From the NCBI GenBank assembly GCA_964275585.1, contig CAXYCJ010000011.1, forward strand, positions 16,270 to 80,269: 64,000 bases of DNA. Direction: 5' to 3'. The notes below the pieces were generated by a model, which did no database searches, had not been told where the DNA came from, and saw only the letters and a program-made list of their open reading frames with translations. This stretch comes from an uncultured SAR86 cluster bacterium. Lineage in GTDB: Bacteria; Pseudomonadota; Gammaproteobacteria; Magnimaribacterales; D2472. Positions 1 through 64,000 of this stretch are shown piece by piece (the stretch's first letter is position 1; the number at the start of each line of letters is the position of its first letter). A program made the position numbers and the translations under genes.

Positions 1-1704
1 TTGCTCGAGAATATCCAAGGGCAGGGCACCTCTTTTGAGGACCTCATGATGGAAGTCTTTAATATTAAAGCTATCGCCTAGCTGATCTTTTGATCGATCT
101 TTCAGCTCTTGAATTTTTAATTGACCAATTTTATAAGCCAAAGCTTGGCCCGGCCAATTAATATATCTATCGACCTCGTTCATTACGTCTTGTTTAGTTT
201 TAGCTGAATTGTCTAAAAAATAATTAATTGCATCTTGCCTACTCCAATCAAAGTAATGCATCCCGGTATCAACCACTAACCTTATAGCTCTCCACATGTC
301 ATAAGTAAGCTGACCAAATTGTGAGTACGGATCTTTATAAAGCCCAAGATCATAGCCAAGACTTTCACTGTAGAGTCCCCAGCCCTCAACAAATGCTGTT
401 ATGCCTCCATACTTTCTAAAGTTAGGGAGATCTAATTCCATAGCCAAAGCTATTTGCAAATGATGTCCTGGAACAGCCTCATGAACACTCAATACTTCAA
501 TTTCATATTTAGGCCTTACTTCAGGTCTATAAAGATTGACGTAGTAGTAACCAGCCCTAGAACCATCTGCAGCAGGTCGTTGATAATATGCTGTGGTTGT
601 GTCAGGAGCACTCTCTATTGGAATAGGTTTAAGACCGTATGGCATTGAAGGCAGGACTTTAAATATATTAACCAATTCTGGGTCTATTCTTTTAGAAGTT
701 GCTAAGTAAGCCTCAAAGAGTTCTTCTGAGGTTTTATAATAAAATTTAGGGTTTGATCGCAGATCATCTAAAAAACCTTTAAAAGTTCCCTGCCATTGAA
801 CTTCTTTGATGATGCCTTCCATTTCAGATCTAATGCGTGCCACTTCTTGTAAACCAATGTTATGAATTTCTTGGGGGGTTAATGAGGTGGTTGTGAACTT
901 TCGAGCTAAATACTCATAATACTGCTTTCCATTATTAATATCTTTGATGCCTATAGAAGTTCTGCAAGCTGGAAGATATTCTTCTTTAAAAAACTGATGC
1001 AGCTTAAGATACGCAGGTATGACTTTACTTCTGATGACCTCTTTTGCTTTAGTTTGAATAGCTTCTATATCATCCTGACTAATTGATCTATCAAAGGACT
1101 CAAACGCACGGAAAAATGGACTGGCGTCTGGAGACACGAATGCTTGCAGTTTAATTTGCTCAAAAACTTTCTGCATTAAAAAGCGGGGAGGAACAATTCC
1201 TGTTTCTATTCCCATTTTAGCTTTTTGAATTTCAGCATCTACAAGAACTTCAAGCTTGTTTAGGCGCTCGATCCAATCAAGGTAATGTTCAGCTTTTCTT
1301 AAGGGCAGGATATTAACTGTCTCGTGCTCAAGCTGGATTCCTCCACGATGACTAAATGGCATCAGGTAAGTTTGATAATCAAAACTTTCTACAGAATTCT
1401 CATATTGCTTTTTAAATAATTTGTAGTTGATGGTATTGAGCTCATCAAAGTCATTGGTATCCATGTTATTCAAAAGATTGAGAACAGATTGATCATGTTG
1501 ATGATCTTCATTTATTTTACCAATAGAATTATCTGACCACTCGGTATTAAATCTAAGATCACCCATACTTGAGGCATAAACAGGATTGTCTGCAACTATC
1601 TTAGACCACTCAGAATCCATAAGTTCTTCAAACGCAGTCTCTGTTGATTGTTGTGAGCAACCAGTCAGCAGTAAAATTAAAGCTAAATATTTAATATTAT
1701 TCAT
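1..1704 (-). CDS. DUF885 family lipoprotein (putative metallopeptidase), 3' end off window
   Basis: Not in ORF track. ATG at 1704 overlaps the ETF-QO stop; MNNIKYLALILLLTGC lipobox; LSVHEAVPGHHLQ motif near 450-490; reaches ...DFHHEVLKRGALPLDILEQ at base 1 in the same frame. Confidence 0.9.
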   Translation of the reverse strand, partial: MNNIKYLALILLLTGCSQQSTETAFEELMDSEWSKIVADNPVYASSMGDLRFNTEWSDNSIGKINEDHQHDQSVLNLLNNMDTNDFDELNTINYKLFKKQYENSVESFDYQTYLMPFSHRGGIQLEHETVNILPLRKAEHYLDWIERLNKLEVLVDAEIQKAKMGIETGIVPPRFLMQKVFEQIKLQAFVSPDASPFFRAFESFDRSISQDDIEAIQTKAKEVIRSKVIPAYLKLHQFFKEEYLPACRTSIGIKDINNGKQYYEYLARKFTTTSLTPQEIHNIGLQEVARIRSEMEGIIKEVQWQGTFKGFLDDLRSNPKFYYKTSEELFEAYLATSKRIDPELVNIFKVLPSMPYGLKPIPIESAPDTTTAYYQRPAADGSRAGYYYVNLYRPEVRPKYEIEVLSVHEAVPGHHLQIALAMELDLPNFRKYGGITAFVEGWGLYSESLGYDLGLYKDPYSQFGQLTYDMWRAIRLVVDTGMHYFDWSRQDAINYFLDNSAKTKQDVMNEVDRYINWPGQALAYKIGQLKIQELKDRSKDQLGDSFNIKDFHHEVLKRGALPLDILEQ

Positions 1705-3329
1705 TACATATTTGGATAATTGGGACCACCACTACCTTCTGGCGTAACCCAAGTGATGTTTTGAGAGGGATCTTTAATATCACAGGTCTTGCAATGCACA
1801 CAATTCTGACCGTTGATTACAAATTTTGGCCCCCCATCACTCTCAACAACTTCGTAGACACCGGCTGGACAATATCTTTGCGCAGGCTCATCGTACATTG
1901 GCAGATTTTGTAAAATAGGAATAGAGGCATCCTTGAGAGTTAGATGACATGGTTGATCTTCTTCGTGGGTTGTATTTGAAAGAAATACAGAACTGAGCTT
2001 ATCAAAACTAACTTTACCATCAGGTTTAGGGTATTCAATTTTAGGCATATCAGCTGCAGGTTTCATGCAAGCATAATCTGGCGTAGTATGACGAAGGGTG
2101 AAAGGTAGCTTGCCTCTAAAAATTAACTGATCTATCGCATTTAATGCAGCACCAATTAAGGCACCAAATTTATGGAACATAGGACCAAAGTTTCTAGATT
2201 TATACAATTCTGAATATATCCAGCTTGATTGTACTAATTCATTAAATTGTAGGTCCCCATCTGAATTTATATTACTAAATATTGCTTCGGCTGCAAGCAT
2301 TCCAGATTTCATAGCTGTATGAGAACCTTTAATTTTAGAGAAAACCAAAGTTCCTGCATTATCGCCAACCAAAACACCGCCTGGAAATTCCATGCTGGGC
2401 AAAGACTGAAGTCCACCTTTAATCAAGGCTCGTGCTCCATAAGTCAATCGTTCTCCGCCTTCTAGGTATGGTCGAATGGAAGGATGGGTTTTCCAAGTTT
2501 GAAATTCTTCAAATGGGCTGAGGTAAGGATTTTCATAATCCAATGGAACTACATAGCCTAAATAGACTTCGTTGTTATCAGCGTGGTAAAGATATGAGCC
2601 AGCAGGAGTGTTCTTAGCACTTGGCCAACCATTGGTATGTATAACCAATCCTTCCTCATGGTTCTCGTCTTTAATCTTCCAAACCTCCTTAAAACCGATG
2701 CCATAATGTTGAGGGTCTTTACCTTTATCCAGTTCATATTTTGCAATGAGCTCTTTGCCTAAGTGCCCTCTGCATCCTTCACCAAAAATAGTATATTTAG
2801 CCTTAATATCTATCCCTGCTTCAAAACCAGGTTTTTGTTCTCCCTTCAAACTTACCCCCATGTCTCCAGTTCTAACCCCAATTACTTTATCGTTTTCATA
2901 AAGAATCTCGCTGGCTGGAAACCCTGGAAATATTTCTATACCCAGATCTTCTGCTTGGGTTGCTAGCCATCTACATAGGTTTGCTAGACTTGCAACATAA
3001 TTACCATGATTATTCATAGGCGGCATGACAAAAGAGGGGATAGGCATACCAAAATTTTTAAACAAGAACATTAATTTATCTTTTTTTACTGGGACAGTAA
3101 GAGGGCAGTTTTTATCTTTCCAATCTGGGATAAGTTCGTTTAGGGCAGTTGGTTGAAAAACATTACCAGAAAGAATATGTGCACCAATTTCCGACCCTTT
3201 TTCTAGCAAACATATCTCCAAAGGTTGATCATTTTCTTTGGCCAGTTGAGCAAGTTTAATTGCTGCGCTTAAACCAGATGGACCTCCACCTACGATCACT
3301 ACATCGTATTGCATTACTTCTCTTTCCAT
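1704..3329 (-). CDS. Electron transfer flavoprotein-ubiquinone oxidoreductase
   Basis: GGGPSG FAD motif, EKGSEIGAHILSG, C-terminal CPAGVYE...NCVHCKTCDIKDP 4Fe-4S motif; divergent from etfBA. Confidence 0.97.
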   Translation of the reverse strand: MEREVMQYDVVIVGGGPSGLSAAIKLAQLAKENDQPLEICLLEKGSEIGAHILSGNVFQPTALNELIPDWKDKNCPLTVPVKKDKLMFLFKNFGMPIPSFVMPPMNNHGNYVASLANLCRWLATQAEDLGIEIFPGFPASEILYENDKVIGVRTGDMGVSLKGEQKPGFEAGIDIKAKYTIFGEGCRGHLGKELIAKYELDKGKDPQHYGIGFKEVWKIKDENHEEGLVIHTNGWPSAKNTPAGSYLYHADNNEVYLGYVVPLDYENPYLSPFEEFQTWKTHPSIRPYLEGGERLTYGARALIKGGLQSLPSMEFPGGVLVGDNAGTLVFSKIKGSHTAMKSGMLAAEAIFSNINSDGDLQFNELVQSSWIYSELYKSRNFGPMFHKFGALIGAALNAIDQLIFRGKLPFTLRHTTPDYACMKPAADMPKIEYPKPDGKVSFDKLSSVFLSNTTHEEDQPCHLTLKDASIPILQNLPMYDEPAQRYCPAGVYEVVESDGGPKFVINGQNCVHCKTCDIKDPSQNITWVTPEGSGGPNYPNM

Positions 3330-3470
3330 GATCTGTCTCCCTCTTTTTTTAGTAGTAAAAAAACATTACAATCATATCCCATACGAAACCATTGAACGAA
3401 TATTATTATATAAAAAATTGATAATAAATTATAACTAAATATAATAGTTTAACTAAACGAGATTGAATTT

Positions 3471-4223
3471 ATGAAAATTATAGTACCTGTAAAACGAGTT
3501 GTTGATTATAACGTTAAGGTTAGACCCCTTAGCGACCAGTCAAATGTTGATCTCAATAACGTAAAGATGGCAATGAACCCATTTTGTGAAATTGCTATTG
3601 AAGAAGCTGTAAGACTTAAAGAGGCTGGAACAGCTACCGAAGTCATAGCAGTTACAGTTGGAACCTCAGCTTCACAAGAGCAATTAAGAACAGCTTTAGC
3701 CCTTGGCGCAGATAGAGCAATTTTAATTGAGACAGAAGTATTATTAGAACCTTTGGCTATTTCCAAAGCTTTGTCTAAGGTTATAGAAAAAGAGTCTCCC
3801 CAACTAGTTATCCTTGGTAAACAAGCAATTGATGGCGACAACAACCAAACAGGTCAAATGCTTGCAGCTTTGCTAAATTATGCGCAGGCAACTTTTGCTT
3901 CAGAAATATCCATTGAAGGCGACTCGGCTTCTGTTACTCGTGAGATTGACGGTGGACTTCAGACGATTAAAGTATCTTTGCCTGCAATCGTTACGACCGA
4001 CCTTCGCTTGAATGAGCCTAGGTATGCTTCATTACCTAATATTATGAAAGCCAAGAAAAAAGAAATGGATGTTCAGCCCGTTGATAGTCTTGGTATAGAT
4101 ATAGCGCCTCGCTTAGAGCTTGTGTCGGTAGAGCCACCAGCTACAAGAGCAGAAGGAATTATAGTTGAATCAGTTGAAGAACTAGTTAGTAAATTAAAAA
4201 ATGAAGCGAAGGTGATTTCATGA
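3471..4223 (+). CDS. etfB: Electron transfer flavoprotein beta subunit
   Basis: [49 protein letters not shown]. Confidence 0.97.
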
Positions 4224-5149
4224 GCATATTAGTAATAGCAGAACACGATAATTCTAGTCTTAAGCCGTCGACACTTAATACTGTGGCCGCGGCCAAGGAG
4301 ATCGGAGACTCAGTGCATTTGCTTGTAGCTGGAAGTTCCTGTCAAGGCGTTGCAGATGCATGCGCTATAGTTGAAGGTGTTGAAAAGGTTCTCTTGGCTG
4401 ATGATGTTGCTTATGCAAATCAATTAGCAGAGAGCACATCGAATCTTATTAAATCAGTTGCTGCTGATTATTCGTATATTCTTGCACCTGCAACTACCTT
4501 TGGTAAAAATGTCTTACCAAGACTAAGTGCATTGCTCGACGTCCAGCAGATTTCAGAGATTACAGAAGTTGTATCTGCAGACACTTTCAAAAGACCTATT
4601 TATGCAGGAAGCTGTATTGCGACAGTTAAATCTAACGATGCAACCAAAGTAATTACCGTAAGAGCAACTGCGTTTGATCCAGTTAGTGATTCCGGTGGAT
4701 CGGCTTCTATTGAAACTATTGCCCCTGAGGGTGTATCTGATCTTTCATCCTTCGTTGGAGAAGAGATTGCAAAAAGCGATAGACCAGAACTCACAGCAGC
4801 AAGTATTGTTATTTCTGGTGGAAGAGGAATGCAATCAGGTGAAAACTTCCATTTATTAGAAACTATTGCAGACAAACTTGGTGCTGCGGTTGGAGCTTCT
4901 AGAGCTGCAGTTGATGCAGGCTTTGTTCCTAATGATTATCAGGTCGGTCAAACAGGTAAAATTGTTGCCCCAGATTTATATATAGCAGTAGGTATCAGTG
5001 GAGCTATTCAGCATTTAGCTGGAATGAAAGATTCAAAAGTGATTGTTGCCATCAACAAAGATGAAGATGCACCTATATTCCAAGTTGCAGACTATGGATT
5101 GGTTGCTGATTTGTTTGATGCTTTACCTGAGCTATCAGAAAAACTTTAA
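4220..5149 (+). CDS. etfA: Electron transfer flavoprotein alpha subunit
   Basis: [44 protein letters not shown]. Confidence 0.97.
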
Positions 5150-5150
5150 A

Positions 5151-6257
5151 CTACTGATTTGAAGTAATATTTAAACCCAGTTTGTCAATATTTTGACTAG
5201 CTGAACCATTGATTAGCTCGCATTCTTTGGCCAGCAAACAATAGCGCCAAAGCACATAATCCTTATCCACACCCGTGCCACCATGGAGGTGCTGCGCTGA
5301 ATAACTAATTCTGTGACAAGCATTTCCTGCCCAAATTTTTGAAACCAAAGCATCGTTTTCACAATCTAGATTGGTATTAAGGTTAACCGCCGCTTGTTGA
5401 TTAACAAGTCGTAAGCACTCTAGATCAATAAAGCAGTCAGCAGCTCTATGAGAAACAGCTTGGAATGACCCTATCACTCGACCGAATTGTTCCCTTTCAG
5501 AAGTGTAGCTAGCAACCAATGAAGTCATTTTTTCAGTGATCCCTAGAGCCAGATAACTTCTCATGACCATATTAATCTGAAGGAGGTATTTTAAAGCTTC
5601 TAAGCCTCGACCATCCGCATGAATAATAGCTGATCTATCTACGTTCACAGAATCGAGATCTACTTTAAAAGCAGGGGAGTTAGCTGTGGTTGCAAGTTCA
5701 GAGATACTAACTTTATTTGAATCTACAAGGACCAATAACACGCCTTCGTTTGAATTAACTGAAATCAAAATGCTCTTTGATTTAGATGTAAGTTCAGACA
5801 GATACTTAGTTCCCGTAATGATTAAATTATCTCCACTAATCTCAGCTCTGGTAAGAGGATTTTCAGGGTCTTGATTCAAGGGCTCTAAAATTGCAGAAGT
5901 ATGAATCTCGCCACTAATGATTGCACCTATTAAAGCAAGGTGAGTTTTTTCTTCACTAAACTTCTGTATCGTTTGGGCTACGTCAACCAAGCACCCAACC
6001 AAACTTAAAGGTGCAGCGTGGTAACCAAGTCTCTCAAATAGAATTCCAAGGTCATAAAGGTTCTCTCCGCTGCCACCGTATTCCTCATTAATACCAAGTC
6101 CAAGGTAACCATTTCTGGCTAGCAACGAGAGTAGTTGCTCATCGTGTTTAAAATCAACATCAAACTCTTTGAGTTTTTCTGGAGTACATTGCTCGAGTAA
6201 GATCTTATCTAAAGAGTCTCTAATTTCACTTTGATGAGTGAGTTCTGAAAAATCCAT
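5151..6257 (-). CDS. Acyl-CoA dehydrogenase, FadE27/28-like partner subunit
   Basis: REQFGRVIGSFQAVSHRAAD, QHLHGGTGVD; translationally coupled to the upstream ACAD. Confidence 0.85.
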   Translation of the reverse strand: MDFSELTHQSEIRDSLDKILLEQCTPEKLKEFDVDFKHDEQLLSLLARNGYLGLGINEEYGGSGENLYDLGILFERLGYHAAPLSLVGCLVDVAQTIQKFSEEKTHLALIGAIISGEIHTSAILEPLNQDPENPLTRAEISGDNLIITGTKYLSELTSKSKSILISVNSNEGVLLVLVDSNKVSISELATTANSPAFKVDLDSVNVDRSAIIHADGRGLEALKYLLQINMVMRSYLALGITEKMTSLVASYTSEREQFGRVIGSFQAVSHRAADCFIDLECLRLVNQQAAVNLNTNLDCENDALVSKIWAGNACHRISYSAQHLHGGTGVDKDYVLWRYCLLAKECELINGSASQNIDKLGLNITSNQ

Positions 6258-7438
6258 TATCGAGTCCTAGGCATGAGCAAGCCGGCCATGGCAATAATAT
6301 CTCTTTGAACTTCGTTAGTGCCACCGCCAAAGGTAAGGATAGATGCAGTCCTGTACATTCTCTCGAGTTTTGCATTTAATACAGACAGCTCGGAGTCATT
6401 TTTTAACAGACTAAGCTCTCCCATTATCTCCATTAACAGCCTGTATGCTTCTATAAAAAATTCAGAGCCGTACACCTTAGCAACAGAGGCTTCAGCCATG
6501 TTTAGTTGACCTGATTCCATGATCCATGTTTGTTTCCAACAAATAAGCTTTAAGGCTTCAACTCCAGCATAAACCTGTGCAAAGTTATGTTTGACCCACG
6601 AGAGATCTGCTAAAGACTGATCATTATTAATCTTGGTGGTCTCTGCAAGCTTAAGTACGTTTCTGTAAAGCTCTTCAACTGGACCGTGATTAACTAAAGC
6701 CAAACGCTCTAAATTAAGCTGACTGGTTATAAGCGACCAGCCGTGATTGATTTCGCCAACAAGGTTTGAATCTGGAACACGAATGTTGTCGTAAAAAGTA
6801 GCGTTGGTTCTTACATCGCCTAAGGTATTAATTGCTGACATTGAAAAACCAGGGTCGTCGGTTGGCACGATGAACATTGAAATGCCTTTGTGATTCTTGG
6901 CTTCAAAATCTGTTCTTGCTGCCAGCCAAATATAGTCCGAGAAGTTTGCCAAGCTGGTCCACATTTTTTGACCGTTAATTAAATAGCCATCGGGCTCTTT
7001 GATTGCTTTGGTTTGCAGCGAAGCCAAATCTGTTCCTGAGTTAGGTTCTGAATAGCCAATGCCAAAAATAAGTTCGCCTCGAAGAATCTTGGTGGCTATT
7101 TCCTCTTTAGCCCAATCAGATCCGTGTTCTGCAATCATGGGACCGACTGATTCAGTTGTTAGAAAAGGGAAGGGGAAACCGGTTCGCATCACAGTCTCTA
7201 CAAAGATGTATTGCTCTATAGGACTTAATTCTTTACCACCCAATTCTTTTTTCCAACTCAAGCCTATCCAACCATCTGCACCCATGGTACGCATAGCCTT
7301 TTTAAATTCAGGCCCGCCGCCTTCAAAGTGTTTGGGATTATTTAACTCTGTTCTTAGTGCAGGCGTTAATAAGCCTTCAAAGTATTCTTGAAGTTCTGCT
7401 TTTAATTTAGCTTGTTTTGTATTTAGTTGTATTAACAT
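6257..7438 (-). CDS. Acyl-CoA dehydrogenase, FadE26/FadE29-like subunit
   Basis: IGYSEPNSGTDLASL, NGQKMWTSLA, QLNLERLAL, TFGGGTNEVQRDII. Start moved to ATG 7438. Confidence 0.9.
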   Translation of the reverse strand: MLIQLNTKQAKLKAELQEYFEGLLTPALRTELNNPKHFEGGGPEFKKAMRTMGADGWIGLSWKKELGGKELSPIEQYIFVETVMRTGFPFPFLTTESVGPMIAEHGSDWAKEEIATKILRGELIFGIGYSEPNSGTDLASLQTKAIKEPDGYLINGQKMWTSLANFSDYIWLAARTDFEAKNHKGISMFIVPTDDPGFSMSAINTLGDVRTNATFYDNIRVPDSNLVGEINHGWSLITSQLNLERLALVNHGPVEELYRNVLKLAETTKINNDQSLADLSWVKHNFAQVYAGVEALKLICWKQTWIMESGQLNMAEASVAKVYGSEFFIEAYRLLMEIMGELSLLKNDSELSVLNAKLERMYRTASILTFGGGTNEVQRDIIAMAGLLMPRTR

Positions 7439-7498
7439 CTCAACTAGTAGTATCTCATTTTGTATTCTCAATTCAATATCTTGGTGTATTATTTAGTC

Positions 7499-7669
7499 AT
7501 GGCTAGTTACTCCCGAACAATGGATTTCCTTCATCAAAAACTTTTGCAAGCAAGAACAAAAGACCAAGAGGACAAGATAGTTAACTGGATGCTTGCTGAA
7601 GCACAATTAAAGCAGGCTGCAGAAAAGAACAATCCAAATAGCAGGTCAGATATGATGAAAATAAAATAG
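7499..7669 (+). CDS. Small hypothetical protein (56 aa)
   Basis: ATG 7499, MASYSRTMDFLHQKLLQ..., co-oriented just upstream of the envelope operon. Confidence 0.4.
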   Translation: MASYSRTMDFLHQKLLQARTKDQEDKIVNWMLAEAQLKQAAEKNNPNSRSDMMKIK

Positions 7670-7686
7670 GGTATGTCTAAATATAA

Positions 7687-8238
7687 ATGAAAAACATCCT
7701 CCTCATGTTGATGGTCTTTGGGAGCTTTGGAGCCTTAGGACTAGATTCCACATCTAATAACTCCGAAGGATGTGACAATACAAATTTTGAGATTGATAAA
7801 CCAGAATACGCAGAGACTGAAGAAGAGCGTGTGGCAAGGTTAAATCAAGAATTGATGGCTGCCTTAAATCAATTTGATAGATGTTTTGATACTTTGAATA
7901 AATCTACATCTTCAAGCGACTCCTCAAAGTCTAATAATAGTAATTCCTCCTCATCAATCGCTAGTAATACCGCATCAGGCAATGAGCCAATCACAACTCA
8001 AGAACAACCTCTCAATACTGCTCCTGATCAAAATTCTATAAATAATACTTCAGTACCCATAGAAGATATTCCTGGAGACAATGGCTCAATTCCATCTGAT
8101 ACACCTTACGATCCTAGTGATGATAGAACAGCAAGGCAACTTTGGGATGAAGCTAATGCTACCAAAGATCCTAAGCTACGGGAGTTATATTTTGACGGAT
8201 ACAGGAAATACAAAGGAGCGCAAAAGAATGATGGATAG
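7687..8238 (+). CDS. Secreted hypothetical protein, Ser/Asn-rich linker, helical C-terminus
   Basis: Signal peptide MKNILLMLMVFGSFGALG; Cys pair; C-terminal DDRTARQLWDEANATKDPKLRELYFDGYRKYK. Confidence 0.8.
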   Translation: MKNILLMLMVFGSFGALGLDSTSNNSEGCDNTNFEIDKPEYAETEEERVARLNQELMAALNQFDRCFDTLNKSTSSSDSSKSNNSNSSSSIASNTASGNEPITTQEQPLNTAPDQNSINNTSVPIEDIPGDNGSIPSDTPYDPSDDRTARQLWDEANATKDPKLRELYFDGYRKYKGAQKNDG

Positions 8239-8303
8239 TAATTAATTGCTTAATAGAAATTACTATATTAATCTTTAAGCATATAAAGCAAATTATTAAA
8301 ATC

Positions 8304-9505
8304 ATGAATCCCAAATACTTAACATTAATTCTCTTAGCATTTGTCGCTAGTTGTTCCACGACATCTGGCGTTGGCCCACAATATCAGTCTGGAGGTGAAA
8401 AGGTGGTAATTGAAAATGCAGAACCTTTTGATGTTGCTATTGCCATTTTTGACCCCCGGATTATCAGACCAATCATCATACGGTGAAAAGGGTGTTTGGC
8501 CTGAATTAAGACGAGCTGAATCTATGTATATGGCTGTGCATTTAAGAGATGTTCTTGCAAAATCTGAATCCTATGGGGCGGTAAGGGTTGTACCAAATCT
8601 ATTATCTAGCTCTGATGTATACATCAGTGCTCAGATAATTCAATCAAATGGTGAAGATGTTGCTATCAAAATTAAGGTAATTGATTCAACAGGCAAGACA
8701 TGGATTTCAAAAAAATATTCGCACAGAGTAAAAACCCATTACATTTAACAACCCCAGAAATAAAAATTCCAAAGGGGTCTTACTGTTAGATCCTTACGAA
8801 CCAATTTATCAAAAAATTAATTCAGATATTGCCAAATATATTAAAAGAAATGTAAAGACAAAAAAAGCTGATTTAATAAACACTGTTACAGATATTCGTT
8901 ATGCTCAGAATTTTTCACCAGATGCATTTACCGATATTCTTAGCAAAAGAAATAATAGCTATAAACTGAATGGAAAACCTGATCCAGACGACCCTATGAT
9001 GCTAAGAATAAAAAATATCCAATACCGTGACCAGATGTTTATAGATAACATGCAAATTCACTATAATAGCTTTGCTTCCGATATGAGCCTTAGTTATAAG
9101 ATTTGGCAAGAACAGTCCTTTGCTGAATCTAAGTCAGCTAGAGAAGCAGCTAGCGCTGCATTTTGGCAAGGTGTTGCAGGTGCAGTTGTTTTAGCAGCTA
9201 CTGTTTCTGCTGCTGGAGATTCTGACTCATATGAGGGCGCAAGAAATACAGCTATTGTTGGTGGAGCAGTTGCAGGATCATTATTTAACAGCAGTTTTAA
9301 AAGTAGCTCAGAAGCAAAAATTCACCGTGACACATTAAATGAGATATCTGAATCGATTGATGGTAGTTTATCTCCTAGCGTTATAGAAATGGAAGACATG
9401 ACCGTAACTATAACCGGAACTGCTGATGAGCAAACTGCTCAATGGAAAGAAATTCTTATAAAGATATATAACGCCGAAACCGAGAAAACAAAAACCTTCC
9501 TATAA
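8304..9505 (+). CDS. Lipoprotein of about 399 aa, split by two +1 frameshifts (probably sequencing errors)
   Basis: Lipobox FVASC. Removing one C at 8453-8457 and one base near 8735-8743 joins ORFs 8304, 8410 and 8996; the frame between 8744 and 8996 is open. Confidence 0.8.
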
Positions 9506-9539
9506 TAATTTTTTATTTTAAATTAGTCCTTGCATATAA

Positions 9540-10958
9540 TTGGATATTATTAAATTCTTAGCAAATCTATCACAATCTCAGAAAATATGGACTGTAATAG
9601 TATCCTCAACCTTGCTTGCTTTTTTATGGTTTGCTTTTGTTTCTAATATTCAAACTTCTCTAAATAATCAGACTTCTTCACTGCCAATTGTCGACCAGCT
9701 ATCTAGTCTAGACTGCATAGAAAACGATTTAAAAATACCTTTATGCAAAGATAGAGATCTAGCATTAGAAAACATGAAGCTTTTGCAAGAGTTAAAAGTT
9801 GAACTTATTGACAACAATACAGAGCTATGGGCGCTTGATGAATTTAATGATTTACAGAAATTAGTTGCTGAAGGAGATGCTTTATTCAGTGAAGAGTTCT
9901 TTGCTAAATCTAACAATATTTACCTTGAAGCTATTTTAGCATCTCAAGGGTTAATAGAAGCAGCCAATATCTCAATTAAAGACTCTATCCAGAATGGTTA
10001 TAAGCAATTATTACTAAATGAGTGGCAAGAGGCAGAATATTCTTTTAGATCGGCTCTACTTATTGATCCCAATCACATCCTTGCAAACAAAGGTTTGTCG
10101 AGGTCTTTGGTTCTCGAGCAAATCTTAATTTATTTAGATGAAGCAAGATTGCGAATTAAAATTAATTCCCTAGATGAAGCCAAGGAAGTTATTCTCAAAG
10201 CTTTTAATTTAGACGATGAGAATATTCAAGTTCAAGATGCTAAATTAAAAGTTAATCAATTAATCAGAGAAAGAGATTTAGAGATTGCAATCCGTCGTGG
10301 GTACAATTTACTTAAAAAAGAAAAGTTCAAAGAAGCTGCCATTAATTTTAATCAAGCCTTGTCCATAGACCAAACATCAGAACCGGCAAAAATTGGGTTA
10401 ATTGAAGTCGCAGAAGGAATAAAGAGAGCTAAAATAAGACAGGAAAGGGCTTTGGCTCAAGAATCCTTTAATTTAGAAGACTTTTCAAAATCTGCAACTC
10501 ATTATAAAAATATATTAGGTATAGACAAAAGTATTAGTTTTGCGGTTCTTGGGTTAAGAGAGGCTAATAACTTCATTGCACTCGAAAAAAATATTAATAG
10601 GTACCTGAATAATCCAGAAAGACTATCTAGCTCAGCTGTTTATAATGAAGCTCAGAGGCTAATTACTTTCAGCAGTTCATATGAATTACGAGAAAGATTG
10701 CTGGCTATGAAAAATTCATTAATAGCTCTTTTAAATGAATATTCCCAATTGATCAAGTTAACTATATCCTCAGACAACAAAACAAATATTTCTATTGTAA
10801 ATGGCAGTAACCTAGGTTCTTTTACTTCTAGAGAAATGAAATTATTTCCAGGTACTTATACTCTTATTGGCAAAAGAAAAGGATATATTACAGTTAGAGA
10901 AGTTATTAATTTAACAGAAACATCTTCCTTGAGATTAGCTTGTAATAAGAAAATATAA
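9540..10958 (+). CDS. Membrane-anchored TPR protein with C-terminal PEGA-like domain
   Basis: N-terminal TM; repeated TPR-like helices (AEYSFRSALLIDPNH, AAINFNQALSIDQ); C-terminal LFPGTYTLIGKRKGY. Confidence 0.8.
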   Translation: MDIIKFLANLSQSQKIWTVIVSSTLLAFLWFAFVSNIQTSLNNQTSSLPIVDQLSSLDCIENDLKIPLCKDRDLALENMKLLQELKVELIDNNTELWALDEFNDLQKLVAEGDALFSEEFFAKSNNIYLEAILASQGLIEAANISIKDSIQNGYKQLLLNEWQEAEYSFRSALLIDPNHILANKGLSRSLVLEQILIYLDEARLRIKINSLDEAKEVILKAFNLDDENIQVQDAKLKVNQLIRERDLEIAIRRGYNLLKKEKFKEAAINFNQALSIDQTSEPAKIGLIEVAEGIKRAKIRQERALAQESFNLEDFSKSATHYKNILGIDKSISFAVLGLREANNFIALEKNINRYLNNPERLSSSAVYNEAQRLITFSSSYELRERLLAMKNSLIALLNEYSQLIKLTISSDNKTNISIVNGSNLGSFTSREMKLFPGTYTLIGKRKGYITVREVINLTETSSLRLACNKKI

Positions 10959-12949
10959 TGAATATAAATTTTAAAAATTTAACAAAAATTTTCTTAGCCC
11001 TAATTACCTTTTTGATTATTATCTTTTATATTTTTGCAAAGGGCATAAATATAGTCATCTTGCCAAATAAAGCTTCTGTAAATGCCAACTTAACAATAGA
11101 AGAAGGAATTGGTTTCAAACTTTCAAATAGGTTCATTTTCTTCCCCGGCAATAAGAAAGTTTTAATAGAGTCGCCAGGCTTCTATGATCAACAATTAGCC
11201 TTTTCTGTAGATGCATCGAGTGATACCTACACAGTTGAATTAAGTAAGCTGCCTGGAAAAATTACATTCAATTTAATACCTATAATTGATTCTGATATTT
11301 ATATTGATGAGAAGTTAGTAACATCTCAATCAAGCTTATATTTAATTGATGCGGGGCAGCATTCACTAGAAATAAAAAATCCTTTATACATCACCCATAA
11401 ATCTGAAATATCAATTCTTGGGATGAATGAAGAGGAAGACTTATTTATTGAACTTATACCTAATTGGGCAGCAGTTGAGTTTAATTCTTTTCCTGGTGGA
11501 GCTGGGGTATACCTCTCAGATCATTATTTAGGAGACACGCCGCTAAAGAAAAATATCGTTGCAGGACTCCATGAAATTATTTATAAGAAAAATGGTTACG
11601 TTGATTTAATTACCATAGAAGAAATAGTGACAGGAATCTCTAGGGTTATAGATACAGTAAATCTTTCTCTGTTACCGGCAATGTTATCGATAGACTCAGA
11701 TCCTACTAAAGCAAGGGTTCTAATCAATAATAGTTTTGCTGGACTTACACCCATTAACAGTAAGTTAGCTCCCAATAAAAAAAATATCATATCCGTTGAA
11801 TTAGATGGATATAAAAAAGCCCAGAAATCAATTATTCTCGAATCAAATAATAATTCCACTCTTCAATTTAATCTAGAACCAGTGCTTGGAAAAATTTCAA
11901 TAGATTCAAACCTCCCAGCTGATATATATGTTGATGGTGATTTCCTTCAGGTCACTCCATATCACGGGACTTTGCATGCTATTAAACAAGAAATAAGCAT
12001 ACAAAAACAAGGCTATCGAACTTACATAAATACAATAAAACCGACTATAGAATTTGAAACAACAATTTCTGCATTTTTAATTACCGAAGAAAAAGCTCGT
12101 CTTAAGGAATCTCCTGATAAATATACGACAAAAGGAAAAAATCAAATGGTCTTACTGGAACCAGGATTGATTGAGATGGGCGCAAGAAGAAGCCAGATAG
12201 GACAAAGAGCAAATGAAACAATTCGCAGGGTTAACTTAACCAAGCCTTTTTATCTATCTATCCATGAGGTTACAAACTCTCAATTTTCTTTGTATACACA
12301 AAAGTACTCAATGAATAATGGAGTAACTACAGAGAACCTACCGGTGGTTAATATTTCTTGGAATGATGCCGCTTTATATTGTAACTGGTTAAGTCAAAAA
12401 GAAGGATTAAGTAATTTCTACCAAGTGACTAACACCAAAGTTACAGGATTTAATATAGCTTCAGAGGGTTATAGGATGCCCACAGAAGCAGAATGGTCGT
12501 GGGCAGCAAGAAGCATAAAATCAAAACAAGGCAAGTACCTGGTTTTTCCTTGGGGTGACAGTATGCCGGTTCCTGATGGCGCAGGGAATTTTGCAGACGA
12601 GAGTGCTAAAGGTACATCTCAATCTTATATTCCTAATTACTCGGATGGATTTTCCGCTCTAGCTTCAGTAGGCAGCTTTAATCCAAATGATAAGGGTATA
12701 TATGACTTAGGAGGCAATGTCAGTGAGTATGTTAATGACTTTTATTCAATTATGATTGATTCTAAAGTAACCTATACAGACTTAATTGGTCCATTGAAAG
12801 GAAGAGGTCATGTTGCCAAAGGTTCAAATTGGAAGTCTTCTAGTGTAACTGAATTAAGATATTCTTATCGAGACGAGTCTTCTGTAGGAGATGATGCGAC
12901 AGGTTTTAGGATAGCAAGATGGTTAATTGGAAAGGATAATGAAAGTTAG
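10958..12949 (+). CDS. PEGA-repeat protein with C-terminal FGE-sulfatase (SUMF1)-fold domain
   Basis: PEGA motifs (SFPGGAGVY..LGDTPL, SDPTKARVLINNSFAGLTP); FGE-fold motifs PVVNISWNDAALYCNWLS, RMPTEAEW, YDLGGNVSE, TGFRIAR. Confidence 0.9.
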   Translation: MNINFKNLTKIFLALITFLIIIFYIFAKGINIVILPNKASVNANLTIEEGIGFKLSNRFIFFPGNKKVLIESPGFYDQQLAFSVDASSDTYTVELSKLPGKITFNLIPIIDSDIYIDEKLVTSQSSLYLIDAGQHSLEIKNPLYITHKSEISILGMNEEEDLFIELIPNWAAVEFNSFPGGAGVYLSDHYLGDTPLKKNIVAGLHEIIYKKNGYVDLITIEEIVTGISRVIDTVNLSLLPAMLSIDSDPTKARVLINNSFAGLTPINSKLAPNKKNIISVELDGYKKAQKSIILESNNNSTLQFNLEPVLGKISIDSNLPADIYVDGDFLQVTPYHGTLHAIKQEISIQKQGYRTYINTIKPTIEFETTISAFLITEEKARLKESPDKYTTKGKNQMVLLEPGLIEMGARRSQIGQRANETIRRVNLTKPFYLSIHEVTNSQFSLYTQKYSMNNGVTTENLPVVNISWNDAALYCNWLSQKEGLSNFYQVTNTKVTGFNIASEGYRMPTEAEWSWAARSIKSKQGKYLVFPWGDSMPVPDGAGNFADESAKGTSQSYIPNYSDGFSALASVGSFNPNDKGIYDLGGNVSEYVNDFYSIMIDSKVTYTDLIGPLKGRGHVAKGSNWKSSSVTELRYSYRDESSVGDDATGFRIARWLIGKDNES

Positions 12950-13082
12950 TAAGAAAATATTATTGTTATTGATAGTAATATTCACTGCATTGTTTGTAAT
13001 AGCAGAAATTGAAACAAATAATGCTTCACCAGTAATTGAAGTCCCCCCAAGCGGTGATGAAGATTTCCCAACAAATATATAG
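12939..13082 (+). CDS. Small single-TM/secreted protein (47 aa)
   Basis: Below the ORF cutoff; AAAGGA RBS; MKVSKKILLLLIVIFTALFVIAEIETNNASPVIEVPPSGDEDFPTNI fills the gap in the operon. Confidence 0.7.
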   Translation: MKVSKKILLLLIVIFTALFVIAEIETNNASPVIEVPPSGDEDFPTNI

Positions 13083-13090
13083 GATTTATA

Positions 13091-13870
13091 ATGAATAAGA
13101 TAATTAAACAAGCAGATTTTCCAAAAGACTTTTTATTTCAAATAGTCTCTCTCTTTATCTCAATTATCGTTGTTCATACAATTTACTTATTATTTATTGA
13201 CCCATCAGCCGCTATGCAAGTTGCTCTGGCTGATAGCGAAAACAGAGCTCCTGATCGAACTCTCTCAATAATTCTAAAAGATTTTGAACAGGAAACTTGC
13301 ATCATGCTGGCTCTTTGGGCTTTATCAATTATCTACATTAAGTGGAAGGGTGCAAAAGAACAAACGGCACTCCTATCCTCAAATATTTTAAATGTTGAGC
13401 CAAATGATTATGTAACATCAGAGAATATAGCTCTGCTCCAACCAGATTTAGAATTACATGATAAAGGTTTAATCGTCAACGCTCTTCTTGCTGGCATGCA
13501 TAGTTTTCAAATCTCTAAAAATGTTCAGGAAGCTTCTTCATCAGCGCATATGGTATGCGATCAAGAGGCTGATAGGATGGAGTCTGAACTTTCAATGATT
13601 AGATATATAATTTGGGCAATACCTTCAATTGGTTTTATAGGCACTGTTCGTGGAATTGGTGAAGCTCTTTCTCAGGCTCATATAGCTGTAGAAGGTGATA
13701 TTGCAGGAATGACTGCTAGTTTGGGGGTAGCATTTAATTCTACTTATGTTGCACTGGTGGTGAGTATTTTCCTGATGTTTTTTTTACATCAACTTCAATT
13801 AATGCAAGATCTACTTGTGTTAGATTCACATGAATATTGCAATAAGCATTTACTTGGCAAGTTACGATAA
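13091..13870 (+). CDS. MotA/TolQ/ExbB proton channel family protein
   Basis: AIPSIGFIGTVRGI and LGVAFNSTYVAL TM motifs with the family's conserved Pro/Gly/Thr. Confidence 0.92.
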   Translation: MNKIIKQADFPKDFLFQIVSLFISIIVVHTIYLLFIDPSAAMQVALADSENRAPDRTLSIILKDFEQETCIMLALWALSIIYIKWKGAKEQTALLSSNILNVEPNDYVTSENIALLQPDLELHDKGLIVNALLAGMHSFQISKNVQEASSSAHMVCDQEADRMESELSMIRYIIWAIPSIGFIGTVRGIGEALSQAHIAVEGDIAGMTASLGVAFNSTYVALVVSIFLMFFLHQLQLMQDLLVLDSHEYCNKHLLGKLR

Positions 13871-13883
13871 TTCTTAAAGATTA

Positions 13884-14960
13884 ATGCGCAGGAAGAATTC
13901 TAGCTCAAGGTCTTTCAGTCCTTTTAACTTATCATTTCTTGATATTATGTCCTGCGGGCTAGGTGCTGTAATATTAATTTTTTTAATCCTAAAGCATGGA
14001 GACATAATTTCTCCAGATCAAACTAAGCTTTTAGAAAAAAATATCTACGACATAGAAAGTTCTATAGCAAAAACCTCAACTGACATTGACTCTAAGCAAG
14101 GCTCTATTGCAATACTTCAATCTAAGATACTTCAACAAAATGAAACTATAGATGATGCTCTTAATATATTAGATGCTAAAAAAACATTAAAAAACTCTCT
14201 GATTGAGGAAAATAAAAAAATACAGCAAAACTCAAACAAAATAGAAAATTTCCTACCAGACATTATAAGTAAATCTGGAGACGGAGAAAGGCAATATCTT
14301 ACTGGTCTAAAAATAGAGGGTAAAAGAATTGTTTATTTGCTTGATACTTCGGCAAGCATGCTTGATGAAAATGTTCAAAAAATATTTCGACTTTCATTCA
14401 TGAGTGATCAGCAAAAAAATAGCTCACATAAATGGAAGAGAGCTAAAAGTATTTTAACTTGGTTGGTGGCAAGACTTCCCCAGGACAGTCAATTTACAAT
14501 TTTAACATTTAATGAAGTTGTAACATTCCATTCTTTAGAAACATGGGCAGATGCTGGAAATCCTTCAGATGTTTCTAATGCTTTAGATAGCGCACTTCAA
14601 GAAATACCACAAAATGGAACAAACCTAGAAAAAGCACTTATAGCTATTAAGAGAATGAACCCACCCCCTGATGGTGTGTACATTATTACTGATGGGCTTC
14701 CGACTATTGGAGAGCCGCTTAGTAAGTTGAGCACAGCTCTAAAGACAAGAGACTGTCTAAAGCCTAGAGGGAGAATTACTTCTCAGTGTAGACATGTTAT
14801 TTTTGAAAAGGCTAAGGAGAAATATCTCAATGGAAAAATTATAAAGACATCCACTATATTACTTCCACTTCAAGGCGATCAAAGAGCTGCTTCTGATTAC
14901 TGGAATCTTGCATTGCAGTCTGGAGGTATGACAATTAGCCCTTCAAGAGATTGGCCTTGA
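13884..14960 (+). CDS. vWA-domain protein with N-terminal ExbD/MotB-like TM helix and coiled coil
   Basis: LSFLDIMSCGLGAVILIFLI; MIDAS LDTSASM...NGTNL...ITDGLP. Confidence 0.88.
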   Translation: MRRKNSSSRSFSPFNLSFLDIMSCGLGAVILIFLILKHGDIISPDQTKLLEKNIYDIESSIAKTSTDIDSKQGSIAILQSKILQQNETIDDALNILDAKKTLKNSLIEENKKIQQNSNKIENFLPDIISKSGDGERQYLTGLKIEGKRIVYLLDTSASMLDENVQKIFRLSFMSDQQKNSSHKWKRAKSILTWLVARLPQDSQFTILTFNEVVTFHSLETWADAGNPSDVSNALDSALQEIPQNGTNLEKALIAIKRMNPPPDGVYIITDGLPTIGEPLSKLSTALKTRDCLKPRGRITSQCRHVIFEKAKEKYLNGKIIKTSTILLPLQGDQRAASDYWNLALQSGGMTISPSRDWP

Positions 14961-15979
14961 TGAGCAGACAAAAGAGAAGAGGAGCCGATATATTTAGCTT
15001 ATCTTTTCTAGATATTATTGCTTGTGGATTTGGGGCAATTGTTTTACTTCTATTGATTGTGAAACCAAATGATCCAAATACTAATGCATTAGTTAATAAT
15101 ACCTCTATAAATAATTTATTTACCCTTCAAGATAAAAAGAAACTTTTAGATGAGGAAGTTGCTGAGCTAACTCTAATAATCAATAATTTAGAAGAATCAC
15201 TCACTCTTAAAATAGATCAAGAGATTGACATTCTTGAAGAAATTAAATCTGTAGAGAAGCAGAAATCAATAGTGGCCTCTATTCAAGAGCAGCTAAATAT
15301 TGCGCAACAAACCCTAACAGATGAAATGAATAGAATAATCGAAGGCAATGATAGAGATGATGAGGTGGGTGGTATACCAGTTGATAGTGAATATATTATC
15401 TTTGTTATTGATAACTCCGGCAGCATGGAGTCTCCTTGGAGATATGTTATCAATGAAATGAAGAATATTATGGATATACACCCTACAATCAAAGGAATTC
15501 AAGTAATGAATGATCAAGGGTATTATCTTATGAAGAGCAGGGCAGGAAAAGGTCAGTGGATACCGGATACATTGTCAACCAGAAATGGTATTTTAGAATT
15601 ACTTCAAAATCGAAGTAGCTGGAGAGATCGATCTATGAGCAACCCTGTAAAAGGTATAACCACTGCAATAAAAAATCATTATATCGAAGGAAGAAAAATA
15701 AGTATTTATTTGCTTGGGGATGACTTGATGTCATCAAGCGTTGATCTTACTATCAATCAAATTGATAAAATTAATACCGATCAATTCTCTGGTAAAAGGA
15801 AGGCTAGAATTCATGGCATTGTTTTTGCGGGTCAGGCCCATGCCAATTTAATCACTTATCCAAATTTTATTAGACAGCTCACACTAAGAAATGAAGGCAC
15901 GGCTCTTTTTATACCTATAGACAATCATGGCGGATGGAAGGACTGCTCTGCAGGTAATTGTGGTTGGGTAAGTGATTGA
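14960..15979 (+). CDS. Second vWA-domain protein with N-terminal ExbD/MotB-like TM helix
   Basis: LSFLDIIACGFGAIVLLLLI; VIDNSGSM MIDAS; TGATG overlap at 14958-14962. Confidence 0.88.
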   Translation: MSRQKRRGADIFSLSFLDIIACGFGAIVLLLLIVKPNDPNTNALVNNTSINNLFTLQDKKKLLDEEVAELTLIINNLEESLTLKIDQEIDILEEIKSVEKQKSIVASIQEQLNIAQQTLTDEMNRIIEGNDRDDEVGGIPVDSEYIIFVIDNSGSMESPWRYVINEMKNIMDIHPTIKGIQVMNDQGYYLMKSRAGKGQWIPDTLSTRNGILELLQNRSSWRDRSMSNPVKGITTAIKNHYIEGRKISIYLLGDDLMSSSVDLTINQIDKINTDQFSGKRKARIHGIVFAGQAHANLITYPNFIRQLTLRNEGTALFIPIDNHGGWKDCSAGNCGWVSD

Positions 15980-15996
15980 TAAAATTCATTAAAAAT

Positions 15997-17004
15997 TTAT
16001 TTTATTAAGGCAATAATCTCAAGATGCTGTGTATTGGCAAACTGATCAAATATAGCTATTGATTTAATCTCTCTATTTAACTCTTTTAGGTCTCTTATAA
16101 AGGTATCTGGATTGCACGATATATAGATCATGTTTTTAAATTGTGCTGACAAGTTAATAGTTTCCTCACTGAGGCCAGCTCTCGGGGGATCAACTAAGAT
16201 GTGGCTGAAATTATAAGAGTCTAGGTCTATATTTTCTAACCTGCGAAAAGGTCGATCTTTTGCCAGAGCAGATGCAGTTTCATCACCTGATAAACGACCT
16301 ATCTTAATATTAGATATAGAGTTTAGTTCTATTGATTCCTTAAGAAGTCTTATAGAGTGGCGATTATTTTCTGTAGCAAAAATTTTATTAAATTGTGATG
16401 CTAGAGCCAGGGTGAACCCACCGCAACCACAATAGAGCTCCAGTAAATCTTTTGGCTCCTCAAGCTGATCTAAAATAAATTTCATCATTAGCGGGTAAAG
16501 ATAGATGTTAGGCTGAAAGAATACTAAGTCATTTTGTAGAATTTTAAAACTTGAGTTATTGATCACGTAAGTTATTTCAAGGTTTTCTCGACCAATCAAA
16601 ACATTAGTTTTTTTGCTGCGACCGATAATCGATATATTTGATAGAGCATTCTGAATTTTCTTTGCTTCGGCTATCCATTCGTCGTCCAATTGCCTGTGGT
16701 AAATCAAAGACGCTAGAACGTTTGTGCCTGATGTTCTAAAATTTACTTGGAATAATTTTTGCTTAATTATGTCGTTAGAACGTATAAGAAGAAGCAGTTC
16801 GTTCATGACTTTCTGAATACTTAGGTGTGTAATATCGTAGCTATTCATAAAGACTTTCCTACCATCCCTTATCATTGTGTAAGAATCTTTTGAAAAGCCA
16901 AACTCACTTCTTGCTCGATAACCAGAGGCAGGTGAGGTATATATCAAAGGCTTTAAATCTGTATGTTTAACTAGATCTGCACAGAATTGAGAAAACTTAT
17001 TCAT
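15997..17004 (-). CDS. trmA: tRNA (uracil-54-C5)-methyltransferase
   Basis: YRARSEF, FFQPN, LLELYCGCGGF, VDPPRAGL, YISCNP, FDQFANTQHLE. Confidence 0.9.
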   Translation of the reverse strand: MNKFSQFCADLVKHTDLKPLIYTSPASGYRARSEFGFSKDSYTMIRDGRKVFMNSYDITHLSIQKVMNELLLLIRSNDIIKQKLFQVNFRTSGTNVLASLIYHRQLDDEWIAEAKKIQNALSNISIIGRSKKTNVLIGRENLEITYVINNSSFKILQNDLVFFQPNIYLYPLMMKFILDQLEEPKDLLELYCGCGGFTLALASQFNKIFATENNRHSIRLLKESIELNSISNIKIGRLSGDETASALAKDRPFRRLENIDLDSYNFSHILVDPPRAGLSEETINLSAQFKNMIYISCNPDTFIRDLKELNREIKSIAIFDQFANTQHLEIIALIK

Positions 17005-17169
17005 TTATATCAAATTAATAGCGAGTATAATAAATAAAATAAACGTTACGTTGAGGCATATAAATAGAATGATAAATTTAGTGACGGTTAACTTGTTTAA
17101 GTCAACTTCCAAATCACTAGATTTACGCACACCTAATAACGAAGCTAATATTCTTTTGATCCACATAAT

Positions 17170-17772
17170 ATGAAAAGTCAGATTATCACAATAACAAATA
17201 CTGCTGAGGATTATCTATCAAACCTCATAGCTGAAAAAAATGAACCCGGTACAGCCGTTAGAGTTTTTATTTCTGATCCAGGTACACCTAATGCAGAAAC
17301 CTGTTTGGCTTATTGCAAACCTGATGAAGTTGTTCCTTCAGATGTATTAATTTCAATGCCCAAACTCTCTGTTTATGTTGAAGAACGCAGTATCCCATTC
17401 CTTGAAGACGCAGAAGTAAACTATGATATTGATAATTTTGGTGGTCAATTAACCATTAAAGCACCCAATGCCCGTTTGCCTAATGTTTCCGATGACAGCC
17501 CGCTTGAAGATAGAGTCAACTACATTATCTACAATGAAATTAATCCCATGCTTGAATCTCATGGTGGTGTTGTTAGCTTATCTGAGATAACCGAAGACAT
17601 GTTTGCAATTCTTCAATTTGGTGGAGGATGCCAAGGTTGTGGGATGGTTGATGTAACCCTGAAGGATGGTATTGAAAAAACATTGCTTGAAAAGCTCCCA
17701 GAGCTCTCTGGCGTTAAAGATATGACAGATCACTCAATGGATGAAAATGCTTTTTACAAAGACGAATCGTAA
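17170..17772 (+). CDS. nfuA: Fe/S biogenesis protein NfuA
   Basis: PGTPNAETCLAYC, INPMLESHGG, FGGGCQGCGMVDVTLKDGIE. Confidence 0.95.
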   Translation: MKSQIITITNTAEDYLSNLIAEKNEPGTAVRVFISDPGTPNAETCLAYCKPDEVVPSDVLISMPKLSVYVEERSIPFLEDAEVNYDIDNFGGQLTIKAPNARLPNVSDDSPLEDRVNYIIYNEINPMLESHGGVVSLSEITEDMFAILQFGGGCQGCGMVDVTLKDGIEKTLLEKLPELSGVKDMTDHSMDENAFYKDES

Positions 17773-18632
17773 ACAGCTACAATAATTCCCATCTTCGGAT
17801 GATCAAAATAATGTGACTCATTCTTAAAAATTCTTCTGTCCTCTTTTAAAATAAACTCAACCATGCCCTTTCGTATTTCCTTTTGATTTGGTTGGTTTGG
17901 CTCTTCCAAGATTGGCTCACCTAAATCTATTCCATACAAGATCTCTGGGTTAAATGAAATGTCATGCATCGTTATATCTTTTGGAATGGACTGTATTAAG
18001 GACTCTAACTTAATCCGACTAATCACTTCTGTGTTTGGATTGCTCTGAAGGTTCCCATTAATATAACCAATCAGGTCAAGATGAAGATATCTGCTCTGAT
18101 ATAACTTAAGAATTAAACCATTTTTATTAAATTGTTCGTGAATATAGGGCGCCTCAGCCATTGAAAGAGCAGGTTGTAACCATGAGACTTTATGCAAAAT
18201 TTTATATTCTTTTCTTCTCTTAAGTCTTGAATGAATATTTGAGAGTTGATTTAGCTCTGAGTTCATAACGAACCACTTATCTCGTTTCATTTGTATAATT
18301 GGATGAGGCTTGTTAATGATTGTATCGACTGATGGTTTCTTATTTACTTCAACTTGAGTATCTATGGGTTTAAAAACATCTATTTGATCAAATGCAAATG
18401 ATTTATCTATAGCATCAGTATTAAGGGTGAGCTGTTCCTCTGTACTCAAAGATATTAAATTTTTACTCGTAATATCAAGTTCAAATGGATTAAGTGCTTC
18501 TTCGGTTTCTAGCTCCAATTGCTCAAAAACAATGACCTCGATTATATATTCTTTAATTTCTTTGTCTTGGCCATAGGACGTGAGAGGTACTATGAGGTAG
18601 AAAATGCAAAGAAATAATTTATGACAGTTCAT
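17754..18632 (-). CDS. CsiV-like periplasmic protein
   Basis: YIIEVIVFEQ, LHKVSWLQP, LYQSRYLHLD, ESHYFDHPKMGIIV; directly downstream of mfd. Start set at ATG 18632. Confidence 0.8.
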   Translation of the reverse strand: MNCHKLFLCIFYLIVPLTSYGQDKEIKEYIIEVIVFEQLELETEEALNPFELDITSKNLISLSTEEQLTLNTDAIDKSFAFDQIDVFKPIDTQVEVNKKPSVDTIINKPHPIIQMKRDKWFVMNSELNQLSNIHSRLKRRKEYKILHKVSWLQPALSMAEAPYIHEQFNKNGLILKLYQSRYLHLDLIGYINGNLQSNPNTEVISRIKLESLIQSIPKDITMHDISFNPEILYGIDLGEPILEEPNQPNQKEIRKGMVEFILKEDRRIFKNESHYFDHPKMGIIVAVYDSSL

Positions 18633-21600
18633 GTAAAAGACTGGATAAAGCTTCTCTTTTATTTTCATAGGCCGCCATATCAATGCTTAATTTATTTTCA
18701 TCAATAAGTTTAATTTTATTTGAGCTTGTTTGAATCATTGCTATTAGTTTTCTATACACCTCATCACTGAGAGAGTTATAAAAGGTTAGCAGGGCATTTT
18801 CTTTATTGCTATATATTTTCTTAATCCCAATGTTATTGGCCAAGATTCTTAACTTCGAGTTTTCAACTAAATTCAATACATCAAGTGAGGGTTTACCACA
18901 GCGGTCCATCAGATCGCTTAATATAAGATTAATCTCAGTTTCATTGCTAGCATCATTCAAGGCTCTATAGACCTTCAATCTTTCGTTGGCTACAGGCATA
19001 TACTCGGTAGGAATGAGAGCGCGATCATTGAAGTTGATTTCTGAATCTAATGCAATTTCTGTTTTAATTCCTTTTAAATCATTCACAGCATTTTTTAGCA
19101 TAGATAGATACATAGACAAGCCAATTACTTCTATGTGACCGCTTTGTTTAATACCCAAGAAGTCACCCGCACCTCTAATTTCTAAATCTTCTTGAGCTAT
19201 AAAATAACCCGAGCCCAGGTCTGAATATCTCACCAAGGATTCAAGTTTTGCTTTAGCATTTTTTTTAATATCAAGAATGGGAATAAGTAAGTAGCAATAT
19301 GATTGACGCAATGACCTGCCAACCCTACCTCTTAATTGATGTAATTGAGATAGACCAAAGTTTTGAGCATCTAGAACTATAATGGTATTTGCATTTGGTA
19401 TGTCGAGACCCATCTCAACGATGGTTGTACATATCAAAATATCGATAGAATTATTATTAAATGAATCCATGGTTTGAGATATTTCATTTTTATTCAGTTT
19501 GCCATGAGCTATGCCAATTTTTGCTGATGGATGAAGTTCCTGCATATTATTTTTTAAATTCTCCATCTTTCCAATATTGTTTTGAACTATAAATATTTGT
19601 CCACCACGTGAAATTTCTCGATCAATAGAATTTTTTATGATCTGATTATTCTGAACATTTAAAAAGGTTTTAACACTTAAGCGCTCTAGTGGTGGGGTGT
19701 AAAGGTACGAAAAATCCTTAAGGCCTGAGTAAACTAGATTTAATGTTCTTGGAATTGGAGTTGCGGACATATATAAGATATGTGTAGTCGTCTGCCTTGA
19801 TTTAATGATTTCTTTTTGCTTGGTACCAAACCTATGTTCTTCATCTATAACCAATAGACCCAGATTAGATAGTTCAATCTCATTATTTAAAAGCGCATGA
19901 GTTCCTATAAGGATATCTATTCTTCCAGTTTTAAAGTCTTCATATAATTTAAGCCTAGCTTTGGGTGCTGTATGTCTAGTTAAGAGAGATATATTGACTG
20001 GAAAATTTATAAAACGCTTTGTAAAGCTTTCTAAATGCTGTTTAGATAAAACAGTACTGGGCGCTAAAATCATTGCTTGTTTTTTTGCTTGTACGCAAAC
20101 AAAGGCAGCTCGCATGGCAATTTCTGTTTTTCCGAAACCCACATCCCCACAAATGACTCTGTTCATTGGTTTTATAAGAGAAATATCTTTTAAAACATCG
20201 TCAATGCAGCTAACTTGATCCTTAGTTGGAATGTAGGGGAAATCACTTATAAATTTTTTGTATTCATCCGGATGACATATCAGCTGATAGGATGAAGAGA
20301 TGGCTCGCCTTGATTCGATGTCAAGTAATTCAGCAGCATGGTCTTTGGCCTTTGCTTCAGCTTTGTCCTTTTTTTGCCTCCATTTTGTAGAGGAAAGTGA
20401 ATCCAGGTGCATATTTTCAACATGTGATACTTGGTATTTTGAGATGAGATATGCTTGGCGAATCGGTACATATAATAATTCTTTATCCAAGTACTCTATT
20501 TGTATAAATTCTTCTTCATTGGTATTAGTTTTGAGCAAAGTAAGACCTTTGTAAATTCCCACTCCATAATCTACATGAATAACAAACTCATCATCCAGGA
20601 AAGGGTTTTGAAATTTAGTGATTAAAGAAGCTTGAGGTGAAGATTTATGGTGGAAGACCACATCTTGACCTAGATAATTATCTACATTGAAATATGTATA
20701 CGATTTCTTGGTATCAACTAAAAATCGAGTTGGTTTATGCAAACAACTAAACATTCCATTTGTTGATGTAAATGGAAATTCAGCTTTTTTGAATTCATAT
20801 TTTTTATTTAATTTATCTAATTTAGTTTGCTCAGATGTTGTAACTAACAATGTTTTAATTTCATTGTTTTTGCACTTGGTTATCAATCTTTTTAATTGTT
20901 CATCAGATTCAAGGTTTTGATCAAGATCACCATTGGATTGATCTCTTTTAATATCATTAGCATTATCAAGATATACATTTAATGAATCCAATAAAAAAAA
21001 GTAATCTTCTGGTTTTAGAACTGGTCTTAATGCATCTATTGCTTCCTCAGAATACCTTTCAGATACATAAGATGCGTAATTCTGCATGGATTGTTTGAAA
21101 TTTGGTCCATGCATCAATTTAAACCCATCAAAATAATCAATTAAATTAGAATTCTTATCTTGCAGCAGAGTCATATATATTTCATAGCCATCGGGCAAAA
21201 GGCCTGAAGAAATAGATTGAAAAAGCTCACAATATCTTTCATCATATTTCTGGAAGTAATTCCTCCAATTATCTTTAAATCTTTTGATAGAAATATCATC
21301 TAATGCAATTTCAGATCCGTGAAATAATTGAATAGAGTGAAGCTTTTCTGTCATGGCTTGCGAGTCAACATCAAATCGTCTTATTTCATCAATTTCATCT
21401 CCAAAAAAATCTACCCTAATTGGGGTTGAGTAAAAGGTTGAATAAAGATCCACCACACCGCCTCTAATAGTGAATTGGTTGATAGATTCAACTTTATCAA
21501 CTCTTTCATACCCCAAAGCCAATAAATTCTCTCCAAGCTCCTTAATAGTTAATTTATCTCCTGTATTAAATAATTTGCGAGATGTAAAAAATTTCTTAGA

Positions 21601-21900
21601 AGGGAGCTTTTCAAATAAATTTAAACCACTGGTCACAATTATTTTAAAGTGTTCTTTATTAGAATTTAATAACGCAATTCTAGCTTGAATGATTGATTGT
21701 GATGTAGAGAAACGATCGTAAGGAAGTATTTCTCTTTCGGGGTAGTATGAGATTTCAGATTCTAAGAAATATAATTCCAGCTCATGTTTAAGCAATCGGG
21801 CATCTTTATCTGAATTACACAAATATAAAATCTTATGATTCTGCTTTTTAATAGACTGCGCTAACTCAAAAGCTTCAAAATGATCTTGTTGTTCTCTCAT
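18619..21900 (-). CDS. mfd: Transcription-repair coupling factor
   Basis: PYDRFS, RGGVVD, HVDYGVG, CGDVGFGKTE, DEEHRFG, SATPIPRTL, QLRGRVGRS, DLEIRGAG. Confidence 0.96.
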   Translation of the reverse strand: MREQQDHFEAFELAQSIKKQNHKILYLCNSDKDARLLKHELELYFLESEISYYPEREILPYDRFSTSQSIIQARIALLNSNKEHFKIIVTSGLNLFEKLPSKKFFTSRKLFNTGDKLTIKELGENLLALGYERVDKVESINQFTIRGGVVDLYSTFYSTPIRVDFFGDEIDEIRRFDVDSQAMTEKLHSIQLFHGSEIALDDISIKRFKDNWRNYFQKYDERYCELFQSISSGLLPDGYEIYMTLLQDKNSNLIDYFDGFKLMHGPNFKQSMQNYASYVSERYSEEAIDALRPVLKPEDYFFLLDSLNVYLDNANDIKRDQSNGDLDQNLESDEQLKRLITKCKNNEIKTLLVTTSEQTKLDKLNKKYEFKKAEFPFTSTNGMFSCLHKPTRFLVDTKKSYTYFNVDNYLGQDVVFHHKSSPQASLITKFQNPFLDDEFVIHVDYGVGIYKGLTLLKTNTNEEEFIQIEYLDKELLYVPIRQAYLISKYQVSHVENMHLDSLSSTKWRQKKDKAEAKAKDHAAELLDIESRRAISSSYQLICHPDEYKKFISDFPYIPTKDQVSCIDDVLKDISLIKPMNRVICGDVGFGKTEIAMRAAFVCVQAKKQAMILAPSTVLSKQHLESFTKRFINFPVNISLLTRHTAPKARLKLYEDFKTGRIDILIGTHALLNNEIELSNLGLLVIDEEHRFGTKQKEIIKSRQTTTHILYMSATPIPRTLNLVYSGLKDFSYLYTPPLERLSVKTFLNVQNNQIIKNSIDREISRGGQIFIVQNNIGKMENLKNNMQELHPSAKIGIAHGKLNKNEISQTMDSFNNNSIDILICTTIVEMGLDIPNANTIIVLDAQNFGLSQLHQLRGRVGRSLRQSYCYLLIPILDIKKNAKAKLESLVRYSDLGSGYFIAQEDLEIRGAGDFLGIKQSGHIEVIGLSMYLSMLKNAVNDLKGIKTEIALDSEINFNDRALIPTEYMPVANERLKVYRALNDASNETEINLILSDLMDRCGKPSLDVLNLVENSKLRILANNIGIKKIYSNKENALLTFYNSLSDEVYRKLIAMIQTSSNKIKLIDENKLSIDMAAYENKREALSSLLHELS

Positions 21901-21952
21901 GTCGTGAAGTATAATTTTGCCAAAGAATTTACTCAAAAACAGGAACACTAAC

Positions 21953-23122
21953 ATGGATATAAGTTTTTCAGAACAAGATCTGCAATTTCAAGAAGAAATT
22001 AGAGCCGGTATTGCAAGCGACTTCCCCGCGCATGTAAGAGAGAAACAAGAGAAGGGCTCTTCATTGTCAAAATCTGACATCATTGATTTCCACAAATTTA
22101 TCTATGAAAAAGGGTGGATGGCATATAACTGGCCTGTTGAGTACGGCGGTACTGGATGGTCACCTGTTCAAATTTATCTATTCTTAAATGAACTAGCATT
22201 AGCTAAATGTCCAAATATTTTACCATTTGGTTTAAGCATGGTGGGTCCAGTGATTTATACATTTGGCAATCAAGAGCAAAAAGATCGTTTTCTACCTGAT
22301 ATTCTTCAGTTTAATACATGGTGGTGCCAGGGTTATTCAGAGCCAGGCTCCGGCTCAGATTTAGCTTCGCTTAAAACAAAAGCTGTTTTAGATGGAGATC
22401 ATTACGTAGTCAACGGTTCAAAAACCTGGACTACTCTAGCTCAAAATGCTGATTGGATCTTTTGCTTGGTCCGAACTGAAACAACACAAAAAAAACAAGA
22501 AGGTATTTCATTTTTACTGATAGATATGAAAACCCCAGGCATTGAAGTAAAACCTATTATTACCATTGATGGTGATCACGAAGTGAACTCAGTATTCTTT
22601 ACTGATGTAAAAGTACCTGCAGATCAACTGATAGGTGAAGAAGGCAAGGGGTGGACTTATGCAAAATTCCTCCTTGCTCACGAAAGATTTGGAATTGCAG
22701 CTGTTCCAGCAGGTAAAGTGCAATTAAATGAATTAAAAGAAATAACAGCTCAATACAATGATGTAGATTTAAATAAAAAGATTGCTGAGTTAGAAATTGA
22801 TTTAATGGCTCTTGAATTTACCGAGATGAGATCATTAGCTGCTATTGCTGATGGTGGTCACCCTGGTGCCGAATCATCTATCTTAAAAATTCGTGGTACT
22901 GAAATTCAACAAAGACTCACCGAGCTATTTGTAGAAGCGGCAGGTCAGTATATTCTTCCTTACGAGGGCCCTGATGGATTTGACTCCAATATGACGCCGG
23001 CTGGACCAGACTATGCAAGTGCATCCGTTGCTCAATACCTAAACTATAGAAAGACTTCGATCTACGGTGGCAGCAATGAGATTCAGAAAAATATTATAGC
23101 CAAAGCGATACTAGGAGTATAA
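21953..23122 (+). CDS. Acyl-CoA dehydrogenase (PimC-like large subunit)
   Basis: WWCQGYSEPGSGSDLASL, GWTYAKFLLAHER, SIYGGSNEIQKNII. Confidence 0.9.
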   Translation: MDISFSEQDLQFQEEIRAGIASDFPAHVREKQEKGSSLSKSDIIDFHKFIYEKGWMAYNWPVEYGGTGWSPVQIYLFLNELALAKCPNILPFGLSMVGPVIYTFGNQEQKDRFLPDILQFNTWWCQGYSEPGSGSDLASLKTKAVLDGDHYVVNGSKTWTTLAQNADWIFCLVRTETTQKKQEGISFLLIDMKTPGIEVKPIITIDGDHEVNSVFFTDVKVPADQLIGEEGKGWTYAKFLLAHERFGIAAVPAGKVQLNELKEITAQYNDVDLNKKIAELEIDLMALEFTEMRSLAAIADGGHPGAESSILKIRGTEIQQRLTELFVEAAGQYILPYEGPDGFDSNMTPAGPDYASASVAQYLNYRKTSIYGGSNEIQKNIIAKAILGV

Positions 23123-23124
23123 AG

Positions 23125-24232
23125 ATGAACTTACATTATTCTGATGAACAAAATATGCTTAGAGACCAAGTTATTAAGTTTTGTGAATCAAGTTATGACT
23201 TTATTGATCGCGAAAAAATTCTAATTTCTGAAACAGGATACAGCTCAGATCACTGGAAACAATTTGCTGAGCTCGGCTGGCTTGCAATTCCTTTTAAGGA
23301 AGATAACGGTGGTTTTAATTTTGGCCCAATAGAGTTAACTGTTCTATTTGAAGAATTTGGTAAGGCTTTAGTTGTGGAACCTTATCTAAGTTCTGTTGTT
23401 ATGAGCGGAACTATACTTGAGGGTTCAAGCCACCCTGAAAAAGTCTCAATTATCCAGACTATTATTTCCGGTGAACATCAAGTAGCAGTTGCCTATGCCG
23501 AAGCTAATATAGGTTACAACTTCTTAGATTGTGTCACATCCATTACAAATGAATCTGATAGCTTGATTTTGAATGGCTCCAAGTCTCTAGTTTTAAATGC
23601 TGCAAACTCAGATCAATTCATTGTACTGGCAAAGCATAATGATGAAGCTAGTACTAGTAATGCTAGATAAATCAGCCGAAGGCCTATCAACCCAAAGTTT
23701 TAAAACGCTAGATGGCCAGACTTGTGGCGAACTTACATTTGAAAATATTATATTACCCGAAGATTCAATTCTTGCTTCAGGCAAGGATGCCGAAGCATTA
23801 TTTAATAAGATGTTGGATGTATCAATCCTCTGCATTAGCGCTGAGGCTGTTGGAGCAATGACTAGCGCTTATCAAAAAACTGTTCAGTACACCAAAGAAA
23901 GAGAGCAATTTGCACAGCCTATTAGTAACTTTCAAGTTCTTCAACATAGAATGGTTGATATGTTTATTGAAACAGAAATAACTAAGTCATTATTGATTAA
24001 GGCTACATTACAGCTAGACTCTAATGACGCAGAAACCTCTAAAACAATTTCTGCTCTTAAAGTGCAAGTTGGTAAAGCTGGTAAATATATTGGCCAGCAA
24101 GCCGTTCAATTGCATGGTGGCATGGGTGTCAGTAACGAGATGTCTATTGGCCACTATCTAAAGCGTTTCACAGTCATAGATTCGATGTTTGGAAATACAC
24201 AACATCATATTAATAAATACCTTACACTTTAA
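23125..24232 (+). CDS. Acyl-CoA dehydrogenase (PimD-like partner), +1 frameshift near 23645
   Basis: Two overlapping ORFs join into about 368 aa if one base is removed in gatgaagcta; REQFAQPISNFQVLQHRMVDM, QLHGGMG. Confidence 0.85.
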
Positions 24233-24242
24233 TTAAAGACCC

Positions 24243-25739
24243 ATGAGCGACTTAACTAAAAATCCCGACCTTAGATCAAGAGAGAAGGTAGACGATTACT
24301 TCGGAGACTGGAAGTGGAGAGAAGGCTTGTCAGAGCTCATGGTACCCATTGTTGGTCGTTTGTACCGTCACGGTGTTCACATAATGGTTTATGGCCAATC
24401 CCTAGTTAACGCGTCTCCAATTGAGATAATGAAAGCTCATAGATTTGTTCGCCAAATCGAGGGTAATGAGCTTAGTGAGCTAGAAACCTTTCCTTTGCTT
24501 GATAGATTAAGCTCTATGGATTTACCAGATTGTGAAATTGATCTAGGCGAGCTGACTATGCGCTGCCCATTTTTTGATGACCTTCCAGAAAACCCTGACA
24601 CCATAGACCAATACCTCATTGACCAACTAGATCTCACGGGTATTACCTCAAAAAGACCCAGTGAACCCAAAGATATAGTTTTGTATGGTTTTGGTCGCAT
24701 TGGAAGATTATTAGCAAGGATGCTTGTTCAAACTACTGGGCCAGGAAATTACTTTCGTTTACGGGCTGTTGTTGTAAGGAAAGGAAGTGACAATGACTTA
24801 GTTAAGCGAGCAAGTCTACTTAGAAGAGACTCAGTGCATGGAAGGTTCATAGGCACAATTAGAGTTGATTTAGAGAATGAGCTCTTAGTTGTAAACGGCA
24901 ACCCTGTAAAATTTATATATGCGGCTAGTCCCTCCGAAGTTGAATATCAGAAATTTGGAATAAACAATCCGATTGTCATAGATAATACTGGTATCTGGAG
25001 AGATGAACAGACTCTCTCCAAGCATATTGATTGCGGAGCTTCCAATGTAATTTTAACTGCGCCTGCTAAGGGTGATATACGAAATATTGTTTTTGGGGTC
25101 AACGATGAGGCATTAACCCAATCAGATAGAATTATTTCAGCTGCTTCATGCACAACCAATGCAATAGTTCCTGTATTGAAAATAATCAGTGATAATTTTG
25201 GAATTGAGAACGGTCACATTGAAACAGTCCATTCATATACAAATGACCAAAACCTCATTGATAATTATCATACTGGAGATAGGAGAGGTCGAAGCGCTCC
25301 TCTGAATATGGTCATTACATCAACAGGAGCAGTTAAAGCTGTTGCAAAAGCTATTCCTGAGTTAAAAGATAAGTTAACTGGTAATGCAATCAGAGTGCCC
25401 ACCCCCAATGTCAGTCTTGCAGTTCTGGTTTTAAATTTACAAAATAAAGTTAATAAAGATGGCTTAAATCAATTTTTGAAAACTTCAGCTTTTACTAGCA
25501 AATATAGAGAAATTATTGGATACACAAACTCGCCCGAAGCAGTTTCAACTGATTTCTACTCTAGTCCTTTTGCAACAATTATTGATTCCCAAGCAACCAT
25601 TGCTGAAGGCAATCAAGTGACTCTATATTGTTGGTATGACAATGAGTATGGCTATTCTAAACAAGTTCTAAATTTGACTAAAAAAGTGGCTTCTATACAG
25701 CTCCCAAGATTTCCATTAGCAATTGATGATTCAGTATAG
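24243..25739 (+). CDS. gap: Glyceraldehyde-3-phosphate dehydrogenase, long form with N-terminal extension
   Basis: GFGRIGR, SAASCTTN, WYDNEYGY. Confidence 0.93.
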   Translation: MSDLTKNPDLRSREKVDDYFGDWKWREGLSELMVPIVGRLYRHGVHIMVYGQSLVNASPIEIMKAHRFVRQIEGNELSELETFPLLDRLSSMDLPDCEIDLGELTMRCPFFDDLPENPDTIDQYLIDQLDLTGITSKRPSEPKDIVLYGFGRIGRLLARMLVQTTGPGNYFRLRAVVVRKGSDNDLVKRASLLRRDSVHGRFIGTIRVDLENELLVVNGNPVKFIYAASPSEVEYQKFGINNPIVIDNTGIWRDEQTLSKHIDCGASNVILTAPAKGDIRNIVFGVNDEALTQSDRIISAASCTTNAIVPVLKIISDNFGIENGHIETVHSYTNDQNLIDNYHTGDRRGRSAPLNMVITSTGAVKAVAKAIPELKDKLTGNAIRVPTPNVSLAVLVLNLQNKVNKDGLNQFLKTSAFTSKYREIIGYTNSPEAVSTDFYSSPFATIIDSQATIAEGNQVTLYCWYDNEYGYSKQVLNLTKKVASIQLPRFPLAIDDSV

Positions 25740-25792
25740 AAACGACTGATCTTTACCTTTATAATTCACACATCTTTTACTGAAGGGTAGGC

Positions 25793-27112
25793 GTGATTAA
25801 AACCAAACAAGGACTTGATTTACCAATCTCCGGAGCTCCTAGCTCGGACATCGACTCCTCAACTACAATTAACACAATTGCTTTATTAGGCCCGGATTAT
25901 GTGGGGCTTAAACCAACCATGCTGGTTAAAGAAGGAGATACTGTTGCAAGCGGTCAAAAACTCTTTGAAGATAAAAAAAATCCAGGTATTTTTATCACAG
26001 CACCATCCTCTGGAACTGTTCAGTCAATTAACCGAGGTGAAAAGAGGCGCTTTCTATCCTTAATTATTGAAGTAGATGACTCAATAGATTCGCAAACATT
26101 CAGTCCTTCTGATTACGACTCTCCTTTGAGTTTTTTAGCAGATTCAGGCTCACTTTCTTATTTTAAAACTCGTCCATACAATAGAATTCCAGGCATCAAT
26201 GATTTACCAGACGCAATTTTCGTCAATGCATGTGATACCAATCCTTTGGCTATTGACCCTCATAGCTTGATTCAAAAAGAACAAGAATTATTTAATACAG
26301 GCTTGAGCTTCATCTCTTCAATCAGCCCTAATTCAAAAACCTTCTGTGCTTTCCAGAATAGCGATTTTGATCAGTCAGTTTCAGGCATCAGCTACAATCA
26401 ATTTAATGGCCCGCATCCATCTGGTTTGGTTGGAACGCACATTCATTTTCTATACCCAGTTGGTCAAAATAGGACTGTTTGGACTATTTCTTGGCAAGAG
26501 GTTATTTCTATAGGCTATCTTATTAAAAATAATAAATTACGATCTAACAAATTTGTTGCTCTAGGTGGTCCGAATGTTCATGAGCCCAAAGTATTAAATG
26601 TTCGATATGGATCTAATATCTCAGAATTGACAGCTGGGACTATTAAAGAACCCTCAAGAAAAATATCTGGCTCAATATTAAATGGAAGAACAGCAGAAAG
26701 TGTTATGAACTATTTAGGTGCATACGACAATCAAGTGTCTGTGGTACCCGATGAAGTAAATGACATTCTTTTTAACTGGGCCATGCCAGGATTAAAGCTT
26801 CATTCGAAACTTCCTGCTTTCATATCTTCTTGGTTCAAACCTAAAAAATTTATTTTTAATGTTTCCATGAATGGCGGCGATAGGGCCATTGTTCCGATTC
26901 CTTCATATCAACAAGTCATGCCTTTAAATATATTGACAACCCAACTTCTAAAGAGTCTTGTTACTTTTGATATTGAGCTCGCTGAGAAACTTGGAGCTTT
27001 AGAGTTGGCACCCGAGGACCTAGGCTTAGTGAGTTATGTTTGCCCTAGTAAATATGACTATCAATCAATCCTGGATAACAATCTTGAGAAAATGTTCGAG
27101 GAATTTAAATGA
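25793..27112 (+). CDS. nqrA: Na+-translocating NADH:quinone reductase subunit A
   Basis: KQGLDLPISGAP, DYVGLKPTMLVKEGD, GPHPSG, VCPSKYDY. Confidence 0.95.
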   Translation: MIKTKQGLDLPISGAPSSDIDSSTTINTIALLGPDYVGLKPTMLVKEGDTVASGQKLFEDKKNPGIFITAPSSGTVQSINRGEKRRFLSLIIEVDDSIDSQTFSPSDYDSPLSFLADSGSLSYFKTRPYNRIPGINDLPDAIFVNACDTNPLAIDPHSLIQKEQELFNTGLSFISSISPNSKTFCAFQNSDFDQSVSGISYNQFNGPHPSGLVGTHIHFLYPVGQNRTVWTISWQEVISIGYLIKNNKLRSNKFVALGGPNVHEPKVLNVRYGSNISELTAGTIKEPSRKISGSILNGRTAESVMNYLGAYDNQVSVVPDEVNDILFNWAMPGLKLHSKLPAFISSWFKPKKFIFNVSMNGGDRAIVPIPSYQQVMPLNILTTQLLKSLVTFDIELAEKLGALELAPEDLGLVSYVCPSKYDYQSILDNNLEKMFEEFK

Positions 27113-28344
27113 AAACTTGGCTTCGATCTATTAATAATAAGATCAAACCTAACTTTATGCCAGGTGGCTCAAAGGTAAAATGGTTTCCTGTTTACGATGC
27201 TATAGAAAATTTTATATTTTCTTCTACCAACAAAACTACAAACCCTATTCATGTTAGAGATGCCATTGATATCCAACGAATTATGGTAACCGTTTGGTTG
27301 GCTGCCTTCCCAGCTATGTTTTTTGGAATGTATAACATTGGCAATCAAACTCTAGAGTATTTGAGTTGGATTGGTAGCACCAATTCGAATGATTGGCATC
27401 ACATTATTATTAATTTAGTTGGTTACTCTCAAGACAGTTTTATTAGCAAGATGTGGATTGGGGCTGTTTATTTTATCCCTATTTACGCAGTGACTTTTGC
27501 TGTAGGGTTACTTTGGGAAATCTTATTTGCAGTAGTTCGAAAGCATGAAATCAATGAAGGTTTATTTGTATCATCAATTCTCTTCGCGCTTACTTGTCCT
27601 CCTGATTTACCTTTATGGCAAGCAGCCATGGGTATTACATTTGGAATAGTTATTGGTAAAGAAGTATTTGGCGGCACAGGAAAAAATTTCCTTAATCCTG
27701 CATTGACTGGTAGAGCCTTTCTTTATTTTGCTTATCCATCTCAGCTCTCAGGAGATAAGGTCTGGATAGCTGGACTTTCAGATAATGGTATTACACCAGA
27801 AGGTTTCAGTGGAGCAACGCCACTGGGATATGCTGCAGAAGATGGATTAACTGGATTAACTGATAATTTCTTATGGTTTGATGCATTCTTAGGTCATATT
27901 CCTGGATCTGTCGGAGAAACATCAATAATTGCAATTGGTATAGCAGCCGTCATTCTTTTGGTTACTAAGGTTGCTTCGTATAGAATAATACTGGGCACAA
28001 TTTTTGGCATGATGGTAATGAGCTCCATTCTTAATATTATTGGTTCTGATACGAATCCAATGTTCCAAGTTCCTTGGTATTGGCATTTTGTCATTGGTAG
28101 TTTTGCTTTTGGCTTAGTTTTCATGGCTACTGAGCCAGTTTCAGGTTCGGGTACAGATGCCGGTCGCTGGATTTATGGTGGCTTGATTGGAGTCACGGTT
28201 GTTTTAATTAGAGTTGTTAATCCAGCCTTTCCCGAGGGGATGATGCTTGCTATCTTATTTGCTAATCTTTTTGCTCCAGTGATTGACCATGTGGTTGTTT
28301 CTCGCAATATTGCAAAACGTAAAAGGGCTCTTTCATATGAATGA
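27109..28344 (+). CDS. nqrB: Na+-NQR subunit B
   Basis: HVRDAID, KEVFGGTGKNFLNPAL, SGATPL FMN site. Confidence 0.96.
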   Translation: MKTWLRSINNKIKPNFMPGGSKVKWFPVYDAIENFIFSSTNKTTNPIHVRDAIDIQRIMVTVWLAAFPAMFFGMYNIGNQTLEYLSWIGSTNSNDWHHIIINLVGYSQDSFISKMWIGAVYFIPIYAVTFAVGLLWEILFAVVRKHEINEGLFVSSILFALTCPPDLPLWQAAMGITFGIVIGKEVFGGTGKNFLNPALTGRAFLYFAYPSQLSGDKVWIAGLSDNGITPEGFSGATPLGYAAEDGLTGLTDNFLWFDAFLGHIPGSVGETSIIAIGIAAVILLVTKVASYRIILGTIFGMMVMSSILNIIGSDTNPMFQVPWYWHFVIGSFAFGLVFMATEPVSGSGTDAGRWIYGGLIGVTVVLIRVVNPAFPEGMMLAILFANLFAPVIDHVVVSRNIAKRKRALSYE

Positions 28345-29110
28345 TTCGATACTAAAAACATTAACGGTGTCTTTTGCTGTTTGCCTATTCTGCTCGTTAA
28401 TAGTTTCTTTCGCTGCTGTGAGCTTAAGAGATGCTCAAAATCTCAATAAATTGAATGATCAAAAAATGAAGATTTTAAAGACAGCGGCTATTTATGACCC
28501 GACTGAATTGATAGAAAATCAATTTACTCGATTAACTCCCAAATTTGTGGATTTCAGTAACGGTCTTTTATTAGATGAGTTTGATGGCTTGGATTTGGAA
28601 ACTTATGACCCTGTATATTTTTCAAAACAAGCTGGCTTCTCTACTCCCATTCCTGCAGATCTGGATATTGCAGTTGTTAAAAATAAGGAAAAGCTAGGAA
28701 AGATATACCTACTTAAGGACGAAAATAACGAACTTGAAAAGATTATTTTACCTATTCGAGGTTATGGTCTCTGGGGAACGTTATTTGGGTACATTGCAAT
28801 TGATAAAGATTTAAACACTATTAGAGGGCTTGAGTTCTACGAGCACAAAGAAACTCCAGGCCTGGGTGGTGAGGTGGATAATCCTAAATGGAAAGCTCTA
28901 TGGAATGGAAAAAAGATATACAAAGACGGAGAAATTAAAATTACTGTTATCAAGGGTAAAGTTGATCTATCAAATAAAATGTCTGATTACCAGGTCGATG
29001 GTCTTTCAGGGGCAACTCTAACCAGTCGCGGTGTTACTAACATGCTGGCCTTCTGGTTTAGTGAGAGCGGTTACCGCGAAATTCTAACTAAAATAAATTA
29101 TGACAGTTAA
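28337..29110 (+). CDS. nqrC: Na+-NQR subunit C
   Basis: [31 protein letters not shown]; start moved to ATG 28337. Confidence 0.95.
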
Positions 29111-29786
29111 ACGATACAAAGAAGTTCTAATCAAGCCTCTAATTGAAGAAAACCCTATTACATTACAAATACTGGGTATTTGTTCAGCTCTAGCAGTAAC
29201 CAGTAACTTATCGGTAACTCTGGTTATGTGTGTTGCTCTTACAAGTGTTGTTTCTTTCTCAAATCTTTTTATTTCCGTTATTAGAAACTATATTCCTAGT
29301 AGCGTTAGAATTATCGTGCAAATGACCATCATCGCCTCTTTGGTAATAGTGGTTGATGAGTTGCTAAAAGCTTATGACTACGAAACAAGCAAAAAGCTGA
29401 CAGTTTTTGTGGGCTTAATTATTACAAATTGTATTGTGATGGGTAGGGCAGAAGCATTTGCAATGAAAGAAAAACCTTTTATTAGCTTTATTGATGGCCT
29501 TGGTAATGGTTTAGGCTACAGCGTCATCTTAATTGCTGTCGCTGTAGTTAGGGAGCTTTTTGGAACTGGCACCCTAATGGGTTATGAAATTCTTCCATTA
29601 GTTTCGAACGGTGGCTGGTATCCTGCCAACAACCTTTTATTACTCCCCCCAAGCTCCTTTATCTTAATCGGTTTAATGATCTGGGGCATTAGAAGTTATA
29701 AGAGCGATCAAGTTGAGGTTAATGAATTTAAATTATCTCAGCACGCTACAGCACCAGATTTAACTAAGAGGGAATTAAATGCTTGA
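29100..29786 (+). CDS. nqrD: Na+-NQR subunit D
   Basis: [27 protein letters not shown]. Confidence 0.96.
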
Positions 29787-30390
29787 ACATTATCTAAGTA
29801 TTTTTATTACAACTGTATTTATTGAGAATATAGCTTTATCTGTTTTCTTGGGCATGTGTACTTTTATCGCAATATCTAAAAAGATTGATGCTGCGTTTGG
29901 CTTAGGTGTAGCCGTAATAGTAGTTTGTCTAATTACTGTTCCTTTAAATAACTTTATTTACAATGCAATATTAAAAGATGGCGCTTTGGCGTGGGCTGGA
30001 ATGCCTGATGTCAATCTGCAATTTGTTGGATTAATAAGTTACATAGGTGTAATAGCAGCAGCAGTGCAGATCTTAGAAATGTTTCTTGATAGGTTTGTAC
30101 CGGCTTTGTACAATACTCTCGGTGTTTTTCTACCTCTCATAACAGTAAACTGTGCCATTCTTGGCGCAACCTTATTCATGGTTGAGAAAGATTTAAAATT
30201 TGGTGAAAGTGTTGTCTATGGTCTTGGCGCCGGTGTTGGCTGGGCAATGGCCATTGTTGTATTGGCTGGAATTAGAGAGAAGTTAAAATACTCAGATATT
30301 CCAGACGGTCTTCAGGGCCTAGGTGTGACCTTTCTTATTGTTGGTTTGATGAGTTTTGGATTTATGTCTTTTGGTGGAATTTCTCTTTAA
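29779..30390 (+). CDS. nqrE: Na+-NQR subunit E
   Basis: [22 protein letters not shown]. Confidence 0.96.
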
Positions 30391-30401
30391 GGAGGTTTTT
30401 T

Positions 30402-31634
30402 ATGGAAATAGATTTATTTTTAGGTGTTTTCTCTTTTACTGGAATCGTTTTATTGTTGGTTGCAATTATTATTATGGCAAGAAGCCAGCTGGTAAGTTCT
30501 GGTGAGGTCTCTATTGAAATCAATGGAGATAGTGCGAATGCAATTAAGGTGCCTTCTGGAAGTAAACTACTCCAAACTCTTGCTGAAAATAAAATATTTC
30601 TATCATCAGCCTGCGGCGGTGGAGGAACGTGCAGTCAATGTAAATGCCAGATATCTGAAGGCGGTGGCTCAATTCTTCCTACCGAAGAGTCACATTTTAA
30701 TTCGAGGGAAAAGAAAGATGGCTGGAGGCTTTCTTGTCAGGTTTCTGTTAAAAATGATTTAAAGATTACCATTCCAGAAGAAGTATTCGGAGTTAAGGAA
30801 TGGGAATGTGAAGTTGTTTCTAACGATAATGTGGCTACTTTCATTAAGGAGTTGATATTAAAACTTCCTGATGGTGAGGAAGTGAACTTTAAAGCAGGTG
30901 GTTATGTTCAGCTGGAAGCTCCTGCCTATGAAAATTTGAACTATACATCATTTGATGTTGGCGATGAGTACAGAGAAGACTGGGATAAATTTAAGATTTG
31001 GGACAATGTGGCAAATAATCAGGAATCTATTATTCGAGCATACTCAATGGCTAATTACCCTGATGAAAAAGGTATCTTGAAATTTAATATAAGAGTTGCA
31101 TCTCCGCCTCCAGGTTCTTCTGATGTTCCTCCGGGACTGATGTCTTCATGGACCTTTAATCTTAAGCCAGGTGATAAAGTAAGAGTATTTGGACCTTTTG
31201 GAGAATTCTTTGCTAAAGAAACAAAATCTGAAATGGTGTTTGTGGGCGGGGGAGCCGGCATGGCACCTATGAGAGCTCATATTTTTGATCAATTACTAAG
31301 AATACATGCTGATAGAAAAATAACATTCTGGTATGGAGCTAGAAGTCTTAAAGAGATGTTCTATGTTGAGGAATTTAATAAACTTGCAGCCGATAATGAG
31401 AATTTCAACTGGCATGTCGCACTTTCAGACCCTCAACCTGAAGACGACTGGAATGGTCTTACAGGATTTATTCACCAAGTTTTATTTGATAAATATCTTG
31501 GGTCTCATGAGGCACCCGAGGACTGTGAATTCTACATGTGTGGCCCACCAATGATGAACAAGGCTGTCACAGATATGTTAATTAATCTTGGTGTTGAGCC
31601 TGAAAATATTATGCTTGATGACTTTGGTGGTTAA
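30402..31634 (+). CDS. nqrF: Na+-NQR subunit F
   Basis: [12 protein letters not shown] 2Fe-2[29 protein letters not shown]. Confidence 0.97.
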
Positions 31635-31643
31635 CTTAGCTTA

Positions 31644-32621
31644 TTGAATCGATTAATTGCATCTAAAATACTTGCCATCTCGGTTGGTCTTTTTTGTATA
31701 TTCCTTGCTTATGAGCACAATAAATCTTCTACCTACGAGATTGGTGGAAGGATTTATGGTACATACTGGAAACTTGTTTCAACAAACTATATTTCTGACA
31801 TCACGAAAAAATCTATTACCGATGAACTGAATAGAATAGATTTGATTGCCTCAAATTATAAAATCGAATCTGAGCTCTCCCGTGTCAATGCTGCTCCTGT
31901 AAATACAAAAATTAAGATTTCCAGAGATCTTCATACCTTGTTATCCCTTGCAGAAGATCTCAATAAGATTAGCGAAGGAGCTTATGATGTCACCTTAGGA
32001 TCTATTGTTATTAAGGGTGGCTTTGGCCCAGACATTACACACGAAACCTATGATCCTAAGTCTTACGATAGGTTTTCAATCTCAGGTGATATGTACCTTG
32101 AGAAATATAATCAATTTCTCTTTGATCTTTCCTCCATTGCTAAAGGTTATGCTGTTGATAGCATTCATAATCTACTTATTGATATTAATAAGCCTAATTT
32201 TCTATTTGATGTTGGTGGAGAATTAATTGTTAACGGTTCTAAACATGGCGACCCTTGGGTTGTTGGTATTCAAGATCCAACTGAATACAACAATCAAACA
32301 ATTAAAAATATTTTAAGTGTCAATTTTTTAGCAATTGCCACATCTGGAGAGTACAGAAATTACCTTATAGACGACACTGGGGTTAAAACAAGTCATACCT
32401 TTGATCCATTCACCTCAGAATCAATTAAAAATAATGTCTTATCCGTTACTGTGACATCAAACCAATCTGCAATGTTGGCTGATGCATGGGCAACTTTACT
32501 TAATGTCATAGGTGTAGAAAAAGGACTTCAACTTGCAGAAAAACATCAAATCTCCGTTTTGTATATAATTAATGAAAATAACGAAGTTAGATTTTTAAAA
32601 TCTAGTTACTGGAATCATTAA
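31644..32621 (+). CDS. apbE: FAD:protein FMN transferase
   Basis: DLSSIAKGYAVD, DVGGEL, ATSGEYRNY, ADAWAT; follows nqrF. Confidence 0.93.
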   Translation: MNRLIASKILAISVGLFCIFLAYEHNKSSTYEIGGRIYGTYWKLVSTNYISDITKKSITDELNRIDLIASNYKIESELSRVNAAPVNTKIKISRDLHTLLSLAEDLNKISEGAYDVTLGSIVIKGGFGPDITHETYDPKSYDRFSISGDMYLEKYNQFLFDLSSIAKGYAVDSIHNLLIDINKPNFLFDVGGELIVNGSKHGDPWVVGIQDPTEYNNQTIKNILSVNFLAIATSGEYRNYLIDDTGVKTSHTFDPFTSESIKNNVLSVTVTSNQSAMLADAWATLLNVIGVEKGLQLAEKHQISVLYIINENNEVRFLKSSYWNH

Positions 32622-32797
32622 TGTTCGAATTTTTCTTAGTATTTTCTGTAATCGCAATTTCATTTTGTGCAATTGCTGTTGGGGTTCTCGCCAAAGATAA
32701 GCCCATCTCTGGAAGTTGTGGGGGACTTGCAAATCTTGAAAAAGGTTCATCCTGTAACATTTGTGGACGAACCTCTTCAGAGGGATGCGATACCTAG
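32621..32797 (+). CDS. nqrM: Na+-NQR maturation protein NqrM (58 aa)
   Basis: Not in ORF track; TAATG overlap with apbE; TM followed by ISGSCGGL...CNICG...C. Confidence 0.88.
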   Translation: MFEFFLVFSVIAISFCAIAVGVLAKDKPISGSCGGLANLEKGSSCNICGRTSSEGCDT

Positions 32798-34380
32798 AAC
32801 TGATTCATGGTGTTATCGTCACCAGATGCCTTAAGTGCAGCTTCTCCAGCAAAATATTCTTTATGATCATCTCCCATGTCAGAACCAGCCATATTTTGAT
32901 GTTTTACACATGCTATACCTTGACGAATCTCTTTTCTTTGAACACCTTTAACATAACCAAGCATGCCTTTGTCTCCAAAATATTCCTTAGCTAAGTTGTC
33001 TGTAGATAAAGCTGCAGTATGATAAGTGGGAAGTGTAATAAGATGATGGAAAATACCCGCATCACGGGCAGCATCTGCTTGAAATGTTTGGATTTTTTTG
33101 TCAGCCTCAATAGCTAATTCACTGGAATCGTAGGATTCATCCATGAGATTTTCTCTTTCATACGATGAAGTATCTTGACCATCTTCTGACATTAAATCAA
33201 ACACTTGCTGTCTGAAGTTTAATGTCCAGTTAAAAGATGGGCTGTTGTTATAGACTAGCTTGGCATTTGGTACTACCTTCTTAATCTCATCCATCATAGC
33301 TCCAATCTGGCCAATATGTGGTCTTTCTGTTTCAATCCATATAAGATCCGCACCATTTTGGAGGCTGGTGATTGAATCTAATATGCAACGAGCTTCACCT
33401 GTGCCTTTTTTAAATTGGTAAAGATTGCTTGGCAATCTCTTAGGTCTAACAAGTTTTCCATTTTGGTTGATGAGTACATCTCCATGATTCATTTCTTCGG
33501 TAGCAACTTCCTCAACATCTAGAAATGAATTGTATTGATCTCCTAAATCACCTGCTTCATTGGTAATAGCAATTTGTTTCGTTAACCCAGCACCCAGTGA
33601 ATCTGTTCTAGCAACTATTACACCATCATCCACACCTAATTCTAAGAATGCATACCTAACAGCATTAATTTTTGCTAAAAAATCTGAATGAGGTACAGTT
33701 ACTTTTCCATCCTGGTGGCCACATTGTTTTTCATCGGAGACTTGATTTTCAATCTGAATACAGCAGGCTCCAGCCTCAATCATCTGCTTAGCCATCAAAT
33801 AAGTTGCCTCTTCATTACCAAAGCCTGCATCAATATCAGCAATGATTGGCACTATATGAGTCTCAAAATTATCTATTTTGTCCTGAATGGATTGCTGCTG
33901 GTCCTTAGGCGCTTTGTCAAGTTCCCTGAACAAGGCAGCAAGTTCCCTTGCATCAGCTTGCCTCAGGAATGTATAGAGCTCTCCAATAAGACTGGCAACA
34001 GAAGTCTTTTCATGCATAGACTGATCTGGAAGAGGGCCAAATTCCGATCTCAGTGCTGCTACCATCCATCCAGATAGGTATAAGTACTTCTTATCAGTAG
34101 TTCCAAAATGTTTTTTTATAGATATAAGTTTTTGCTGTCCAATAAATCCATGCCAGCATCCCAAAGATTGAGTATAAGAAGTTGTATCGTTGTCATATGC
34201 CTCCATATCTTTTCGCATAATTGAGGCTGTATATTTAGCAACATCAATACCAGTTTTAAACTGATTTTGTATCGCCATTCTTGCAGCATACTGCGGCTTA
34301 ATAGAGCCCCAATTAGTCCCTTTGAAGTGGGGTATTGCCTTTAGTCTTTCAACTTCTGATGATAGTTTTAGTTTGCTCAT
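32794..34380 (-). CDS. aceA: Isocitrate lyase (Pseudomonas-type)
   Basis: ADIDAGFG, QIENQVSDEKQCGHQDGK, YNNSPSFNW. Confidence 0.96.
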   Translation of the reverse strand: MSKLKLSSEVERLKAIPHFKGTNWGSIKPQYAARMAIQNQFKTGIDVAKYTASIMRKDMEAYDNDTTSYTQSLGCWHGFIGQQKLISIKKHFGTTDKKYLYLSGWMVAALRSEFGPLPDQSMHEKTSVASLIGELYTFLRQADARELAALFRELDKAPKDQQQSIQDKIDNFETHIVPIIADIDAGFGNEEATYLMAKQMIEAGACCIQIENQVSDEKQCGHQDGKVTVPHSDFLAKINAVRYAFLELGVDDGVIVARTDSLGAGLTKQIAITNEAGDLGDQYNSFLDVEEVATEEMNHGDVLINQNGKLVRPKRLPSNLYQFKKGTGEARCILDSITSLQNGADLIWIETERPHIGQIGAMMDEIKKVVPNAKLVYNNSPSFNWTLNFRQQVFDLMSEDGQDTSSYERENLMDESYDSSELAIEADKKIQTFQADAARDAGIFHHLITLPTYHTAALSTDNLAKEYFGDKGMLGYVKGVQRKEIRQGIACVKHQNMAGSDMGDDHKEYFAGEAALKASGDDNTMNQF

Positions 34381-34511
34381 TTCATAACTCCAGATAGTTT
34401 ACGTTTATATGTAGTGCATTGGAATTTATATAGACTAAATTGTCAATAAATATTAAAAGACCGTAGATATAGTGTTTAGTTCTAAGTATTAATGTAGCTT
34501 AACTACAAAAG

Positions 34512-35864
34512 TTACGATTTTGCTAGTTTTTCAGCAGCGCCAAGATAGTTAGTTGGAGTAAGTTTTTTCAGCTTTTCTTTGGCATTAGATGAAATGTTTA
34601 AACCTCCAACCAACTCAGCATAGGAATTTTTATCTAAACTAACCCCCCGTGTTTTAAGTTTTATAATCTCATAAGCATTATCAAGACCCTCAAGCTTCAT
34701 AACGATTTGCACTGCCTCAGCTAAAATTTGCCAATTATTCTCAAGCTCATTGATAGCTTGAGTCTTATTTGGCTGGAGTTTAGTTAACCCGTTTAGAATC
34801 GATGAAAAGCCAACATATGAATGACCAAACCCAACACCCAGGTTTCTTAATACAGTAGAGTCTGATAAATCTCTTTGCAATCTAGATTTTGTAAGTTTAT
34901 TTGCGAAGAATTCCATCATCGCATTTGAGAGCCCTAAATTGCCTTCAGAATTTTCAAAATCAATAGGGTTAACTTTATGCGGCATTGTAGATGAACCAAC
35001 TTCATTTTCATTGAGCTTTAGCTTAAAAATGTCATTGGCAATATAAAGCCAAACATCTTGATTGAAATCAATTAGGATATTGTTAATTCGCTGAATGCAA
35101 TGCGCAACTTCGGCTATGGCATCGTGAGGTTCAATTTGAGTTGTAATAGAATTTTGTTCAACTTTAAATAATGATAAAAATTTCTTTGTTTGAGTTATCC
35201 AGTTTACTTTTGGATCACTAATTAAAAGCGTATGAAAATTCCCTGTGGCGCCACCAAATTTAGCTAAGGGCTTCATGCTGACTAAGTTATCTCTCTGGCG
35301 TTTTAGGCGTTCGACAAAAACCTTCATCTCTTTTCCAAGAGTGGAGGGTGAGGCAGCTTGACCGTGAGTTCTTGCTAGCATAGGGATCGACGACCAAGAC
35401 CTAGCTTTTTTATTGAGCTCTTTGATAATGGCATCAAGCTGTTTCACATAAATTAATTGAGCATCCCTTAGCAATATAGCGTAACTGAGTGAATTAATAT
35501 CTTCGCTAGTCAAAGCAAAATGGACCAAGTGTTCATACCTTTTTAGAACTGACGATTTTTTTAACTCTTCGCGAATAAAGTATTCAACAGCTTTTACATC
35601 ATGGTTTATTTTCTTTTCAATAGATTTTATTCTTTTAGCTGCTTTATCATCAAAGCTATTCTTCAGTGTCTTTAGGTTTGTAATATTAGTTTTAGATAAT
35701 GAGGGAAAACTCTTTCCGCCTTTTGAGCAGAGAAATATTAGCCATTCAATTTCAATTTCGAACCGAACTTTGTTTAGATTAGATTCAGAGAAATTTATAG
35801 CCAGATCTGTAATCTTGTTATTGTATCTATTGTCTAGAGGTGAAATTAGCTGTTCAATTTTCAT
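34512..35864 (-). CDS. purB: Adenylosuccinate lyase
   Basis: NHDVKAVEY, TSEDIN, GSSTMPHKVNPIDFENSEGN. Confidence 0.96.
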   Translation of the reverse strand: MKIEQLISPLDNRYNNKITDLAINFSESNLNKVRFEIEIEWLIFLCSKGGKSFPSLSKTNITNLKTLKNSFDDKAAKRIKSIEKKINHDVKAVEYFIREELKKSSVLKRYEHLVHFALTSEDINSLSYAILLRDAQLIYVKQLDAIIKELNKKARSWSSIPMLARTHGQAASPSTLGKEMKVFVERLKRQRDNLVSMKPLAKFGGATGNFHTLLISDPKVNWITQTKKFLSLFKVEQNSITTQIEPHDAIAEVAHCIQRINNILIDFNQDVWLYIANDIFKLKLNENEVGSSTMPHKVNPIDFENSEGNLGLSNAMMEFFANKLTKSRLQRDLSDSTVLRNLGVGFGHSYVGFSSILNGLTKLQPNKTQAINELENNWQILAEAVQIVMKLEGLDNAYEIIKLKTRGVSLDKNSYAELVGGLNISSNAKEKLKKLTPTNYLGAAEKLAKS

Positions 35865-35877
35865 AGAGTGATTATAG

Positions 35878-36972
35878 CTAGAGTTGTATCGATTTAGCTA
35901 TGATACCTCCACCTAAACATTGATTATTGGAATACAGAACGGCAGATTGACCAGGTGCTATTGCTCTAATAGGTTCTTCAAAATAAATCTCAACTTTATT
36001 TTTCTTAAAGACAGCATTACATTTAACCGGCTTTCCCCTATGTCTCACCTGGACATCGCAATCTAACGAGCTTGGTTCTTTCGAATTATTGATCCACTTC
36101 ATTGGTTCCATTATTAAGCCAGAACTCATCAGCAGAGGGTTTGATACACCTTGACAGACATATACCTCATTTAATTCAATGCTTTTATCGTAAACATACC
36201 AAGGTAATTCTGATTTATTTTTAACCCCTCCAATATTCAATCCTTGGCGTTGACCTTGAGTAAATAGAAGGGCGCCGGGATGCTTTCCGAGAATAAACCC
36301 ATCGGAGTCTTTGATATCACCAGGTTTAAATGATATAAATCTCTTCAAAAAATCTCTTAAATTTCTTTCTCCCACAAAACAAATACCGACGGAATCTTTT
36401 TTATTGTAGTTTATGAAATTATTTTCTTCTGCAATCTTTCTCACATGATTCTTTTCTAAATCCTGCAGAGGAAACAAACACTTTGCAAATTCTGACTCCT
36501 TAACCTCATGCAAAAAGTAAGTTTGATCTTTATTTAAATCACCTGCTCTCATTAGCATTGTTTTTCCATTTTCTTTTGTAAGCCGCGCATAGTGACCTGT
36601 TGCAATATGGTCAGCACCAATTTTAAAAGCATAATCAAGAAAGGATTTAAACTTTATTTCTCTGTTACACAAAACATCTGGATTGGGGGTTCTTCCTTTC
36701 TCGTGCTCTGATAAAAATTCTTTAAAAACCCTGTCCCAGTACTCATCACTAAAATTTGCTCTATGCAATGGAATATCTAATAAATCACATACTTTGGAAG
36801 CATCTGTAAAATCTACTTCTGATGTGCAAACCTCTCCTGGTTCGTTCTGCCAATTTTGCATGAATAGACCCTGAACATCATAGCCTTGTTGTTTCAATAG
36901 AAAAGCAGCCACAGATGAGTCCACGCCACCTGACATACCCACAACAACTTTTTTACCCACATTATTTAACAT
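35878..36972 (-). CDS. mnmA: tRNA 2-thiouridylase
   Basis: GMSGGVDSS, TPNPDVLCNREIKF, ATGHY, KDQTYFL, APGQSAV. Confidence 0.97.
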   Translation of the reverse strand: MLNNVGKKVVVGMSGGVDSSVAAFLLKQQGYDVQGLFMQNWQNEPGEVCTSEVDFTDASKVCDLLDIPLHRANFSDEYWDRVFKEFLSEHEKGRTPNPDVLCNREIKFKSFLDYAFKIGADHIATGHYARLTKENGKTMLMRAGDLNKDQTYFLHEVKESEFAKCLFPLQDLEKNHVRKIAEENNFINYNKKDSVGICFVGERNLRDFLKRFISFKPGDIKDSDGFILGKHPGALLFTQGQRQGLNIGGVKNKSELPWYVYDKSIELNEVYVCQGVSNPLLMSSGLIMEPMKWINNSKEPSSLDCDVQVRHRGKPVKCNAVFKKNKVEIYFEEPIRAIAPGQSAVLYSNNQCLGGGIIAKSIQL

Positions 36973-37065
36973 AAATTATCTTTTAGCCGTCTATTTAAAG
37001 GAATTTTTAGAGTATAATTCTCACCGATTTATATTATATAAGCGTTTAATCGTAAGAGGACAGCA

Positions 37066-38319
37066 ATGAGTTATAAACATATCAATATTCCTACAGAAGG
37101 CACTAAAATTTCACTAGAAAATGGGTCTCTAGTGGTTCCAGATAATCCAATCATCCCTTACATTGAAGGTGATGGTATTGGTGTGGATATTACTCCAGCT
37201 ATGATTGATGTAGTGGATAGCGCTGTAAAAGTTGCTTATAAAGGATCGAAAAAAATATCATGGATGGAAGTTTTTTGTGGTGAAAAATCTACTAATGTTT
37301 ATGATGAAGATACTTGGCTGCCTGATGAAACTATTGAAGCTTTAAAAGAATACATAGTGAGCATCAAGGGGCCACTTACCACCCCAGTTGGTGGTGGCAT
37401 TAGGTCTTTAAATGTATCTCTAAGACAGATTCTAGACTTATATGTTTGCCTTAGGCCTATCAGGTACTTTTCAGGTGTCCCGAGTCCAGTAAAAAATCCA
37501 TCGCACGTAGATATGATAATTTTCAGAGAAAACTCAGAAGATATCTATGCTGGCGTTGAGTTTGAGGCTGGTTCACCGGAAGCAGATGCAATGGTAAAGG
37601 TATTGCAGGAACAGTTTGGCGTAACTCAAATTCGTTTTCCTTCAAATGTTGGGTTAGGTGTTAAGCCAATTTCAAAACAAGGCACTGAACGGCTTGTAAA
37701 ACAAGCGATAGATTACGCAATTAAAAATAATCGCTCCTCGGTAACACTTGTTCACAAGGGTAATATTATGAAATTTACGGAGGGTGCTTTCAGAGATTGG
37801 GGGTATGAACTTAGTATGAATTCATATGGAGGAGAGTTATTTGATGGAGGCCCTTGGGTAACAATTAAAAATCCTAACAATGGAGAAAACATTGTTATTA
37901 AAGATGTTATCTGTGATGCCTTTTTACAACAAATACTTACTCGACCAAAAGAATATGACGTTATCGCTACTATGAATCTAAATGGTGATTATGTCTCTGA
38001 TGCACTTGCAGCATGTGTTGGGGGTATTGGTATAGCGCCTGGTGCAAATATAGGGGATGACTCAGCTTTATTTGAAGCAACCCATGGGACCGCTCCTAAA
38101 TATGCAGGGCAAGATAAAGTTAATCCAGGATCACTCATTTTATCTGCTGAAATGATGCTTAGACATCTTGGTTGGATTGAAGCAGCAGATCTAATTATAT
38201 CCTCAATGGAAGCAGCTATTAACGATAAAATGGTTACTTATGATTTTGAAAGATTAATGGACGATGCAAACTTAGTCTCTTGCTCTGGTTTTGCTAGGGA
38301 AATGATCAAAAGAATGTGA
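37066..38319 (+). CDS. icd: NADP-dependent isocitrate dehydrogenase
   Basis: [47 protein letters not shown]. Confidence 0.97.
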
Positions 38320-38660
38320 GGATTGTTCAATCTTCAGGAGCCGGTGCAGATTCTTCAACTGATTTAGGTACCATAGTTGTTGAAGATAAGCCTGATTTAA
38401 AAGAACCTGCAATGTATCAGGTTGTGTTACTCAATGATGACTTCACACCAATGGAGTTTGTTGTCTTCATTCTACAATCTATTTTTGGTTATGAGTATGA
38501 ACGATCAACACAAATAATGCTTGCTGTCCATACAACTGGGAAAGGGGTCTGTGGTATATTCCCTAAGGAGATCGCAGAAATGAAATCACATGAAATAAAT
38601 GAATTAGCAAAATCCCATGAACATCCTTTAATTAGTGAGATAGAGCCCTTAACAGACTAA
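38316..38660 (+). CDS. clpS: ClpAP adaptor ClpS
   Basis: [27 protein letters not shown]. Confidence 0.95.
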
Positions 38661-40909
38661 TGTTTAGTAAAGAATTAGAACAATCCATCGCAAATTTATT
38701 TGATCAGGCACAAGATCAAAATCTAGAATACCTAACCATTGAGCATTTGCTACTTATGCTCCTTTCTGATTACGATGTAATGCAAGCCCTTGAAAGTAAC
38801 GATGTAAATTTATCTACTTTACGAAGTAATCTAGAAGAACATGTTCGAGACAATACTCCAGTTAAGGTTGAATCAAAGAAGCCTGTTCAACCAACCCTTG
38901 GTTTCCAGCGAGTTCTCCAAAGAGCTGTATTTCACGTTCAATCTTCTGGCAAGGGCGTTGTAAAGCCTATAAATTTATTGGTAGCTATATTCTCTGAAAA
39001 AGAATCTCATTCAGTGTACTTGCTCTCCAAGCAAGGTATTGGAAGGCTTGATATTGTTTCTTATATTTCGCATGGCCAAACTTCAGCCCCACAAGAGTCA
39101 GAAGCAAGTCTTGATCAAAATATTCCTCAAGATGAAGATACTCCAAGAAGTGATCTAGAGTTCTTGATTAATCTTAATGAATTAGCAGCATCTAAAAAAA
39201 TTGATAAATTAATTGGTAGGTCTGATGAGATAGAGCGAATTGTTCAGATTCTTGCTCGAAGAACTAAAAATAATCCATTGCTAGTAGGTGAATCCGGGGT
39301 AGGGAAGACTGCTATAGCAGAAGGGTTGGCGCACTTATTGAATGATAAAGCTATTCCAGATTTTCTTCATGAATCAACACTGTTTTCTCTCGATATTGGC
39401 GCATTAATTGCAGGAACAAAATATCGAGGTGACTTTGAAAAACGTCTTAAATCGGTATTAAAGTACTTAGACGATCAAACTAACCCAATTTTGTTTATTG
39501 ATGAAATTCATACAATCATAGGAGCAGGCTCTGCGTCGGGTGGAAGTTTAGATGTTTCTAATTTATTAAAACCAGCCCTCGGTAAAGGAAAATTACGCTG
39601 CATTGGATCGACTACATTCCAAGAATATCGAGGTGTTTTTAACCAAAATCAAGCATTATCGCGGAGATTTCAAAAAATTGATGTTGTAGAACCTTCGGTA
39701 GAGGACTGTATATTAATTTTAGATGGCCTCAAAGGTAATTATGAGGATCATCACAACGTTAAGTACTCAAATGAATCTATAAATTCTGCAGTCAATCTTT
39801 CTAAGAGATTTTTGAATGATAGGTTTCTTCCAGATAAAGCAATTGATTTGATTGATGAAACAGGAGCTTTAATGAATATTTCTCGAAAAAATTCAAAGAA
39901 AATTACCGTTAAACAAACTGACATTGAAAAAACTATATCTAAGATTTCTAAAATTCCAGAACAAACAATTTCTAGCCAGGAATCAATTAATTTACAAAAA
40001 CTTGAGTCTGATTTAAAAACTGTAATCTTTGGTCAAGATCCAGCAATTCTTAGCTTGGTTAATGCAATCAAACTTTCTAGGGCAGGGCTTAGAGATGATA
40101 ACAAAACAATTGGATCCTTTTTATTCGCAGGTCCAACTGGAGTAGGTAAAACAGAAATTACAACCCAACTTGCAACAATGATGGGGATTGAACTTGTTAG
40201 ATTTGATATGTCAGAGTATATGGAGAGACACACAGTGTCTAGGCTAATCGGCGCTCCTCCTGGTTACGTTGGTTTTGATCAAGGCGGCTTATTAACTGAA
40301 GCGGTTGTTCAGAATCCACACTGTGTTTTACTTTTGGATGAAATTGAAAAAGCGCACCCTGATATTTTCAATCTTCTGCTACAAATCATGGACTCAGGTG
40401 TTTTGACAGATAATAATGGCAGAAAGGCTGATTTTAGGAATGTAATAGTCGTTATGACTACTAACGCGGGTGCTGAGTTGCTAGAAAAGAAAACAATTGG
40501 TTTTAGCGACCAATCAAATGAATCTGATGCATTGCTGTCACTGAAGAAACTTTTCTCACCAGAGTTTAGAAATAGGCTAGATGAGATAATTCAATTCAAT
40601 TATCTACCGATTGAGGTAATCCTTTCAATTGTTGATAAATTCCTTACCAAACTTCAAGCTCAACTTGATGCAAGAAATGTGGAACTTATATATTCTAAAA
40701 AGGTCCTCAATTGGATAGCTAAAAATGGATACAACAAAGAAATGGGCGCAAGACCAATGGAAAGGTTTATAACAAATAAGATAAAAAAACCGCTTGTTGA
40801 TAAAGTGTTATTTGGTGATTTGAGTAAAGGCGGTCAGATTAAGGTAGATCTTAACAAGAATGAGATCAATTTTAGCGCTAAAAAGAAGATAGTTAAGTCT
40901 AGGGCTTAA
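38660..40909 (+). CDS. clpA: ATP-dependent Clp protease ATPase ClpA
   Basis: [20 protein letters not shown]; Walker A motifs GESGVGKT and GPTGVGKT. Confidence 0.97.
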
Positions 40910-41124
40910 CGACCTCTAAAAGTTATCCTGCCTTTGGTTAGGTCATACGGAGTCATTTCAACTTTAACTTTGTCGCCTGTTAATATCCTGATGTAATGCT
41001 TGCGCATCTTGCCGGATATGTGGGCCTCGATAATATGATCGTTCTCTAATTTAACTTTAAAGGTTGTATTAGGGAGAGTCTCTATAACTTCCCCTTCGAA
41101 TTCTAAATTATCTTCTTTGGCCAT
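40906..41124 (-). CDS. infA: Translation initiation factor IF-1
   Basis: MAKED...LPNTTFKV...HISGKMR...[12 protein letters not shown]. Confidence 0.97.
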
Positions 41125-41186
41125 GATCACATTTTAACTTAAATACCAATGGATTGAGCATATATACATCAATTAATATATCTATA

Positions 41187-41214
41187 ATTTAACATAATAT
41201 ATATTATGCGAAGT
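41187..41214 (-). other. Chromosomal dif site (XerC/XerD recombination site)
   Basis: Minus strand ACTTCGCATAA-TATATA-TTATGTTAAAT. The XerD arm is identical to E. coli dif; the XerC arm has the typical CGCATAA; 6-bp spacer; intergenic. Confidence 0.92.
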
Positions 41215-41317
41215 TAATTATGTTCTTTCTTCATATTATCCACTCTCTATGCCCTTTGTTGCATGGTGTTAAAACAACAAACGTGTTAATTAGTACTTTT
41301 ATAAAGGCCTTATAGAT

Positions 41318-41354
41318 ATCAAAAGGTGTACCAAGTTTTTGCTCCCCTTTTGAT
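41318..41354 (-). terminator. Possible hairpin/terminator after the MORN gene
   Basis: ATCAAAAGG...CCTTTTGAT 9-bp inverted repeat 2 nt past the stop codon; long loop. Confidence 0.3.
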
Positions 41355-41356
41355 GC

Positions 41357-42046
41357 TCAATCATCCATGAGTTTGAGAACACATTGGGCAAATCCATCAG
41401 AGCCTTTTGTCAGACCCATGTCTTCGCAGATTTTAGGGACAAACTCACCATTTAGATAATACCCAGTTTGACTTGATCCATCAGCCCAGGTGTAGGTTCC
41501 TAGACCATCTTTCTTGCCGTCTTTGTACTCACCGATGAATTTATCGCCACTGGCATGATAGTAAGCGCCCTGACCATGTTTCTTGTCGTCTTTGTACTCA
41601 CCCACGAATTTGTCTCCAGTCCACTGGCTTTCTGAACCAAAAATATATGTGGCCTGACCATTTTTATTGCCGTCTTTCCATTCGCCAACGTATTTTTCGC
41701 CATCGTCATAACTGTAAGTGCCTTGGCCATGTTTCTTGCCGTCTTTCCATTCACCGACGTATTTCTCACCATCAGGAAAGGTGTAAGTGCCCTGTCCATG
41801 CATCTTGCCGTCTTTGTACTCACCGACGTATTTATCTCCAGCCCATTGGCTTTTTGGACCATAAATATATATGCCCTGTCCGTGTCTTTTATCGTCTTTC
41901 CATTCACCCACGTATTTTGAGCCACTGTCCCATTCATAAGCACCATAACAATTATCAAAGTAACCAGATGACGGGCAGTCAGGCAAGGCAGCTGCATCGC
42001 CTACATAAAAAAGAATTATTAGTGCTGTTAGGTAGTGTTTTTTCAT
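41357..42046 (-). CDS. Secreted MORN-repeat protein
   Basis: Signal peptide, LPDCP...DNCYG, about 7 YVGEWKDGKKHGQGTY repeats; start moved to ATG 42046. Confidence 0.92.
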   Translation of the reverse strand: MKKHYLTALIILFYVGDAAALPDCPSSGYFDNCYGAYEWDSGSKYVGEWKDDKRHGQGIYIYGPKSQWAGDKYVGEYKDGKMHGQGTYTFPDGEKYVGEWKDGKKHGQGTYSYDDGEKYVGEWKDGNKNGQATYIFGSESQWTGDKFVGEYKDDKKHGQGAYYHASGDKFIGEYKDGKKDGLGTYTWADGSSQTGYYLNGEFVPKICEDMGLTKGSDGFAQCVLKLMDD

Positions 42047-42280
42047 AATCTTATCTTTATTGCGTTTTCGAGAATTGTCAAATGTATATGCGCGCAAATT
42101 TAACGAAATTAACCATATATATCGATTATAAATATCATAAGGATTACCTAGTTTTTTGATATGCTCAAAATTAAAGATTAGCTTAACAGAAGCCTTTATA
42201 CTTTGATTTAAGGCTTTAAAGTTATATTTTTGTGATCCTGGAACTACAGCACCACCAGGAACTTCAGAGATCTTTGGGAC

Positions 42281-42308
42281 AATTAACGAGCTAAATATTA
42301 TGCGAAGT
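42281..42308 (-). other. dif-like site 2 (perfect XerC arm, degenerate XerD arm)
   Basis: + strand AATTAACGAGC-TAAATA-TTATGCGAAGT, same orientation as dif. Confidence 0.7.
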
Positions 42309-42329
42309 AATATATGTTTTGACTAGCCC

Positions 42330-42454
42330 TCACCCTCTTAATAGATCTATAAAATATCCTTTGCTATCAATAACTGTTTTTTCAATAGTGAAGCCTTTAG
42401 AATGACCATTTATGAAATCAATTATAAGTCCGGCATATTCTGGACCAGCTTCTT
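42330..42454 (-). pseudogene. Remnant 3' end of a second haloalkane dehalogenase allele
   Basis: Encodes EAGPEYAGLIIDFINGHSKGFTIEKTVIDSKGYFIDLLRG*; 42406-42454 matches 42504-42552 at 45/49 nt. Confidence 0.8.
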
Positions 42455-43570
42455 ATCCATTTTAAAAATGACTTTTTGCTCTTTAGAAAATCCCCTAGGA
42501 TTGCCATTAATAAAGTCAATTATAAGTCCGGCATATTCAGGACCAGCTTCTTCCTGCAAAAAATGACCTGGGCCTTTAATAACAATTTCTTGAGCAGTTG
42601 GAATTCTTTTTAATATTTTGACCAATCGAGGATTGTTCCCAGTAACGGGGTCATTATCACTGTTTGCAATTAAAAATGGTTTATCCCATTTTTCTAAAAC
42701 CTCTCTAAAAGCTTTTTCATTTTTTCTTAATTCACTTGGAATTAAATACGGAAAAATTTGTGCTCCAGCTTTATATGTTGCATTAGGATATGGCGCTTCA
42801 TAAGCTGCCTTTTCAGCATCAGATACAGATCCTAGTGTCTGCATAACTCCTCCAACATCGATATTATCTGCATATCTAGAATATCTAATCCAGCTAGTAA
42901 AACTATTGCCACCAACAAATTCTTCCCATGTGGCTGGACCTTGCAACCATATAGTAAGTTTAAATATAGGCCCCATAACAAAACTTCTTAAATCATTAAA
43001 AAAACCCCTACCAAGGGCCATTAAACCAGTGTTTGATGCTATCACTCTTGCAAACCTATCTGGCTCCTCTGCTATGACTCTCAGTCCAACCATTCCACCC
43101 CAATCATGAATATGAGCAGTAATATTCTGCAAATCGAGTTCAACGATTAATTGAGTCATCTTATCTACATGCATTTGATGCGAATAATCTTCTATTGAGA
43201 TGTATTTGTCAGATTTTCCAAATCCAACCATGTCAGGAGCTATCACCCTATACCCTGCTTCCGTAAGAGTAGGAATCATTTTTCTAAATAAATAACTCCA
43301 AGCAGGCTCGCCATGAAGTAAAAATATAATTTCTCCATCTTTAGGGCCTTCATCTAAATAATGAATGCGAGTATCACCGATAGTTAAATAATTCTCTTCA
43401 AATGGGTAATCTTTTAGATCTATAAAACGTTTCTCTGGTGTTCTTAATATGCCTGGAGCAACTAAATTAAACCTATCATAGTTAACGTTAACTTCTGAAT
43501 TTCTTGAGTATTGAAAGATCCCTATGCAAAAAATTGTGATGAAAAATAAAATTGAAATTAACTTATTCAT
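42422..43570 (-). CDS. Haloalkane dehalogenase family hydrolase with N-terminal hydrophobic anchor
   Basis: LRTPEKRF, LHGEPAWSYLFRKMIP, APDMVGFGKSDK, HDWGG, AYEAPYP, GHFLQE; GAGG RBS before ATG 43570. Confidence 0.9.
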   Translation of the reverse strand: MNKLISILFFITIFCIGIFQYSRNSEVNVNYDRFNLVAPGILRTPEKRFIDLKDYPFEENYLTIGDTRIHYLDEGPKDGEIIFLLHGEPAWSYLFRKMIPTLTEAGYRVIAPDMVGFGKSDKYISIEDYSHQMHVDKMTQLIVELDLQNITAHIHDWGGMVGLRVIAEEPDRFARVIASNTGLMALGRGFFNDLRSFVMGPIFKLTIWLQGPATWEEFVGGNSFTSWIRYSRYADNIDVGGVMQTLGSVSDAEKAAYEAPYPNATYKAGAQIFPYLIPSELRKNEKAFREVLEKWDKPFLIANSDNDPVTGNNPRLVKILKRIPTAQEIVIKGPGHFLQEEAGPEYAGLIIDFINGNPRGFSKEQKVIFKMDKKLVQNMPDL

Positions 43571-43601
43571 TTTAAACCTCTTATAAATAATTATAACAAC
43601 A

Positions 43602-43634
43602 TAAACTATTGACATATATAATGTCAATAGTTTA
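43602..43634. promoter_or_regulatory. Perfect 14-bp inverted repeat (operator-like) upstream of the dehalogenase gene
   Basis: TAAACTATTGACAT-ATATA-ATGTCAATAGTTTA; an extended -10 TGTTATAAT lies just downstream on the minus strand. Confidence 0.6.
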
Positions 43635-43667
43635 GATAACCTTAATTAGAAATATAAAATTAGTTTA

Positions 43668-43695
43668 ATTTACTTAAGTAGTTATTATGCGAAGT
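43668..43695 (-). other. dif-like site 3 (perfect XerC arm, degenerate XerD arm)
   Basis: + strand ATTTACTTAAG-TAGTTA-TTATGCGAAGT followed by TAATTA, as at site 1. Confidence 0.72.
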
Positions 43696-43783
43696 TAATT
43701 AAGCCATTTATTGAATTTATTCATCTCTATGCCCTTTCACTCGACGTTTTTAAAAGGGCTGAGGCTTTTTAGTCTTTCTAGCT

Positions 43784-45547
43784 TTAGTCATAATAGTCTG
43801 CAATTGATTGCAGATCTAATGAATGTTTAAGAGTTTCTTTTGTGCAGAGCTCATATGAACATTGAGCATAAAAGCTATCAATAAGAGTGCGTATGGAGGG
43901 AATTGAGAAATATTGAGAGTTGTTTAAATCTAAAGACCTATCTGCATCTATGATTTCATTGGCCAAAAAAATACCTTCTAGAAAATTATCAGCATAGCTT
44001 GATATCACAATATATTGACCTCTTGGCAACTCATTCATTACATAATGTCCAGCAATATTTGTTGATGCTTTGTATTTGGCGTTAGCAAATATGCTCATGG
44101 CTGATAGGCTGGCATCACTTGCATAGTCAAATTCCAAAATACGATATTTTTTTTCAAAATCTAAATCATCTGTTAATAATAAATCGTCCATAATACTCAG
44201 ATTATTTACGTCACACGAATTCACCGAATCCAATTTTTGGTTTGCGAAAGCTTGCGTTTCGTTTTGAGCAATTATTTCTTCTTGATGAGCTAAGCAGCTA
44301 TCTGCAGCACGTTTATCGTTTTGCATGGTTGCAATCAACGGGTTTTTTGCTAACTGAGATCTAATTCTTATAATTTCCTTTCTGGCTTTATTGATTATCT
44401 TTTCCTCTATATCAATAAGCTCGGTTTCTGCCCAATTTTGTTGGGCAGCAATAGCCCTAAAGCTAACCTCCATGCTCTCGTAAGTCACTACATCGCCAGT
44501 TTCAGTTCTCACTTCAGGCAAAACGGGAATAAAGCGACCAGAGTTAGGTAGAATTTTATAGTCCTTTGATAGATCTGGCACATCTAGATTAGGCCAATCA
44601 CTTTCATTGTTACCATATTTTTTGGACATTTTGAGACGTTGTGATGATGTAAGGCTCTTTCCATTACAATAATAGTTGTTCGGAGAGGCCACAGCAGAAG
44701 AGCCCGTTGGGAGAAAACTGCTTTTAGCAAATCCGAATTCATCAACACCAAATGATTTATTAATGCCGCTAGGTGCGATTTCAAGGTGTTGTATCATACT
44801 TCCTGGGTTATACCAGCACTCATAAAGACCAGAAGGATAATGAGATCCCACAGGATCACCTTCAACGTTATAAGTTTCAAGATATATGGGATCATTTAGT
44901 CTAATGTTGTATTGTGTATTATTACTAACAATCACATCAGCCTTAAACCCCTTACCCCTATTTGAACCTGTAGCATTCTTGTAAGAAAAAGTGATCTCTA
45001 TTCCTTTTGCAAAATTTTCATAAAGCTCATTCTCGCGCTCAGAAATTTTGGTGTTTAGTATTTTATTTAGATTTGACAAGCTAATAGTTGCCTGGTCGAT
45101 TTTTACCTGTTCTTGGTTAATTAAGCTAAGAAAACTATTTTGCTTCGCTTGGGCTATCACTTTAGAGTCTTCTGCATTTAAATCTATAATCGAGCAACTT
45201 CCATCTGGATCTGTTATTCCATTTGTTTTTGCTGATTCAATTGCTTGATCAATAGTATCTTGCCCTTCATCTAGGGCGGCGATCCAATTATTCGATGAAT
45301 TTTTGCAAAGCCCGCGTATTATAGTCGAATTCTTTTCTGCTAACTCTTCAATGGAACTTAGATACGCATCTATCAGAATGCTCTCAAGAGATTCACCTTC
45401 AATAAAAATAACCTGTTTGGCTGCAGCCGGTTGGGGTTTACCATCTCCCTTAACTAAAAATACATCCCCTTCAATATTAACTGGGCCCCCACATGCAGTT
45501 AATAAAGAGATGAAAAAAAGTGAAACTACAACTTTATAATTATTCAT
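43784..45547 (-). CDS. Hypothetical lipoprotein (587 aa)
   Basis: Lipobox LLTAC; coiled-coil-like segments; several Cys. Confidence 0.85.
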   Translation of the reverse strand: MNNYKVVVSLFFISLLTACGGPVNIEGDVFLVKGDGKPQPAAAKQVIFIEGESLESILIDAYLSSIEELAEKNSTIIRGLCKNSSNNWIAALDEGQDTIDQAIESAKTNGITDPDGSCSIIDLNAEDSKVIAQAKQNSFLSLINQEQVKIDQATISLSNLNKILNTKISERENELYENFAKGIEITFSYKNATGSNRGKGFKADVIVSNNTQYNIRLNDPIYLETYNVEGDPVGSHYPSGLYECWYNPGSMIQHLEIAPSGINKSFGVDEFGFAKSSFLPTGSSAVASPNNYYCNGKSLTSSQRLKMSKKYGNNESDWPNLDVPDLSKDYKILPNSGRFIPVLPEVRTETGDVVTYESMEVSFRAIAAQQNWAETELIDIEEKIINKARKEIIRIRSQLAKNPLIATMQNDKRAADSCLAHQEEIIAQNETQAFANQKLDSVNSCDVNNLSIMDDLLLTDDLDFEKKYRILEFDYASDASLSAMSIFANAKYKASTNIAGHYVMNELPRGQYIVISSYADNFLEGIFLANEIIDADRSLDLNNSQYFSIPSIRTLIDSFYAQCSYELCTKETLKHSLDLQSIADYYD

Positions 45548-45696
45548 TATTTATCTCCGATGTAAGAATATATAAACGTCACTAATATAACGACTCTATG
45601 CATCTAAAAATAACTAATATTTATTTATTTAGCAAGTGTTAGCAAATGAAGCATATTGAGAGAGTGAGCAGATCTTCTCAATTATAATATTGAAGG

Positions 45697-46062
45697 TTAA
45701 TCAGGCCATTGATATAGATTAACGTCTTCGTCACCAATCGTACCAGTGACATCACCATCATTCCAGTCATAGAGAGTGACATCCTTCTCCCCTATTGTTC
45801 CCCAAATATCTCCATCACCCCAATCTTTAAGGTTTACATCTTCATCGCCTATTGTTCCTGTAATTGTTCCATCGCCCCAGTCATATAGATTAACTTCGTC
45901 CTCTCCTATGCTTCCGGTGATGTCTCCATCACCCCACCCATAAAGCTGCACAGATTTATCACCAATAATTCCTGTTGTATCACCTTCATGAAAGCCAGAA
46001 ACAGACTCTTGAGCTGATAGAAAAAGAGGAACAATAATTAAGGTACGCATTAAACAATTCAT
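45697..46062 (-). CDS. Small acidic secreted protein with 19-aa tandem repeats
   Basis: LYxWGDGDITGTIGDEDVN x4 plus partial copies. Confidence 0.8.
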   Translation of the reverse strand: MNCLMRTLIIVPLFLSAQESVSGFHEGDTTGIIGDKSVQLYGWGDGDITGSIGEDEVNLYDWGDGTITGTIGDEDVNLKDWGDGDIWGTIGEKDVTLYDWNDGDVTGTIGDEDVNLYQWPD

Positions 46063-46186
46063 ATATACATACTAGCCTGGCAATCATAGATATATCAATA
46101 TATAAATTACTTATATTATCTTGCGAAAAAAATTAATTAAGTGAATAATATCTCAGTAAAGTAAATAATATTTAGAGGAGACTATT

Positions 46187-46846
46187 ATGGGATCTGGAAT
46201 TTTTAATTTAAAACATCCTACTTTTGCGAGAATACAAAAATTTTTAATTATATTCTTATGTGCAGTATTTACTTCAACTTCATTTGCAGCCACAGAGGTG
46301 CAAGCACCCTTTGGATTTAAGTGGGATCAAAAAGTATCGGACCTTCGGGCAAAAGGCTTTGATTCTACATGCAGTGATGCAACAGACCTTCCAATTAGAA
46401 TATGTAAATTCAGTGCCTCGCCAAAGAAGTTCTCCAAGGCGGATTTTTTCCAGGGTTTTTTTGTTCCTGGTGAGGGTCTTCAGAAAGTTACAATGCTCGG
46501 AAAGGATATTACAGATGACCCATATGGATCGGACGGAAAGGCCCAATATGAGGCATTAAAGACTTCGTTAACGAAAAAGTATGGTGCGCCCACAAACACC
46601 TATGAGTGGGAGGCTACAGAGCTATACAAAGATTCAGATGAGTTTTATGAATGTTTGAATTATCAATCATGCGGCAATCATACGGTCTACTGGATTGAGG
46701 GCATGGATGGTACGATAACTTTGAAGATTAAGGGTGTGAGCAGAGGTAAGGGGTATATACAATTGATCTATGAATCTCCAAGATGGAGTGACCTTCTTGA
46801 TCAACTCAGAGACCAAGAGACTGCTGGAGACGATGACAGTCTTTAA
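46187..46846 (+). CDS. Hypothetical secreted protein
   Basis: GAGGAG RBS; signal-like segment followed by APFGFKW; 219 aa. Confidence 0.8.
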   Translation: MGSGIFNLKHPTFARIQKFLIIFLCAVFTSTSFAATEVQAPFGFKWDQKVSDLRAKGFDSTCSDATDLPIRICKFSASPKKFSKADFFQGFFVPGEGLQKVTMLGKDITDDPYGSDGKAQYEALKTSLTKKYGAPTNTYEWEATELYKDSDEFYECLNYQSCGNHTVYWIEGMDGTITLKIKGVSRGKGYIQLIYESPRWSDLLDQLRDQETAGDDDSL

Positions 46847-46911
46847 GAGTTGTCTGTCTAAAGCTCTTCGTTAAGCTCTTAGTTGTCTAAGAATTGTTGT
46901 TGCAATTAAAG

Positions 46912-47635
46912 CTAAAGTTTATGTTTTAAGAGCTCGGAATATATATCGTAAGCTTGATCTGCAAAACTTAAAACTAATTGTGAGTAATAATTCTCACCGC
47001 TCTCTTTTTTGAAGTTAGTCGAGGACTTAACCGATGGATACCAGTGAGTGGCCCAAACTCCATCATATGGTTTGAGACCAGCCTTCCCATTGAAGCATAT
47101 TAGGATCCCAGCTAATCTTTAATTTATTGCACAATCTTCTTAGACTGCGCTCGGGATGATTGCATAAGTCTGTTGCATCAATAACAACTGGTACCTCCCC
47201 TGTTTGGTTGGCAATAAAGTTGAATAGATTAATTTGCTCATGAAAGCCAAAATCTTCAAGTTTCGCTTCTGGCCATTTTTCTAAAAAACTGGATATTACT
47301 TGCTCTGGCTTTCTGATTAAAAAGCAATTTGTGCATTTTAAAACCCATTCTTTATCAAAATTTGGCAGGAGATGATGGACCATGTGTTTCTGGTAGCAGA
47401 TACCATCATCCTCAGTTCTAACACAGTTTTCTATAACTTTTCTCCAATCTGTTTCTTGGCTATCTATCACGTCCTGAAACATTGGGTGCTCTTTCTTTGT
47501 TGCTTTTAAGTAAGCTGCATAAAATGGCTCATCGAATACATCACGAATATCCTTTCTATTCCCGAAACTTCTCATTAATGCAGTTGATAAATTTCGTGGT
47601 CCAGACCACATTGCAATGTTAATTCTATTAGCCAC
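46912..47635 (-). CDS. Sulfotransferase-like P-loop protein (partner of class IV aminotransferase), +1 frameshift near 47083
   Basis: MWSGPRNLSTALMRSF, DEPFY, YQKHM. Removing one G restores ...AGLKPYDGVWATHWYPSV...LLKHKL* (about 240 aa). Confidence 0.85.
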
Positions 47636-48521
47636 TTGAGGTTAATAGAAAGTATAGGTCTTGAAGTTTTTTAGTTACCTTCAGATTACGTTTATCTTCA
47701 ATTTTCCTACCATCAATTTCCTTAACAGGTGTTAATGAACCAAGAGTTCCTGTAACAAAAGCTTCATCTGCATCATACGTATCTACCAAAGAGAAGTTTT
47801 TTTGAAAAATCGGTACATTATTATCTTTACATAAACTTATAATTTTCTTTCTTGTTATCCCATTCATGCAATAGTCGCCGGTACTTGTCCACACTTCACC
47901 ATTCTTAACAATGAAAAAGTTACACGAATTGGTAGTATTTACAAAACCTAATGGATCTAGCATTAAAGCTTCATCTGCTCCTGCTTTTTCAGCTTGAATA
48001 CAAGCTAATATACAATTTAGTTTTGAATGGCTGTTTAGTTTTGGATCTTGCATCATAGGTGTTCCTCTTATCTGTGGAACAGTTGCAAGAGTGATAGGAT
48101 CATTCTGAATAGAATCATCGGAGTGCTCCATAATAATTACAATAGTAGGACCATACACTGAGTATGAAGGCCTTTGAAATGGTTTGTTTTTAACTCCCCT
48201 GGTTATCATGAGACGTGCATGAGCTTGATCTGTCATTCGATTGGCAGACTGGGTTTGTTTAAGAGCTGTAGTTATTTCTTGTCGTGATAAGCCTATATCT
48301 AGATCAATTGCTTTAGCAGCTTCAAATAATCTATCTAAATGCTCATCTAAAAATAACCAATTGTTATTAACCAATCTTAGACCTTCCCAGACTCCATCTC
48401 CCATCATAAATCCACTATCAAAGACTGACACTGTTGCATCTTTTTTATGAAGAAACTTTCCATTCACATAGATGATTGCATCTTCGTTTTTTTTAACATG
48501 GGTTTCAGTATTCAAGGTCAT
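47628..48521 (-). CDS. Class IV PLP aminotransferase (branched-chain/D-amino acid type)
   Basis: VSVFDSGFMMGDGVWEGLR, NSHSKLN, GITR, ADEAFVTGT. Confidence 0.92.
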   Translation of the reverse strand: MTLNTETHVKKNEDAIIYVNGKFLHKKDATVSVFDSGFMMGDGVWEGLRLVNNNWLFLDEHLDRLFEAAKAIDLDIGLSRQEITTALKQTQSANRMTDQAHARLMITRGVKNKPFQRPSYSVYGPTIVIIMEHSDDSIQNDPITLATVPQIRGTPMMQDPKLNSHSKLNCILACIQAEKAGADEALMLDPLGFVNTTNSCNFFIVKNGEVWTSTGDYCMNGITRKKIISLCKDNNVPIFQKNFSLVDTYDADEAFVTGTLGSLTPVKEIDGRKIEDKRNLKVTKKLQDLYFLLTSSG

Positions 48522-50105
48522 CTAATTAGTCTTTTTGTATCCTGGACCACGAAGAACTCTTCCGGGTCTGCTTCCATTATGAACTCCATTTTCAACCACT
48601 ATTGAACCATTTACTATTACTGAGTTAACACCTACTGCATATTGATGAGGGTCTTTAAAGGTTGCTTTGTCAATAATAGTATTGGGGTTAAATATAGCAA
48701 TATCAGCATAATAGCCTTCTCTAATAAGGCCCCTTTTCTTTATAGATAATATTTGAGCTGGCAAGCTAGTCATTTTTCTTATAGCTTCTTCTAAACTTAA
48801 AATATTACGTTCTCGGACGTAACTCCCTAATACGCGGGCAAAAGTACCATATGTTCTAGGATGAGGAGAGCCAACCCCAAAAACTGTTAAAGGTCCATCA
48901 GAAGCTATAGAAGTCATAGGATGCTGCATAATTAAATCAACATCATCAGAGTCGATAGCATGGTATACAGCAGAAGCTCCACCTCCTTTAATAATATCAA
49001 AAACTACCATCGCAGCATTGTGTGGGGTTGGATCTAAACCCCTTTCAATACACAAATCAGCTAGGTTTTTACCTTCCATCGAGGTGTCCCATGTATTTTT
49101 AGAAATAAAAACATTTTTAGGATGGCCGCCACCTCTATCAAATAATATTCTCTCAACAATTCCATCTACCAAGATTTGACGAGTTTCAGAAGAATCTATT
49201 CGCTTTAAGAGTTCTTTCCTGCCACCAGCTTGAGCCCATTGAGGTATTAGAGCTGTAATCGAGGTTTGTGACGCTGTGTATGGATATTGATCGATGCTAA
49301 CCTTTACTCCCTTGCTTATAGCGATATCAACTAGCTTTAAAGTTTCGGAAGAAAGACCCCAATTACCCTTACCTATTATTTTGTGATGAGTAATTTGAAC
49401 AGGAATATTTGCTTCAATGCCTATATTTATAGTTTCATTAACTGATTTTAAGACATCAACGGCCTCTTCTCTCATATGGGAAATATAAATACCCCCATAA
49501 TTAGCAGCTTCTTGAGATAACTCAACGATCTCTTCGGTGGTAGAAAAACTTCCAGGCACATAAAATAAACCTGTGGATATGCCCAGTGCTCCATCTTTCA
49601 TCGCATTAGCAACCATAGTTTTCATCTTAGATAATTCATCAGACGTTGGACTACGGTTCCCTAAACCCATGACATTTTTTCGAACAGTTCCTTGGCCAAC
49701 AAATACAGCCCAATTTGGACTAATCTTAGTTTTTTCTATCTTTCTGTAATGTGCGCCGATGGGAAAAGGAGAAGTTCCATCATTTCCATCTGTTAGAGTT
49801 GTAATACCCTGAAGCAATGAGCTTTCAGCAGTTGGTACATCAAAGATACCTCTGATGGCATGAGTGTGGGAGTCTATAAAGCCCGGAGATACTATCAAGT
49901 CAGTAGCATCTATAGTGTGCCTTGATTTAAAATCTGATAACGCACCTATTCTAACAATTTGATCACCAATAATTGCTATATCAGCTATATATTGGTTATC
50001 GCCAGACCCATCAACAATAGAGCCATTAAGAATTAACAAATCAAAATCGGTTTCAGAACATGAAAATACAAATGAAAGAGCGAACAATAATATAAAAAAT
50101 CTCAT
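48522..50105 (-). CDS. N-acyl-D-amino-acid deacylase family amidohydrolase, putative lipoprotein
   Basis: PGFIDSHTH, STGLFYVPG, SHMRE, DQYPY, HPRTYGTF; true start probably MRFFILLFALSFVFSC at 50105. Confidence 0.88.
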   Translation of the reverse strand: MRFFILLFALSFVFSCSETDFDLLILNGSIVDGSGDNQYIADIAIIGDQIVRIGALSDFKSRHTIDATDLIVSPGFIDSHTHAIRGIFDVPTAESSLLQGITTLTDGNDGTSPFPIGAHYRKIEKTKISPNWAVFVGQGTVRKNVMGLGNRSPTSDELSKMKTMVANAMKDGALGISTGLFYVPGSFSTTEEIVELSQEAANYGGIYISHMREEAVDVLKSVNETINIGIEANIPVQITHHKIIGKGNWGLSSETLKLVDIAISKGVKVSIDQYPYTASQTSITALIPQWAQAGGRKELLKRIDSSETRQILVDGIVERILFDRGGGHPKNVFISKNTWDTSMEGKNLADLCIERGLDPTPHNAAMVVFDIIKGGGASAVYHAIDSDDVDLIMQHPMTSIASDGPLTVFGVGSPHPRTYGTFARVLGSYVRERNILSLEEAIRKMTSLPAQILSIKKRGLIREGYYADIAIFNPNTIIDKATFKDPHQYAVGVNSVIVNGSIVVENGVHNGSRPGRVLRGPGYKKTN

Positions 50106-50143
50106 ATTTGGATAGTTAAGAGTGTTTTTGCTCTCTAGTATAA

Positions 50144-51286
50144 TTAGACCTTTTCCAGTATATGAATTCCACATGCGCTGCCGAGACCAATAACATGTGC
50201 AAGACCAATTCTTGCATTTGATACCTGCCTTGCTCCAGCTTCGCCTCTTAGCTGAGTGCATATTTCATAAAGATTTGCCACTCCCGTTGCGCCTGTTGGA
50301 TGACCTTTGGCTAATAATCCACCAGATAAATTAACCGGAAGTGTTCCACCTATCTCAAAATAACCATCATCAACTAATCTTCCTGAATCTTCATCTTTGC
50401 ATAAACCTAAATTGCCATAATGGAGCATCTCAGCAGAGGCAAAGCAATCATGCAATTCAACTAAATCAAGATCATCGGGACCCAAGGAGGCCATTTCATA
50501 TGCTTGTTTAACTGCATTTCTAGTTAGCGTATTAATATTTGGCATTGCTTGATTGCGATCGTCATAAGGATCACTGGTTAAAATAGATGCCTTAACTTTA
50601 ACAGTGCGGCCCATTCCGAGTTCTTTAGCCTTTTTGTCTGAAATTAATACAGCCGCCGCAGAGCCATCAACATTTGCAGAGCACATGAGCTTCGTATTAG
50701 GGTAAGCGATCATCTCTGACTCCATGACTTGATCTAAAGGAGTTTCAATTTGATATCTTGATTTTGGATTCATGGTTGAATGGTGATGATTTTTTACTGA
50801 TATTTTTGCAAATTGCTCAAAGGTAGTTCCGTAATTTCTGGCGTGCTCCATCCCTGCTTCAGAAAATATTGCTGGCATTGTTTGAGATCCAAGTAATCCT
50901 TCAAGAGGAATTCCTTGCTCACCTGAGTCTCCTCCAAGTAGGCCTGTACCCATTTTTTCAACTCCTGAAACAAGAACCACATCATACAAACCAGCTTTAA
51001 TAGACATCCACCCTTCTCTGAATGCTGTAGCACCCGTTGCGCAAGCATTTGTACAATTTACGATTGGAATTCCTGTTTGACCTATAAGTTGCAGAGTTTT
51101 TTGACCCACCATTCTGTTCACTTCTTTAATATTCCCACAATAGAAAGCTTCTATGTCCCCCATGTTTAAATTAGCGTCGTCGAGAGCCAATAAAATAGAT
51201 TCAGCAGCAAGTTCAGGAACTGTTTTATCTGGAAATCTTCCAAATTTAATCATATCAATACCTAGGATATACACATCATCACTCAT
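50144..51286 (-). CDS. SCP2-type thiolase
   Basis: NACATG, VELHDCF, GHPTGATG. Confidence 0.9.
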   Translation of the reverse strand: MSDDVYILGIDMIKFGRFPDKTVPELAAESILLALDDANLNMGDIEAFYCGNIKEVNRMVGQKTLQLIGQTGIPIVNCTNACATGATAFREGWMSIKAGLYDVVLVSGVEKMGTGLLGGDSGEQGIPLEGLLGSQTMPAIFSEAGMEHARNYGTTFEQFAKISVKNHHHSTMNPKSRYQIETPLDQVMESEMIAYPNTKLMCSANVDGSAAAVLISDKKAKELGMGRTVKVKASILTSDPYDDRNQAMPNINTLTRNAVKQAYEMASLGPDDLDLVELHDCFASAEMLHYGNLGLCKDEDSGRLVDDGYFEIGGTLPVNLSGGLLAKGHPTGATGVANLYEICTQLRGEAGARQVSNARIGLAHVIGLGSACGIHILEKV

Positions 51287-54200
51287 GATTGATCACCTGC
51301 AGCCTTAGGAAACTTATTAACAATCTCAATATTTTTGCCACTCAGCTCATTGAAGTATTGATGCTTTAATAATTTCGCTTTCTCTATATTCAAGTCTTTT
51401 ACGACATCATAGCCTTTTATATGATCTGGTAATGAGGCTATTTTAATTGCAGTATCATAGTTATTGGCATTAATCTTAGCAATCACCTCACCCATCATTT
51501 CTTCATATTCACCAATCAATGCCCTCTCAGTTTTTCTATGAGAAGAGATTCCAAATATATCAAAAACCGTGCCCCTGAGAAATTTAAAGTGTTTCATTAT
51601 CGCAAAAAGGTAGTATGTAATAGAAGGAAGTTTGCGCTTAGGGTATCTGCCAGTTTGCTTATCCCTGCCACCAAACACTGGAGGAGCTAATGAGTATTCA
51701 ATCTTATAGTTACCCTCTAGTCTGTCTCCAATATATTTTTTAATTTCATCCCCCGTATGGAGTCTTGCTACCTCATATTCATCTTTATATGCCATCAATT
51801 TAAAATAAAATTTTGCAACGGCAATAGAGAGATCTTCTCGTTGATTTGAAATACTCTTATCAACTGCAACCATTTGCAGAACTAAAGATTTATATTTTTC
51901 AGCATATTTGATATTTTGATAGCCAACCAAGAAATCATATCGATCGTCAATAATTGACTCCACTGTCTCAACTGCATTGATCGTTTCATTGCCTATAAAA
52001 GCTATTGAATCGACTTTTTTAATATCAACAGCAGCAAGTCTACCCCAATATATACTTTCTTTATTCATTGCAACGGAAACACCATTTAATTCAATTGCCC
52101 TTTCCACTGCAGCCAATGAAATTGGGAACAAACCTTTTTGTATTGCGAAACCAACTAAAAATAGGTTTGCAGCTATTGCATTTCCCATCAGGGAGGTTGC
52201 ATATTTAGTCGCATTAACCAAATGTATTAATTCGTTAGAGCCAACCTCCTTTAATCCTTTAATCATTCTTGCGGAAGATAGGTCAAGATTTGGATTGGTT
52301 GTAAAGGTGCTTGTTGGGGCAACGTGGCTATTGATAACCATATTAGTCTTATCTTTATTAATTTTAGAAAGTGACTCAATTCCAGTTGTGACGACAATGT
52401 CACATCCAACGATTAAGTCAGCTGTACCGGTTGCTATTCTTGTTGCATGAAGCTCTGATGGTGAATTTGCGACCCTTAAGTGGCTGGTAACAGGTCCGTT
52501 TCTTTGTGCTAGCCCGGCAACATCTAATGTTGAGGCTCCCTTTCCTTCTAGATGAGCCGCTGTGCCAATTATTGCTCCCAAGGTAATAACTCCAGAGCCA
52601 CCTATTCCTGTCAAAAGAATATTAAAAGGTTTATTTAAATCAGTTACCACAGGACTTGGTAGATCATTATGTAAGTAATTGGAGGCTGTATTTTGATTAC
52701 TAGTCTTTGCCCCCTTTTTCTTAAGAGAACCTCCAGTGACCGTTAAGAAGCTTGGGCAGTATCCTTTGGTGCAAGAATAGTCTTTATTACAAGCTGATTG
52801 GTTGATTTCTCTCTTTCTACCAAATTTTGTTTCGTGAGGTTCAATAGCTATGCAGTTAGATTGTGATCCGCAATCACCGCATCCTTCACACACTAATGGG
52901 TTAATAAATATTCTTTTATCTGGTTCATCTGCAAGCCCTCTTTTTCTTCGTCTTCTTAGCTCCGTGGCACAGTATTGATCATAAATAATGACCGTTACAC
53001 CTTTGATTTCACGTAATTGTTTTTGAACCTTATCCAAATCATCTCTTTGATAAATCTTTACACCTGGTGCGAATGAACTATTAGATGGATATTTTTCAGG
53101 ATAGTCCGTCATTACAACAATTTTATTTGCACCTTCTGAGTGTACTTGCCAGCTTAAACTATCAACTTGTACCTTTCCGCTAATATCTTGACCACCTGTC
53201 ATTGCAATTGAATCATTAACTAAAATTTTAAATGTAATGTTAGCTTTAGAAGCTATAGCCGCACGAATAGCTAATATGCCTGAGTGATAATAAGTACCAT
53301 CACCAAGGTTTTGAAAAATATGTTTAGTTTCTGTAAATGGTGCAATCCCTGTCCACATAACACCTTCTCCGCCCATTTGTCCTAAATTGTATGTATGTCT
53401 CTCAGGCATAAAAGTCGCCATGCCATGACAACCAATCCCACCGAAAGCAAAGCTATCCTCAGGAACTTTTGTCGATGTATTGTGTGGGCAGCCAGCACAG
53501 AAACTTGGCAATCTAAATAAATCAGATACTGGGGCAGAATTAATATTTGAAATCAAATTATCTATCTCTTGAATTCTTTGAGATAAGTCAATGTCTAATG
53601 ATAGCTTTTGAATTCTATTTGCAATTATTAAAGACAATGAGCTTGGTGATAATTCACCTTCAGAGGGAATAAGATATTTACCATTCTCATCTTTTTTACC
53701 AATAACCAAGGGTCTCTTGTCATAATTAAAAAGATATTTCATCAGTTGATCTTCAACAATGGATCTTTTTTCTTCAATAACAAGAACCTCATCATTGCCA
53801 TTAACAAAATCAATAATATTATCTGGCTCGAGAGGCCATACCATTCCAACCTTGTATAAAGAAACACCAATTTTTATGCATGTAGCTTCATCCAATCCGA
53901 GCTCATCAAGAGCTTGCCTTACATCCAAATAAGCTTTTCCACTTGTTACAATTGCAAGTTTCCTTTCTCCCTGGAATATGACTTTGTCTAAAGAATTTAG
54001 TTTTGCAAAAGCTTGTGCGGCAGGAAGTCTTTTTTGATACAACCTACTTTCAGATAAAGCAGGTATATATCCCCACTGGAGATGCAGGTCTTCATCTTCT
54101 AATGTTTTCTCTGGTAGTTTTGGATTAAATCTATCGAATCCAATATCTACAGAAGCAGCGCTTTCAACGGTATCAGTTATGCACTTCATTCCAACCCAGC

Positions 54201-54789
54201 AGCCTGAATACCTAGACATTGCAATTCCCATAAGTCCAAAATCAATATAATCCTGAACTGTTGCTGGGTTCAGGATGGGCATGCCAAAGTGTATAAAGGC
54301 ATGGTCACTTTGGTGGGCTGTAGTAGATGACTTAGCGGAATGATCATCACCAGCGAGAGCTAAGACCCCTCCATGTTTAGAAGATCCAGCATAATTTCCA
54401 TGCTTTAATGCATCTCCAGATCTATCAACTCCAGGACCCTTGCCGAACCATAAACCAAATACACCATCATATTTTGGATTCTCCACTAAGGTTGTTTGTT
54501 GTGACCCATGAAGTGCAGTAGCTGCAAGGTCTTCGTTTATACCAGGTTGAAATACAATTTCATTTTTTTTTAGGAAGCTAGAGGCTTGATGCAAAGCATG
54601 ATCATAACCCCCCAAAGGTGAACCTGGGTAACCCGAAATAAAGCCAGCTGTATTTAGACCATTTAGTTCATCTACTTTTTTTTGAATAAGCGGAAGTTTA
54701 ACTAACGCTTGAGTTCCTGATAAAAAAACCTTTCCTTCATCCAAAAGATATTTATCATCAAGCGTGTATTCAAGATCTACTTTAGACAT
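51283..54789 (-). CDS. Fused indolepyruvate:ferredoxin oxidoreductase family protein
   Basis: SGYPGSPLGG, FCAGCPHN, LGDGTYYHSG (TPP), CEGCGDC, MAYKDEYEVARL. Confidence 0.93.
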   Translation of the reverse strand: MSKVDLEYTLDDKYLLDEGKVFLSGTQALVKLPLIQKKVDELNGLNTAGFISGYPGSPLGGYDHALHQASSFLKKNEIVFQPGINEDLAATALHGSQQTTLVENPKYDGVFGLWFGKGPGVDRSGDALKHGNYAGSSKHGGVLALAGDDHSAKSSTTAHQSDHAFIHFGMPILNPATVQDYIDFGLMGIAMSRYSGCWVGMKCITDTVESAASVDIGFDRFNPKLPEKTLEDEDLHLQWGYIPALSESRLYQKRLPAAQAFAKLNSLDKVIFQGERKLAIVTSGKAYLDVRQALDELGLDEATCIKIGVSLYKVGMVWPLEPDNIIDFVNGNDEVLVIEEKRSIVEDQLMKYLFNYDKRPLVIGKKDENGKYLIPSEGELSPSSLSLIIANRIQKLSLDIDLSQRIQEIDNLISNINSAPVSDLFRLPSFCAGCPHNTSTKVPEDSFAFGGIGCHGMATFMPERHTYNLGQMGGEGVMWTGIAPFTETKHIFQNLGDGTYYHSGILAIRAAIASKANITFKILVNDSIAMTGGQDISGKVQVDSLSWQVHSEGANKIVVMTDYPEKYPSNSSFAPGVKIYQRDDLDKVQKQLREIKGVTVIIYDQYCATELRRRRKRGLADEPDKRIFINPLVCEGCGDCGSQSNCIAIEPHETKFGRKREINQSACNKDYSCTKGYCPSFLTVTGGSLKKKGAKTSNQNTASNYLHNDLPSPVVTDLNKPFNILLTGIGGSGVITLGAIIGTAAHLEGKGASTLDVAGLAQRNGPVTSHLRVANSPSELHATRIATGTADLIVGCDIVVTTGIESLSKINKDKTNMVINSHVAPTSTFTTNPNLDLSSARMIKGLKEVGSNELIHLVNATKYATSLMGNAIAANLFLVGFAIQKGLFPISLAAVERAIELNGVSVAMNKESIYWGRLAAVDIKKVDSIAFIGNETINAVETVESIIDDRYDFLVGYQNIKYAEKYKSLVLQMVAVDKSISNQREDLSIAVAKFYFKLMAYKDEYEVARLHTGDEIKKYIGDRLEGNYKIEYSLAPPVFGGRDKQTGRYPKRKLPSITYYLFAIMKHFKFLRGTVFDIFGISSHRKTERALIGEYEEMMGEVIAKINANNYDTAIKIASLPDHIKGYDVVKDLNIEKAKLLKHQYFNELSGKNIEIVNKFPKAAGDQS

Positions 54790-55199
54790 TATTCAGATTG
54801 CATTAATTCTAGCAAATTACCATCAGGATCTTGGATAATAGCAACGGTTACACCTGGACGAATAACAGTCCCAGAGTTAATAATATTTATATTATGTAAA
54901 TTACAAGATTCGAGAATTTCATCCAAATTACTAAGATTGATAGTGATGTATCTAATGCCATTAGATGTTGAAAAGTCACCAGTTGGATTTATATTAGCTG
55001 GATCATTTTCTAGAACAAGAATTTTTATATACCCACAACCAAATGAGAGCTTGTTAACATGTCCAAGTCCCGGAAACGGTATTTCCACATCTTTTTCCAG
55101 TCCTAATATATTTTGATAGAAATTAAGCATCTCAATGTTATTTGTAGTTACTATTCCTATATCAATAGCATCTGATGTGAATTTAATTTTTGCCATCAT
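54789..55199 (-). CDS. VOC/glyoxalase family protein
   Basis: FYQNILGL...GIRYITI...QDPDGNLLEL. Confidence 0.85.
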   Translation of the reverse strand: MMAKIKFTSDAIDIGIVTTNNIEMLNFYQNILGLEKDVEIPFPGLGHVNKLSFGCGYIKILVLENDPANINPTGDFSTSNGIRYITINLSNLDEILESCNLHNINIINSGTVIRPGVTVAIIQDPDGNLLELMQSE

Positions 55200-56172
55200 T
55201 ATCCTTAGCTAAATCTGCGCTTACCTCAGCAACTGAATCCATTATTCCCTGATGACCCCATATATCGCCTTCTACAAACTGCTTTGGTATCCACTTGTCA
55301 TCATCGTGAATATTGACAGTTTCTGCTCCTATTTCAACATCCCATCCGTTAGGTCCTTTAATGTAAACGCTAGTTGTAAGATCATTAATGTGCTTGCCAA
55401 GGGTAGAACTAATTTTCACACCAGCAGCATTGATTCTGTCAAGAGCTCTTCCGACGCTATCTATTGAATCTACCTGAAACATTATGTGATGCATTCCATT
55501 GGCTTCTCCAAATTTTGATAAGGCCATGCTGTGGTGCCTAGCATTACATCTCATAAACCAAGCTCCATCACCGCCTTCAAAGCTTATATAATCGGTTAGC
55601 TTAAAACCAAGAATTTTTGTATAAAAATCATAAGTTTGCTCTCTATTTGCAGACAAAATCATTAAATGGCCAAGTCCTAAATTACTAGCCACAAAAGTTT
55701 GATTAGGAACGGGTGATAAAAACTTATAATCTAACGTTGGTTCATGATATATTTCTATAGGGTTCCCTGAGGGGTCACTAAATTTTATTAACCCTCCTAC
55801 ACCTCTTGCTTGAGCTTCTTCCGAGGAACCATCGAGAACATCTATCTTATTGCTAATTAGATGCTCCTTTGCTTCGGAAAGCTTTGATACATTATCAACT
55901 TCAAAACCTATGTATAAAATTCCATGATTGGCATCATCTTGATGAATTCCAATCCGCCATTGGTATTCATCAAGTTTTAAATATACAGATCCATCATCAG
56001 CAATTCCCTTGCCGCCACTGGCAATTTTAAAATTTGGATCTTGTGGAAATCCCCAGCTTTCTCCGGGCACGGCTCTTGCTGGCATCATTCCTAGTATCTC
56101 AGTACCAAATTCTAACCACTCCAATGGATTCTTAGCCCCAAACCCAATATAACCCAATGATTTAATCTCCAT
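55183..56172 (-). CDS. Type I extradiol ring-cleavage dioxygenase (BphC/HsaC family)
   Basis: IKSLGYIG, DPSGNPIEI, GLGHL, CNARHHS, HHIMFQV, LGKHIND...SVY...EIG (His/His/Glu Fe ligands). Confidence 0.9.
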   Translation of the reverse strand: MEIKSLGYIGFGAKNPLEWLEFGTEILGMMPARAVPGESWGFPQDPNFKIASGGKGIADDGSVYLKLDEYQWRIGIHQDDANHGILYIGFEVDNVSKLSEAKEHLISNKIDVLDGSSEEAQARGVGGLIKFSDPSGNPIEIYHEPTLDYKFLSPVPNQTFVASNLGLGHLMILSANREQTYDFYTKILGFKLTDYISFEGGDGAWFMRCNARHHSMALSKFGEANGMHHIMFQVDSIDSVGRALDRINAAGVKISSTLGKHINDLTTSVYIKGPNGWDVEIGAETVNIHDDDKWIPKQFVEGDIWGHQGIMDSVAEVSADLAKDNDGKN

Positions 56173-56201
56173 GACGTCTTACCCCCTTATATAACAACGC
56201 T

Positions 56202-56921
56202 TTATTTAATGTTTTTTAATAGATTTTTCTCTCTCTTTATAGCACTTTGCACTTCTTCTTCCAAATTAACCTGGAAAGCTTTTTTTGCAGCAAACAGAAC
56301 TTTTTGATTCATCTCACCCATGGCAGAGGCAAGTTCATTAATTCTAGTCTCTAAATTATCTAGATCCACAACTTCATTAACCAAACCAATTTCCTTGGCC
56401 TCGTCCGCACTTAATTTGGCATTGTTTAAAATGATTTCTTTAGCTTTATTAGCGCCAACTAATGCAGGTAAAAAATAAGTACTTGCGAGACCTGGCAAAA
56501 TCCCGAGCTTTACAAAGGGAAAGGACAGTAAAGCATTTGTTTCAGCAACTCTTATATCAAAAGGAAGAACCATAGTGATTCCAATACCCACACAAGAGCC
56601 TTTCAAACCAGCGATAAGTATTTTTTCAGAAGAAGAAAGCTCAGTAACAAAAGATGAAATAAATTCATCCTCTCCAATTCTTAAGCCTAACTTACTAAGT
56701 TTATCTCCTGATAAATATTCTCTATCAGCGCCAGCACAAAAAGATTGACCTTTGCCTAAGAACGCAATGCTGGAGATGTCGGCGTTTATATTTGCGTGCC
56801 TGAAAGCATGGATAATTTCATCTCCCATATCTGGAGTATAAGCATTTAGCTTGTTTGGTCTGTTTAGGTAGATTTTTGCAAGGGTATTCTCCTCATGGTA
56901 GATAATGTGCTCGTAATACAT
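56202..56921 (-). CDS. Enoyl-CoA hydratase/isomerase
   Basis: LNRPNKLNA, FCAGAD, VGIGIT, FVKLGILP. Confidence 0.9.
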   Translation of the reverse strand: MYYEHIIYHEENTLAKIYLNRPNKLNAYTPDMGDEIIHAFRHANINADISSIAFLGKGQSFCAGADREYLSGDKLSKLGLRIGEDEFISSFVTELSSSEKILIAGLKGSCVGIGITMVLPFDIRVAETNALLSFPFVKLGILPGLASTYFLPALVGANKAKEIILNNAKLSADEAKEIGLVNEVVDLDNLETRINELASAMGEMNQKVLFAAKKAFQVNLEEEVQSAIKREKNLLKNIK

Positions 56922-57713
56922 TTAATTGTCTGAGTAGGGTTTCCATTTAGGAGATCTTTTTTCAATGAATGCCGTTGTGCCTTCTTTAAAATCAGCATGT
57001 ACATTTTGTTCTGAAATTAAATTCCATGCATAATTCAACGCATCTGTTAAGCCAGTTTCCTTAGAATGCCAGATTGCTTTTTTTGTTTTTGATAAAGCTG
57101 ATGGAGAGTGAACTTTTATCATATTGGCAATTTCATTTGCTCTGATTAGGAGTTCTTCATGCGCTATTATTTCACTAATCAATCCAATATTTAGCGCTTG
57201 ATCTACACCCAATCGCTCACCACCACCAATTAAAGACATTCTTAAAACGCTTTCAAGGGGAATCTTTCTACTCAACCCTACTGGCTCTAGACCAGCTACT
57301 AGACCAACCTTTACATGTGTATCAAAAAAGGTTGAATGCTCAGAAGCAATAACAATATCGCTATCTGCAACAAAGTGGAGACCTCCACCACAACACATTC
57401 CGTTAACCGCGCAAATAACAGGTTTCCATATTTGATTCTGCAAGGAAGTCCATTTAATAGATTCAATTGTTGCTTCACCAGGATTATCGTTCATATCAGG
57501 AAGATCGGCTAAATCAGCACCCGTACAAAAAGATTTATCACCGGAGCCTGAGATAATTGCAACGATTGCCGAATCATCGTTGTTAAACTTATTCCAAGCA
57601 TCTGGTAGTTCTTGAGACATACGACTGTTAACTGCATTTAATTGCTCAGGCCGGTTAAGCAAAAGTGTAGCAACACCATCATTAACCTGATAATCAATTG
57701 TTGAGTAATTCAA
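56922..57713 (-). CDS. Enoyl-CoA hydratase/isomerase
   Basis: LNRPEQLNA, FCTGADL, AVNGMCCGGGL, FFDTHVKVG. Confidence 0.9.
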   Translation of the reverse strand: MNYSTIDYQVNDGVATLLLNRPEQLNAVNSRMSQELPDAWNKFNNDDSAIVAIISGSGDKSFCTGADLADLPDMNDNPGEATIESIKWTSLQNQIWKPVICAVNGMCCGGGLHFVADSDIVIASEHSTFFDTHVKVGLVAGLEPVGLSRKIPLESVLRMSLIGGGERLGVDQALNIGLISEIIAHEELLIRANEIANMIKVHSPSALSKTKKAIWHSKETGLTDALNYAWNLISEQNVHADFKEGTTAFIEKRSPKWKPYSDN

Positions 57714-57725
57714 TGCGCTAACCTC

Positions 57726-58838
57726 TTAGTTAAAAAAGTTCTGTTCTAGTTGATTTTCTAAGTATCCTTCGTCCCATAGAGAATTTTGTAAATGCTTGGC
57801 TCGTCTAAAATAAAGCTGAGGATCCGCTTCAACCGTAAAACCCATGCCGCCAAAAATTTGTATCGTTGTTGCAGAAATTTCTCTAAAAGATTTGCAGGAT
57901 TGTAATTTTGCCATAGCAGATAAATTTGAAACGTCTCTTTTAATATCATGAGCCCAGGCTGCTTGATATGTCATTAATTTATTTGCCTCAACTTCAACTA
58001 GACCATCTGCTAGATAGTGGGCTATGGATTGAAAAGAACCAATTTTTTGTCCAAATGCCTCTCTTTCAAGAGCATAATCTCTCCCTAGGTATAAAGATTT
58101 TTCCGATCCTCCGGCAGCTTCAGCAGCCATTAATATCTGACATTTGTAACTTACTAGCTCCCATAGTGACCAGAAATCATCTTCTTCAATTAACATAGAT
58201 TTATCAACTTGAACATCACTGAATTCTACCTCGTACATACTTGTTTTTGCATGATTGGATTGATAGGTATGATTTACCCCGGTTTGATTCATTGAGACAA
58301 TAGCGGCCGCAATGGAATTTTTATACTTGCAAATAACAATGATTTTTTGTGCCATAGATGCATATGGAACCATTTGTTTGCAACCATTTAAAATAAGAGA
58401 ATTACTCTTATTTACTATCTCTATATTAACCCCTGATTTAGCAAAGCTAGAACCTCTTTCTAACAAACCTATGGTATAGATTGATTTGCCTGATGCGATA
58501 TCAGGAAGAATTTTTTCTTTTTGAGATGGGGTACCCATGGAATTTACAAGAGAAGCAGACATAATTGAGCTTATAAAAAGTGGAGACAAGGCCAATGATT
58601 TACCAAACTCCTCAAATACTATTGCAATATCAAGCAATCCCATATTTGAACCTCCATACTTTTCAGGTATTGCGATACCGGTAAGACCTAAAGCAATTAA
58701 TTGATTCCAGAAATCATCTGAGTAACCAGATTTAGTGCCCTCAATTTCCCGTAAGGTTTTAAGGTTTGAAAAATTCTTACATATACCTTCTACGGTTCCC
58801 CTGAGGATATTTTGTTCTTCATTGAAATTTAATTCCAT
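57726..58838 (-). CDS. Acyl-CoA dehydrogenase (partner-type subunit)
   Basis: PEKYGG, REAFGQKIGSFQSIAHYLAD, QIFGGMGFT. Confidence 0.88.
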   Translation of the reverse strand: MELNFNEEQNILRGTVEGICKNFSNLKTLREIEGTKSGYSDDFWNQLIALGLTGIAIPEKYGGSNMGLLDIAIVFEEFGKSLALSPLFISSIMSASLVNSMGTPSQKEKILPDIASGKSIYTIGLLERGSSFAKSGVNIEIVNKSNSLILNGCKQMVPYASMAQKIIVICKYKNSIAAAIVSMNQTGVNHTYQSNHAKTSMYEVEFSDVQVDKSMLIEEDDFWSLWELVSYKCQILMAAEAAGGSEKSLYLGRDYALEREAFGQKIGSFQSIAHYLADGLVEVEANKLMTYQAAWAHDIKRDVSNLSAMAKLQSCKSFREISATTIQIFGGMGFTVEADPQLYFRRAKHLQNSLWDEGYLENQLEQNFFN

Positions 58839-58919
58839 TAGATATGTTTCTAGTGCTCGATTGTAAAAAATATGTGTTTTTATATTAAACTTAGACTAAA
58901 GGTTAGGCAATATATAAAG

Positions 58920-59369
58920 ATGACAGATAATTCTAAAGAAATAATAAAAAATAAACTTATTCAGTACGCATTTGCTTTGGATACAAGAACTTGGAATCAT
59001 TTAAATGATATTTTTCATGAGCATGCTGTTGCAACTTATGGTAATAAAAATATTAATTTTCTGATCGAGACTAAGTCGAAAGATGAAATTCTGCAGATGT
59101 GCAAAGATAGTCTTGGCGGATGTGGAACAACCCAACACTTACTTGGCAATTTTAGAATTAATATAAACACAACGTTAGCAACAAGCGAATGTTACGTCAG
59201 AGCTTATCATGTAGGACTAGCTCCAAATGAACATGAGTTCTATGAAATGTATGGTGAATACCAAGATAAATGGGAGTTGTTTGATGGGAATTGGATGATT
59301 GTAAAAAGAAATCTAAGGGTTGACCATGAGAGTGGTAACAGAGATAAAGTCTTAGCACCTGGAGATTAA
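58920..59369 (+). CDS. SnoaL/NTF2-like protein
   Basis: YAFALDTRTW, TQHLLGN, GEYQD...WMIVKR. Confidence 0.85.
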   Translation: MTDNSKEIIKNKLIQYAFALDTRTWNHLNDIFHEHAVATYGNKNINFLIETKSKDEILQMCKDSLGGCGTTQHLLGNFRININTTLATSECYVRAYHVGLAPNEHEFYEMYGEYQDKWELFDGNWMIVKRNLRVDHESGNRDKVLAPGD

Positions 59370-59373
59370 TTAT

Positions 59374-59999
59374 ATGAACTTTGATTTTACCCCTGAAGAG
59401 GAAATATTTATTGAAGAGATTAAAGCCTTCATAGATAAGGAAAAATTAAAGCCTAACGCAGATGATGTATTTGCTCCAAACAGAGAGGCAGACGCTCAAA
59501 CTAAAATTGATAGCCCTGCTAGACGTGAATTCATGAAAACTTTATCAAAGAAAGGTTATCTTGGTATGTCTTGGCCAAAACAATATGGAGGTCAAGAAAA
59601 GGATGGTATTTATGATTACATACTGAACGAGGAACTGTGCCGAGTTGGTGCCCCTTCCCCTGGAAAAGGCGTTGGATCTATTGGTCAAACTATTATCCAC
59701 CACGGATCTCAAAAAGTTAAAGATGAGTTCTTGCCTAAAATTCTTGCTGGAGAGATAGATTTTGCCCTAGGTTACAGTGAACCAGGGGCTGGATCAGATC
59801 TTGCCTCATTAAAATTAAAAGCTGAACGCAAGGATAATGGGTGGCTAATTAATGGTCAAAAGATATGGACTTCCTCAGGTCATGTTGCTGATTGGTATTG
59901 GCTAGCTGCAAGGACAGATTCCGAGGCTCCTAAACACAAAGGAATCAGTGTTTTCTTGGTAGATATGAATGACCCTGGTATTGACGTTCACCCTATCGA
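59374..59999 (+). CDS. Acyl-CoA dehydrogenase, truncated at the adapter
   Basis: LGYSEPGAGSDLASL, NGQKIWTS, KHKGISVFLVDM; homology ends at PGIDVHPI, after which the ORF reads adapter and foreign DNA. Confidence 0.88.
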
Positions 60000-60025
60000 A
60001 AGCAGTGGTATCAACGCAGAGTACT
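60000..60025 (+). other. SMART/ISPCR (PacBio low-input) adapter; library artefact
   Basis: Exact AAGCAGTGGTATCAACGCAGAGTAC followed by T. Confidence 0.97.
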
Positions 60026-60080
60026 TCAGGTTACTAGCTGCGATTTTACTAGGCTCGGGCTGCCACAACTTTGTACTCAA
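60026..60080 (-). CDS. 5' fragment of a probable acetoacetate-CoA ligase, cut by the adapter
   Basis: AGGAG RBS, TTG start, MSTKLWQPEPSKIAASNL resembles that family's N-terminus. Confidence 0.55.
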
Positions 60081-60183
60081 TTTAAGACTTCTCCTTTGCT
60101 ACCTAGTACGCAGGCTAACTTTCAACACGTCGAGTTCAGCCGGACCCTAGCCCGGTCAGTGTCAAGAGCATAGTGTAAAACTC

Positions 60184-61116
60184 ATGCCAACTCGACCTCA
60201 GACCCGCATAGGACTAAGCCATCTGTCACCTGCAACGCAGGGAATAATTTGGACTATAATCGCATCATTTTGCGTCGTCGCCTTTACAGCGATTGGTAAA
60301 TATCTGATTGCAGAACTCTCGGTACCGATGATTACCTTTTTCAGGTGTGTGTTTGGTGTGCTTTTCATTATACCTTGGATTGCCCGCGTCGGACTTTTAG
60401 GACTAGCTACTAGAAGACCGATACTTTTGGTTGCGCGCGGTATCAATACCCTTATTGGCCTCTATTGTGTCTTTTTCGCAGTTGCTCTTCTCCCGTTAGC
60501 CGATGTCGTAGCCATTCAATATAGCAAACCAATTTTTGCGTCCCTGGCAGCCGCGCTAATTTTGCGTGAGGTCATGTACGGTTCCCGGTGGCACGCGCTT
60601 TTAATTGGTTTTATCGGCATGCTAATGATCATCCGGCCTGGTTTTACAGAATGGAATATTGGTGTCTTATTCGCTCTAGGTGCGATGGCGGCAGGAGCTT
60701 TTACAACAATTTCCGTCAAGCTAATGACCCGCACCGAGCCACCCGATCGCATCGTTGCCTATACGCTACTCGTTATGACATTAGGGTCAGCCATTCCCGC
60801 AATTATCGATTGGCAAACACCCACCTTAGAACAATTGCTATGGTTAATTTTGCTTGGGGGGCTGGCGACAGGTTTTCAGCGTTCGGTTGCACGCGCTTAC
60901 GCAGCAGCCGATGCAACAGTGGTTCTACCATTTGAGTTTGTAAGGCTCCTTATTGCAGTTGCTTTTGGTTATTTAATTTTTGAAGAAGGCCTTGATGGAT
61001 GGACATGGGCCGGTGGCACTATAATTTTTGCTGCGAGCATTTATGTCGTTCGCGCGGAAGCAAAAAGAAGTTCCTTGCTTTCTACCAATCGCAAAAACCA
61101 ACTAGGACCCCCATAG
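60184..61116 (+). CDS. DMT/EamA family transporter
   Basis: About 10 TM segments; FFRCVFG, LPLADVVAI, LILRE, AYAAADATVVLPFEF. Confidence 0.9.
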   Translation: MPTRPQTRIGLSHLSPATQGIIWTIIASFCVVAFTAIGKYLIAELSVPMITFFRCVFGVLFIIPWIARVGLLGLATRRPILLVARGINTLIGLYCVFFAVALLPLADVVAIQYSKPIFASLAAALILREVMYGSRWHALLIGFIGMLMIIRPGFTEWNIGVLFALGAMAAGAFTTISVKLMTRTEPPDRIVAYTLLVMTLGSAIPAIIDWQTPTLEQLLWLILLGGLATGFQRSVARAYAAADATVVLPFEFVRLLIAVAFGYLIFEEGLDGWTWAGGTIIFAASIYVVRAEAKRSSLLSTNRKNQLGPP

Positions 61117-61209
61117 AATTCAAAAAATGCGATCCAAAATCAGATTTCGGGCGGGTGACTATCAATCCGGATGGCGCAATACTAAATAATTCATACAGGA
61201 GGGCTGATA

Positions 61210-62838
61210 ATGTCGGAAAATCTTCAGGAATTCGACTATATTATCGTTGGGGCAGGTTCGGCGGGTTGCGTTCTTGCAAACCGATTGAGTACTGACCCTA
61301 AAAACCGCATCTTACTTCTGGAAGCGGGGCCCGCTGACCGCAATCCCTTAATCCATTTACCGGTTGGGCCCGCCAGGGTCATAAACGATCCGAAATATGA
61401 CTGGTGCTATGAAACCGAACCACAAGCCAATCTTGGCGGACGCAAAATCGCATGGACAAGAGGTAAAACGTTGGGCGGCTCGTCATCTCTAAATGGCATG
61501 GTCTACATCCGCGGCCATTCCATAGACTATGATCTGTGGGCGCAGCGTGGTCTCAAAGGTTGGGCCTATGAAGATGTCCTGCCCTACTTTAAAAAAGCAG
61601 AGCACAATGAACGGGGAAATGATGACTTTCATGGCATAAATGGCCCACTAAATGTTACGGAAGGTGGCCAAAACCACGCCTTATACGATAACTTTATATC
61701 CGCTGGGAAGGAGGCAGGGTATCCACTCAACGATGATTTTAATGGTGACGAACAGGAGGGTATTGGCCGCTTTCAGTTTACAATAAAAAACGCCCGGCGG
61801 TGGAGTACCGCGGCCGCTTATTTAAGACCTGCGAAATCACGGCGAAATTTGATCATTGAGACCGACGCTAAAACTCAACGCATAACCTTTCAGGGCACGC
61901 GTGCAACTAGTGTCATATACAAACATAAAGGTAGCGTTAAAGAAGCTATAGCCCATCGAGAGATCATTCTCTCAGGCGGCGCCATCAATTCCCCCCAACT
62001 CCTAATGCTATCAGGGATCGGTGACACAACCGCGCTCAAGGCTCTTGGAATCAGCACAGTTATAAACCGACCCGATGTTGGCAAAAATCTTCAAGACCAC
62101 CTATCGATCAGGGTCATGCATCAATCAAAAATTCCTACGATCACCGACGAGTTAAGTAAATTTGAGCGGGGCATTTTTGCCGTCATCCGTGCCGTCCTTT
62201 TTCGTAACGGGCCGGCAGCGGGTTTTCCCCTAGCGGGCGGTGCATTTCTGAAAACGTCCCCTGACCTGGAAATGCCGGACATCCAAATCCATTTTAGCCC
62301 CGGCAATTTAATGTCAATCCATCGGAAACCATTTGCCAAACCAGCAACTGACCATACACGGCCAGATGCTTTTATGTGTCATGCCTGCCAGTTACGTCCG
62401 CAAAGTCGTGGGGAAATATCATTACGAACTGCTGACCCGGAAATTTCACCAATCATGGAACCAAACTATTTATCCGTCGAATATGACCGTCAGGTCATGC
62501 GCGCTGGTTTTAGAATTGCTAGAAACCTTTTGTCTCAGCCTGCTTTTGCCGAATACAGCAAGGGTGAAATTTGGCCCGGTCCCGACATACAAACCGATGA
62601 TGAGATAGATGATTTTATTTCCAGTGCTGCAAGTACGGTCTATCACCCCGTCGGCACCTGTCGCATGGGGACCGATAAGGCCGCTGTGCTCGACGGGGGA
62701 TTAAAGGTACGCGGTGCAACCGGATTACGGGTCGTTGATGCCTCGGTCATGCCGACATTAGTGGGGGGAAATACTAACGCACCCACGATCATGATCGCCG
62801 AGAAAGCTTCCGATATGATTTTGGCGCACCAATCGTAA
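61210..62838 (+). CDS. GMC oxidoreductase (choline dehydrogenase-like)
   Basis: VGAGSAGCVLA, RGKTLGGSSSLNGM, GKNLQDH, YHPVGTCRMG, GNTNAPTIMIAEK. Confidence 0.93.
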   Translation: MSENLQEFDYIIVGAGSAGCVLANRLSTDPKNRILLLEAGPADRNPLIHLPVGPARVINDPKYDWCYETEPQANLGGRKIAWTRGKTLGGSSSLNGMVYIRGHSIDYDLWAQRGLKGWAYEDVLPYFKKAEHNERGNDDFHGINGPLNVTEGGQNHALYDNFISAGKEAGYPLNDDFNGDEQEGIGRFQFTIKNARRWSTAAAYLRPAKSRRNLIIETDAKTQRITFQGTRATSVIYKHKGSVKEAIAHREIILSGGAINSPQLLMLSGIGDTTALKALGISTVINRPDVGKNLQDHLSIRVMHQSKIPTITDELSKFERGIFAVIRAVLFRNGPAAGFPLAGGAFLKTSPDLEMPDIQIHFSPGNLMSIHRKPFAKPATDHTRPDAFMCHACQLRPQSRGEISLRTADPEISPIMEPNYLSVEYDRQVMRAGFRIARNLLSQPAFAEYSKGEIWPGPDIQTDDEIDDFISSAASTVYHPVGTCRMGTDKAAVLDGGLKVRGATGLRVVDASVMPTLVGGNTNAPTIMIAEKASDMILAHQS

Positions 62839-62912
62839 AGTGATAAACTAAGCTCTATACTAGTTTTCCCAGATTTCACTCTGGGTCTTTTCATTTCAAC
62901 ACCGGAAAAACT

Positions 62913-64000
62913 TTGACCGACCAGTCTCCCCCAGGGCAAAGCAGCACAGGACCATTGACCGGAATGGCCGCCCTCCGCTATCGCGACTTACAGTTGCTGA
63001 TTGTTGGCAAGGTTTTAGGCTGGATACCGCTTTATATGGTCCTGACCGCCATCGGCTACCAGGTTTATGATATCACCGGAAAAGTTGAAAATCTTGCCTA
63101 TATCGGCTTAGCAACCTTTGCGCCCGCAATCGGGCTATCTCTAATAACCGGATACGTCGCCGATCTATTTGACCGTAGGCTAGTCGTCGGCACTTGCTAT
63201 GCTATTGTTAGCTTTTCCGCAATTTTATTCCTCATGTGGTCATTGGGAGACCGTGCTGAAGTTTGGCCAGTCTTTGTAATTTTGCTCGTGCTCGGAACTG
63301 GAAGGGCCTTTTATCATCCAGCTGCAAACTCGTTGCTGCCTAACCTAGTCCCACCAGAGATATTTCCGAACGCCGTTGCCTGGCACACAAGTACCAATAA
63401 GATTGCGCAAACTGTCGGGCCAATGCTGGGTGGCTTGGTCTATCTTGCAGGGCCGGAGTATGTGTATGCCATTTCAGCCGGGGGTCTAGCGATAGGCACG
63501 ATCACGAGTTTCTTTATAAAAACCAAGACGAGCCGCGCTGGGAAGGAACCCACCAGCTGGAGAGTGCTCTTTGCCGGCCTGCGTTATGTTTATGACAAGA
63601 AAATAATTTTGGGCGCTATTACGCTTGATTTATTTGTGGTGTTGCTTGGGGGTGTCACCGCACTATTACCTGTCTTTGCTAAGGATATCCTGGATGTCGG
63701 ACCTGCCGGTGCGGGATTGCTTAGAGGTGCCATCGCTGCTGGTTCGTTGGCGACTGGGATCGCGTTGACCCGCATCAGCATGACCCGAGCTGTAGGCTCA
63801 ACGCTTTATATCAGTATTTTTGTATTTGGCGGTGCGACCATACTGTTTGGGATCTCCACTGTCCTTTGGCTTTCACTTGCAGCCATGGTGATTCTTGGCA
63901 TCGGCGATATGGTCAGCGTATATATCCGTGTCACGCTTATCCAGATTGCTACACCAGACGATATGCGTGGGCGCGTCAGCGCAGTAAATTCAGTTTTTAC
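62913..64000 (+). CDS. MFS transporter, runs off window
   Basis: Not in ORF track; AALRYRD, GYVADLFDRR, LLPNLVP..FPNAVA, LDLFVVLLGG. Start is TTG 62913 or ATG 62964. Confidence 0.88.
   Translation, partial: MTDQSPPGQSSTGPLTGMAALRYRDLQLLIVGKVLGWIPLYMVLTAIGYQVYDITGKVENLAYIGLATFAPAIGLSLITGYVADLFDRRLVVGTCYAIVSFSAILFLMWSLGDRAEVWPVFVILLVLGTGRAFYHPAANSLLPNLVPPEIFPNAVAWHTSTNKIAQTVGPMLGGLVYLAGPEYVYAISAGGLAIGTITSFFIKTKTSRAGKEPTSWRVLFAGLRYVYDKKIILGAITLDLFVVLLGGVTALLPVFAKDILDVGPAGAGLLRGAIAAGSLATGIALTRISMTRAVGSTLYISIFVFGGATILFGISTVLWLSLAAMVILGIGDMVSVYIRVTLIQIATPDDMRGRVSAVNSVF

Follow-up and report, generated by a model that had tools for sequence, protein, structure and literature searches.

A one-gene module at the chromosomal dif site of a SAR86 bacterium, a probable miniature Xer-integrated element

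Results

Genes and sites at the chromosome terminus

The window analysed here is the whole 64,000-nucleotide stretch, which belongs to the genome of an uncultured SAR86 cluster bacterium (G000; 1,515,870 bases in 17 contigs, 87.5% complete). In the window lie three dif-like sites in one orientation, which we call S1, S2 and S3, together with genes for secreted proteins, a hydrolase and a lipoprotein. The features of the locus are the following, with coordinates given as positions in the window.

41187–41214, plus strand: S1, the chromosomal dif, with XerD arm ATTTAACATAA, centre TATATA and XerC arm TTATGCGAAGT
41215–41340, plus strand: non-coding end ("X flank") on the XerC side of the MORN module, with a counterpart after dif in metagenome contig L129
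41310–41326, plus strand: 17-nt motif TTATAGATATCAAAAGG, copy 1, within the X flank of the MORN module
41357–42049, minus strand: cargo gene for a secreted MORN-repeat protein of 230 aa (PF02493, E 2.5e-40, six repeats)
42036–42280, plus strand: XerD-side non-coding end of the module, with the cargo start codon, its upstream region and motif copy 2 (42126–42142)
42281–42308, plus strand: S2, a hybrid site, with left arm AATTAACGAGC, centre TAAATA and XerC arm TTATGCGAAGT
42309–42454, minus strand: 3' end, including the stop codon, left over from a second hydrolase allele (copy B), by alignment to sister species G047
42422–43570, minus strand: alpha/beta hydrolase, haloalkane-dehalogenase-like (PF00561), with an altered, frame-shifted C-terminal tail
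43602–43634, no strand: palindrome with 14-bp arms upstream of the hydrolase; homology to G047 ends at 43633
43668–43695, plus strand: S3, the third site and left edge of a strain-specific island, with left arm ATTTACTTAAG, centre TAGTTA and a perfect TTATGCGAAGT
43696–43740, plus strand: X-type flank after S3, including TCTCTATGCCCTTT, matched to the X flank after S1
43784–45547, minus strand: orphan lipoprotein of 587 aa, with no Pfam or NCBIfam family
45697–46062, minus strand: secreted repeat protein of 121 aa, with a homologue (~89%) near dif in other strains
46107–46141, no strand: possible decayed fourth site, not secure (score 44–50 to S3 plus flanks)
46187–46846, plus strand: secreted orphan protein of 219 aa, with no Pfam family, the last gene of the strain-specific stretch

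Each interval between two sites holds one open reading frame (ORF), the lipoprotein gene follows S3, and a Pfam search finds no recombinase or replication domain at the locus; in these respects the ORF and domain searches bear out the earlier note, which had read the locus as a tandem array of dif-bounded gene cassettes. The MORN protein is the sole ORF of its module, which encodes no Xer activation factor and no transfer function. An Rfam scan of the locus returns two sub-threshold matches alone, one of which is dif itself. Promoter-like sites number 9 at the locus (11.6 expected) and terminator-like sites 3 (1.6 expected), neither count being informative.

S1 is dif, and its XerC arm recurs only nearby

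S1 is the real dif of the chromosome and lies at the replication terminus: it lies at the maximum of the cumulative GC skew, and 76 of 101 family genomes each contain a single full copy of this sequence. S2 agrees with dif at 11 of 11 positions of the XerC arm, 5 of 6 of the centre and 6 of 11 of the XerD arm, and the left arm of S3 likewise has 5 mismatches in 11 positions. S1 and S2 are in direct orientation and have an identical XerC arm, the one a full dif and the other a dif-like hybrid. The sites lie where the earlier note had placed them, with identical XerC arms, degenerate XerD arms in S2 and S3, and three different spacers.

That note had counted on the arm not being common away from dif, and it is not: in the 1.52 Mb of G000 the exact 11-mer TTATGCGAAGT occurs three times on the forward strand and never on the reverse, with all three copies packed into 2.5 kb at the dif locus, while a control using the reversed pattern occurs once. 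Within the window alone, a search allowing one mismatch gives 3 matches against 1.36 expected, a number reached by 13 of 100 shuffles; this window-only test has no discriminating power, and the case therefore relies on the genome-wide exact count and on the clustering. Across 266 genomes of the order, an S2-type site is seen in one, G000.

S2 is bridged by contigs of sequencing runs X1, X9 and X13, and S3 by contigs of X1 and X9, in each case with hundreds of letters on both sides; the runs come from different studies dated 2017–2025. No Logan contig of runs X1, X3, X9 or X13 bridges S1 with at least 31 letters on both sides, as contigs start or stop within dif, and the join from infA to dif therefore relies on the assembly of the metagenome-derived genome. 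Two candidates for a fourth site, at 46107–46141 and 45670–45697, were set aside because their scores of 32–50 lie within the genome-wide background, in which the 99.99th percentile of alignment scores to S3 plus flank is 50.9 and unrelated places reach 50–52.

The MORN module

Judged by comparison with sister species, the MORN module (41215–42291) is an exact insertion at dif. Positions 40787–41214 of the window align to both G047 and G077 and the alignment ends at the last base of S1; homology to G047 then restarts at 42292, which is base 12 of S2 and lies opposite base 12 of the G047 dif. This first interval behaves as the earlier note proposed: it is a gene-only insertion, flanked toward infA by a full dif and at its other end by a hybrid site.

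Both non-coding ends of the module have counterparts in L129. Across 155 nt, identity between the X flank and the sequence following dif in that contig is 78.7%; for the XerD-side end, S2 included, it is 88.7% across 293 nt. After S3 the opening ~45 nt of the X flank recur, scoring 86 against 52 at the best unrelated place in the genome. The TTATAGATATCAAAAGG motif class has 2 occurrences in all of G000, both on the same strand and within the MORN module, and elsewhere there are 2 in the L129 module and 1 in the partial module of contig L166. The 5' end of the module is confined to G000 among the 139 family genomes searched, with no homologue in the other 138. Scans of genome and viral contigs with the 17-nt motif yielded chance matches, 0 of 236 being linked to dif among the matches listed, and two probes from the 5' end yielded in IMG/VR chance matches of 17–23 nt and nothing longer. 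In the Logan contigs of runs X1, X3, X9 and X13, from which rare variants are dropped, no deletion joint of the type S1×S2, S2×S3 or S1×S3 and no circular joint at the sites is listed. Joints that fall inside the MORN repeats are repeat artefacts.

Related modules and extra sites elsewhere

By the homology of its ends, the module in L129 is a second member of the family, at dif in another genomic background. This contig reads, in order, dif, the homologous flank, a different cargo, the homologous 5' end and then AGTTAACGGGC/TATATA/TTATGCGAAGT. Its cargo is a gene for a 140-aa lipoprotein, unrelated to MORN, that occupies the position of the MORN gene. The second site of L129 agrees with dif at 11 of 11 positions of the XerC arm, 6 of 6 of the centre and 6 of 11 of the XerD arm, and its XerD-side arm AGTTAACGGGC is of the same type as that of S2. 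From base 12 of this site onwards, L129 is 83% identical (163/197) to genome G009 from base 12 of its dif. The left and right chromosomal flanks of L129 differ from those of the window, while the module ends are conserved.

The partial module in L166 has its right-hand breakpoint at the same position, beyond which it is 82% identical (373/454) to G077, and the right-hand breakpoint in genome G066 falls at the same site position as in the window, L129 and L166. The module family comprises G000 with at least one full (L129) and at least one partial (L166) metagenome contig among the matches listed.

A second site is present in genome G014 as well. There the proximal full dif ends in ..AACT and the distal site keeps ..AAGT, the arm found in each of the 4 other matching genomes of that genus; such an arm swap fits what would be expected if the crossover lies inside the site. 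Comparison of G014 with two loci of the same genus gave no alignable flanks, which leaves the insertion there putative. Pfam assigns no significant family to the cargo genes of L129, G066 or G014, the one match of the G066 cargo (DUF1179, E 0.031) being at chance level and below the cut-off. Extra sites next to dif are rare among reference genomes, occurring in 3 of 139 in the family (G000, G014 and G066).

The hydrolase between S2 and S3

The hydrolase scores 314.9 bits against NCBIfam NF002043, a haloalkane dehalogenase subfamily with a cut-off of 265. In 7 of 14 informative loci of the same genus it is the gene next to dif, and in at least 4 more it comes second; its nucleotide identity to dif-adjacent orthologues in relatives is 78–81%. 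Its left junction does not lie at S2; it lies 146–190 nt inside the 3' end of the gene itself. Copy B is 71.7% identical to the dif-proximal 3' end of the G047 hydrolase, and an 86-nt duplication of 79% identity pairs 42369–42454 with 42467–42552. In run X9, moreover, the hydrolase body is ~98% identical (12 differing letters in 648) to that of a ~10-fold deeper population whose flanks diverge inside the hydrolase, at 42450–42471 and about 43504–43548, which indicates homologous or illegitimate recombination.

From these alignments we read the hydrolase as an ancestral dif neighbour altered by within-gene recombination and not as a clear or simple captured cassette. Repeated capture, which the earlier note had extended to this second interval, is not borne out here: the gene is the usual dif neighbour of the genus and its junctions lie inside it. 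The idea that boundaries coincide with sites is borne out to the base in the first interval and fails here, where variation breaks within the gene. The genes do point toward dif, as that note had observed; GC skew turns at ~41 kb, however, and leading-strand bias predicts the same orientation here. A version in which the hydrolase is an Xer cassette with a decayed right-hand site was also considered and dropped, as inspection of relatives revealed no convincing upstream site.

The strain-specific island after S3

Homology with relatives ends 34 nt ahead of S3 and resumes at ~47018. The locus is framed by clpA and infA before dif and by a sulfotransferase gene at about 47 kb. S3 bounds a strain-specific island of 3.4 kb with secreted and lipoprotein genes. 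The exact 14-mer TCTCTATGCCCTTT is found only after S1 and after S3 and is absent from the other 138 family genomes; it was rejected as a family-wide cassette signature, the exact copies being in G000 alone and matches with one mismatch elsewhere not lying near dif. An Atlas search for the 587-aa lipoprotein gave no match at ≥0.9. Of the other 31 genomes of the genus, none has a homologue of the secreted 121-aa protein. In other strains, represented by runs X3 and X13, a ~89% homologue of it stands 25 nt after a full dif, and in both runs position 41214 is joined to 45695 with 25 letters between. As S3 carries ~45 nt of element-type flank and bounds the island, a related module was probably integrated at S3 or earlier.

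Host recombinases

G000, at 87.5% completeness, encodes two tyrosine recombinases of PF00589, both on contigs other than that of the dif locus. One is XerD (TIGR02225, 362 bits, cut-off 329.6) and the other is a XerC-like protein (TIGR02224, 331.6 bits, slightly below the cut-off of 335.15). Integron-integrase models score 83–134 bits on these two proteins against cut-offs of 265 and 435, and with no further tyrosine recombinase in G000 there is no IntI.

Discussion

Four things are observed directly: the three sites, the exactness of the breakpoints, a further member of the family that has another cargo, and the lack of any other recombinase. We consider it probable that the S1–S2 interval is a miniature integrative element inserted at dif and that S3 is one more site of this kind. 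The MORN module is the only one at the locus that is securely of this mini-IMEX kind.

The proposed element would be 1.09 kb long and consist of a cargo gene and two conserved non-coding ends, with no mobility genes. In a circular form its two ends would be joined on either side of a dif-like attachment site, in which the XerC arm is perfect, the centre nearly identical and the XerD-side arm degenerate. Host XerC and XerD would recombine this site with dif; the crossover would combine the element's XerC arm with the chromosomal XerD arm into a new full dif, S1, and the element's degenerate arm and centre with the old chromosomal XerC arm into the hybrid S2. If the gonococcal island is a guide, a hybrid site whose XerD arm is poor would resist FtsK-driven excision, so that insertions would persist and new ones would land on the infA side. 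In this scheme we infer Xer catalysis, the circular intermediate, the order of events and the passage of modules between cells.

The competing account that survives best, though we think it unlikely, holds that the terminus is a flexible islet remodelled by homologous or illegitimate recombination after uptake of foreign DNA, with dif and a short flank as anchor and the extra sites as passive copies without Xer activity. The hydrolase speaks for it, with its 79% duplication of 86 nt at the 3' end, its allele junctions inside the gene and its body held in common with the deeper X9 population while the flanks differ. Extra sites in only 3 of 139 genomes agree with it too, as does gene content that varies between species on both sides of dif, mostly without extra sites; as the left side varies without any extra sites, homologous recombination clearly reshapes the region as well. 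Passive copying is harder to square with breakpoints at the same base (12 of the 28-bp site) in four backgrounds (the window, L129, L166 and G066), or with every extra site retaining the XerC arm and centre and losing the XerD arm, which is the known geometry of Xer integration. The G014 arm swap, which fits a crossover inside the site, and the conservation of module ends between the window and L129 despite different outer flanks on both sides also argue against it.

We find it more improbable still that decayed phage-type IMEXs or satellites left the sites behind as scars and the single genes as residual "moron" cargo, with no self-standing cassette system. Comparable sites do occur in phage-like DNA: contig L156, which encodes a primase-helicase, a lysozyme and PDDEXK nucleases, has an intergenic ATTTAACGTGC/TATATA/TTATGCGAAGT with the S2 arm type, and the IMG/VR contigs L219 and L312, L211, L228 and L309, and L300 have TATATA and TTATGCGAAGT with degenerate left arms. 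At the locus itself, however, no phage gene or fragment is recognised from S1 to 46846, the window and L129 have the non-coding ends alone in common and differ in cargo, and the two IMG/VR probes from the module 5' end met with chance matches only. It is very improbable that the arm recurs through chance similarity in AT-rich intergenic DNA, or that faulty assembly has strung together alternative after-dif sequences of different strains: although shuffled windows can reach three one-mismatch matches and at least 8 of 76 matching family contigs end ≤1.1 kb past the XerC arm, breaks at dif being common, the three exact copies in the genome share one strand within 2.5 kb, S2 and S3 have 14–17 nt in common with S1, too little for mis-joins, and separate runs bridge both S2 and S3.

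Beyond the insertion of a miniature element at dif, we tentatively raise a wider and rather doubtful idea, that dif acts as an integron-like capture platform in streamlined marine bacteria devoid of transposases, integrases and plasmids. The housekeeping XerC/XerD would integrate a family of single-gene modules that carry a promoter, conserved non-coding ends and a dif mimic of the TLC/GGI type; these would stack up with the newest one at dif, and now and then a module would be excised and captured again. Were this so, the platform would explain why the ancestral hydrolase lies between two sites, and capture at dif would supply much of the turnover of secreted and surface proteins near the terminus.

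In this small-genome marine bacterium there is at least one tiny module that carries only a cargo gene and seemingly borrows host XerC/XerD, a possible route of gene exchange for bacteria without ordinary mobile elements. Abundant marine oligotrophs have large flexible gene pools and almost no recognisable mobile elements, and the movement of single genes among them is an open question. The available text of a 2026 preprint on Pelagibacterales calls the mechanism of gene movement unresolved and sets XerC/XerD aside as housekeeping (10.64898/2026.10.07.757358). If our reading of the MORN module is correct, a gene-only module that relies on the universal machinery of dimer resolution would be a minimal mobile element, and the marine gene-movement question would become testable at one defined locus. 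IMEX biology would extend from phages and large pathogen islands to 1-kb cargo modules of free-living bacteria, with a conceptual link between IMEXs and the dif modules of Acinetobacter. These prospects are tempered by the rarity of the feature in reference genomes and by the single secure module here.

Comparison with known systems

IMEXs of the TLC-phi/GGI type are 4.7–57 kb in size. They encode replication, transfer or activation functions, among them XafT, the Xer activation factor of TLC-phi type, which is assigned to DUF3653; the MORN module differs in being 1.09 kb long, with one cargo gene and no XafT-like gene. In the available text on these elements, they have no integrase of their own, use host XerC/XerD and chromosomal dif, and leave one full dif and one hybrid in direct orientation; in their attachment site the XerC arm and the central region are conserved and the XerD arm diverges, and the argument for stability comes from the same text (PMC5357621). 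The MORN module resembles them in site structure: the XerC arm and centre are kept, the XerD arm differs, and a full dif is paired with a hybrid. The dif1 arrays of Vibrio cholerae (TLC-phi, CTX-phi, RS1 and VGJ-phi), as far as that same text describes them, likewise arise by one integration after another at dif and are tandem elements with hybrid sites between and the active dif at one end (PMC5357621), but their units are phages and satellites with their own genes, whereas the units here are single cargo genes.

Arrays of modules bounded by Xer sites have already been published as the pdif/dif modules and "dif module islands" of Acinetobacter, including one reported chromosomal array, and in the available text these are small cargo-only modules that lie between XerC/XerD sites, without a recombinase, in linear multi-module arrays (PMC12907356), much as here. 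According to the same text, their sites alternate between C/D and D/C, both arms are recognisable, and the modules are plasmid-borne or lie over 1 Mb away from the main dif (PMC12907356); here, in contrast, all sites share one orientation, the series begins with the main dif, and the XerD arms are degenerate. LME-1 of Legionella, in the portion of the source available, is mobile, carries a dif mimic and inserts at dif, with a modified site arising downstream (PMC9765430), but it is a larger element served by the single recombinase XerL, as against the XerC/XerD pair and the ~1-kb module here.

The likeness to integrons lies in one-gene units, a fixed platform site, the newest unit closest to it, and a recombination site that travels with the unit. 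Unlike an integron, the locus has no IntI and no attI or Pc, and the ends of its unit are dif-like 28-mers; unlike integron cassettes, the module brings with it the region upstream of its own cargo start, conserved between the window and L129. Among these systems, the module is best described as a TLC/GGI-like mini-IMEX that is conceptually close to the dif modules of Acinetobacter.

Three sites at the chromosomal dif

The locus contains three 28-bp sites in one orientation, each with a XerD-side left arm, a 6-nt centre and a XerC right arm, and their positions, arms and centres were re-found precisely as the earlier note gave them:

S1, 41187-41214, + strand: ATTTAACATAA, TATATA, TTATGCGAAGT
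S2, 42281-42308, + strand: AATTAACGAGC, TAAATA, TTATGCGAAGT
S3, 43668-43695, + strand: ATTTACTTAAG, TAGTTA, TTATGCGAAGT

The naming of the arms (left XerD, right XerC) is taken from the literature; there, the XerD 11-mer is the better conserved and within-group variation lies at the outer ends of the site (PMC2731167). The family dif agrees with the rule as worded there, as its left arm is near-invariant and its right arm ends in AAGT, AACT, AACC or AATA. The window's own genome, G000 (1,515,870 bases, 17 contigs, 87.5% complete), has three exact matches to the right-arm 11-mer in its entire assembly, every copy on the + strand at this locus, so this 11-mer is not the common genome-wide word that would have undermined the original reading. 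A reversed control pattern has one match in the assembly, and a relaxed genome-wide scan of G000 found no further sites with a perfect right arm. When only the window is searched at up to one mismatch, the three matches are equaled by 13 of 100 shuffles, and that test is hence non-discriminating. The observation of three sites is real and non-random.

S1 is a real chromosomal dif. Of 101 sampled family genomes, 76 have a single copy of the full dif pattern (up to two mismatches) and none has two, and cumulative GC skew in the window reaches its maximum at 38-42 kb and declines afterwards. The genes to the right of S1 point toward dif because this is the leading-strand orientation there, given the GC-skew turnover. 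Separately, GC content climbs at the window end (58000-64000), where it goes from about 0.37 up to 0.49. G000 encodes only two tyrosine recombinases, each on contigs other than that of the locus: a XerD (TIGR02225, 362 bits, exceeding the cut-off) and a XerC-like protein (TIGR02224, 331.6 bits, where the cut-off is 335.15). A sub-threshold Rfam match to the Aggregatibacter sRNA JA03 (21.2 bits, gathering score 44) falls exactly on 41187-41214, and that family model may contain a dif site.

Insertion of the first interval

The same-genus sister species G047, G077 and G009 have the clpS-clpA-infA left flank in common with the window and carry other genes directly after dif. In nucleotide alignments, window 40787-41214 matches G047 and G077 through the final base of dif, and homology with G047 restarts at 42292, which is base 12 of S2 and lies opposite base 12 of the G047 dif. 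The 1,077 nt between the two G047 alignments are matchless in all 20 relatives' loci searched. The breakpoints of the interval between S1 and S2, which holds the MORN cargo gene, thus lie inside the 28-bp sites, as the earlier note had predicted. By these alignments, the interval is inserted exactly at dif, and its geometry is that expected if the crossover falls inside the site: the XerD arm of the chromosome would be joined to the incoming XerC arm and its flank, and the incoming degenerate arm and centre to the old XerC arm and old flank.

Contigs from metagenome sequencing runs of different studies bridge S2 (X1, X9 and X13) and S3 (X1 and X9), and the runs containing this organism are labelled marine or seawater metagenomes. 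In those runs the module is preceded by 26-28 letters of canonical dif; no contig has 31 or more letters on each side of S1, contigs stopping or starting within dif, so that it is the MAG that connects the module to infA. One X1 contig is without 84 nt within the MORN repeats (41586-41671), which indicates that the cargo gene differs in repeat number among strains.

A module family with exchangeable cargo

Metagenome contigs were scanned for sites with a non-canonical final base of the left arm, giving at least 120 loci. Among the matches listed in that scan is L129, a contig of 1,519 nt with the following order:

3' end of a left-flank gene different from that of the window
full dif
flank with 78.7% identity over 155 nt to the window flank after S1
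140-aa lipoprotein gene unrelated to the MORN cargo
5' region with 88.7% identity over 293 nt to window 42036-42328
second site, AGTTAACGGGC, TATATA, TTATGCGAAGT

The end of L129, starting with base 12 of the second site, is 83% identical (163/197) to G009 from base 12 of dif. The same two non-coding ends therefore flank different cargo at dif in two chromosomal contexts. The 17-nt motif TTATARATATCAWAAGG occurs twice in the entire G000 genome, both copies in the module and in one orientation; it has two copies in the L129 module and one in the 246 nt of module visible on another contig, L166. L166 has a left arm of another type, GTTTGACTATG, and from base 12 of its site is 82% identical (373/454) to the G077 dif and hydrolase. 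Judged from these sequences, the module belongs to a mobile family, and at least one interval appears to be a genuine mini-IMEX (integrative mobile element exploiting Xer) from a small family with exchangeable cargo.

Related sites were also seen outside this family. Positions 7239-8380 of contig L151, which has about 52% GC and comes from a different bacterium, contain a full dif-like site with centre TATCTA and, 1,113 nt downstream, another site that repeats this centre and the XerC arm; after each of the two lies a copy of a duplicated flank of more than 80 nt. An ORF in the interval starts with a helix-turn-helix domain (HTH_23, E 2.3e-7), and the interval resembles a small IMEX whose host is unrelated. 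A phage-like metagenome contig, L156, encodes a primase-helicase, lysozyme, PDDEXK nucleases and a weak serine-recombinase-like ORF; its intergenic site at 7027-7054 (ATTTAACGTGC, TATATA, TTATGCGAAGT) has an arm type as in S2, and the contig is a possible helper of the modules or their possible ancestor. TATATA plus TTATGCGAAGT is also present in AT-rich viral contigs from IMG/VR that form three groups (L219 and L312; L211, L228 and L309; L300), each group having its own degenerate left arm and a conserved right flank; these contigs may represent Xer-dependent phages whose hosts have this dif. The site of metagenome locus L189 is the same as that of L219 and L312, and those of L159 and L169 are related to that of L300.

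The hydrolase interval and S3

The second interval, between S2 and S3, holds an alpha/beta hydrolase gene (PF00561; NCBIfam haloalkane-dehalogenase subfamily). Among 14 informative same-genus loci, this gene comes first past dif in 7 and second in at least four others, with its stop codon about 10-40 nt from the XerC arm. The window hydrolase is 78-81% identical to the dif-adjacent orthologues, similar to clpA and infA (about 80%). Directly past S2, 42309-42454 is a 146-nt remnant of the 3' end of a second hydrolase allele with its own stop codon, 86 nt of which repeat the 3' end of the full gene at 79% identity (42369-42552); this diverged duplication puts the full hydrolase out of frame in its last residues. 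The junction between remnant and full gene is bridged by X1 and X13 contigs. In X9, contigs over 42463-43366 are about 98% identical to the window at a depth of about 137-144, against about 13 for window-like flanks, and the deeper sequences diverge from the window at 42450-42471 and about 43504-43548, both within the hydrolase gene. From these breakpoints, the variation seems to reflect an exchange of alleles through homologous or illegitimate recombination rather than through Xer. The proposal of repeated capture in an integron-like array is accordingly borne out only partly: the first interval is an exact insertion, but the hydrolase interval, with its intragenic breaks, is no clean cassette.

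Homology with relatives upstream of the hydrolase stops at 43633, 34 nt short of S3, and restarts at about 47018 in a sulfotransferase gene. The stretch from one point to the other contains S3 and the genes for an orphan lipoprotein, a 121-aa secreted repeat protein and a secreted protein of 219 aa; at this position, two other genes are found in G047, G077 and G066, which are syntenic relatives. The flank of S3 has about 45 nt in common with the module flank after S1, with an alignment score of 86 (best unrelated genome position, 52) and a 14-mer absent elsewhere in the family, indicating that S3 is homologous to the module attachment region and is no chance arm. A possible fourth, decayed site at 46107-46141 scored within the genome-wide background and is not secure. 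X3 and X13 contigs join a full dif, through 25 other letters, to a homologue (about 89%) of the 121-aa gene at 45695, placing this gene directly at dif in other strains; the remaining 31 genomes of the genus lack a homologue. Two Xer-based routes fit the position of S3 distal to the ancestral hydrolase: an excised hydrolase circle could have been re-captured at dif, or a module could have integrated at a secondary site upstream of the hydrolase.

Extra sites in reference genomes

The feature is rare in reference genomes, as an extra site near dif is present in only 3 of 139 family genomes: G000, with two, G014 and G066. In G066, whose module holds one lipoprotein gene, a site with one mismatch lies 727 nt downstream, and the hydrolase stop codon follows 11 nt past that site, precisely as after the G077 dif. 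In G014, the same strand carries a second exact right arm 722 nt downstream. AACT is the ending of the full dif, which is the proximal site, and AAGT that of the distal site, as in all four other genomes of its genus having a match. These endings fit an element that would have carried its own XerC arm; the G014 flanks gave no alignment with two other loci of the genus, and the insertion is a putative one. The S2-type site was found in G000 only among 266 genomes of the order (size about 0.6-1.8 Mb), and the other 138 family genomes have no homologue of the module 5' end. At least 8 of 76 matching family contigs stop within 1.1 kb past the XerC arm, and the dif-proximal region is probably under-represented in assemblies.

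Gene content between infA and dif varies among species across loci L035-L053 (an approximately 105-aa gene, a dif-facing 285-295-aa hydrolase paralogue and others), and no extra sites were detected on the left side of dif in these loci. At L042 (genome G070), 569 nt past dif, ATTTATCATAA and TATATA are followed by a right arm without a match. This possibly decayed site lies upstream of the hydrolase, with a small lipoprotein gene on one side and what remains of the start of another lipoprotein gene on the other. Four species (L035, L045 and L046, 6.2-10.1 kb past dif; G112:C1:101798) have in common a site that resembles the XerC arm in inverted orientation (TAAAAAAGAAA, CNCTNA, TTATGCGAAA), a few kb away from dif, which may simply be coding sequence.

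Comparison with known systems

The plasmid sites cer and psi have accessory sequences, and the conserved flank of about 126 nt beside the XerC arm of the module appears to be placed as these are. No activation-factor gene was found in the module here. The S2-type site resembles those of TLC-phi and the gonococcal island, in which the XerC arm and centre are conserved and the XerD arm is divergent, the degenerate arm being thought to block FtsK-activated excision (PMC5357621). Searches of the open main-text literature gave no account of marine oligotrophs with gene-only modules at their chromosomal dif. The closest published concept is that of the Acinetobacter dif modules, which include a chromosomal 'dif module island' with nine modules, but differ from the module here in alternating site orientation and in lying distant from the main dif (PMC12907356).
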